This document shows, in pieces, positions 1 to 64,000 of a stretch of DNA of 64,000 nt. The position numbers and the translations under genes are program-made. Positions within the stretch are counted from its first letter, which is position 1. Each line of letters opens with the position of its first letter. Under the pieces are notes generated by a model. It saw only the letters and a list, made by a program, of their open reading frames with translations. It searched no databases and was not told the origin of the DNA. The DNA is from Octopus vulgaris (taxonomy: Eukaryota), in the NCBI GenBank assembly GCA_951406725.2, contig OX597832.1:63860001-63924000 (forward strand), in the 5' to 3' direction.

Positions 1-740
1 CCGTTATTATCACCTGGTGTTGTTATATTTGATTTGCAAAACTCGCCTCTATTTTCTTTCCACCTCACTGCAGTTTTTTTTCTTTATCCATTATATTCTA
101 CTTCGATTTATATTCTCTTGTCTCCCACCTCACCGCCGCCATTCTTTTCCATTCAATTGTCGTTTGTTATTCCTTCATTCTCCTTGTCGCTATCATATTT
201 TATTAATTCTCTTTCATATTTATTCAACCGCTTAACAAAACACACACTAACACGCCATTTGCCTTTTACACCTGCTGTTTTCATTTCTGAAACACATCTC
301 TCCGCTGCTGCCTATCGTTGCCTCTCTCGCCTTTTCTCTTTCTAATTCTGCCTATCAATTTATCTCTGTATCCACTAATCGATTCAGATCAATTGATTTG
401 TTTGTCAGTCCTCTTGTCCTTGACCGGTTTCTGTCTGTTTGTCTGTCATTTTTGTCTGTCACTATATTCCATCAGTCCGTCTTTGTGTGTGTGCATGCGC
501 GCACGTGCGTATGAATATATACACACAGATAATATATCTGCGTATATGCACTTAAATATACGCATGTGTGTACATGTGCTTTTTGTGTATGTGTGCGTTT
601 GTGCGAATGCATGTACGTTTCTGCAAATGTATATATATATGTACGTATACCTCTGTATGTGTGTGTATATATGTAGATATTTTTATGTACCTATATATGT
701 ATCACTTGCATATTTATATGTGTATGTGCATATGTGCATA

Positions 741-826
<86 letters not shown>

Positions 827-1288
827 AAAGCAGGTTGATATCGGTGTTCCACCAAAACTGAATTTTCAAATTCAATTCCAAGAAGGAAATTAATTTCATT
901 TGTAGAAAGATAAGAGGTAAGAAAAACGGTGAGAAAGCTTAGTGAAGAGCGAATTTTAATTAACGCTAAATTACGAACAATGATCACTAAGAAATAGGTA
1001 GGGAGAGGCTGCGCTAAGTATGCGCGCGCGCGTGTGTGTGAAGGCGACTTACCAAACACTAATAAAAACCAATTTCTGTCTGTTCCCAAGCGATTAAAAC
1101 CTTATTTATGGCGTGTATTTGAATGATAAACTTTTTTTGTATCTTTGTAAGTACGAATGATACCTGCTTTAGTGAGCAGACGTACGTGTACACATACACA
1201 CACAGACATGCACCTGTATGTACGTGTGTGACTGTATATGTATGTATGTAGTTGTACATGTATGTATATGTTTATGTATGTATGAGTG

Positions 1289-1320
<32 letters not shown>

Positions 1321-1882
1321 CAGACGTATTCCCATACATAGATAAGCATTCATTGATCAACAGCAATATGTGGGAAAGATTTACTATAACCATTGAAATC
1401 TGTTCGGTAGAATTATCTTTATCCAGACACAATGCGAACAAAACCACTCATACGACTTCAGTATTTAAATAAATTCTTTGACCCACATTAGCACAATTCT
1501 TATCTATGGTGATGCCATAACACATTCGATGTCATTTATCTTAAGAGCTATTTACGTTTGTTATGCAATCTCTGACGATTTGATAATGTAATCCTCTTTA
1601 TAAGTTTTTTTTTCCTTATTCCCATAAGGAATACGGCAATTAACGAAACCCGTGGAAGATGGCGTAATTAAACAATTTATGAACCGACACTCCGTTTTTT
1701 GTTTCTTATATTTACTTTGTTCTTATGGAGACTATTGAAAGGAAACGGAGGAAAATGCACGTTATTTACGCAGTTTTCTCTTTCGATTTATGAAGAAAAT
1801 GAAATTCTAAAAACTTGTCACACATCATACAATTTCAATTCTACTATACGATTATACATACGTGCATACAGAGAGAGAGAGA

Positions 1883-1924
<42 letters not shown>

Positions 1925-2084
1925 TGAAATTATGTATGTATATTCGGATGTATATGTATATACATGTCTGTATATATGTATATGCATATATGTATATGTA
2001 TGTTGTCTTATTATTTCATGTGTTTCAGCCCGAAGACTGTGGTCATGTAGAGGTACCGTCATTATTATCACCTTTTCAATCGCC

Positions 2085-2880
2085 TCATGTGGCTGAAGTT
2101 TAATATTGCTGTCCTCTTTTGAGTTTCTTGCCGCGATTTTGGTTCATCTGGAATGTGATACAATAGACGGTCAAGGTGCTTTTTGAAAACATCTTCCCCC
2201 ACTCCATGTCGAAATACCAGGTGTTTTCGTAGGATATTAAATAGCTGCAGGCCCTTGAATCTCAAATTATTGCAGTACCTGGTCCTTACTCTAGACAGGG
2301 TAGGTGGGATCTTTGGAACAATGCAGTGGCTCCTGTTTGGGGATTGGTGTAACTCCTGATGTCGAAGTTTGATACCAGCTCCTCAAGGAAGTTGAGTCGT
2401 AATTCTTTCAGCCTCTCCCAGTAGCTCAACTGTTTCATTGATGCAATCTTGTTGGTGTAGCACTGTGTGATGACCATAGTTGAGAGCAATAGTCCAGACG
2501 TCTGAGGATAAATGTCCTCCATACGACTAGCACAATTTCCCGGCCCCTTGTTCTGAAAGTTCCCAGAATGCATCTAGCCTTTCGCCCGCACACTGCTACC
2601 ATCTTGGTGATATGTAAATGAAACAAAACAGCGTTGCTCTTATCAATCCTCAGGTCACGTACTGTGTTTGATTCTGGGATTTCCGCTCCTTTTGGTCCAA
2701 AGTATCCTTGTTGCTGAGTGTTGTAAAAGGTGAGTGACAGCGGAGAACTTGGGAATTTTCCTGCATTAAATTGCATCCTTTCTCCATACTCTTTGCACAT
2801 GGCAGCTAAATCTTTCTGTAGACAATAAACATCGAGAGGATACTTGACTGCTCGTGCTACTTTTGTATCGTCGACATTGC
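2085..2880 (-). mobile_element. Decayed CR1/L2-group LINE fragment (RT C-terminal region and 3' end)
   Basis: Translations DDTKV..LQKDL..MQFNAGKF, VRDL, LDYCSQLWS and LSYWERLKELRL (ORFs 2435-3061, 2286-2573) match the conserved post-YADD region of CR1/L2-type ORF2; frameshifted. Confidence 0.8.
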
Positions 2881-2999
2881 TAGTATGAATGGCTGCTTGT
2901 GTAACTGATGTGTGTGTGTGTATATACGCATATATATATGTATATATATGCGTATATATATATTTATGTATATATGAATATGTAATTGTGTGTGTGTGA

Positions 3000-3060
<61 letters not shown>

Positions 3061-3719
3061 AACAATATTTCTATTGACTATTTAGCCGGAAACTAAAATG
3101 GAAGTAATATATTTTCCTTATTTACGTTTCCAGGTGGAATCCATTTTCATAGCGCTAAAGACTATTGTCTATAGTAATACAATATCAGTGTATCTTTTCA
3201 AATACGCCTCTGGTATTGATATAACATACATGTAAATGGTCTTTATTATCAAGTGACAATTATTTTAAAGTGATATAAGGCATCGAGAAAAATGGAAAAA
3301 ATGCATGAAAGCAAAATAATATTTTTTTTCTAATTTTGGCACAAGGGAAGGGGCGAGTCAGAGACATCGACCCCAGTACATGACTGGAACTTGTTTTATC
3401 GACTCCTAAAGAATGAAAGGACAAAGTCGACCTCAGAACATCACAAATCGGAAGAAATGCTGTTGTGAACATCGTCCAAAGTTCTAATGATTCTGACAAG
3501 AATCTAAGACTGCATGCCACATGCATATGTACAGACATGCATAAATGCATGCATGCACACATGTGAACAGTTGCATGTTCAGCGTAGGACATTCTTCCTT
3601 GAATATTTTTTGCATTCTTTCTCCGACATTAACGCCATAATTAGCAGCCTTTTGAAATAAGTGGTCATTCTTCTAATCATTTTTACTAAAGTAACCGTTT
3701 TTCATCAAAATCGTAGGGA

Positions 3720-4870
3720 TATCCGCCTCAAATATAAGCCTACCATTCTCTGGAATCTACTACAAACAATATGGCTAGAATGAAAATATTTTCTATGATG
3801 GGACCTGTAACAAGGAACGTGTAAACAGAGAATATTTGACCAAGATGAAGAAAACATTATCCTCGGAACTTTGCGCATGCAATGAATGCTCAGAATGTAT
3901 TTGCTGCCCCAACACTCATACCAATATTTGGGATTCTCGATTGGACGCAAGATGAGACTATTGATGTTAATATCCGGAAATTGTTAATCTGTGATAGGAA
4001 TTTCTACATCAATATTGATGTAGACCACCTTTATTTAAAGCGGAAACGAAAGGCGGCAGAGGCTTAAACATCAATCTACAACGTTTGGATATCGTATCAT
4101 ATCTCTTCTACAGCATATTTTAACCACTTAATGCCGAAGTTCTGCCATGGATTAAGTCTGAAAACGTGAAACCGATGACGTCATGAGAGTTAGAAAGAGG
4201 TTTTTCAGAAAGTATTTCCCGAGTGATGATCTGAGATACACATTCAGAGAAGCTGCACATCTCTTTTACGACGGGTTATCGGGAGAGGCTGCATACATAA
4301 CAGTGAAAGGCCATCTATAGCTATATACGCAGAAAGTTTCAAAATGGCAGCAAAAAAGACTAACAAAGGAATATTAGCTCTCATTTTGAAGGATATGCTG
4401 TTGCAATACAGGAACAAGAAACGGCAACAAAATAGCTGATCCGCAAAAGAGATAGTAATGCAAGGGAACCATCTAGATGCGACAACCGATTCAGGCTCTG
4501 TAGATTTACGCTGAAGATGTCGCCCACATGATAAGTAGATGCCTGAAAATGTCATCACGGTCTATAACCTACCTATGAGTCACGATGTCTTGGCTGAACA
4601 TTATAAGATGAAATCTGTAGAAAGAATAAACACGAGGAGACGAATATAAGAAGCTACTGTAATGTGGAGTGCCTAACCACACAAAGTATGGAACATACTA
4701 ACGAAATATCTCTGTCAAGTCTTCAATAAAATGCATTTGGCTTGTAGTACTCGTACCAGACCAATATAAATTTAAAGGACAAAATAATGGGACCGGCTCT
4801 GCTCAAAACATGTGCACTGAAATGTCCAGCGTGCAGGTTATTCAGCAAACCATGGCATTAATACCTTCAC
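3720..4870 (+). mobile_element. Decayed R4/Dong-like (RLE) non-LTR retrotransposon fragment
   Basis: NVFAAPTLIPIFGILDWT..IDVNIRKLL..FYINIDVDHLYLKR resembles the 'AINTFAIP..FGII.WT..ID...RKLL...DRLY..R..GGRGL' block of R4-clade ORFs; many stops; boundaries approximate. Confidence 0.65.
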
Positions 4871-5069
4871 ACTTTCTTCCAATAGCGATTGGGGAAGCGG
4901 CGTCGGAGATAGATAGAAGGTGAAGTCTTCAGCCTTGACCTTGCATTCGGGCGGCCATAAGGTGGTGGTCGATTTTCACAGATCTGGGGCAGATGAGGAT
5001 TTCGTTTGTCTTGCTGGAACTACATTCGTTTAATCGATGAGAGAGTGTAACGGTAACCAATCAATCTCC

Positions 5070-5195
5070 ACCCATCCATCCATCCACCCACCCATCCATC
5101 CATCCATCCATCCATCCATCCATCCATCCATCCATCCATCCACCCATCCATCCATCCATCCATCCATCCATCCATCCATCCATCCATCCATCCAT
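5070..5195. repeat. (CCAT)n microsatellite
   Basis: Direct reading. Confidence 0.95.
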
Positions 5196-5594
5196 CTCTG
5201 TCTCTCTAGTGTATGTAACTTGTAGCTACTCTCGTGACGTTGGTTGGTTTACTGTTCACGAAGTTGTCTTTTCTCCTTCTCCTCTCTTAGCATCGATATT
5301 AACAGAGTTAAATAAAAGATAGTTTAAAGGTTTTTCAATGTATCAATTGATTATTAGTATTGGGACTTGTAGAAACTAGTATTAAAGTAAAGAGATGTGA
5401 CATATTTAAGGAATGGATCATCGCTGTTAATCGATGTGTGTAAGTGATTTAGCTCCTCAAATTAGCTGTCTCTTTCCCCCTCTCTCTCTCTACTCCACCC
5501 CGGGTAAATATCGAACACTGAGAATGAGTGCTCAACACGGCATTGGTGGATGAAAATTCTTAATTTGTAAATTAACGCTTAGTATACAAACAAT

Positions 5595-5898
<304 letters not shown>

Positions 5899-7878
5899 AG
5901 CTTTATTGTATTTTTATATCTATTCAGCGACTGATTTTATCACATCAGTCAAACTTACCACTTTTAACATGGCTATAGAATCGCTCTTGTCAAACGACAT
6001 CAATTCTTGATCAATAGCAAATTTAATTGACAGCCGACTCAACTAAAAAACAAACATTTTAGAAAAAAAAACACCCCTCTTTTTCTTTTCAATGTCTTAC
6101 AATATCAGAGATCGATAACCTGATTGTCGATCATAAAATAGATATTTTATGCACGTTTTCCTTTTCATTTCCTAAGTACAGCGTAGTTTTCTTTTTTCCT
6201 TAAAGCATCAGCTGTTGTCTGCTTATACATGAATTCTGTAGTTACGCCAGTGTTAACGTTTTAAATGGAGTAAACTTAAAGAAAATAAACAAAATTCTCG
6301 TGAAAATAATTACAGTTGTCCTTCGATCTGTGCGGTATTCGATCTGTGCGGTAATTGGCTTATTAACTGGAATTAATAGTCTCTCTTCATTCTTTTGCGC
6401 CATATGGACTCAACTCACTACCTCTCTTCATCTGGCACCAACCCCACACGGATTCCCACACACCTCCCCAGTTCAGCTGCCCCTCCACCTACATACCTGC
6501 ATACCGCCTACCTCGGTACCCTCACCACGCACACACACCACTATACAAACACTCACACACACTGTTCAACTCATTACTCACTTCACACACCTTTACATGC
6601 ACACGTACAAACACCTTCCCACTCCACATACACTAGCACCCAACACTTCTCAACACCCACAACACACATCACTATCCATACACCAACACAAATCTTCAAT
6701 AGCGTCACCGCACATACCACTATACGAGCAGCCACATACACTGTTTAATTCATTACACACACCACACACCATCAGGCACACTCCCACACAAGCGCATAAT
6801 ACCGGAACTCAGACACTTTACACACACACTGCATAAACACACGCATCACGCATAAACAAAGATAACTTTCGCACACAAACATACACTATACACATGCACA
6901 CTATTTGGTCACACACACACACATACATGTGCACACACCACCTGAACAAGCACACATCAACTGCTACACACAACACACATATACGTTAGCCCCATACATG
7001 TACATACAGCCATACGCATACTCACACATACCCATACACATACACATATACACACGTCCATACGCGCGCTCACGCCAACACATATACTCACCCGTACACA
7101 CGTACTCACTCACCCCCATTCACACATACACACTCACACACACCATCCTCTCTCTCATTCACACGCTTGCGCACCTTAGTTCGTTGGGGATCACCGCTAC
7201 CAGTATTATTTTCATTGTTATTTCTCTTTCATTCAGCTTCTGTTTTTCATTCAGTTCGCCATGTTGGACCGTTGAACTCTGCAACTTTTTTACTCTCTTC
7301 GGTTTTTCATTCTCTCCCCCCCCCCCACTTAATCCATTCTGTCGAAGAGCGTAAGACCGAAACGTAAAAGACATTTCATTCACTATTTCCTACACCGGAG
7401 GCGACGAATTTTAATTCTAGTCGATTGTTCCTGGAATGAATTTTCGTCTCACCCCATATTTATTGCGTTTTTAACTAAGATCGTCTACAGAGGATGTTAT
7501 CTCAGGGCGAATATCGCAGTAACTGGCCTATCATTAGAGTATATACAATTACACATAAATGCTCATTTTAATACTCCCCCACTTGCACACACATCAAAGA
7601 AAAAGACTAGAAAAATTTGCTATATTTTTAATTCCATGTTAGACGTGTTTCATCAAAGAGAGGTGCTACAATGGTATACACGTAGAAAACATGTATAGAA
7701 TCTTCTATCTGTAATTCTTCAAAGATTAGAAAATAATACGAAATAACACTGGATGAAACTGCAATTTTCAAATGCTATTTAAATGCCTCATTTAATACAC
7801 AGCGTCCATATACGTACATTTGGTTACTGTATACGTTCAAATGTGCTTCACAAGGACACAGGTTGGATTATAAACCGG

Positions 7879-8119
<241 letters not shown>

Positions 8120-8295
8120 CACACACATATCAGAAAAAGAGATGATTAAAGGAATAAATGATTATTTTCGTAAGGTAATCAGTGATTCCTTTGTCACCTT
8201 TCTGTCTTATTACATCTCTATACTCAGCCAGCATTTCGTTCTGAACCATACGTATATTGAGTTCTACATCAGGTTATTGGTCTCGCAATGACTAA

Positions 8296-8364
<69 letters not shown>

Positions 8365-9994
8365 ATCAGTAGCAACACCAGCAATTCGATCAAGGTGTGG
8401 TTATGCAACCTACTAGAAATACCAGCCAAATTTTCAAGCCTTCCCACCCCCGTACAACCTTTGAGAATAGGAAGGACACGATAAGTTATGTAGACCTAAA
8501 TAACAATATGTCTGAATAAAAGACGATGGAATTATGGTTAGTTATTACTGGAATTGCTTTTCATCATAGATTTGTTGAATCCAGCCTGACCTTGGGCTAA
8601 ACAACAATAATAACACACCAGCAGCAGTGTCACCTAACGGCAGACGACATATCAGCTAATCAGTTTTAGGGCGGCTGTATCAGAATTCACCAGTAAAACC
8701 TTCACCCAATGGTTGATATATTTAGACGTAGTTTAGCCGCCGTAACTGCTGAAAACATCTGCGAGATTCCTCATGGTTATAAACAGCACCATTCTAACCA
8801 TCAAAAACGCTTTTGTGCTATTTTTGCGCAACAGTTGAGCTACCCTGTGGTGAGATGGGACATTTTTTCTTCATTTGAGCTAATATTAGGGGGAAATTCT
8901 CGACTACTCTATCTACTTACCTATTTGTTCGCATATCTATCTGTCTGCCAGTCTGTCTTCGTCTGTCTGTCTGTCTACGTTTTTCGTAACGACGTATATT
9001 TCTGAGAACCACTTCTACGAAAAAATTCGTACGTATTGACAATATACAAAGATGCCCTCCCTCTCTCTCTCTCCCTCCCCCCCTCTCTCTCTCCCTCCCC
9101 CTCTCTCTCTCACACACACACAAGCACACACGCACACACATTTCTTATGGTGTCAACTTTGCCTTTCATTCTTCCGGAGTCAATGAAATATCGGTCCAGA
9201 ATTGAGATGGATATTATCCATTCATCCTTCCCCTCCATCAAATATCTGGGCGTGTGCTTCTGTTAATAGTAAAGGACAATTGAATGGTAGAATGATTTAG
9301 AGAGTTGAGCAAAAATTCATTGCGGCGGCATTTGTTTCGGTACTTTCTGTTTTGAGATCAAACCTTACCGAGGTCAGCTTTGTGTTTCATCTTTTCGTGG
9401 CCGATAAAAATAAAATACCAGTCGAATACTGGGGTCGATGGTATCGACTACTTCCCCTCCCCTCAAAATGTCTGGCCTTAGTTTTTTTTTTTTTTCATTT
9501 GTTGTTTTCGTTCAAATTAAGAAGATTCTGTGGTGTTTTCTCATATTTTGATAACCAATGCTGTCAACACGTGCAGTGATGACGTCTGCCTTAAACTTAT
9601 CTGTTACCATAACAACCAGACTAATGTTTGCCATTGTGTGTCCAAGTACACAAATACACCTACATCCACCCACACACATGCATATACACAGGCAAACACA
9701 AACCCATGTGTGTGTGTGTGTGTGTGTGTGTGTATTCGGGGTCGCTGATTCTGAAAACAGCACTAATTAATTAAGTAATGAGCTGCTATTTTGATAGAAT
9801 AACTGTATCGATGCTATTAATATATTTGCTATTGAAACAACCACATTATTCAATCAGTTTACTGTAGCGGAATCGTTAGTGTGTCGGAAAAGTGTACTTC
9901 CTGTCTTTTGTTTTGGTTCTTAACGCTCTGAGTTCTAATCCTACCGAAGTCAACATTACTTTTCATCCTCTCGAAATCGATAAATAATGTAAAG

Positions 9995-10666
9995 GGTTCA
10001 CATGCCGTTTACCGTCGTAAAATGGTGAAAGTAAATTATTCTTAGGAAATTAAATTTTTCTTCCGATAGAAACCGGAAGTGATGACAGAGACATCCTGTA
10101 ATTTCATATATGCACCATGTGACGTATGAATGTATCCAGCACATAAATGTACATAGATTTTAATATAACATGAAAACCGTACACATGTGTTATATAAGAT
10201 GAAAACAATCAGATTTACGGGAATCATAACAGCCATTGATGCACGAAATGAGATTCGTAAATAGTTTTTCACCATTTCTAAATTTGTCTCGCCACAAATG
10301 CTCATGAAGATACGATGTATATAAATCATTGCTGTTCCTATGTTGTTGTCTAATTTTCTACTTGGCGAGCATCCATCGCCCTTCTATAACCTGTATAAGG
10401 ATGCTGTCATCGTTTGGATCAACAAAACTGAGTGAATGGTTGGCTCTTTTACTTGTTTCAGTCATTTGACTGTGGCCATGCTGGAACACCGCCTTTAGTC
10501 GAGCAAATCGACCCCAGGACTTATTCTTTGGATGCCTATTACTTATTCTTTGGATGCCTATTACTTATTCTATCGGTCTCTTTTGCCGAACAGCTAAGTT
10601 ACGGGGACGTAAACACACCAGCATCGGTTGTCAAGCGATGTTGGGGGGACAAACACAGGTACACAA

Positions 10667-10697
<31 letters not shown>

Positions 10698-10942
10698 TAT
10701 ATACGACGGGCTTCTTTCAGTTTCCGTCTACCAAATGCTTTGGTCGGCCCGAGGCTCTAGTAGAAGACACTTCACTACGTATAGAGTTGCCAAAACCCGC
10801 AAAGAAAGCTCAACCATCGGATATCAAATGTGTTTCATGAAATTTTGCTATATCACAGTCGTCACTTCAGCTTGCAATATGTTTCCATTTTTTAAGGGCT
10901 ATTTGCTTTCAAAATTTTACGACGGTAAACTGCATGTTAACC
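9995..10942. mobile_element. Non-autonomous TIR element inserted into a type A SINE and itself carrying a type B SINE
   Basis: ggttcacatgccgtttaccgtcgtaaaat (9995-) is the near-perfect reverse complement of attttacgacggtaaactgcatgttaacc (-10942); SINE A sequence stops near 9990 and resumes near 10950. Confidence 0.7.
10445..10772 (-). mobile_element. SINE type B (internal CA/TG microsatellite), 5'-truncated
   Basis: Reverse complement matches the full copy at 27025-27415; has an internal tandem duplication of acttattctttggatgcctatt. Confidence 0.85.
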
Positions 10943-11808
10943 AAATGCAGTAACAGTCAAGTCCGGGAGTTGATGTCATAAGCTAACCTCACTCTCCAAA
11001 ATTGGGCCAAAATTTGAAATAATTTTTATGAAACTTGATGGATCGACAGAATCATTGGAGCTCCAGCGAGTGTCGACCCATCGCCTTAACCCATATATAC
11101 CGCTGGTTGCGTTTTCGCAACGCAAAACCTGCTCCTACTTTTTTGGACATGAACTTGCCAGGAAGCCTCTGACTGATCATACGAAATGCTCTGTAGATAG
11201 TCGACACTCGTAGACAACAGTTGCATACTGTCCTTCTCTCCTCGATTGTAAAAGCTTACCATAACGTTTAATCTAAATACTATGAAATTTTTTATGGGCG
11301 TTACACGAACTAAAGATCGTTAATAAATAAACCAGACTGAGACACCACTCCCTGCTCCATTCACCCACCCCTCACTCTTCTATTGTTTCTTCTCACTGAT
11401 ATAATCCCTCAGTTGACTGAAATGTACAGTTTTAATTACGTTTTCTAATTTCGTCTTCGGACTTCTGATCTATTTATCTCATTCATTTATCTCAGAGCTG
11501 AGAGGAACAAAATGAATGCCGCTTTTGTAATGACTCTAGACTAATTAATACATATAGCCGTCTCTCGCTTTCTAAATCACACGTAAAAACATACACACGT
11601 GCGTGTGTGTGTGATTTGGTGAGAGGTGGCTATGTGTATCTACTAATGTGTGTGTGTGTGTGTGTGTGTACATAGATAAATTATCGAATCACAAGAAAAC
11701 AAGTATTATGTCATCAACGTAACTATCTTGCAGACGTTTTTGCCATGAGAAGCAGCACATGCAGAGCTGAGTGCTCTGCTTTTTGTAGCAGAAACAGCTG
11801 TAACCTAA

Positions 11809-12039
11809 GGCAGCGAGCTGGCAGAAACGTTAGCACGCCGGGCGAAATGTTTAGCGGTATTTCGTCTGCCGTTACGTTCTGAGTTCAAATTCCGCCGAGG
11901 TCGACTTTGCCTTTCATCCTTTCGGGGTCGATAAATTAAGTACCAGTTACGCACTGGGGTCGATATAATCGACTTAATCCCTTTGTCTGTCCTTGTTTGT
12001 CCCCTCTATGTTTAGCCACTTGTAGGCAATAAAGAAATA
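11809..12039 (+). mobile_element. SINE type A (tRNA-derived head, Meta-like core gactttgcctttcatcctttcggggtcgataaa), full length with 19-bp TSD
   Basis: agaaacagctgtaacctaa flanks both sides (11790-11808, 12040-12058); the core resembles the MetaSINE domain from memory; many related copies in the window. Confidence 0.9.
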
Positions 12040-12511
12040 AGAAACAGCTGTAACCTAATAAAGTTGATGACGTCATTCTGTTCTCTTGCCATTCAAAATT
12101 TTACTTTTTATACTGTCAGTCATTGGACTGGGGTACCACCTTGAAGAATTTTGAGTCGAATGTATCGACCCGAGTACTTACATGTTTTAAAAACATGGGT
12201 TTGTGTTTGCCTGTGTATATGAATGTGTGTGGGTGGGTGTAGGTGTATTTGTGTACTTGGACACACAATGGCAAACATTAAAAAGCCTGGTACTTATTCT
12301 ATCGATCTCTTTTGTCGAACTGCTAAGTTATAGGTGGTATAAACACACCAGCACCAGTTAGAAAATTACTATTTTTAAATCTCACAACTTGAGATATTAA
12401 GCAACAGTACTTTGATAAGATTGTTTGCCAACATAACACGGGAGTCCTGGTTTAGGACGAAGTTGTCCCAGGAGACATCGTCTCCAGCTGGCTAACTTAC
12501 AGGTATGTATG

Positions 12512-12552
<41 letters not shown>

Positions 12553-12611
12553 CATATCTGTATGTATGTATATATATATATATATATATACACACACATA
12601 TATATATATAT

Positions 12612-12728
<117 letters not shown>

Positions 12729-12734
12729 CACACA

Positions 12735-13655
12735 CGAGGGAAGTAAAAAATTATCTGCACTTTCGCCATAACATATCTTTATTATTCTTTTCTTCTCTAA
12801 GCACAAGGCCCCAAATTTTGGGGGAGGGGGCCAGTCGATTAGATCGACCCCAGTACGCAACTGTGACTTAATTTATAGACCCCGAAATGATGTAAAGCAA
12901 AGTTGACCTCAGCGGAATTTGAACTCAGAACGTAGAGACAGACGAAATATCGCTAAGTATTTCGCCCGGCGTGCTAACGTTTCTGCCAAACTCACCGCCT
13001 TACATATCTTTATTATTGTCATACTGCCTTCTGCGCATGCGTATTTGTAGTTGGTACTATTGTGATCATGTGATCGAAGTTTGAACCTGACCGTACCATT
13101 TTTCTTTCTGGCTTTATAGTGTAAACAATCCGCTCCACTAGCAATGTGCATCAACGAAGAACAAAGAACAGTGATCCGATCAACTGTGCAAGATACAATG
13201 CTCTGCTGGCCAACAAACTAAAGCCAGCAATTTGTACCAAAAGCCGAAGCCTATTGTCGAAAAAAAGTTTTTGTCGTTGAATGACAATACACGCCCACAC
13301 ACGGCCGCTCAGACAGTTGAAATCATTAAGCAATTGGGTTTTGAGGTGCTGGAACTCCATGCCTACAGCCCAGATCTCGCCCCTTTCGACTATCATATCT
13401 TTGGACCGCTCGAAGATGGTTTAGGAGGTCGTCGATTTCATACGGATGCAGATGTAAAGGAAGCGGTGGATAAATGGTCGTACGACCAACCGAAAACCTT
13501 CTTCATGGAGGGAATAACCAATCTTGTGGAGCGTTGAACGAAGGACATCGAAAAGGAAAGAGATTATATAGAAAAATGACGTACTGATTTATCCTCTGCT
13601 TTTCTGTGAATACATTGGAAAAACAAGAAGACGTATAATTTTTAACTCTCCCTCG
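12735..13655 (+). mobile_element. Internally deleted mariner (DD34D) transposon with TIRs; transposase pseudogene
   Basis: ORF 13232-13537 has DNTRPH...YSPDLAPFDY with 34 residues between the two Asp; TIRs cgagggaagtaaaaaattat / ataatttttaactctccctcg followed by TA. Confidence 0.9.
12787..13001 (-). mobile_element. SINE type A inserted in the mariner, 16-bp TSD
   Basis: acatatctttattatt at 12771-12786 and 13002-13017. Confidence 0.9.
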
Positions 13656-13700
<45 letters not shown>

Positions 13701-13749
13701 CTTTCTCTCTATACCTATCTATAGGTATGTGTGTATATCTATACATATA

Positions 13750-13785
<36 letters not shown>

Positions 13786-14582
13786 TGTGTGTATATAGAC
13801 ATATATGTGCATGTATGTATATATATATATATGAGTGTGTGTGTGTATACATGTGCTTATATGTATATACGTACAAACATATATGTGTGTGTGTACCATA
13901 TATATATATAAAATCTTTTACAGACAGTATTGAGAGTGACTTCGGCCTTTCGGCCTGTTAGCCTTCGTCGGACTATCCATTGAAGGCCAACCAACCGAAA
14001 CTTTGATATTATACTATTATCACTATTCTTAAAAAAAAAAATTTAATAAAAAAGAATGCTCTCTAGAAAACGTATCACGTAATTCCTCAGTTTAATATGA
14101 AATCATTATACGTCCACAGATGCAAATATCAAAACGTAGAATGGAATGTTACAAATATCTGGATTCGAATCGATTTTCCCAGTGCAGAGCAAATTGCTCT
14201 ATTTTCGGGTTTGTTACACTTTTAGATGCCTTTTGTAACAAGATCCTCTCTAAGTAAGCAGACTCCAGTAACTGTTTATTTTTTACCTTTTTGCTTTTAT
14301 ATTTCTCTTTTCATATTTATTTTATGATACCGTGATGCTTACACGAAAGTATTACGTCAATAGCGAATGAATATGTGTGTGTTTGCGTGCGCGCGCGCGT
14401 ATTGTGCGTCTGTGTATATTGTGTGTGTGTCTATATATATAATATATACATAGTGTGTGTGTATATAGATATGCCTGAGTGTATGTGAATGTATATGCAA
14501 ATATGTATATTTGTGTGTGTGAATATATATATATTTTTTCCTCTCTTCAGCCATGCGGCTGTGGTCCCACACTCTCTCTCTT

Positions 14583-14613
<31 letters not shown>

Positions 14614-14737
14614 CTATATATATATATGTTAATAAAATAGAACATATATATATATAAACATATATGTACGTACCTCCTCTACATGTACATATTCATATAT
14701 GTGTTCGAACACATTAGACACAAACCAAGGAACAAGA

Positions 14738-14838
<101 letters not shown>

Positions 14839-14869
14839 AATATATATATGAACTCATTTATATCTTCAG

Positions 14870-15312
14870 TTTGGGTGAATCAGTCGCTTGCTACTCTGAA
14901 TGTCACCTATTGGTGCACGGATTCTTCTTGCAAGTGGTGACGACTTGCCTGAAGATCTTGTGCAATTACAGGTGAAACTCAGGGTTGCAAGAAACTGACA
15001 CGACCAAAATGATGATGGTCGTCTCTCGTTGTCCGAGAAAGACGTTTCTGTAACCTCGTGTAGAAACCTGCAGAAATGATTCGTTTTATAGGGAAACATA
15101 CGTAGCTACCGTACATTAGCTCACTCCCTCCATCAAATCGACGTTGCCTGAACAGGTGCACGGTGTTCCACGCGTCAGGTGTCGAAGTGTTTGCGCAGCA
15201 ACGTGAGAGGAAGTGTTTTGCCGAAGAGCACAACACACCATCCAGTCCAGGAATTGAAACCACGATCTTGTGATCGTGAATGCAGCAACCTAACCTCGAG
15301 GCCAAGCTGCCT
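14870..15312 (-). mobile_element. SINE type C (tRNA head, gtgtccttgagcaagacact-type core), diverged
   Basis: Reverse complement resembles the copy at 49842-50163. Confidence 0.65.
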
Positions 15313-15453
15313 CATTGACCATAATAATATATCACATGCTCATACATATAGGACACAAAGAAATTCTCAGTTGAAGCTATTTGCAGAATAATAGTGTTTG
15401 GTGGTGACTAGACAGTGCGATTCCATACTGTAACCTGGGGTTTCATATTTGTT

Positions 15454-15519
<66 letters not shown>

Positions 15520-15716
15520 CCCTGCCACGTATATATCTAGATGGTGTAGCGGGAAAATACCCCCCATGATTCACCTTGTTAAACGTTTCAACAATATAGG
15601 CGCAATGTGTCCTTGTTCAAACCACGATGGTAACTGAAACGGGAACGTAAATTACGCCAGCATCGGTTGTGCAGCGATGGTGAGGGACAAACAGAAACAC
15701 AACGGTTCTCTGTCTC

Positions 15717-15805
<89 letters not shown>

Positions 15806-15870
15806 TACACCCACAAAATTAATGTAGACAGCCGTTTGCAATGTTTCACAAAAAAGGTAAATATTATTAC

Positions 15871-16110
15871 CACTATATGTGACTAGGGTGTTATGAACAC
15901 CTACATTGTTAAGAATAAGTGCTAAAATGCTCTAACGCTGTAGTTAAAGCACATAGCTGTATGCATATATAATGAGAGGGACTGCAATGTCGATCGGTGT
16001 TTTCGGACGATTACAGTCAGTATACGTGTGCAGTTATGTGCCTTAATTAGAGCATTTTAGCACTTATTCCTAGCAATGTAGGTGTTTCTACACCCTAGTC
16101 ACATTTAGTG
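15871..16110. repeat. Foldback / MITE-like palindrome
   Basis: cactatatgtgactagggtg...aagaataagtgctaaaatgctctaa pairs with ttagagcattttagcacttattcc...caccctagtcacatttagtg. Confidence 0.85.
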
Positions 16111-16511
16111 ACGATTATATATATCAAAATAATCAACAAGGATATCCAGAGGTGATGAAGTACGATCGTTTCAAGCAACTCATTTAATTGAACAATGCAA
16201 TCATTACATCAATTTAAATGCAGAGCAATCTTCGGCTGTATGAATTTAATTAAATTAAAACAGATGGACACATTAGTATAATTCTACCTTCTCCAAGAGG
16301 GTAAGGCGATAGACAAAGAACATGCTGCCTTCACTTCAGCTTAGAAGCTACTAAGGTACCAGGAAGAAAGACTTGTTACAGATTTTGCTTGTCACTGTTT
16401 TATGGGGTCAGTTTTAATTTATAGACTAGTTTTATCAAATCTTTGTATATCTAAGACCGTGAGAACAAGGAGCAGTGTCTAATAGGAATGGGGCTGAGGG
16501 AGTCGACACAC

Positions 16512-16598
<87 letters not shown>

Positions 16599-17078
16599 AT
16601 GTGTGTGATCACCGGTTGACAACCGGTATTGGTTAGTTTATGTCCCGATAGATTAGCTGTTCGGCAATAGAAAACCGATAAAATAAGTATCAGGCTTAAA
16701 AAAATAAAAAGGGGTCGATTCGTTCGACTTAATATTCTTCAAGGTGGTGTCCCAGCATGCCACAGTCTAACGACTGAAACAACTAAACAAAAGAAAAGAA
16801 GAAATAAATAAATTGATGAACCGAAACGCTAAAACGTTAGCGACATGTAAACACCTTTACCACCTGTCTGGTTTCACCTGCCTAGCTTTATTCGTGACAG
16901 AAACACCTGAGGAAGGTGTTGTGACGCAACGTGAACTATCCATCTACCTGTCTATTTCTCTCTTTTTCTCTTCCTTTCTGCCCTTTACGCTCTCTGTTTA
17001 TCTACCTGTGTGTGTGTGTGTCTCTTTCTCTATCCTTCTTTCTCTTTCTCTCTGTGTACACACACACACGCACACACA

Positions 17079-17129
<51 letters not shown>

Positions 17130-17735
17130 GCATATATATATATACATACATATGCATATACACACAAACACATATACATACATACGTAATAGTAAACATT
17201 ATTGTCACACATACATAGTATATGTGTTTTATTTTTTTAATGAATTATTAATGTTTTACAGAAAGAAATGATAGAAAAACATTAAAAGTGCAAAAGATAA
17301 AATTGTCGAGAAAAACGGGGAAAAAAGGGGAAACTTATCACTTCATCAAGGGAACAAAAAAATAAAAAAAAGGGATGCGATAGGCTGCAGAACAGCGACC
17401 TGGGGTAAAACTCCCTGCGCGACGCCAAGTGTTAAAGAGGGAGCTTACCCTGGACGCTATTTGGCGAATAAACAAAACACATACACTATATATGGGCGAC
17501 CGATGATGCTTACACTACAAGAGCTGATTTGAATTTGTAATTTAATATAATATTTGGGTGTTGGTAGCCCTTCATTCGTTTTCAATGAAACCTTCGAATA
17601 TCGTGTACACTACTCTACGAAACTAAACAGTTAGTGTTCCTATTCTTTCGGGATCGATAAAATGAGCACTGGAATCGATTTAATCGATTAGAGCCCTCCC
17701 CCAAAACCTCACACCTTGTGCCTATAATAGAAAAG

Positions 17736-17803
<68 letters not shown>

Positions 17804-17872
17804 CATTATTATTATTATTATCTCAGCCCTTGTGGCCAATAAAAGAATTAATTATTATAATAATTATTATTA

Positions 17873-17940
<68 letters not shown>

Positions 17941-17942
<2 letters not shown>

Positions 17943-18152
17943 GGGGGCGATTTGGCAGAACCGTTAGCACGCCTTGTGAGATGCTTAGAGGTATTCCGTT
18001 TGCTATTAGGTTCTGAGTTCAAATTACGCCGAGGTTGACTTTGATTTCATCCTTTCGGCGGCGATAAAATAAGTACCAGTTACGCACTGAGGTAAATGTA
18101 ATCGACTTAACCCCTCCCCCCAAAATGTCAGGCTTTGTGCCTATAGTTGAAA
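17941..18152 (+). mobile_element. SINE type A within (ATT)n arrays; an opposite-strand partial copy lies at about 17640-17735
   Basis: Similarity to 11809-12039 head and core. Confidence 0.85.
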
Positions 18153-18165
18153 GGATTATTATTAA

Positions 18166-18220
<55 letters not shown>

Positions 18221-18876
18221 GTTGTTGTTGTTGTTGTTGTTGCTGTTAATGAATCACAGTTGAAGATGAACAAAAATTAGTTTATAAGAAGCATATGATG
18301 AGGTATGTTATGCTATGTGATATCTGTAGAAATATGTTATAATATCTGATATCTCACTTCACATCACCTCCATTTCTCTCTTCTGACCTTCCACTTCGTC
18401 ATCTTCCCTTCCCCTACCTCTCCTTTCCAACTTAGACCTCGTTCTATTCTCCTTCCTCTTCTACTCTTCACCTGCTCCTCCTCCTCCTCTTTTCTCTCTC
18501 TTTCTCGTCTTCCTCCTCCTCTTGATACGCACTCTCGTACATAGACCGACACATTCGCTCTCAACTGTCTTTTGCACGCGCAAACACATAAACGCATCAC
18601 ACCCATCTACGCTCGTGTTCTTATACGTTCACGCACACACACACGCACACTCCTCTTTACATAAACCTAGGATCAAAAACATTCCAACCGTGACCATCTT
18701 GTATATTTTCTTAGGTATAGATACAAGCATGGCTGTGTTGTAGGAAGTCTGCTTCCCAACCTCATGGTTCTGGGTTCCGTTCCACTGCGTGGCACCTTGG
18801 GCTAATGTCTTCTAAAATAGCCTCGAGCTGACCAAAGCCCTGTGAGTAGATTCGGTGAAAGGAAACTTAAAGAAGC

Positions 18877-18907
<31 letters not shown>

Positions 18908-18922
18908 TCTCTCTCTCTCCCT

Positions 18923-18982
<60 letters not shown>

Positions 18983-18985
<3 letters not shown>

Positions 18986-19250
18986 TAGCAGTAATACCTG
19001 TCTTTGATCGAGTAATTACGTTAACTGTTTCTCGAACCGAGAAGCTAGAAAAATGGGTATATCATATAGACGAATAGCTTTAGGGAATCCAGGTGAGCGT
19101 GCGATCGCACTGAGAAGGCTATAGATGAAGTAGAAGACTCATTTGTCATGATTTTGTTTGACATTTGAATAGGTCGTATGCCCAAGGAGAATTGAAAGAT
19201 TCCGATTAGAATCTGAACCAGGAAAAGACTACGACTACAGATTTAGGTCA
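18983..19250 (-). mobile_element. Possible non-autonomous Helitron-like 3' end
   Basis: actagcagtaatacctgtctttgatcgagt gives a CTAGT terminus preceded by a degenerate hairpin on the minus strand; extent uncertain. Confidence 0.3.
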
Positions 19251-19315
19251 ACTCGTCCTGTATGTGTGTATTATATAAGAGAAAAACATGTAATAATTGA
19301 AGCAGAAAGTAGTGA

Positions 19316-19381
<66 letters not shown>

Positions 19382-19434
19382 CTACAACATCGAAAAATAC
19401 CTTAGGAATGAGAATCCAGGTTCGAAATTTCCCC

Positions 19435-19482
19435 AAGATACCTGATGAAGGCTGGAGGGTATATCAGCCGAAACGTTGTGTT
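19435..19482 (+). ncRNA. Minimal type I hammerhead ribozyme motif, Penelope-like element terminus
   Basis: gatac-CTGATGA-a-ggctg(gagggtatat)cagcc-GAAA-cg-TT-gtgtt: intact core, 5-bp helix II, palindromic AACGTT helix III and wobble-paired helix I; follows a (TAA)n array. Confidence 0.7.
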
Positions 19483-21137
19483 AATAACAAACAAGATGAG
19501 GATAAATATCCGTCAAATGTAAATAATGTAAATAATTCCTCATCTCTGAAATATAGAATTGTTCCGTTATTTTAAATATTCTGACTCGTTTTCATTCTCT
19601 CAACGATTTAAGAATGCGAGCTGACAGAATCGATAGGGCGTCGGAAGAGTGGTTTTTACAGTATTTGTTTCGATTCGCAACATTCTGAGTTCAAATCCTT
19701 CTCAGGCCAACTTTGCGTTTCATCATTTTAGGATCAATGAAACAAAGTATCAGCTATGTACAGGTTTTGAGGAAATCGATTAACACCCTCCCCTCAAAAA
19801 TTGTTGACCCTATGCCTAAACAAGCATACATTATTTCAAGGATTTCGATTACGTCTTCGATTTTCGTTTTATGTCTAAGGCCGCGTAACTCTAAAACTTA
19901 CTTCATTATTTTAAAGAAAGGCGCAAGTCTGGCTGGGTGGTTAGGGAGTTCGCTTCACAACCACTGTGTTTCGAGTTCAGCCCCGCTGTGCAGCACCTTC
20001 ACCAAGTGTCTTTTACTTTAGCCCCTGGGTGACCAATGTCTCGTGAGTGAATTTGGTAGGCGAAAACTGTGGAAGCACGATGTGTATACACACACACACA
20101 CATGTGTGTGTGTGAGTACGCGTCCACTACTTGACAACCGGTGCCAAGACAGACAGACAGACGGACACACACACACACATATTGATGAGCTTCTTTCAGT
20201 TTCCTAATCCATTCATATGGCTTTGGTCGGCCCGGAGCTACAGATGAAGACACTTGCCCAAGGTGCTACGTTGTGGGACCGAATCTGGAACCATGTTATT
20301 GGGAAGTAAGCTTCTTACCACACAGCCACACCTGCACCCAGTTACACACACACACACACACACATTTTTGCAAGAAAATCTTTGTGTGTATGTGTATATA
20401 TATATATACACACACACACACATGCACACCTGTGGAAGAAAATGTGTATAAAATTTATGTATATATTTGTGTGTATGAAAAATTAATGTCCTTTAGCTGT
20501 GTGCCATTTATTGAGATAATAATCAATGTTGTTTAGATAGAGGTGAGTCTTCAAAGTAGTAAGAAAACTGCAAAAAATAAAAGAGGGGTTGGTGTTTGGG
20601 TGGTAGTAGTATAAGTGGTAATGGTACTGGCGATAGTAGTGTGTGTGGTGTAGGTGGAACCCGACCTAAATGTTTTTTTTGTGGGTTAATCATAAATCAA
20701 GATACCACCCCACCACACACAACTGGGAAGTGTGTGTACCTTAATACATTTCTGTGTGTTTACACATTAATACAAATGTCTGTATGTACACACTGATACA
20801 TGTGTGTGTCTGTGTGTGCGGGTGCGTGTGTGTTTGTGCTGTGTAGAGTACATTTACACACACTCACACACTGATATTTATATCCATAGTTATACAAAGC
20901 CCCACATAAATACACACACACACCGCTTACATGCGTTTACATATACACACATCCTGGTTTTTGTTTTCCCATTTTAGCGTATGAAATAATTAGTTTTTTC
21001 ATCAACTAGGAAGTAGTATATTTATTTACTTGTATTAAATGTACCATTAACGAAACCATTAAATCTGTTGAATGGCTATTCAAGCAAGATCGGATATCAG
21101 CAATAATAAGTGGAATCAAAGGAGGCATTCGATGAAG

Positions 21138-21214
21138 ATCATCATCATCATCATCATCATCATCACCACCACCACCACCACCACCACCACCACCACCACC
21201 ACCATCATCATCAA

Positions 21215-21293
<79 letters not shown>

Positions 21294-21303
21294 TTCATCA
21301 TCA
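21138..21303. repeat. (CAT)n/(CAC)n trinucleotide array
   Basis: Direct reading; source of the spurious poly-His and poly-Asp ORFs. Confidence 0.95.
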
Positions 21304-21314
21304 TTATTATTATT

Positions 21315-21925
21315 TAGTAGTTTTATTTTTATAGCGTGCATTCACTTCACTACCGAGCGCAGCTCTGTGTGCCTTGGGTATGTACTGTGGTTTGTTGTGA
21401 TGCTCTGATGGTTATTGTATGGAAAGTGTTCTGCGTAGGATGTGTGCAGTGCCTAGTAGTGCAATTTTCTGTATGTTATATGTGTTTGTAAGTCCTGGTG
21501 TTTTTGTTATGTATTTGTCTGAATATTTTTTTATCATGCCTAATGCACCTACTATGATAGGAATTGTTTCTCTTTTTAGATTCCACATTCTGGTTACCTC
21601 TATTTCCAGGTCGTCGTATTTTGAAAGTTTCTCCATTTCTTTTAGAGACACGTTGTCATCTGCCGGTATTGATACATCAATTAGAAAGCATTTTTTTTCT
21701 TCATGATCTCTGACAACTATATCTGGTCTGTTGGCCTTAATTTCTCTATCTGCGTGTATCGGCATATCCCAGATTATGGTTGCTTTCTCGTTTTCTGTGA
21801 CCTGTTCTGGTGTGTGCCTATACCATCTTTTTTTCTGTTGTTATTCCATAATGTTGGCATAGCTTCCAGTGTATGTACGCTTGGAAGCGTACATACACTG
21901 GAAGCTATGCCAACATTATGGAATA
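21315..21925 (-). mobile_element. 5'-truncated R4/Dong-clade LINE 3' end (restriction-like endonuclease domain) flanked by (TAA)n
   Basis: YIHWKLCQHYGI..WYRHTPEQV.EN..IIWDMPIHADREIKANRPDIVV..CFLIDVSIP..KEMEKLSKY..IPIIVGALG is a PD-(D/E)xK RLE domain; stop at 21412, short 3' UTR, one frameshift in an A7 run near 21830; Dong elements are known to target TAA repeats. Confidence 0.85.
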
Positions 21926-21928
21926 TTA

Positions 21929-22034
<106 letters not shown>

Positions 22035-22611
22035 GTTGTTGTTGTTGTTGTTGTTGTAGTTGGTATTGTTATTATTATTATTGTTATTATTGTTACTTCC
22101 ACCCACTTAGTGACACTCTACTCGAATATTGTTTAGTTACAATCGCTCTGCAAACATACATATATGCAAACATATTCACCCCCACTACACACAGATACGA
22201 CAAACATAATGTACATATGTGTATGTTTGAATATATATGTATGTGTATATGTCTGTGTATACATATGCATGTGTGTATATATATATATATATATGGACGT
22301 GTCCTACGCCCACGAAACCTTGTGTAAAGCGGATTCAAACTGCGATTAAATACAAGTAACTCCAACCAAACGTGTTACTTTCATCCATTTCTTCACTCTC
22401 GTGTGTGTGTTTGTGTGTGTATAATAATAGGGGACCAGTCGAACATGTCGATCCCAGTGTTTCACTGGTACTTAATTTATCGACCCCGAAATAATGAAAG
22501 GCAAAGTCGACCTCGGCGGAATTTGAACTCAGAACGTAGCGAAGTAAGCACGCCAACATCGGTTGTGAAGTGGTGGCGGAGTGGGGACAAACACAGACAG
22601 ACAGACAGACA

Positions 22612-22649
<38 letters not shown>

Positions 22650-22849
22650 TATACACGACGGGCGTCTTTCAGTTTCCGTCTACCAAATCCACTCACAAGG
22701 CTTTGGTCGGCCCGAGGCTATAGTAGAAGACACTTTCCCAAGGTGCTACGCAGTGGGACTGAACCCAGAACCATAAGGTTGGGAAGCAAGCTTTCTACCA
22801 CAGAGCCACGCCTGTGCCTATCTTCATTGTTTATGATTAACTTCAATAA

Positions 22850-23335
22850 TTTTGTATCGTCAGTGTAGCTGTTGCGAGTCTGTGTAATCGAGGAAATGTC
22901 TTTGAGGGCCATCACAAACAGTAGTCATAGTCCTTGGGAGACTTGATGTGTCTTTGGAGAGATTGCCGTTGGTTGCAACTGTCTGATGCCTACCTTTGAC
23001 ATAAAAGTATGCAGTCACTTAAATTTTTTAACTATATCGAAGTCATGCCATTTGTGACATAACATTCTGTGATCAACTTTATCGAAGTTGAAATCTAGCA
23101 GATCCATATTTGAATAATGATTAAGCGTCAATTTCAGTATGCAGTCATAATGCTGTAGGAGCTGTGTGAGGCAGCTCTTTCCTGGACGGAAGCCAAGCAG
23201 AATGTCATTGAGGAAGCCACTTTCTTCTAAGAACATTATCAGATTCTTTCCGACACTGCGTTCTTGCTTAGGTGTAAGGTCAGGGGTCAGGCAGAGCTAT
23301 GATTTTCAGCAACTGTCTTGCTTCCTCTTCTTTGT
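22850..23335 (-). mobile_element. Decayed CR1/L2-group LINE RT fragment
   Basis: GFRPGKSCLTQLL..FDKVDHRML and YTDDTKL motifs. Confidence 0.75.
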
Positions 23336-23341
23336 CTAAGA

Positions 23342-23424
<83 letters not shown>

Positions 23425-23804
23425 ATGCGCGTGTGCGCGCGCGTTGATGTGTGAATAATATATAATGGGTATGTTGTGTATATATGTTGAGAGATACATT
23501 TATTAAAATATAAATGTTTATATCTGGGTGTATATAGATATATACAACGCACAGAAATACCTAAACGGTGTCGGATGTAGTTCTCAGTGGGATCTAAAAC
23601 ACCCCACATCCACACACTTGTAAATTTCATTGGCGCAGAAGCAAGTGCCTGATCCATTTCTTACTCAAGTTGAGACGGGTGCCCTATCAGTTGGGTGTGG
23701 TAGTATTATGGTGGGGTGTGGGTTACATTAGAATCAAGAGAAAACAAGTAAATAAACTTTGCAATAAAATATTAATTAAAACTTCTTACGTGTATGAACA
23801 CACA

Positions 23805-23871
<67 letters not shown>

Positions 23872-24010
23872 AAACATACATTGCTGAAGGCCGAACGAAT
23901 GAGAGTGGAGTGCACGAAACATGTAGAAGATATATAGTTTCTGTTTTATATTAAAACTGAAACAGAGTTTGTCTCGCGACTCGAGTTTCAAGCCACTGCG
24001 ATCTTTAGGC

Positions 24011-24123
<113 letters not shown>

Positions 24124-25932
24124 ACACACACACAAACACACACACACAAACGCACACACAGACTAACTGTGCGTTAATGGTTAGAAGTAGGTTTCTCTGA
24201 AATTGAAGTACGGAAAGGGGAAACAGGTGGAGCAACATTAGTCTAATCGTCCGGTGGGCACACATGTGCGTGCGCACCCACATACGTATGCACACATATC
24301 ATTAATACACAGATTAAGAATATCAGTCATATAAGGATTAAAATCATTTTAGGATGTAGAGTATATGAAGGTTTATTTTGAATATAATTCCTACGAGTAT
24401 AGCAACATTTCAAATCTCATGACCTTCGTCAGGTGCAGATTATAAATATCTGTGCCCGAGGAAAGTCGTTACAGTTTTCTCTAAGGTGAAACTTGAAATG
24501 TTGGTACCGTGAACCCTGAAATCAGTATCGGTGACACTTTAAAATATTCATTCCTACAGCTGATTCAATAATTCATCAATAACCCGTGTTTCGTAAGAAT
24601 TATTGAAACAGTTGTAGGAATGATTATTTTGAAATATCACTGTTTACGGATGTTATTTCAAATGCGTTTGCCTTTGTCCGTTCTGTCCTGTTTGACAGTA
24701 TATGAAACACTGTACTCGCATATGCAATTTTTGACATGAAATTTTAGAATTTTAACGTGATAAACTATATAATAACTGGTTATTTGTTGTGTGTACACAG
24801 CACATTTTAATGTTGTTTTTGTTTGTGTGTGTACACATAAGTGTGCATTATTTTTCCTTCTTTTGGCCTTAACCCCTCCTCTATGCCTGTCTGTATATAT
24901 ATATATATATCTCACTTTTCGAATTTGTCACACTCTCCTTCTGCTCCTCGGATTTGTCAGTGTTCTTGTTTATTTCTTCTCCTTTGCGACCTCTGTCCAA
25001 TCCGTTTCACTTTGTGGGCACTCTTCTCTTATTTTCCACTGTTTTGTACAATTTTCCCATAAAGACCCTAACTATTCAAAAGAAAAATCCCAATTATAAA
25101 AGCAAAAATTAATTGTACGAAAGTATTATCATGTAAAACTTATAAATGATAATTCTCTTTTTACGCACATAAACAAAGATCCCTTTGTACATTGATGACC
25201 CCGAAAGAATAATTCTGTGTTGCCGTACAAGCAGATGTAATAAGGATCCTCATTGATAATTATACTCTCTGAATTAATATTAATCTTTCATATCTGAGTT
25301 CGTCCATTTTTTTCTTTCCTCATATACAGAACATTCCTTTAAATCTCAGGTCTCGCCTTATCTGCAAGTGACACTTTGCCTAATCCCTTTTGCAAACTTA
25401 TTTCTAACATCATCGCATTCGTTACCTTTGATTCATCAAATAACTATTGCGTTTCTCATCTGTGGTTCTTTTTGCATTCTGGAAAAGAAACTAATATAAA
25501 ATGCATTGTTTCTATTAAATAAGATCAAAACGTTTTGATACTCAGTATTTCTGACTCCCAGGTACTTTTCGTTCTTTTTTTTTTCCTTACTTCCAATTTA
25601 TTCAGAAATGAACAGAAATCACCACTCTCTGAAGAAAGATGCAACTCGAAACGTCACGCATTTTTCCTACCTTTCTTGTTCCCCGCTCTTTCTTCATGTA
25701 TATATATATATAATATTGTGTGGTCATTGTCATCGTATTTCTATATGTCTGTCTATAACTATCTTTATCCATTGACATACATATCTCCGTGTCAGTTCCT
25801 TCCTCTCTCGCTTTTCTGTCATTCATCTCCTTCTACACGCGAGTACGTACGAAAACACACGTGTATAAGTGTGTGTATGTATGTGTTCATGCATGGATAT
25901 GTGTATATCATATATTCAAGTATGTGTGAGTG

Positions 25933-25997
<65 letters not shown>

Positions 25998-26186
25998 CTG
26001 CGTATATATATATATAATGTATGTATGTATGATATATATAGGTATGTATACACCCGCACACACATTTATACACACTTGTTTTAAGCAGCTTAAGTATTTA
26101 TCCACGGTATCAAATTCTGTAAAAAGTGACCAGCTTTGCTATTAAAGTAAATCCTGACAGATAAATTGATCTGTTCTGCACACACA

Positions 26187-26237
<51 letters not shown>

Positions 26238-26274
26238 GCACACACTCACACACACACACAATAATAACGATGAT

Positions 26275-26511
26275 AATAGGTTCAAATTTTGGCCCAAGGC
26301 CAGCAATTTCGGGTGAGGGGGGTAAATCGATTACATCGACCCCAGCACTCTACTGGTACTTATTTTATCGACCCCGAAAGAATGAAAAGCAAAGACAACC
26401 TCGATGGAATCGTAACTCAGAACCTACCGACACACGAAATGCCGCCGAGCACTTTTCCCGGAGTGCTGACGATTCTGCCAGCTCGCCGCCTAAATAATAA
26501 TAATAATAATG

Positions 26512-26609
<98 letters not shown>

Positions 26610-27610
26610 CCTTTCTACTACTGGTACAAGGCCTGAAATTTTTGGGGCGGGGACTAGACGAACACGTCAACCCCAGTGTTTCACTGCTACTTGATTTATC
26701 GATCTCGAAAGGATGAAAGGTAAAGTCAGCCTCGGCGTAACTCAGAACGTAGCGACAGACGAAATACCTATTTCTTTACTACCCACAAGGGGCTAAACAT
26801 AGAGGGGACAAACAAGGACAGACAAACGGATTAAGTCGATTGTATCGACCTCAGTGCGTAACTGGTACTTAATTTATCGACCCCGAAAGGATGATAGGCA
26901 AAGTCGACCTCGGCGGAATTTGAACTCAGAACGTAACGGCAGACGAAATACCGCTAAGCATTTCGCCCGGCGTGCTAACGTTTCTGCCAGCTCACCACCT
27001 TGATATAATAATAATGATAATAATAGGAGTGGCTGTGTGGTAAGTAGCTTGCTAGTCAACCACATGGTTCCTGGTCTAGTCCCACTGCGTGGCACCATGG
27101 GCAAGTGTCTTCTACTATAGCCTCGGGCCGACCAAAGCCTTGTGAGTGGATTTGGTAGACGGAAACTGAAAGAAACTGGTCACGTCTGTGTGTGTGTGTG
27201 TGTCTGTCTGTGTCTGTGTGTTTGTCCCCACACCATCGCTTGACAACCGATGCTGGTGTGTTTACATCCCCATAACTTAGCGGTTCGGCAAAAGATACCG
27301 ATAGAATAAGTAGTAGGCTTGCAAAGAATAAGTCCTGGGGTCGATTTGTTCGATTAAAAGGCGCTGCTCCCGCATGGCCGCTGTCATAATGACTGAATCA
27401 AGTAAAAGAATAAATGAATAATTAAAATTTGCGTGGAGGAGATAAGCCACTTACATCGACCCCCAGTACTCAACTAGTACTTATTTCATCGACCCCGAAG
27501 GGATGAAAGGCAAAGTAGACCTCGACAGAATTTGAACTCAGAACCTACAGATGGACGAGGTGCCGCGGAGTGTTTTTCCTGGTGCGGTAACAATTTTGCC
27601 AGCCCTTGCC

Positions 27611-27612
<2 letters not shown>
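26275..27612. mobile_element. SINE cluster: type A (-) 26275-26491, dimeric type A (-) 26610-27001, full type B (+) 27025-27415, type A (-) 27425-27612
   Basis: Mutual similarity among copies; separated by (TAA)n arrays. Confidence 0.85.
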
Positions 27613-27645
<33 letters not shown>

Positions 27646-27699
27646 TTCTGCTGTAGACACAAGGCTTGGAATTTTCGAGGATAAATTAGTCATAAATAT

Positions 27700-30240
27700 T
27701 TAACCGACATAGTAATACAATCATTGATTCTAATCGGAAAAGTAACTGTTTTCCTGTTTCCTCTTATGAAATACGAAGGCGACTGTAATGAAATAAGTGT
27801 ACCACCCCGCACCCCAGTTGTATCACGATTTGGTACCAGGAATGTTAGTTTTGACTGGCGGAGAGCCATAAAAAAACATGGTAAATTCGTCATAAATGTT
27901 TAGCTGACTTTATGGCATAATTAAGGATTATAACAAGGTTATTTTCTCTGGCCTCTATTATGTAATACGGCAGTTTATTCTGAGATTGCACTGTACACTC
28001 CGCAACAACTTGGATCATGATATGGCTCTAGTGAGGTATATTCTGAGCACTTTATTCCACGGACGACTGCAAAAAAGACCGAGCTGTTTCTTCCAGGAGT
28101 GATCGAAGATCAACTATCATGGAACTGCTTGCCTGTCTCCGCAAGTTAGTCTATCGGATGTGAAGATAAAACAGCTTTGCTTTTGGTGACCCAAGAGCTA
28201 AGTGATTTTCAGCATTTACTTGAGTGATTCCTACAAGAGAAACATTTTAACAAGAAGTAGGTTGTGCATCATTCCTAGGTAGTCTTGCGACGTGTTCGAC
28301 ATCAATGCCTTTGCACAATTGTTAGATAATCGTTGATCCTACTGATTTTTTTGTCCTTCTGAGGTTCTAACAACCTTCCTAATAAGGCTAACCTGGTGAG
28401 TGTGTGTATGTAGGGGAGCCAATTTAGTCACCGGTCACCCGATCATACAACATGGCAGGATTTACCGGACTACATGTTACTAGTAGCACTCGTGATCCAT
28501 CTGGCTTTGAAAAATGAAATCTGAAATCCAATGGACAAATTCCAGTCGAACTCTGTACCAAATATGACCTGGACTTGACAAACGCCATGTTCTAGTTTCA
28601 TCCCCAAATAAGCCTGTGCATGCACCTCTGTTGAGTAGGATCCGTAGGTTCTCTCTTCTCACACTATTGAAAACTTACGTTAAGTTGACGGAAAGTGGTA
28701 CTCGCTGTTCGATAACCTTTTCCTGAATTTGTCGCAAGGAGAAAATTATTCTGATGTTCCTAAATAGACGAAAATTACATTGGCTTTCAGAAAGAGTTTG
28801 CTCGGATATTTATTATGGTCGTATGAGAAATATACGAGAAATAATCATTTTGTTACAATTTTCCCTTTCACAGACAAGAAAGGAATTTCTTGCTCATTTC
28901 AGTCTTTTGGGTCACTTTTCCCCTGTAAATGGTGACTATTCATGTATCATTGAACATTGTAAGACATTACCGTATTGATAAAATTCTCTATTGATTGCAG
29001 AAGTCTTCATCGCCATTCCTTCCCATTCTACTTATTGACTTCATAGCAATGCTGTCAACACCAGGAACTTTCTTAGGTTCTCCAGTCTTCCAGAAACTGT
29101 TTAATACGTCCCAGAACCTGAAAAGAAATTGCTGAGAATCTTTCTAACGAACCAATTGTCATCCATGAACGAGTATGGTGAATTATTTTAAATACCAACG
29201 TAGTTGCGAGTCGACATAAATACCTTTTTACGAGTCGACATAGATACCTTTTTGACTCTTCTACCCATTGGCCGAACGGTACATCGAGGATATGATAGCT
29301 GGAGGGAGAGAGATTTGTACCAGCAATGTAGGATAAAGTGCCTTGCTCCAGAACACAATGTACTATCTGGTCCGGATATTGAACCCACGATATTAGGGTC
29401 GGTTTCATAGTAAAGTAGAATGCTCCCGCCAGCATTTAACACCATTGCTTTTCTCGGTGTATAGATGGAAGTATTTATTCTTCATTGTTATTCTTCTTTT
29501 TTGGACCATATCTTCCCCCAGGCTGGCAACATACAAGTCTTACAAACTGGACATTTCCCTGAGCTTTCTTTCGGTCTTTCAACAGCCACAGTTCCTTTTG
29601 TTGCAAAGTATTCACGTCTATGATTTGCTTTGGTAACTTGCCGTGTACCTCGTCCATGGCATGTTTTTTTTTCAGATAACAGCTGTTGTAACTTCACATC
29701 TTTTTTATCAAACCATTGCGTATGTTTGCCTTTGAAGAAGCCGATTGAAGCAGCAGCTGTTTTCTAGATTGTCACAGCCGACTGCTCTCAACAAGAGAAT
29801 CGGATTGTTTAGTGTCAATTGGTGCAGGGTTGGGTACCGTTTTGAACCTGTTGCTTATCTTCGCTGCAAGCACTCGTTGCATTTAAGGTGCAACGAGTAC
29901 TTGCAGCGCGCATAACCTTTTTTTTCTTTAGTTTTCAGCACTTTGTTGAAATTCTGTCTCCCAGAGAAAATGCCTGCAGCATTTATAGAAATCTAATCAG
30001 TGAAACACTGATTCATAGCACTCTTAAAGCTAATGTCCAAAATAGTCTCTCTGCGAGTAAATAATGTAGTCCATTCGACACAAGTGGCACCAGCTGCAGA
30101 ATCACTTTTCAGGAAGCCAGAAAATGGTGTTTTCCGCGACCAAATTATATTTGGTGTATAGTTTGATTCGGATTTGTGTTGGATTGAAAATTTCATTTTC
30201 CAAAGTCAGGTCATTCAATGGTATTACATGTAGTCCGCAA
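27700..30240 (-). mobile_element. Heavily decayed RTE-like LINE (EN-RT region) with a SINE remnant near 29300-29410
   Basis: Minus-strand remnant KKVPGVDSIA (KAPG.DGI-like) near 29040-29070 and coding-like composition over about 2.5 kb; many stops and frameshifts. Confidence 0.55.
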
Positions 30241-30653
30241 TAAAATGTGTCGTATGGTCGGGTCAGGCAACAGCTACTGAACTCCTTCCACCTATCAGGC
30301 TTGCTTTGTCAGTAAGTTTGTTAGAAACTCGGCAGGGCAACGATTACCTAACAATTGCTCAGGGATGTTGCGGGTGACCGAGGGCACCAAAGGAGCCCAC
30401 GGGAATGGTAGACACCTCCACCTTACACTTTATTTCTTGTTAGAACAGCTTTGTAGGATAGTTTGGTGTAAAAGTCGAGTCATTTAGCTTCTGGGTCACC
30501 GGGTTCTTTCTTAACTCCCTTCTTCCTTTCTTTCTTTCCTCCCTCCTCTCACGCACAGATTTAATCATCCACTCACGTATATATATATGCGTGTGTATGC
30601 ATATGTGTATATGGATGCATAGATGTGTGTGTGTGCATGTATATGTGTATGTA

Positions 30654-30696
<43 letters not shown>

Positions 30697-31321
30697 ATAC
30701 ACACACACATACTATACAAGAATAGATCAATGTAAAATCACAATATTTATACTTGAACTTAAATATGAACATTGTAAGGGAGATAGGCCATAATCGAATA
30801 GTAGAAAAATAAACAAAAAAAGAAGCAGATTGCGAGCATTATTTAATATTTAGAATGCATTTAACTGTTTTTAATGCAGGCTGCGTCTTTGTGAAAATTC
30901 TTTGATTGTTTTTTTATTTTAAATATGGTCATTTTCTTCACCAATTAGCCTCTTGCGCAATATTGTACATACATTTAATAATTATGCCATCACAGTTGTT
31001 GCAAGGATAGTGTAGTTATTCTCTAGCTGAGGAAGTCAAATAATTCCGAAACAAGCTCGATGTTTTCTCCCTTAGCAGCCGAATAATGAACATATTTTTA
31101 TTGTCTAAAGTCTTCTTCTCCTTGGAAGAAATTTTTCAACGGAAAATCTAATCGGTTGTTGTGGAAGCGATCGGAATTAGATTTTGACTCTACTTTTCCC
31201 CCACTGGGAACATACTGGCCACGACGGACACTCGGCGAAAAGCTACCTGAGAGGAGCAGTGCGGGCCGAAACGGTGGTGAACGTACTTCTGCTTCACCTT
31301 TATTAATATTGTTATTGTTCA

Positions 31322-31536
31322 AGGGCAGCGAGCTGGTAGAAACGTTAGTACGCCAGGTAAAATGCTTAGCGGTATTTCATCTGTCTTTACGTTCTGAGAT
31401 CAAATTCCGCCGAGGTCGACTTTGCTTTTCATCCTTTCGGGGTCGATAAATTAAGTACCATTTGCCTACTTGGGTCGATCTAATCGACTGGCCTCCCCCA
31501 CCATCCCCCCAAAATTTTGGGCCTTGAATAGAAAAG
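31322..31536 (+). mobile_element. SINE type A with 15-bp TSD
   Basis: aatattgttattgtt at 31305-31319 and 31537-31551. Confidence 0.85.
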
Positions 31537-32168
31537 AATATTGTTATTGTTTAGCTTCATTTCCCCCATGATTAAACCTATCTTTTATGAAGGACGTTCC
31601 AGCCATGACATGTCACTTTGATTTAAAAAGAATTTTTAAACAATATGTGTAAGATTAAATGATTTAAAATCGTTCTTTTTGTCATTACGGTCCGATGTAA
31701 TTTATTTGAGGGAAATTTAGCAGTTATTTCTAACAAGTTGACGTGTCACATATTTGCTTCTTCGTTGACGAAATGAGGTTATAGCGTTTGAGTCGACGAG
31801 TTTGTATGTATGTGCGTATGTCTGAGTAGGATGTGTGTGTGTGTGTTTATAGTTGGATGTATGTGTGTCTGAGAGTGCTGTTCAAACTGACGAAATGAGG
31901 TACTTGTAAACATTCGCAAGAATCACTTTGTCTTACAGTTATAAGCAACTCTTGTCATATTATAAGGCGAGGGAATCCTCTGACACCTACTTCAAGATCA
32001 TCAGCAGCGTTGTCATCGTCTTCGTTGCTGTCATCGTCATCATCATAATCATCATCATCATCTCTGATGTCGTTGGCGTCATTGCCATCATATCTGAAAT
32101 TATATAAAACAGTTAACAACTGTTCCCTACATTTAATTTCATTCAGTTGGAACGACAACGAGCGATGA

Positions 32169-32255
<87 letters not shown>

Positions 32256-32304
32256 TGTGTGTATGTACACACACAGACACACACACACACAAACACACAT
32301 ACAC

Positions 32305-32339
<35 letters not shown>

Positions 32340-32449
32340 GACACACACAGACACACACAGACAAACACACAGACACACGCACACACAAACATACACACTC
32401 ACGCAAAACTCTTTTTAAAGGTTCATTGCCACTACGTGGTATTTTAGAT

Positions 32450-32515
<66 letters not shown>

Positions 32516-32724
32516 GTATGCCTGTTACACTGCACAGCTTGACAACCGGCGATGGTTTGTTTACATCACCATTACGTACACATCGGCGAAAGAAACTGAT
32601 TTAAGTACCCGACTTAAATTAATTTCTGGGGTGAGGTGGGGAAATGATCAATTTAATTAAATCCCTGTAAGCAGTACCCCAGCATGAACGCAAGTCTAAC
32701 GACTAAAACAAAATATTATATATA

Positions 32725-32985
32725 TAAAGGACCCCACCAATCAGTTATAAGTGACCATGGGATTGCACCTGGATAGTGTCCATCCGAGGCACAAGCACGG
32801 GCAAGGTTATTTCTGGGAGAACCAGCATTCGCCCATGCATATCAGCCGCCTCCTCTCCGCGCCTCGATGTTATTCAAGGGAAAGGCAAAGGGACCGATAC
32901 AACTTGGCACCAGTGACGTCGCAACTCAATTCTACAGCTGAGTGAATTGGAGCAACGTGAAATAAAGTGTCTTGCTCAAGAACTG
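32725..32985 (-). mobile_element. SINE type C body and tail lacking its tRNA head
   Basis: Reverse complement gttcttgagcaagacactttatttcacgttgctcca..cactcagctg matches the 49920-49966 core. Confidence 0.75.
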
Positions 32986-33052
32986 AACACACACACGCAC
33001 ACACATGCACACACACGCACACACACGCACACACACGCCACACACGCACACA

Positions 33053-33125
<73 letters not shown>

Positions 33126-33126
33126 G

Positions 33127-33195
<69 letters not shown>

Positions 33196-33739
33196 ACACA
33201 CACAAAACTTTACACCATTTATTCCAGTCTTGTTTTCTTTTGTCTATGTGCAAATGTCCTTTCAACCTTCCGAATGCAAATACTACAAACGACGGCATTT
33301 TTGATTTTCACTCTTCTGAGACCAATGAAATATATTCTCAATCACGTACAGACGACTATTTTAATTGGTATTTATTGATGTACGTCGACATTTGAAGTGA
33401 AATAAATTATAGCAAAGGGAGATAAATCTAAGTAAGTCAAGGGAGGTAACTCGTACAAAGACTTTAAACTTGAAATTTTATTCAGATACGTACTAAAGAG
33501 AAACTATGAAACTATGAATAGTTTGAATTCATTGCACTTTATGAAGACGCATGAATATCACCAGATCCATACATTTAAAACCTTATGAATAGGACTACAT
33601 CGACGTAGCTGCTCCATAGTCGCGTGATTTGCTTACAATAATATCGCAGCGTCTTAAATAATAGTACCTGTGGTGAACAAATAACGGCAGGAAAATAACG
33701 ACGGAAGATGAGGTCGGGTTCGGGTCTGAGAGTATAAAA

Positions 33740-34345
33740 AAAACGGAAAAGAAAGATATCGATCTATCAGCCTAAAGTGCTTTAGAAGACCAAGGTACGA
33801 GTTACTTTTCCTATTGTTCGAGCCCACACTATCCTGGCGTGCATCCAGAATAGCGTTAAAGTTTCCCAACATAACTAGTGTCTTTGATGTTACAAGGAAA
33901 TTCTCCAGGCATCGATAGAAATCATTCTGTTTGCCTACGATACTAGGCGTGTAAATGCTAATCAACCTGAAAGCTTTATCCCTGAATGTTAGATCCAGAA
34001 CGACCAACTCGCCTTCTTGGTCCACAAGGATCGTACATATCTGTAGAGCCAAGCTTTATCAGAGCAAAACTACGCCTCCCTGCCCTCCGGTCTGGCTAGG
34101 AGACGTAATTTTTTCCATAGCCGTTTAAAAGAGTCGAGAAGTCCTGCAGCTTGTCCAACTTGGTCTCAGTAGTCACCATCACATCTATTGTATGGGACCT
34201 GGGGTCGTTGAGGAAACCAGCTTGCTTCCACTTTGAGTTCAGGCCTCGCACACTCAAAATTATGCTGAGTGCAGCCGTGTCGAATGATTTTATTTCTTCC
34301 CCGTGGAAGAGTAGCGTGGCCAAAACCCATGCGACCTCCACTTCA
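33740..34345 (-). pseudogene. Tx1/L1-like apurinic endonuclease (APE) fragment
   Basis: LSVRGLNSKWKQ..VMVTTETKL, GELVVLDL..FRLISIYTPS..LVMLGNFNAILD correspond to the (N)VRGL, QET, IYAP and GDFN motifs; frameshifted. Confidence 0.8.
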
Positions 34346-34424
34346 GTAGAGGTATATCGACGTAGCTGCACCATGGTCGCGTGATTTAGCTTCACATTAC
34401 GTTCCATCATATCCCGTCACATGT

Positions 34425-34678
34425 GACGGAATGTGAATGGAATGTGAATGGAGTGCCAATGGAATGTGAATGTGAATGAAATGCGATTGGAATGTAAATG
34501 GAATGTGAATGAAATGGAATGTAATGGAATGCAAATGGAATGTAAATAGAACGAGAATGGAATGTGAATAGGACGTGAATGGAATGCAAATGGAATGTCA
34601 ATGGAATGTGAACGGAATGCGGATGTAAAGCGATGGAATGCAATGTAGTGTGATACAATGTCATGTGATGGAATGGAT
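34425..34678. repeat. Degenerate GGAAT(GT)GAAT satellite-like array
   Basis: Repeated ggaatgtgaat / ggaatgcaaat units. Confidence 0.9.
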
Positions 34679-34825
34679 ACCCTGAATATATTTCACGCAT
34701 CTGCTTCACTTTGCATCCTCTTTGTCCTCCTTGTTAAAATCATTCTTTGAAATGGCAATTTTATTCTAAATGTTTGAAAAATAGAAGAGAATAAATAAAG
34801 TGTGACAAATGTCAAACAACCTAAA

Positions 34826-35928
34826 CTGAACGATTTGCAGTCATCTTCATAAATATTTCCCAGGTGTTCTGGGCACACCAGACCAAGGGACCATTAAACC
34901 ACCGACACAAGCAAATAAGGCAGCTGCTACGTGGTCAGCTGTATAGTTAGAAATAGCAGTCTAATCTCCCTCAGATCATATCCTACTGTCATAATGAGAG
35001 AGAGAGAGAGGAAACGGAACTCTAAAAGGGAAGCAGACATCTCGGACGTTATCTTATGTTAGGTAAGACCAATGATGGTAAGAAAAGATAGAAGAGAAAG
35101 CAGTTGATGACATGGTTGTTAAGGAGTTGTTTACCATTGATGTGTTGGATATTAGGAGCAGAATGTTCGAGAATTATATTCCATTCTTGGTGGTAACCGG
35201 AGTATTGTACAGTTGCTCCACGTAGAGAATCAATGAAGGAGCCAGCAAACCCACCGACTATGATGACTGGCCACTGGACTGGACTCCCGTGGAGCTTCCG
35301 TTGGTTGATGGTCAACAATAGTGTTAAATAGTAAGTAACACCGATAATCAAACCACAAAGAGCACTGCAGAGTAAACCGACAAAGGATACGGAACCACTG
35401 GTCCCTATGGGAACTTTTCTTGATGTTGTGTTAAGTCGTGAACTTACTAACTGGCTAGAACCGATGACAATGCCAAATTCCGAGGCAAATATGTCTCCAC
35501 AGGAACATGCCAGTGCACTCAACACAGCTGTTGACATCCATGATGCCTGGTAGTGGTTAACAAAATCCACTGGAAATTATTTCATGCCAATATCTATGAG
35601 ACACATCAGGCTGATTTCGCTGACCACTCCGTCATTGCATACAACCTGCACCCAGTTGCGCTGGCTGCCCTCTTTGAAGTTTTCCTCAAAGGACCTTTTT
35701 TACTGCTGCGGAATTTTGTGCTAGAGGATGCTGTGAAGAAGAAGAAGTAGCAGTATCTTTTTATGACAGTAGGATGTGATCTGAGGGAGTTTAGACTGCT
35801 ATTTCTAACTACACAGCTGACCACGTAGCAGCTGCTTTATTTGCTTGTGTCGGTGGTTTAATGGTCCATTGGTCTGTTGTAGCCAGAACACGTGGGAAAT
35901 ATTTGTGAAGATGACTGCAATCGTTCAG
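34826..35928. repeat. Inner inverted repeat pair (34826-34994 and 35761-35928)
   Basis: ctgaacgatttgcagtcatcttca...tcctactgtcataa versus ttatgacagtagga...tgaagatgactgcaatcgttcag, highly similar by eye. Confidence 0.9.
35049..35752 (-). pseudogene. TMEM19: Intronless TMEM19 (DUF92) pseudogene fragment, C-terminal two-thirds
   Basis: FKEGSQRNWVQVVCN..VDF..Y.ASWM..VLSALACSCGDIFASE..KVPIGTSGSVSFVGL..QWPVI..FIDSL.GATVQYSG..HINGK.LLNN matches TMEM19 hallmarks (EGGQRNWVQV, GDTWASE, KVPVGTNGG, DSxLGATxQY); frameshift near 35695 and in-frame TAA at 35577-35579. Confidence 0.9.
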
Positions 35929-36538
35929 GAACCCAACAGACAGGGCACTAAAAGTCTCAAGAAGTATTCAGGGATTTCCGGTGGAAGGCAACACTGGTTA
36001 AAAGCACTGTTGAAATAGTAGAAGCTATACCTCGCCAGGGAGTCACAGCTTCATCGCCTCAATCTTGAAAGATGATTCCGTAGAAAACTTTGAAGACCCA
36101 ACAACAAAATCCGAAAATATCAGCAACACCGGCGAAGACAATATACAAGATCAAAAACTGTCCCTCCGAGTCGGAAGTCTCATAGTCTCTCTTTAATACG
36201 TATCTAAAGAAAAGTTGAAATTTCAATGCTTTTTAAGAGTTACCTCCCGTGATATACTTAGAGTTATCTCCCTTAGCTGTAATTTATTTTATTTCAAAGG
36301 TCGACAAATATCAATAAATACCACTTAAAATAGTCATCTGTACGTGATTGAGAATATATTTCATTGGTCCCAGAAGAGTGAAAATCAAAAATGCCGCCGT
36401 TTGTAGTTTTTGCATTCAGAAGGTTGAAAGGACAATTACACAAACACGTAGACAAAAGAAAACAAGACTGGAATAAGTGGTGTAAAGTTTTGTGTGTGTG
36501 TGAGAGTGTGTGTGTGTGTGTGAGAGTGTGTGTATGTG

Positions 36539-36579
<41 letters not shown>

Positions 36580-36590
36580 GTGTGTGTGAA

Positions 36591-36678
36591 GGTGCATGGC
36601 TCAGTGGTTAGAGCGTTGTGCTCATAATTATGAGGTAACCAGTTCGATTCCCGGACCAGGTTGGTGTGTGTTGTGTTC
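36591..36678 (+). mobile_element. Isolated tRNA-derived SINE head (type C)
   Basis: A box tggctcagtggttag and B box agttcgattccc; no tRNA acceptor stem closure; truncated at gtgttgtgttc. Confidence 0.7.
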
Positions 36679-37062
36679 AAGAATTTTACTTCCTCTTCCT
36701 CTCCTCCTCTCTTTCAAATCTCCCTCCTTGGAATGTTTAAAATCCTTCCTCCACTTCCCCCTCTCCCGAATGTTGAAAAATCCTTCCCCCCTTCTTCCCC
36801 TTCCCTTCAAAAATACCCCTCACTGGAATGTTCAAGAATTCTTTTTCCTCTTACTCTCTTTCCTCCCCTTCCTCCTCTCAAATCCTCAGCCATGTACTAA
36901 AGTCGATGCTACTTTTTCCCCTCGTTACGTTACACAAAAGAATAACGCATTGCGAAGCTAGTAAGGGAAATAACTTTTGTGGCTTAGGGGAGATAATTCT
37001 TACATGCCGTTGTCATTCTCGTTTATTTTGTCTATAGAAGTGCCATAAATGGCAAAAATACT

Positions 37063-37179
37063 CCACGTGCGTTTGTTTATGTTTTTCGACAAGATCGTTG
37101 CTTTCCGTAAAATATTTTTTTTTTATATGTGGCATGGGGGAGGAGGAAGGGGATCTTTTGAAGTTGGCGTAAAAGCGAA

Positions 37180-37211
<32 letters not shown>

Positions 37212-37680
37212 CGAGAGAGAGAGCGAGAGCGAGAGAGAGAGCGATTAGATCAGGGAAGTTATCTTTTGATGTCGGCGTGAAGCGAAGGGATGTATGTGTG
37301 TGTATGTGTGTGTGTGAGGGAGGGAGAGAGATAACTGAAATTTTTTAATTCACTTTTTGTAGTGAGTGATTAGGATTAGAGTGATTAGTGATTAGGGTTT
37401 GTAGTGAGTGATTGATTGGGAGAGGTTTATGTATGTATGTATGTATGTATGTATGTATGTATGTATGTATGTATGTATGTATGTATGTATGTATGTGTGA
37501 TTGGCTTCAGTGACACACACGCACGCACGCATACACAAAAGCATACATAGTACACCTATTGCATACTTGTTTTTTGTACGCATACATATTCATGTGCGTG
37601 TGCATTATTTACTGTTCTTAGTGAGTGAATGTGTGAGTGATTGACAAAGAAAAAGAGAGAGGTTTTTATGTATGTATGTA

Positions 37681-37720
<40 letters not shown>

Positions 37721-37858
37721 TATATGTATATGTATGCATGAATGTATATGTATGTTTGTGTATGTATGTATATGTATCTATACGTATGTATGTATTTGCA
37801 TGAATATGTATATATATGCATGTATGTATATATTTATGCATGTATATATATAGGTATG

Positions 37859-37898
<40 letters not shown>

Positions 37899-37978
37899 AT
37901 ATAGATATATATGTACGTATATGTATATATATATATATATGTATATGTATATATATGTATATGTATATATAAGTATGC

Positions 37979-38022
<44 letters not shown>

Positions 38023-38241
38023 GTATGCATATATATATATATATATATATGTGTATATATGTATGTATATCTATATATATGCATGTACGTATATGTATAT
38101 GTATACATATGTATATGTATGTATATATATATATGTATGTATATATATATGTATATGTATGTATATATATATATACACATACATGTATATGTCTCTTTCG
38201 CTTTTACGCCGACTTCAAAAGATCCCCTTCCTTCCCCACCA

Positions 38242-38301
<60 letters not shown>

Positions 38302-38380
38302 CGTGCGTGTGTGTTTGTATGTATATAAAATCTTACGGAAAGCGACGATCTTCTTCAGAAACATAAATAGATGCACGTGG
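37063..38380. mobile_element. Foldback element with ~120-bp TIRs and a microsatellite-filled interior
   Basis: ccacgtgcgtttgtttatg..aagatcgttgctttccgtaa..ggggatcttttgaagttggcgtaaaagcgaaagag (37063-37184) is mirrored at 38192-38243 and 38327-38380, with a TA/TG tract interrupting the right arm. Confidence 0.75.
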
Positions 38381-38394
38381 TTTGAGAAGTGACA

Positions 38395-39620
38395 TACACT
38401 GTGCGAAAATAGAAATATCACCCCCCTCTCATTTTGTCTCAGTTGTTAACATTTAACACAATGACAAACATTTCATAATGATTGCTGTGCACGCTAAAAT
38501 TGACAGTTTGAATAAAAGGAAAAGAAAACGCAACACCAACTCCGAAAATAAAACTATTTTAAAGAATCAAAAGATATAAACTAGATTATGGTTGCGCGAT
38601 AACAGTTTATCCAAAGTAGCTACCTCAGTTTCCACCAGGGCCTCAAAACGGCTCTGGACCCTGCTGCTCATGTTCCTCAGTCTGTCTCTGGGAATATCTT
38701 CGAACACCTCCTTGATCTTGGCCACAAGCTCAGCCTTGATGTTACAGATAGTGCGATGTCTTTCTAGTCCTCGCCCGAACAGAGACATCCATGGCATTAC
38801 AGTCGGGGAAATTAGGAGGTCAGAATCTGGGGCTTGTTCCGGAAGTATGGCAAGGACCCCAATCCTGCTATCATACATATGGCTTTCCAGTAGCATTCCA
38901 GCGTCTGACCACGGTAATGCAACTTTACAAAGTCGTCTGAATTTAGCCTAAGGCACTGTCCGAAGATATGAGGCGGCGTAACATCAACCTCACCAAAGAC
39001 ATCACATTTGAGGAAACTTGGTTTTCATGAGAACTTAGTTTTCAGCCTTTGTCAAAAAGCATTGAGTCATGATGTCAGCATTTTGACACTTTTGTCCAAT
39101 ATTGTTTTCTACTCTAGGCACAAGGCCAGAATTTTTTTTTTTGGGTGGGGGCAGTCGATTAGATCAATCTTAATTTACCGACCTCGAAACGATGAAAGGC
39201 AAAGTCGACCTCGGCGGAATTTGAACTCAGAATGTAAAGACAGACGAAATACCTATTTCTTTACTACCCACAAGGGGCTAAACACAGAGGACAAACAAGG
39301 ACAGACAAAGGGATTAAGTCGATTATATCGACCCCAGTGCGTAACTGGTACTTATTTAATCGATCCCGAAAGGATGAAAGGCAAAGTTGATCTCGGCGGA
39401 ATTTGAACTCAGAACGCAGCGGCAGGCGAAATACCGCTAAGCATTTTGCCAGCTCGCCGCCTTCTGCCCAATATTCAGATGGTCCTCTATGACAGCTGAC
39501 TTTTTCTCAAATACAACTTTAATGTCTACGCTCTCCAACGTTGTTGACTGTTCACAAATATATCAATCTGTTAATGAAAAATAGAAACATAAATAGATCG
39601 ACAAATTTAGCCAGAATGCC
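38395..39620 (-). mobile_element. Decayed Tc1/mariner-superfamily (maT/DD37D-like) transposase remnant
   Basis: Minus-strand remnants LMKTKFP, PYV..QDWGPCHTS, PPNFPDCNAMD and LVAKIKEVF..SRFEALVE; interrupted by a SINE; D-D spacing cannot be counted because of deletions. Confidence 0.7.
39104..39464 (-). mobile_element. Dimeric SINE type A with 11-bp TSD
   Basis: tgtccaatatt (39093-39103) and tgcccaatatt (39465-39475); two cores in tandem. Confidence 0.8.
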
Positions 39621-39791
39621 CAGCATATTGAAAAGGTTGCTGCTAGGAGGAGCCACAACAAAGCACGAACAAGTCTGGAATTGTTTTCTGTTTTTGCCAA
39701 TGAAAATATCGTTTATATTCTAGACATAGGAAGGCTTCACGTTGTTATGTTTTTATTTTTTTTTGGTAGAGGTTAGTGGCGTAGCTTGGAA

Positions 39792-39860
<69 letters not shown>

Positions 39861-40521
39861 CGTCGGGGAGTTCGTGGTGATCCGCCCCAGGCGGATCGAT
39901 TTCGAACGGGTGAAAGGCGAAGAAGAACGTTGGAATTTGAATTCTGAATGGAAGGAACCGGAACATGTATAAAGCAGGTTATTTCTTCCGTTGTTCCAAA
40001 GATTCTATCCGACCGACGCCTTTAAAATTGAGCTGTAGAGATTGGTTGATACCATCGATCACGGTCTGGTGTTCTTTTATTATTGTAAGAACTCCAAAAG
40101 AATGAATGGCGAAGTTGACCCCGCTATGATCTGAAACCAGGATGTAAAGATCCGATGCTGTTACGATTCTGCCAATTCACTGACCGCAAGAATAACTGTC
40201 ACAACAATAACAACATCGACAACGAAAGTGGGTCACTCGCTTCTGTGAAGTATGAAATAAAAAAAACATAAAAATACCTGCAACACATGTTGTCAAAATC
40301 TTTATTTTATTTAAAAACGATATAATCGTTATGCTTTACAAAATCTTGTATTGTTCGTTTGTTTGTTTATGCAATCGTATTGACATTTATAGAAATACAA
40401 ACAAATGAAGAAAAAAAAAACAGAAAATAAAGAACTAAAAAAATTGGTGAGAAAACTTTATCACGCCAAAAAGAAACCCTCTCATACATGTATATGTGTA
40501 TGTGTGTACATATAGACATTG

Positions 40522-40552
<31 letters not shown>

Positions 40553-40563
40553 TACACACACAA

Positions 40564-40648
<85 letters not shown>

Positions 40649-40864
40649 CATACACACACACACACTCTCCGCATAAAATTTTTTGCAATGAAAAAGATTC
40701 AAGAGACGTAACTCTAATTTACTATCTGTTTTTTTTTGGGAACTCCTTTCATTATTCCTTAGTTACCTCCCTTACATTTATGTTATATTCATTTTTTCAT
40801 TGTTTTCTTTTTCGTGAAGTAAATTATTCGACAAAATATTTCGCTCAGTCCATTTCAGCGATCA

Positions 40865-40937
<73 letters not shown>

Positions 40938-41459
40938 GATGAGATCTCCCTCCAGCACTCGTCTCTCTCCCAAAATAAGATTCACATAATTGTCACTGTG
41001 ACTTTCAGAATCTTATGAATTCTCTCTCTCTGCGGTTCCCTCTCTCCCACCTCTCACTCTCCCACACGTTGAAAACTTCGTTCAGACATGACACGTGTTA
41101 TCAAATACGCGGTATATTTACACCGTGTACAATGTGATTATTATTAAGAAATTTCCTGTTTAAAGCCTGTTCTAACATTAATGGGAGCCATCGAAGTGAT
41201 CACATAGACACACGCATAACGCGCCTGCGTAAGTTGAGAATAAACTCTGTGTAATATACGAACAACAACAACAACAACAACAGCATAGAGACAAGTCTGT
41301 AGCAGATAACAGCAATCTGTTGTACAAGCAAAATTTTGTTGTTGTTATTATGTATTGATTTCTATGGTCCCATGGAAAGGTGAGGGGGCAACACGAAGAG
41401 GGACAACTAAAGAAGGGACAAAAATGTGCCTGTTTGCCTATTTCGCTGATTGCAACAAA

Positions 41460-46510
<5,051 letters not shown>

Positions 46511-47606
46511 AATAACAATCTAGTATTAATGTGCATCAAAACGTCACATACAGGCGTTATATACACACGTATACATGACACATAGATATACATAAATATG
46601 TACACGCGCACACATCCTGACTTCTGTAAGGCAACAGTTGATAGAAACTTCCTAAGTTTTGTCTTATTCACCGTCATCAGACTGTGGTCTTTCTGTGATT
46701 TATGTTTGTAAACCACAGTTTGATGACAACTAGAACTTTGAAGTCATTCTCAACCGTCTCCGTTGAAAAAAAATGTGTCGTCTTGAGTAATCTTTCAGTT
46801 TACCGGCAAATTACCTTCATATATAACTTCACATGAAAAGTACACGTGTGTGTGTGTGTGTATACATGTATGTATATGTGTGTGTTGTATGGTTTTATAC
46901 AAGACGAATACTGATCTTTAAAAATGGAGACAATTATAAAACCAAAATGAATTATTTAGGTAACAAACGAAATAAGACAGTGAAAGTGAAAAACTGATAA
47001 AACTAATAGTGATGGTGAACGACAATACGTCTCTTTCCCCACTTACACCTTGTTCTACCGTTTGCAGCAAACATAGGTGGCACTGTTCAGCGTATGCTGT
47101 CTGTATAGAAGACACAATACTTCACTCTCACCTAGTCGTGGGGGCAAAAACTATAAATTTGTGTATACGTGTAAGTCATTGCTACCACCCCCTCCTAAAA
47201 ATCCCGGATATTCTTTTATAATTGGCATATATTTCGATGCTTTGTTTCGCTACATTCTTGACCTACCATATTTGGATTAAAATCGGACGCTTAAAAGTTG
47301 TGTATAGCTTTCTACCTGTGACTGACGGGCTTCACAAAAGCCAAATATTCAACTATCAATCAATGATGCATTGATCTAGTTAGATAGACGACTCTTCGAT
47401 CCAGACGACCGATTGGTTTATAATAGGATCTTTGGAAGATGGCAGCGGGTTTGTCAATATGGGAAGTCTTGGCGAGTCGATTCTCTGGAAAGCTTTTCTG
47501 CAACATTTCTTATCTTTCCCATTTTTAATTCCTCTCCTTGTTCACAATAATATGGTCAATCGACACCTTCACTTGGAACTACTAATACTACTATAACAAC
47601 AACAAC

Positions 47607-47724
47607 TTCTTCTTCTTCTTCTTTTTCTTTTTCTTTTTCTTCTTCTTCTTCTTCTTCTTCTTCTTCTTCTTCTTCTTCTTCTTCTTCTTCTTCTTCTTCT
47701 TCTTCTTCTTCTTCTTCTTCTTCT
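47607..47724. repeat. (TTC)n microsatellite
   Basis: Direct reading. Confidence 0.95.
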
Positions 47725-48259
47725 TGCATCAAAATATATAAAAAGCAAACATAAAACAAGCAAACTTAATTCTAAGTAGATTGAAACAGGACCCCGAAGG
47801 AGGAGAAATATCTAAACTTATATACCTATTGCTAGCAAGGTGCTACTATATTCGATGTCACAATATTGCTCATATTGAAACAATTCAGTATAATTTACAA
47901 AAGTTGGTGCCATTCCTCTCTGAGACGGTTGGCGGCCTTCTGTTGGAAATATCTCTTCCTGTTCTTTTAGCATAAAGGACATTTTTCTTCTTTAGGACTA
48001 CCATCGATCCTTAGGCGTCGTATGGCCGAACGATTACAAAGTTTGCTTTAGTGACAGATCTGCTCGATCGGTGCTGACCTGGGGTTTAAAAGCAGCAACA
48101 ACAAAACCTCCTTCACGTCAACTGTCAACCACATTCAGCTTGACACAGCGTCCGGCAGCAGGACTGAAGACATTTCTGTTGGAACAATAATCAGTGTAAT
48201 ACCGAAAAGAATCGGTAATTGATAAGACCAGATCAAGCCTTAAGAACACCTTAATGAAT

Positions 48260-48745
48260 AGCCTTACAGTAACCCTGAACAATATTTCAATATTTTTGCA
48301 TTATACCCTACATATTGTTTTAAGGTGTAACCTAGATAATATATGTATTACAGTGTGAGCTACAGAATCTGTTGCGGAGTACCCTGACCAATATTTTATG
48401 CCATACATTTCTTTTGCTTTTATGGCTAAATGCAGAATGTTACCGTAGAAAATAATTTTTATTATATACTACAGAATATTTTATGGGTACCCTATAAAAT
48501 ATTTCACGTGCTTCTATGCAACAGATGTCATTGGGTTCCCTATGGTATATTTTGTTGTATCCTACAGAATGTTTTATAGAGAATAAGTATTACAACATAC
48601 AGTATCGATTGCTCTATAGGTACATTACATACGGTGCACCCTAAATTTATTTGTGGGTATCCTACATAATGTTCCATGGTATACGCTACACTATGGTTTA
48701 TGAGTACTCCCGATGGTTTGCCATACATAATGGTTTATGGAGTTA
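48260..48745. repeat. Old degenerate minisatellite, ~22-23-bp unit resembling ggtaccctacagaatattttat
   Basis: Recurring accct/atcct-ac-a(g/t)aat-(a/g)ttttat-gg motif. Confidence 0.6.
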
Positions 48746-49022
48746 TTCAACTGAAAAATACAAATTTATTCCATCACCTACTATGTGCACATATCTTCAT
48801 AACGGTATAGCTGTTCATTCACCTACATAACACATATAACACTATATATATATATATATATACACGCATGCATACATACATGCGCATGGATGCACGTATG
48901 TATATATACACTCACATGCGCATGCATGCACACACACGTACATACACCTATATATATGTGCATATATACACCAACATATATGTATACATATGAATACACT
49001 TATGTACACAAACACACACACA

Positions 49023-49083
<61 letters not shown>

Positions 49084-49841
49084 CTTTCATATGTGCTGTT
49101 CACTTTATGTCCTGTAATATAATTAATTTCAAACGAATAAATGTGCAATAAATAAATAAATCGACAATAAATTTGTCAAGAATAACAATGTAATTAAAAA
49201 CGTAATTAAAACAATACATCATATTTATTACAATCAGATTGTGAACGAGACGAAGTGTAAGAAATTGTTTTGTTTTTATATGAAAGTTTTAATTTTCTAA
49301 TGTGTATATTATCACATATTTCTATAATCATGAAAGCTTAATTATAATGATAATATTGTTTGTTTGCTGGTGTCGTTTAGCCCTAGGTCAGTCCTGATCC
49401 AGTAAACGTATGAATAAGTTTCGTTTTAATCCTTTTGATTCCAATCTGCCTAAGACCATCCTGGTTCTATGATACAAAATTTCATGATTGAGAGTGATCT
49501 GAATGAAAACCACCGTAATAATTAAAAATTGACACACCAAACATCAGATTAATAATGACCGTATTGGAAAAGTTTAATTGTAATGAAGGCAATGGATTTA
49601 AAGAGATTAACCTCGATAAACCTGTATATTTTATTTTCGCTATTGGACATTCATATATTCAGACTTATGTCACTATCTTGGTGGATATAATGATTAACGC
49701 TTCTATCGTTGTAGCTTAGACCTTCTTAATGTCCTTTTCGTATTTAGTAACCTTTTCAGAATTTGCCACAGTAGCCTTTATTAAATGTACTAGGGTAGCT
49801 TGAATAAATTTACACTCGTATTTAAATCATATATATATATA

Positions 49842-50163
49842 GGCGCGTGGCTTAGTGGTTAGGGGCAATCGGCTCATGAACGTAAGGTTGTGAGTTCAAT
49901 TCCCGGCGACGCGTTGTGTCCTTGAGCAAGACACTTTATTTCGCGTTGCTCCATTCCACTCAGCTGGCAAAAATGAGTAGTACCTGTATTTCAAAGGGTC
50001 AGCCTTGTCACACTCTGCGTCACGCTGAATCTCCCCGAGAACTACATGTTAAGGGTACACGTGTTTGTGGAGTGCTCAGCCACTTGCACATTAATTTCAC
50101 GTGCAAGCTGTTCCGTTGATCGTATCTGCTGGGACCCTCATCGTCGCAACCGACGGAGTGCTC
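49842..50163 (+). mobile_element. Full-length SINE type C in a (TA)n tract
   Basis: A box tggcttagtggttagg, B box gagttcaattccc, core gtgtccttgagcaagacactt; TA repeats on both sides. Confidence 0.85.
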
Positions 50164-50473
50164 CTATATATATATATAATGTATTCATGTGTATAAGTGT
50201 GAAAGTATATATGTCTTCTTATATGTATATCTTAATAGTATATATTATTTCATATTTTGTGTGTGTGTGTGCATATATATGTATGTGTATGTGTGTATTT
50301 ATGTGTACACATATACACACGATTTACATCTAGTGGGGTAGATTGAATAAATTTATTCGTGATGTTTATTACTGTCACTCCGCTGTTCATACCAAAGCAT
50401 ATTTTTCTTAATTATAATTATTTGCGATCCCACCAGCGTGTTATACTTCAGCCAGTGTGTGTAGAAATATCTC

Positions 50474-50568
<95 letters not shown>

Positions 50569-50894
50569 TGTATGTATGTATGTATGTATAGTTGTAATAA
50601 TGAAGTCAAACCAAATAATGATATTTCGTAAACTTTCCTCAGAATTCAAATATTGTGCACCGCTTCTTAGCGTAGCACGAAATATATACTGACCCTCGGA
50701 TATATGTGTGTATGCTGTCTTCATAATTGCACATGATAGCTGGGTTTGGTAAGTGATTGATGAAATGCCATTACTTGCTAATTAAGCATAGATAAATTTA
50801 TGCAAGTTTTCTTTTGTGTGTAATTTATCGCACACAATCATTTATATAGAATGTAGTTGGTAGAAGGATGGTACTGGAACAATTGTAACTAATA

Positions 50895-51102
50895 CTGGTT
50901 TTAAATTTTGGCACAAGGCCAGCAATTTCTGGGTTAAGTCGATTACATCGACCCCAGTACTCAACTGGTACTCATTTTACCCATCCCTAAAAGATGAAAG
51001 GGAAAATCGACCCCGGCAGAATTTAAACTCAGAACGTAAAAATGGATGAAACACTGTTAAACATTTTCCCGGCAGCGAACGATTCTGCCAGCTCGCTGCC
51101 TT
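50895..51102 (-). mobile_element. SINE type A with 14-bp TSD
   Basis: aattgtaactaata (50881-50894) and aattgtaattaata (51103-51116). Confidence 0.8.
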
Positions 51103-51195
51103 AATTGTAATTAATATTTAACTTCGGCTATATTGATATCTTCAACGTCTTCCGTGTTCGTTATATATATACACATAAAAACACATATATGTATG

Positions 51196-51258
<63 letters not shown>

Positions 51259-52110
51259 CACGCCACGCGTGGATTGAACTTAGAGTAATTGTATCATTTA
51301 GGGTTTTACTTTTCTTACCAACTAAGTTATTATTTGAAAGTTTATTAGGGTACTGTTTCTAGCAGGTCGTGCGGCCATGCAAGAGTTGCTCGATAGGCAT
51401 TTTACAAAATTAATTTCTAACATAGGCACAAGAATGGTGGTAGTATTATCATTGATCACATATCGATTACATACCAGTAATTGGCTAGTATTGTATTTTA
51501 TCGACTATTGAAACAGGAACCTCCCCCCATTGAACTCAATACACAAACAAATGACGCTGGTGGGATTTGAAATCAGAATGTGAAGGGCTGGAACTAAATA
51601 AGGTAAGGCATTTTGTCTGATGTTCTAACGTTTCTTTCAATAATTATCTTCCCTCTATCGAATCCTTAATTAAATCGTCTGTTAAATGGACACGTTTAAA
51701 TCGATTTAGTTAATGAACCGAAGCACTTTGGAGTTTGTCGTTGATGCTAAGGAGCGAGGAAGTGGAACAGTGACCTGGCTTACAATTAATGACAGTCAGT
51801 AACTATCGGTGGATTTATTATTGACTTCAGTAGGCGGTACACTGTAATCGTATGCTTACGTTATATATATGTATATTTTTTCTATCAGATGCCTACGTTT
51901 AATTGTATATGGATATATAAATAGTATAAATTATGTATTATATATAATGGTAATATATACATTGTACACGAATACACACACATTTAAACATGTGTATGTA
52001 TATGTACGTACATATGCCTATATGTGTAAACGTGTTTATTTGTATCCATGTGCACACACTCATACATACATGCACACACTCATATATACACATATAATTA
52101 CGTGTATACA

Positions 52111-52167
<57 letters not shown>

Positions 52168-52840
52168 TTGTACAGACATACACACACACTCGCAAGTGGG
52201 GGGAAATGAAAAAAAAAACAAGAAAGAACAATAAAGAAAACAAAATTAAAAAGAAAACGGTAAAAGTTTAATATTTGTGAGTCAATACAAGAAGGTTGGC
52301 TTCTCTTCGTTTCCCTCTTTTCCAAAAGAAATTGAGTGATAATCCTTGAACCCAGTACCAGTAATTATACCGGAAGAAACCATTATTTCGAATTTACATT
52401 TATCATCTCTCTCTCTCATGTAACAATGGTAACAACAACAACCACACCAATCAAATTCCATCAAAGGCCTGGAGTTTTCTTTCTTTTGACTTTCAGTAAC
52501 GTTACGAACTTTTTATATCTTATATCAATCTGACTTGCTTTTCCTATCCATAACCACCGCAAAAAAATAAAAATTAAATTCAAAGCAAGAGTCTTGTCGT
52601 GTATACAGTCAGATGATAAAATTGTGGACTCCATGATGTTTTAATTGTGCTTCAATTATTATTTACCAATAATTAATAAACCAAGTTGCAGCGTTTCCTT
52701 CTGTGAAATCAACGAAAAGCATTGATTTCGTCAAATCGGTCCACAACGTTATAAATAACCAGTTCGCCATTTTGGAGCGTCGTACTGTTTCGTTCGCCAT
52801 TTTAGTTTTGTGAAACTATCATATATATATATATATATAT

Positions 52841-52959
<119 letters not shown>

Positions 52960-53458
52960 CATATATAATTATTGTGTGTGTATGTGTTTGTTATTCATCG
53001 TAGTAACTTTTAATTTCGTTAATAATCGCAGAGGGAATAAAAAGAAAGAAAAGCAAGGAAGTTAAAATAAAATGAATGTAAAAAATAAATGCAAAACAAA
53101 AAAATAACAACAACAACACATCTAACATACATATATCTAACCCGGTTCCTTCGCAAAACAAAAAAAAACTGTGTGAATCAATTATATTTTTTTTGTTGAT
53201 TAATTTTTCTTATGTGTTATTCTTCGTCTGTAAAATCCTCCCCCAAAATTTAGTGTTTAGGATGTAAATAAGCTGTCAGTTATATATACACATATGTCAT
53301 ATATACATACACATATATACACACACACGTTGTGTATATGTATATATGTATGTGTGTATATGTATTCACACGTAGTGTATGTATATATACATACATACGT
53401 AGTATGTGTGTATATATATACATACAGTCGTATATATGTATATATGTACACATACGTA

Positions 53459-53493
<35 letters not shown>

Positions 53494-54877
53494 GTATGTG
53501 TACATATATACACATATACGACGTATGAATGAATATATATATGTACACATTTGTACACATATATATATAATATACACACATATGTCGTATAAGAAGCATG
53601 TGTGTATATATACACACACCGTACCTTCTTATACCTATAAAGACGTTACATATATACATAGACATTTATTTGCATACTCTTATCTCTACATTTATGCAGA
53701 CACATCCACGCACCCTTGTTTACCGTCCACTTATCAGCTGGTGTTGATCTTCCATATCCTGTATAGAATATCTTCTCTGTTTTATCCCCAGAAATTTCCT
53801 AATCTGAGAAAACGTCTTTGAATCAGTTTGGGTTCGGTTGAGACCCGAGAACTTAGTCAGATCGATGCAAGTCGATATTGATATTGGTGATTTTAATCAT
53901 TGTCTGAACTCCTCCTTACAAATTTGCTCTTTTTTTTTTTTCCCTCCATCCAGTCTTACGCCTCCATCTTCTCTAATTTATTGTTATTATCATCATCATT
54001 ATTATTATTATTATGATTATTGTTTCCCACATTTTTTCCTGATCCATAAAAAGATATTTTTTCTTCTTCATTCTCTCCCAGAATCAACACCTCTTTTTCT
54101 CGCCTCCTCTCTCTCCTCTTCCTCTTGCCTTCAATTGATCATCATTCCCATCATCACCATCATTATTTTTCCAGTTATCGTAGCAATTGTTGTTGTTGTT
54201 ATAATTTATCAAGATAATAGTCATTGTTATTGTTGTTGTTTACATTATAATTATAATTATTATTGTTATTATCATATTATTATTATTATAATAATTAAAA
54301 AAAAACTACTTTTTTTATCGAAATTCCAATTCTCTATGAGGCATACACAGCATATATACAAACTCCCATGAATACACACACACACACACATATTTGTATG
54401 GAGATTGTATTATATAACCCCCCATATAAACATACATACACAACACACGCACACATATATAACAGCCGTCATACACACATATACACGTTTATAGTCAGTA
54501 CTGTGTTTGTGTATACTTTTTTTTTTTTTTTTATTTTATATTTTCGTTAGTCTGAGCTGTTATTTTTTCAAATTAATTATTTTTTTCAAGGTTATTTTTA
54601 AGAACTTTTTTTTATAAATACAAAAATATTGAATATACGCAGTTCTAGACCATTCTTAGAATCCGCTGATGCTGAAATTACACGACGCTGTCTTTATTTC
54701 ACTTTTCTTTCAGATTTTTTTTTTGCTGGATCTTTCTTTATTTCTGTGTTTCTCGCTCGTTTCTCCACCTGCCTCTGTTTTATAATATTTTTCATTTCAT
54801 ACAGATATTGTGAGTATTTATTAATATATTTGTTGTTGTTGTTGTTAGAGTAAGAGTAGTTCTTGGTTGTTCTTGGT

Positions 54878-54950
54878 TCTGACGTCACTTCACTTCCTGT
54901 GCATGCGTAACCATTTGTGTTTCTTAGAAGTAGACTGTGATTTCCGGTCT
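54878..54950. promoter_or_regulatory. Candidate promoter/enhancer motif cluster
   Basis: Perfect CRE TGACGTCA, ETS-like CACTTCCTG and TTCCGGT, NRF1-like TGCATGCG within about 70 bp of non-repetitive sequence. Confidence 0.35.
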
Positions 54951-54987
54951 TTCATCTCGTAGGTATTTATCATAGCCATTCTGTACC

Positions 54988-55054
<67 letters not shown>

Positions 55055-55349
55055 GCAAGAACAACACTGATAAATTCGTATTGATTTTTATGTTTGTTTT
55101 TAAGGATGTTAGTCATATTAGTATAATTAAGAGTAATAAATTTAAACAATATAATCAGCTAGTAATTAGCAGTTAAGAATACAATTAAAGTTAAGATAGA
55201 AACGAGAAAGAAAATAATTATATTTACAATTAACCATAATTAATGAAATTTAATTGAAATAATAGCAATTCCAGAATTAAGATACGGACATTAAAAAACA
55301 TATATATACATATATATATATATACACATATATATATATATATAACCAA

Positions 55350-55920
55350 AAATGATCGTTGGTTTACTAATGGCTTCCGCTGCTGTTAGTGATAAAATAT
55401 TGGCATCATATATCTTGGTAAACTTATAGTAGTGTCCGTTAAAGTTAGCCTTTCCAGTAAAGAACGATATTGTCTGTAACCTACAGCTATTAATTTTTCC
55501 AAGATCATTTAGCTCACCACATGCTAGAGAATGGGCTGAGCATTTTGGTAATCACTTTCTGGTGATTATAATTAACATCCAAGGATCCTATAGAAAACTA
55601 TAACCCTTTAGGCCCCAGATATAGCTATATTTTCTCCGTCTGTTTGAACGAATCCTTCTTGAAGACAAAATCTAGGAAGTCTTGAACAATTTGTCGCATT
55701 CCTTTTAAAGGGAAAATAAAAAGGGTCTTTGGAGACACAAATCTCTCTAAGATAAAATTCAGGTAACTGCTCTGGATCTATACCTCTTTTATATAAGCCT
55801 AGTGGTTGCTAATTGAAGCTTTCTTGATATCCAATTTGTGGTGGAGAAGGTCATCTTTACATTATGATCGATGAACTTGGACACAGACAAACTAAGGAAA
55901 CAATTCTGTTTCTTTATATC
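55350..55920 (-). mobile_element. Decayed Penelope-like reverse transcriptase fragment
   Basis: Minus-strand remnants SLDVN (S.DV..L motif) and NFNGHYYKF (F.FNG..Y.Q motif) in the expected order. Confidence 0.5.
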
Positions 55921-55939
55921 AAGAATTCAAAGAATTTCT

Positions 55940-56602
55940 GGAAAGGGAAGTTGATCTCGGCGGGATTTGAACTCGTAACATTTTGTCCAAACTCTAACGT
56001 TTCTGCAGGTTCATAATTCATATTGGTTTCAAATTTTGACACAAGGCCAACGATTTCAGAGGAAGCGGGGTAAGTCGATTATATCGACCCCCAGCGATCA
56101 ACTGTTACTTATTTCATCGACCCCCGAAAGGATGAAAGGCAGAGTCGACCCCGGCGGAATTTGAATTCAGAACGTAATGACGGACGAAAAGCCGTTAAGC
56201 ATTTAGTCCGACATGCTAACGATTCTGCCAGTTCGCCGCCTTAGATTTATAATTCGTATTAATAATGATTTAGGTACAAAATCACAAAGCTTTGCAGGAG
56301 GGGAAGAAAAGTGGAGTCGACCTCGGCCGGATTCAAGTTGAGAACAAGAGATAGCACATCATTAAATAATGGAAAGAATTTACTCTGGTATCTTGCGATT
56401 TTGGGCATAATGCCAACTATGGGAGAGGATTAGTCGATACCACCGATCTCGGAATTTGAATGGTACTTCATTTTATCACCCCACCCCGAGGGATGAGAGT
56501 CAGAGTTTATCTCCGGCGGTATTTGAACTGAAAACAAAAAACATCAGAAGGAACACCGCAACTTTTGTTCGACGCTCCAACGACTCCATCATCTCGTCGC
56601 CT
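55940..56602 (-). mobile_element. Cluster of type A SINE copies
   Basis: Best copy 56025-56242; further diverged copies on either side. Confidence 0.75.
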
Positions 56603-57961
56603 TACATAATAAAAATGATAATAATAAAAATAACAATTAATACGTAAGTATGTGAATAAATGTTTCTTAGTTCTGGAATGGCATTATTTTAATGATGATA
56701 AAATGAAGTTAAATGAATCGTAATATTTGTATTAATAAGAACGAAATGCGTCATTACGTTAGGTAATTAACCATTCAATTAATCATTGAAGTGCTTAAAC
56801 AATTAACGAATTAATTTTATGTTAGATTAGCGAAAATAATGTATTTAGAAAAAGAAAAAAATGCTATTTAAAAATCATTAATTTAAAGAAACAAAGAATC
56901 TTTGATAAAAAATAAGATTGAAACAAATAAATGTTAATATACATAAACAGATGTTTGGCTAATTTATAAAAAGCAGAAAAAGTGAAAGTAGATTTTACAT
57001 AGACGCACAGACAATAGAGTGAAGCAAGAAATGCTGATAGTAAAAACAACATCAAGAACAACAACATTTTGTAATACATGCACAAAATCCACACAAGATC
57101 AGTGTTTATCGGTGAAATCAACTCCAGTGCATGACTGGTAATGAATACATATATATCAACCTCTGTGAGGATAATAAAGGGAAGTCGATCTTGGCGGGAT
57201 TTGAACTCAGATCGTAAAGAAAGACGTAACTAAATACTAGACAGGAATTTCGTTCCGTCACTTTACAGATGCTGCAAATCCAGCACCCGTTTCAGAAATG
57301 TTAATAATAATAATAATGATACTAATAATAACAACGACGATGACAACCACAACAACTATGGCAATAATATATAAGGGAAAATCGAGAGCGCATGCATTGA
57401 TACAAAGTGAGTGATACTGTTTTGAAAGAAACAGCAAGTAAACAGTCAAACATAAAAGAGGACATTTGGAGATATCGAAGAAGCAGACGATAAACATTGA
57501 GAAGGTGTTTGACGTGCAAGACTTCAAATGCAATCATGCTTCTTACAAACCATTCCAAAACAAATACTGCAAAGCTTTTCGCTTTATCGTTACGTTTTGT
57601 CCGGTCCATGAAGGAGATTAACTTCAATTTTAGACAAGATATTTCCTTTTGGTCGGAACTTAGTGAAATAACACCAGTCGGTCCAAAATGGCGAAAATAC
57701 CCAGCTAATCCAGCATTGAAGTTATCACCCTCCGGTCCGCATTAAATATATTTTTCTTCTCTCAATTTGAAACAAGATGCATTTAATTCTGCTTTAAATT
57801 ATCTGCTTTAAAATGGAGTTTGTTTTCATCATATCAAAGGTGGAGATCCATTGATCCAAAATGGCTGATTTTTGTGTACAGAAAACTTATATACAATTCC
57901 TGTATATAGTTTGAAGGTGTTTCATTGCTGCTTTTCTATGATTTTGATTTTAATTTCATTT

Positions 57962-57994
<33 letters not shown>

Positions 57995-58059
57995 ATATAT
58001 ATATATCAAGTGTGTATAAATATTCTTCGTGCATTTGTAATTTATAAATCAATACAACA

Positions 58060-58111
<52 letters not shown>

Positions 58112-58334
58112 TCACATACTCTCACAATTGTGTTTATGTCTCAACGTGTATGCACTTCTACGTTTGTATAATATAGTCACATATGTTTTGAGTATACATG
58201 CGTATAACGTACGTGTGTATTAATTGTGATACTCGTGCTGTATGATATGGCTTTTTGTATTCATATTTGTGAAGCATTTACCTTCGGGTATGTTTCTAAA
58301 TGTCTGTGCATAACATGTATACACATACAAGGTA

Positions 58335-58407
<73 letters not shown>

Positions 58408-58656
58408 AACACACACACCAGAGCAAAATTTAGGTCGACAATATTTTGCACAAGAACACTCCAACATTCATAGCAAAAGAACGCAGAAGCAATTCGAAAC
58501 CAAATATCTGTCTCAGCAATGTCGGCCAGTTTCATAACACTGTAACCGTTTTCCAGAAGCGTGTTATAACGAATGTTACAATCGCCTCGTTTTTATGGCG
58601 TGCTAGACACCAGCTCCGAAATTCTAAGTCGCTCCGCATATATATGCAGTTACACA

Positions 58657-58761
<105 letters not shown>

Positions 58762-58993
58762 ACAAATATATATATGGTGATGCAGTTGCCATATAGAAAT
58801 AGAAAACAAACTTAATACATGTGTTAGAAGAAATAATCTTGCATTTAAAGAAATAGAAGTTGAAAATGACCGGGTGGATCATTATATGTCTGTAGTTTCT
58901 TATACAATGATCATCAGACAAATTCGGGAAAACAGATATTCCGGAAAGAAATTTGGCTCAGGGAGGAAAATTATGGACCAGTATTGTTCTCCA

Positions 58994-59037
<44 letters not shown>

Positions 59038-59268
59038 CAAAATGTGGAACGTCGCCTGGAGTAAAGTTACACTGAGTCACAACTTCAGCCGGCCGGATTT
59101 GGTGCCTGAAACTAACAGGCTAACATTCCTCATATCCAGAGAACTGTCAACGGATTACTCAGTTTAGAAAGTACCAAGTTATGTTATATATCCAAACTAA
59201 AAGACAGAAATAAAAACATCATAATGTCGCCAGTAGGAATCGAAACCTGTGACTGATATGATACAATG

Positions 59269-59622
<354 letters not shown>

Positions 59623-60072
59623 TTACACACACAACTGAACTTGTTGATAACTAGAACTAAGCATATGTTTGTATGTATTTAAATGTATGATGCATGTATA
59701 TATATTTATACACACACTATATATGTATATATATACCTAAATAATTGAGTATGAATATTTACACAGTGTCATGGGTGTATATAGATATATAAATGTGTGT
59801 GTGTGTGTGTCTGTGTACATCTATATGTGAGTATATATATATATACAATTATCTATATATTCGAATATTTATAATTAAGTTTATATATCCCTAATTACTT
59901 ATATGTACACACACAAACACACACACATATAAGTACAAATTATCATATATGTATGTATATTTATAGGTATAAATTACCATATATATGTATATATACATAG
60001 TTAACGCAATTTAATATAATAGTTTTTGTGAGTGTGATGGAAACACCCTGTATGTGTACACATACATATTTA

Positions 60073-60116
<44 letters not shown>

Positions 60117-60607
60117 CACACAAACGTGTTGATACATAAATGAAGCGGTGTATAATTGAATTATAAGAATTAAAGGCTTCAACAAGATAACTCTATAATT
60201 TCGTATTCACAAGATTTACTTTCAAAGCTTTACAAATTTAGCTTTCAATTAAAATTTCGTGGTATGAGAAATATATTTCATGTAAACAGTGCATAGACAC
60301 ATTGATACTGTTATAAACACCTTCCCTAAATATATTATTATATGAATATACAAATTTAATTAAATTTCTTGCTATGTAATTTTGTTTCGTGTTTATGTAT
60401 TATTATGTAATTACAACATTCGTCTTTGAAAGAATTTTTGCGCTGAGGGTATTTTTTTTCCTTTTGTTTTTGGTTATTGACTCATTCAATTTTATTTATT
60501 TTTACCGCTAACCCTTTCTCAAGTGTTTGATGTGAAAATCTGAAAAGAATATATATATATATCTTTCTACCTACATAGCTTCATATTTATCAGTCTGTCT
60601 GTCTGTC

Positions 60608-60661
<54 letters not shown>

Positions 60662-60683
60662 CTAGCTACATATTTATCTCCCT

Positions 60684-60746
<63 letters not shown>

Positions 60747-61072
60747 GAGAGAGAGAGAAAATCGACAATGCTTAAACTTTAATCTTAGTCTGTTTTGTTA
60801 CTAAAAGGGTACCGTCACCAAGCGCGTGGGTGAATTAAATAAAAAATGTCTTCCCTCATCTTTTTTTTACTTTAACATTTTACATTCTGGAGCTGTTCTT
60901 TTCGCCAACATTTCAAACACTTCATAAATCATACAAAAATAACATTTGTCGAATTACAGGAAGTTAAAAATTACAGTTTATTGACTGGAACCGTGTCTGT
61001 GACCAGTTCGCAGATCGTGCGGCGGAAAGTATGACACTGAATAATAAATATTTAAGTGAAGTCAACAGTGTA

Positions 61073-61412
61073 GGCGCAGAACTGGCTGTGTGGTAAGTAG
61101 CTTGCTTACCAACCACATGGTTCCGGGTTCAGTCCCACTGCGTGGCACCGTGAGCAAGTGTCTTCTGCTATAGCCTCGGGCCGACCAAAGCCTTGTGAGT
61201 GGATTTGGTAGACGGAAACTGAAAGAATACCGTCGTATATATGTATATGTATATGTATATGTGTGTGTATCTGTGTGTCTGCTCCAGTCTACTCAGCTGG
61301 CAAAAATGAGTAACGCTGCGATGGACTGGCGTCCCATCCAGCTGGGGAACACATACGGCATTGAAACCGGGAAACCGGGCCCAGGAGCCTGGCTAGGCTT
61401 TAAAAGGGCGCA
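61073..61412 (+). mobile_element. Chimeric SINE: type B 5' half joined through the TG tract to a type C-like core and tail
   Basis: 61073-61240 matches the 27025 copy; 61280 onward (gctccagtctactcagctggcaaaaatgagta) matches 49947-49979. Confidence 0.7.
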
Positions 61413-61951
61413 TTAAATTAATTAATAGAAATAGAGTGCATTTCTCTTTAGCTATATACATATGCTATTTAAAATATTGCTTGTCTGTCTCGACTTCTTT
61501 CTGGTTGTACAGTAAATGTCCAGAGGCTGAAATGGTTTCAACCAGGGATTGAAAGCAGAACATATAATTCAACTTGTTAGTATTTGCTGCATTTGTTAAA
61601 ATAATTATTTCAACAAATAAAGGTTATTGAAAATGGCTGAGTTGCATTTTATTCATAACTACATACTTAGGAGAACGAAGATAGAATAAAATTTAGAAGC
61701 CTAGAAGGAAGAAATGAATCGCTCACTTTTAACGTTTAATGGCAGTTTATAAATAATTACTTAATTTCATATTAAAAACTAATGCTAATTTCTGTATTTT
61801 GATTATTTGCTACGTTCTGTCTCCCATCACCCATGCATGGGAGACTCTTTGATACACTCACGTAAAGAGAAATATAGACACCTACACGCATAAACGTGTA
61901 TTTGGGGACTTGGACGAAATTATCATTGGCTAAGATAGACATGCTCTTTTC

Positions 61952-62033
<82 letters not shown>

Positions 62034-62526
62034 CACACACACAACACACACACACACATTCCAATCCCACTTTTTCTCTCTACAAAGAAAAAGATTAAAA
62101 TATCTATTGGTGCCATCACTTTACTTTCCAGAATGAGGCCAAAATGTTTAACAATTGCAGCGTGGAAGGTGTTTTACCAAAACATGGTATACCTTTCATT
62201 TCCAATGATCAAAAAACGTTGTGTATTGCAATGTTAATTATATACGTTATTAAATATTTAATGCTATTGCCATTAGAGTAGAATGGCTTCTGTTTGGCCT
62301 AAAGTAATATGGACCTAAACTTCAACGTCCAATTGAACCGCATCTGCTGATGTTCATAGGCAGACTCTTTTTTTCTTTTCAAGATCGGAGAGTGTAATAT
62401 GAAGGAATTTGGCTCAATGAGCAATTACACACAAACTTCCTCTTTGACTTACTAATTCTTGAGGATACATTTTGAAGGATGATAGAAAATGGTAATAACA
62501 ATATTCGACATCTCTCTCTCTCTCTC

Positions 62527-62594
<68 letters not shown>

Positions 62595-63824
62595 AAAACG
62601 AGTCGGACAAAATGCCTTGCTATAATTTATTCTGATTCTTAATCTGAGTTCCAATCATAGAATCTTGTACCAATCACGGAAAGCTTTTCTAGTGAACTTG
62701 GCTACCATTCCAAATAGCAATCCGATACGGAGGAGTATAATTTAGAGTTTTATGCAGTTGAATTCTAGGAGATCCAATCTATCAAATTTATTCCTGAGGA
62801 GCATATAGACCATAAAGGAGTATACAGACCATAGAAAGTCAGGAAGTATGAGAAGTGAATACGTTTATTTAACTACTTGATATCCGTAGGATTTCGGCCG
62901 GTTCGCAGCCTTCATCATGTAATAATAATAATTTTAGTGTATGATAAATTATTTTACATACTGCACCAATATGCATGTTACATATTGCACTGTACGTTGA
63001 AGTACATTTACAAATCAATGCTGCTATAGAAGGCTAGATCTTCAGATCACCTGAACTTCATGGTTACATCAACGATTCAATTCTGAGTCGAAGCAAGGCC
63101 TTGATAAATCAAGTAAAGACATCAGTCATATCATTCATGGGGGAAAATTAGAATTAACGAGAACTAGTATCATATAGAACGATTAGTCAAATCTTATACA
63201 GTAAAGAAATATCAGTAATAAACAACATGAACTAAGTAGGCGAGGTTTTTCTTCATTTTTTTAAAAAACCGAAATGAGTTAAGAGAATAACTCAGTGGCG
63301 TGTCTTTGAAGAAAATAGACACAGATATAACAAATAGCATACAACATAAATTCTTGATTTATTAAGACTACTGTCTCCGTATCTAGATGATGTGTCACAA
63401 CTACCAGATGGCCATTGAGACCGGGTTCACTTGAGAAAGGGAGATAATCTCAAGAATCAAGAATTCTTTAAAGTCAACATTCCATTATAGAAAAGGACAG
63501 GCTTATTGTCTGGAGACAAAAGGATAGTCGCTGTCACGTGTTTCTGCCTGAATGGACGTTGGCAGCACGAGAATTACTCGACCTGTAGCCAAGCCTCTGA
63601 CCTGAAAGCAATACCATAGTTTCGAAATTGTGATTCATAGTGAATTCTGTGTGAATAAAGATACAGGAATAAAGGATGACGCATGATACAATATAAATAT
63701 TGATGACAAAAACAGCAACAGAAACAATTCAACAACAGTCACAGTTGTGTGGTTGCTTAAACATGTGGAGGCTTCACATGCGTGACACATAAATATACGT
63801 GTGAGTGAGTGTGTGTGTGTGTGT

Positions 63825-63861
<37 letters not shown>

Positions 63862-64000
63862 AATAATATGCATACCTATGTATATAATATATATATGTTA
63901 CAGATATATGTATGCCTGAATATAAATGTATAGATGTATATGCTAATATGTAAACGTATAGAAATAAGCATGTATGTATTGCATATAGATGTACATATGC

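What the first reader, a model, noticed from the sequence alone, without database searches (positions are those of the whole stretch)
34826..35928. Intronless TMEM19 pseudogene tightly bracketed by its own ~169-bp inverted repeats
The right arm (35761) begins about 10 bp from the 5' break of the TMEM19 homology, and the left arm ends about 55 bp beyond the stop. The ~700-bp fragment is uninterrupted over a region that is multi-exonic in vertebrates, which suggests an mRNA-derived copy, yet it has no poly(A) tail or direct TSD as expected from LINE retroposition. Inference: cDNA was captured between transposon ends, or a hairpin-mediated repair event occurred. Read-through transcription would give a long dsRNA stem with a TMEM19 loop, a possible ADAR or small-RNA substrate.
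Basis: partly seen in the sequence, partly recalled or inferred. Interest (0 to 1): 0.7.

Follow-up and report, generated by a model that had tools for sequence, protein, structure and literature searches.

The report
Octopus retrocopy with inverted repair scar
This is a dead, intron-free copy of the octopus TMEM19 gene in which a piece of its own untranslated tail was pasted backwards into the coding part, likely during DNA repair; it is an ordinary genomic scar, not a transposon carrying a gene.

Summary
The inverted repeat is real (34826-34994 / 35761-35928, 10 mismatches in 168 nt), but it does not bracket the pseudogene. TMEM19 homology continues beyond both arms: the retrocopy runs from about 36150 to at least 34673 (minus strand). 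The parental mRNA, seen in RNA contigs, shows that the left arm is simply the gene's 3'UTR and the right arm is an inverted copy of that UTR (35747-35928), inserted into the coding sequence in place of about 40 nt, with a 4-nt microhomology. Parental genomic contigs break at about five positions that the window copy runs through, so it is a processed copy. Depth indicates one parent and one retrocopy, with no family and no convincing target-site duplication, so transposon capture is rejected. The insertion is shared by four labelled organisms and looks about half as old as the retrocopy, which favours a later templated-insertion repair event. A second, older inverted duplication (33109-33513 / 36176-36588) abuts the 5' junction. 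A transcript would fold into a long stem, but no transcript of the locus was shown. Ordinary; interest low.

The parts
34673..36150 (-). Processed TMEM19 pseudogene, 5'-truncated near codon 13; 3' end not located (at or below 34673)
   Evidence: One 1675-nt RNA contig (run X18, record 24) fits 34673-34994, 35017-35701 and 35925-36150 in order; its last 45 letters do not fit beyond 36150; tblastn
35925..36150 (-).
35747..35928 (+). Right arm: inverted copy of the gene's own 3'UTR (about 180 nt) inserted into the coding sequence, replacing about 38-41 nt (residues about 89-101); 4-nt overlap 35925-35928 shared by coding sequence and UTR
   Evidence: Parent mRNA has 84 letters where the window has 223 (35701-35925). 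UTR-type contigs match out to 35747 (X4 record 12; X14 record 5) and to 35928 (X1 record 6)
35054..35746 (-). Coding part 2 (about residues 102-339); stop at 35579-35577, frameshifts near 35701 and 35101, 9-nt loss at 35253, 9-nt gain at 35441
34995..35016 (-). (CT)n junction where about 270 nt of the parental 3'UTR, including the inner 14 nt of the left arm, were lost
   Evidence: Joint 34994-35017: 22 letters in the window, 291 in the parent mRNA; junction present in DNA run X1
34826..34994 (-). Left arm: ordinary stretch of the retrocopied 3'UTR, inferred template of the insertion
   Evidence: Parent mRNA matches 34673-34994 with 29-32 differences in two RNA runs
35756..35809 (+). Fragment of a high-copy dispersed repeat at the inner end of the right arm (mirror at about 34946-34994)
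   Evidence: Summed DNA depth 32845 at 35758-35801 against about 65-73 in unique bins of X1; many unrelated RNA contigs match only here
34673..34825 (-). Distal 3'UTR of the retrocopy, with an AATAAA at 34760-34765
36176..36588 (+). Outer inverted repeat, right copy, starting about 25 nt from the retrocopy's 5' junction; ends in (TG)n followed by the head of a SINE-like repeat
   Evidence: 87.7% over 413 nt; 34 mismatches in 309 non-microsatellite columns; flank comparison
33109..33513 (-). Outer inverted repeat, left copy; ends in (TG)n followed by the body of the same SINE-like repeat

Best explanation
This is a single processed (intron-free) TMEM19 pseudogene whose left arm is its own 3'UTR and whose right arm is an inverted copy of that UTR sitting inside the coding sequence, most likely written there by microhomology-primed template switching during DNA repair or replication after the retrocopy had integrated. 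Shown: processed structure, identity of both arms, about 40 nt of coding sequence replaced by about 180 nt, a 4-nt microhomology at one junction, a single copy, and presence in four labelled organisms. Inferred: reverse transcription by a LINE enzyme. Inferred: a broken or stalled end in the coding sequence annealed to the opposite-orientation UTR about 1 kb away (distance before the later UTR deletion), copied about 180 nt and rejoined further on. Inferred: a later (CT)n-associated deletion brought the left arm close to the stop codon. The locus is most likely neutral debris.
For: Parent mRNA is collinear with the window outside and between the arms and contains the left arm (near-complete in 2 of 4 RNA-labelled runs, two studies). 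Contigs about 90-95% alike end with long unlike tails at 35196 (3 of 4 DNA runs), 35404 (3 of 4), 35665 (1 of 4) and 36057 (1 of 4), and a 22-letter side ends near 35946 (3 of 4), as expected for exon ends. The coding piece starts at 35925 and the UTR piece ends at 35928, giving a 4-nt overlap. The retrocopy has gathered about 0.066-0.075 changes per site (39-44 of 281 residues against three Octopus proteins). Two arms of that age should differ at 17-23 of 168 sites, but 10 are seen (P 0.04-0.001). The outer junction is bridged in 4 of 4 DNA runs, and the orthologous copies differ from the window by 1.8-3.5%. There are three stops and at least three frameshifts. Inverted templated insertions flanked by microhomology are a described germline class (PMC8421209, passages).
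Against: No organism with the retrocopy but without the insertion was seen (0 of 4 DNA runs), so the order of events rests on a clock with small counts, and gene conversion between close inverted arms would give the same deficit. Inner and outer repeats do not differ significantly in divergence when compared directly (Fisher P 0.07). Size and distance exceed the usual polymerase-theta scars (3-30 bp, PMC7165422) and the 100-bp template window of PMC8421209. Microhomology at the inner junction could not be read. Intron GT/AG ends were not displayed; introns are inferred from where contigs stop matching.
Confidence: 0.72

Rival explanations
1. The inverted segment arose during retrotransposition itself. 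The reverse transcriptase or a repair polymerase switched templates twice, once onto the UTR and once onto flanking DNA at the 5' junction (the outer repeat), and the inner arms were later kept alike by gene conversion.
For: Both repeats have the same geometry: later plus-strand sequence is an inverted copy of earlier plus-strand sequence. The outer repeat starts about 25 nt from the 5' junction, and its 11% divergence fits the retrocopy's age (P 0.2-0.64). L1 insertions with fold-backs, inversions and templated insertions are described (PMC11702581, passages).
Against: The inner arms are more alike than expected. About 7 of the 12 parent-versus-right-arm differences in 147 nt appear to be shared by both arms (inferred), although the parent's UTR also evolves.
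Confidence: 0.17
2. A staggered-break inversion duplicated the UTR piece at its two ends, and recombination between the copies later flipped the interior back.
For: It gives the same final layout (reasoning from the anatomy).
Against: It needs two events. No inverted interior appeared among the joints of four DNA runs; the one opposite-strand joint is the left arm.
Confidence: 0.05
3. The locus is a transcribed hairpin kept by selection, feeding ADAR or Dicer and acting on the parental TMEM19 3'UTR.
For: The arms pair almost end to end in the predicted fold (-483 kcal/mol for 1116 nt, no shuffles). They are about 90-92% alike to the parent's UTR, and the insertion is present in four organisms. 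Octopus has very high hyper-editing (PMC5625713, passages).
Against: The 10 arm mismatches are 5 transversions and 5 transitions, split 3 and 2 between the strands on which they would form G-U pairs, as in neutral decay. The left arm lost its inner 14 nt in the window's lineage. The same paper reports that long near-perfect dsRNA-forming loci are unusually common in octopus (4.4e-3), so the structure alone is not special.
Confidence: 0.04
4. A cDNA was captured between the terminal inverted repeats of a DNA transposon.
For: Inverted arms flank a gene piece, and the inner third of the arms is repeat-derived.
Against: The gene continues outside both arms; the left arm is in the parental mRNA; the outer two thirds of the arm sit at only about 3-4 times single-copy depth (right arm, left arm, parent); there is one retrocopy and no TSD.
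Confidence: 0.02

Closest known systems
Processed pseudogenes (retrocopies) made by LINE reverse transcriptases
   Same: Introns lost, 3'UTR retained, 5' truncation, single dispersed copy, stops and frameshifts.
   Different: No poly(A) or TSD found, although the 3' end was not located. It carries an internal inverted duplication, not the usual twin-priming 5' inversion, which flips sequence without duplicating it (own knowledge).
Microhomology-mediated templated insertions (MMBIR-type, PMC8421209; polymerase-theta TINS, PMC7165422)
   Same: An inverted copy of nearby sequence replaces a short deletion, with microhomology at a junction, fixed in the germ line.
   Different: About 180 nt long and templated about 0.75-1 kb away; larger and further than typical theta scars. 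The enzyme is unknown.
Au76, the mouse Rangap1 pseudogene that yields endo-siRNAs in oocytes (PMC6223193, one review passage; the hairpin form of Au76 is recalled, not read)
   Same: A pseudogene about 90% alike to its parent, able in principle to form long dsRNA.
   Different: No transcript, small RNA or effect on the parent has been shown here.
Pack-TIR / Pack-MULE elements (PMC8277862, passages)
   Same: Gene sequence lies between inverted arms.
   Different: The arms are not transposon ends but the gene's own UTR; no TSD, no family; that paper discards intronless copies of multi-exon genes as retroduplicates.

Membership tests
Processed pseudogene | Parent has introns that the copy lacks | tested here: met
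   Parent-type DNA contigs stop matching at about five positions; mRNA and window run through them; splice dinucleotides not displayed
Processed pseudogene | Collinear with the mature mRNA, including 3'UTR | tested here: met
   X18 record 24 and X17 records 17 and 19
Processed pseudogene | Disabling stops or frameshifts | tested here: met
   Three stops, at least three frameshifts and the insertion
Processed pseudogene | Poly(A) tail and target-site duplication | tested here: inconclusive
   None found, but the 3' end lies at or below 34673 and was not located; the copy is about 7% decayed
Microhomology-mediated templated insertion | Insert is an inverted copy of nearby sequence, with a small deletion at the site | tested here: met
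   223 letters in the window against 84 in the parent; arms
Microhomology-mediated templated insertion | Microhomology at the junctions | tested here: inconclusive
   4 nt at the outer junction; parental letters at the inner junction not seen
Microhomology-mediated templated insertion | Arose in DNA after integration | tested here: inconclusive
   The clock favours it; no insertion-free orthologue among 4 DNA runs
Pack-TIR / TIR transposon with cargo | Arms are the termini of a transposon family and delimit the cargo | tested here: not met
   The gene extends past both arms; the left arm is in the parental mRNA
Pack-TIR / TIR transposon with cargo | Target-site duplication or several copies | tested here: not met
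   Only a 3-mer near the ends; single-copy depth
Pseudogene hairpin endo-siRNA locus (Au76-like) | Can form a long stem | tested here: met
   (prediction)
Pseudogene hairpin endo-siRNA locus (Au76-like) | Transcribed through both arms | tested here: inconclusive
   No contig 99% or more alike among 163 laid from 4 RNA-labelled runs; contigs cannot show absence
Pseudogene hairpin endo-siRNA locus (Au76-like) | Dicer-dependent small RNAs or editing; effect on the parent | not testable with these tools
   Needs raw small-RNA and matched DNA/RNA reads

The most novel reading that the evidence does not exclude
An accidental inverted insertion turned a dead octopus retrocopy into a hairpin-RNA gene. 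Read-through transcripts would form a stem of about 170 bp whose both strands match the parental TMEM19 3'UTR, giving edited dsRNA or endo-siRNAs that act on the parent, and the structure has been kept across at least four octopus lineages.
Probability: 0.04. Interest if true: 0.55.

Novelty: new member of a known kind. Interest (0 to 1): 0.13.

Why it matters
As read here it matters little: it is a well-resolved example of a retrocopy with a templated-insertion scar, and a usable shared marker for the octopus lineages that carry it. It also shows how an internal duplication can mimic a transposon with cargo when only part of the gene is noticed. If the locus were transcribed and diced or edited, it would be a dated case of a hairpin-RNA regulator arising from its own target gene in an animal with very heavy RNA editing.

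Tried and rejected
No whole genome is held for this window, so no genome-wide copy count or direct parent sequence was possible; read depth and contigs stood in. The run search listed no RNA holder of the stretch; this is no evidence on expression. In 4 RNA-labelled runs, 0 of 163 laid pieces were 99% or more alike and 6 were 95-99% (5 in X14, 1 in X15). X14 lacks the parental mRNA and probably holds DNA, so its pieces were not counted as transcription. X14 record 4 (retrocopy-like, unlike beyond 35668) first suggested a second, intron-bearing copy; I set this aside because it and X4 record 10 are reciprocal, both switch within 35669-35701, and are best read as assembly chimeras of parent and retrocopy (inference, not proven). 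A fossil of A-to-I editing in the retrocopy was looked for and not found: the matching class (C>T on plus) is 8 of 108 listed places in X18, while changes from G/C in the parent to A/T in the window make up 55. An early functional retrogene phase was considered because 17 of 33 listed differences are synonymous (33 coding rows of the 40 shown, 75 more not shown); transition bias and the parent's own changes can account for it, so it is not claimed. Rfam on 30000-40000 gave 93 matches, none at gathering score and none on the arms. ARAGORN found 0 tRNAs. The endonuclease-like frames at 33654-34290 got no hit in Pfam, the protein search or PDB. Two look-ups of earlier scan findings returned nothing. 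Paper searches listed nothing on an octopus TMEM19 pseudogene (listings only). No supplements were read.

Full report
Setting. The window is AT-rich, full of microsatellites and dispersed repeats. The best protein hit is Octopus sinensis TMEM19 (83%, E 1.5e-100; 10 hits among 417 candidates), whose cluster also holds the O. bimaculoides and O. vulgaris proteins. The window is therefore read as an octopus genome. No whole genome was available.

The observation. The inner inverted repeat is real: 34826-34994 against 35928-35761, 93.5%, E 3e-68, with 10 mismatches in 168 aligned letters and one gap. It is one of 3 inverted pairs of at least 100 nt and 85% within 3.5 kb in the window. The interior encodes a DUF92 domain. 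But tblastn with the octopus protein gives a second block on the far side of the right arm, from residue 13 at 36154. The right arm therefore interrupts the gene rather than ending it.

The parental mRNA. Four RNA-labelled runs were laid on 34670-36485 at 80% likeness. In X18 one 1675-nt contig fits three blocks in order: 34673-34994 (32 differences), 35017-35701 (56) and 35925-36150 (27). X17 shows the same in two contigs, X15 in part, and X14 not at all. Four facts follow. The left arm is part of the parent's 3'UTR. Between 35701 and 35925 the parent has 84 letters and the window 223; since 35702-35746 is still coding sequence, about 38-41 nt were replaced by about 180 nt. Between 34994 and 35017 the parent has 291 letters and the window 22, so the short distance from stop codon to left arm is the result of a deletion. 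The parent's first 45 letters do not fit beyond 36150, so the copy is 5'-truncated. The match runs to the lower edge of the stretch, and the X17 contig goes on for 604 letters, so the 3' end of the retrocopy was not found.

Introns and copy number. Four DNA runs of four labelled organisms were laid on 35010-36300 at 82% (32 pieces listed, 1014 not shown). X1 reproduces the window with 0-1 differences per unique piece and holds the left deletion junction; it may be the window's own source and is not independent support. A second class of pieces, about 90-95% alike and carrying the parent's indels where these are covered, ends with 50-695 unlike letters at 35196 (X1, X5, X7), 35404 (X4, X5, X7), 35665 (X1) and 36057 (X4). 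A 22-letter side ends near 35946 (X1, X4, X5). The mRNA and the window pass through all of these points, so they mark introns of the parent. The breaks fall at or near glycine codons; I recall human TMEM19 having introns at equivalent codons, but no call checks that. Depth in unique bins of X1 is about 65-73 for the retrocopy and 45-66 for parent pieces, which fits one copy each. Bins 35846-35933 show about 190-245 (right arm, left arm, parental UTR); the bin 35758-35801 shows 32845, a dispersed-repeat fragment. Summed depth is not a strict copy number.

The insertion. The parent's coding block begins at 35925 and its UTR block ends at 35928, so four letters fit both sides. At the inner end, two contigs match the right arm out to 35747 (X4 record 12; X14 record 5), 14 nt further than the window's left arm, so the template was the UTR before the deletion. 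X4 record 12 stops at 35920, where the window's left arm has its extra base, and has 9 differences; I infer it is the left arm of organism B without the deletion, which would make that deletion recent. The outer junction is bridged in 4 of 4 DNA runs and the inner junction in 2 of 4 among the listed pieces (X5, X7).

Order of events. Against three Octopus proteins the retrocopy differs at 39-44 of 281 aligned residues, about 0.066-0.075 changes per site if neutral (four in-frame pieces, about 58 residues left out at the 5' end, the insertion and the frameshifted C-terminus). For branch lengths of 0.055-0.075, two arms as old as the retrocopy should differ at 17-23 of 168 sites; 10 do (P 0.037-0.001). 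The outer repeat differs at 34 of 309, as expected for that age (P 0.21-0.64). Orthologous copies differ from the window at 19 of 1075 (B), 45 of 1282 (C) and 46 of 1320 (D) sites, counted on listed retrocopy-type pieces only. The simplest order is: retrocopy (with the outer duplication at about the same time), inverted insertion, split of the lineages, UTR deletion. Gene conversion between the inner arms could fake the second step, and a direct inner-versus-outer test is not significant (P 0.07). At three of the listed sites where named proteins differ, the parental transcript agrees with O. sinensis and O. vulgaris while the retrocopy agrees with O. bimaculoides, which also points to an old insertion.

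The outer repeat. 33109-33513 and 36176-36588 are 87.7% alike in inverted orientation; the right copy starts about 25 nt from the retrocopy's 5' junction. Each ends in (TG)n. The right one is followed by sequence matching the first part of a repeat at 49841-49906, and the left by sequence matching its continuation at 49918-49966. This looks like a local inverted duplication of flank rather than transposon termini. Fold-backs and templated insertions at retrotransposition sites are described for L1 (PMC11702581, passages).

Function. A transcript across 34820-35935 would fold into a long stem. No transcript was shown, and the data at hand cannot show absence. The arm mismatches show no preference for keeping pairs on either strand, and the coding sequence carries three stops and at least three frameshifts.

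Comparison with known systems. It is a processed pseudogene (three defining features met, tail and TSD unresolved). The insertion works like a microhomology-mediated templated insertion (PMC8421209 and PMC7165422, passages), though longer and more distant than typical polymerase-theta scars. It fails the Pack-TIR tests (PMC8277862, passages). It resembles Au76/Rangap1 only in potential (PMC6223193, one passage). Octopus editing background is from PMC5625713 (passages). All six papers were seen as search passages only.

Verdict. New member of known kinds; interest 0.13.

Noticed in passing
window 33109-33513 and 36176-36588: Older inverted duplication (88%) abutting the retrocopy's 5' junction, with complementary halves of one SINE-like repeat beyond the two (TG)n ends; its divergence fits the age of the retrocopy.
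   Followed up: partly
window 33596-34392 (minus strand): Two frames with motifs that I recall from LINE apurinic-endonuclease domains (33654-34055, 34096-34290), lying between 40-nt direct repeats at 33596-33634 and 34353-34392 (90%); no database hit was obtained.
   Followed up: partly
window 34428-34660: 11-nt minisatellite directly downstream of the mapped 3'UTR; it could be part of the parental UTR or the tail of a retroelement.
   Followed up: no
window 35669-35701: About 33 nt apparently identical in parent and retrocopy; contigs switch between the two loci here (X14 record 4, X4 record 10), most likely assembly chimeras, possibly gene conversion.
   Followed up: partly
window 36147: Organisms C and D carry 12 more letters at the retrocopy's 5' end than the window.
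   Followed up: no
window 21412-21840 (-), 13175-13537 (+), 38567-38947 (-), 23015-23296 (-), 2435-3070 (-): Decayed frames that by eye resemble retroelement endonuclease or reverse-transcriptase pieces and mariner-type transposases; only 23018-23296 had a weak RVT_1 match (E 5e-4).
   Followed up: no
window 11802-12039, 12780-13005, 17851-18241, 26258-27645, 31300-31551, 39100-39450, 50879-51118, 56014-56269: A dispersed repeat of 170-250 nt in many copies and both orientations; one pair (11806-11974 / 12833-13002, 88%) is another close inverted repeat.
   Followed up: no
window 42000-46500: Very AT-rich tract (GC about 21%) made almost wholly of microsatellites.
   Followed up: no
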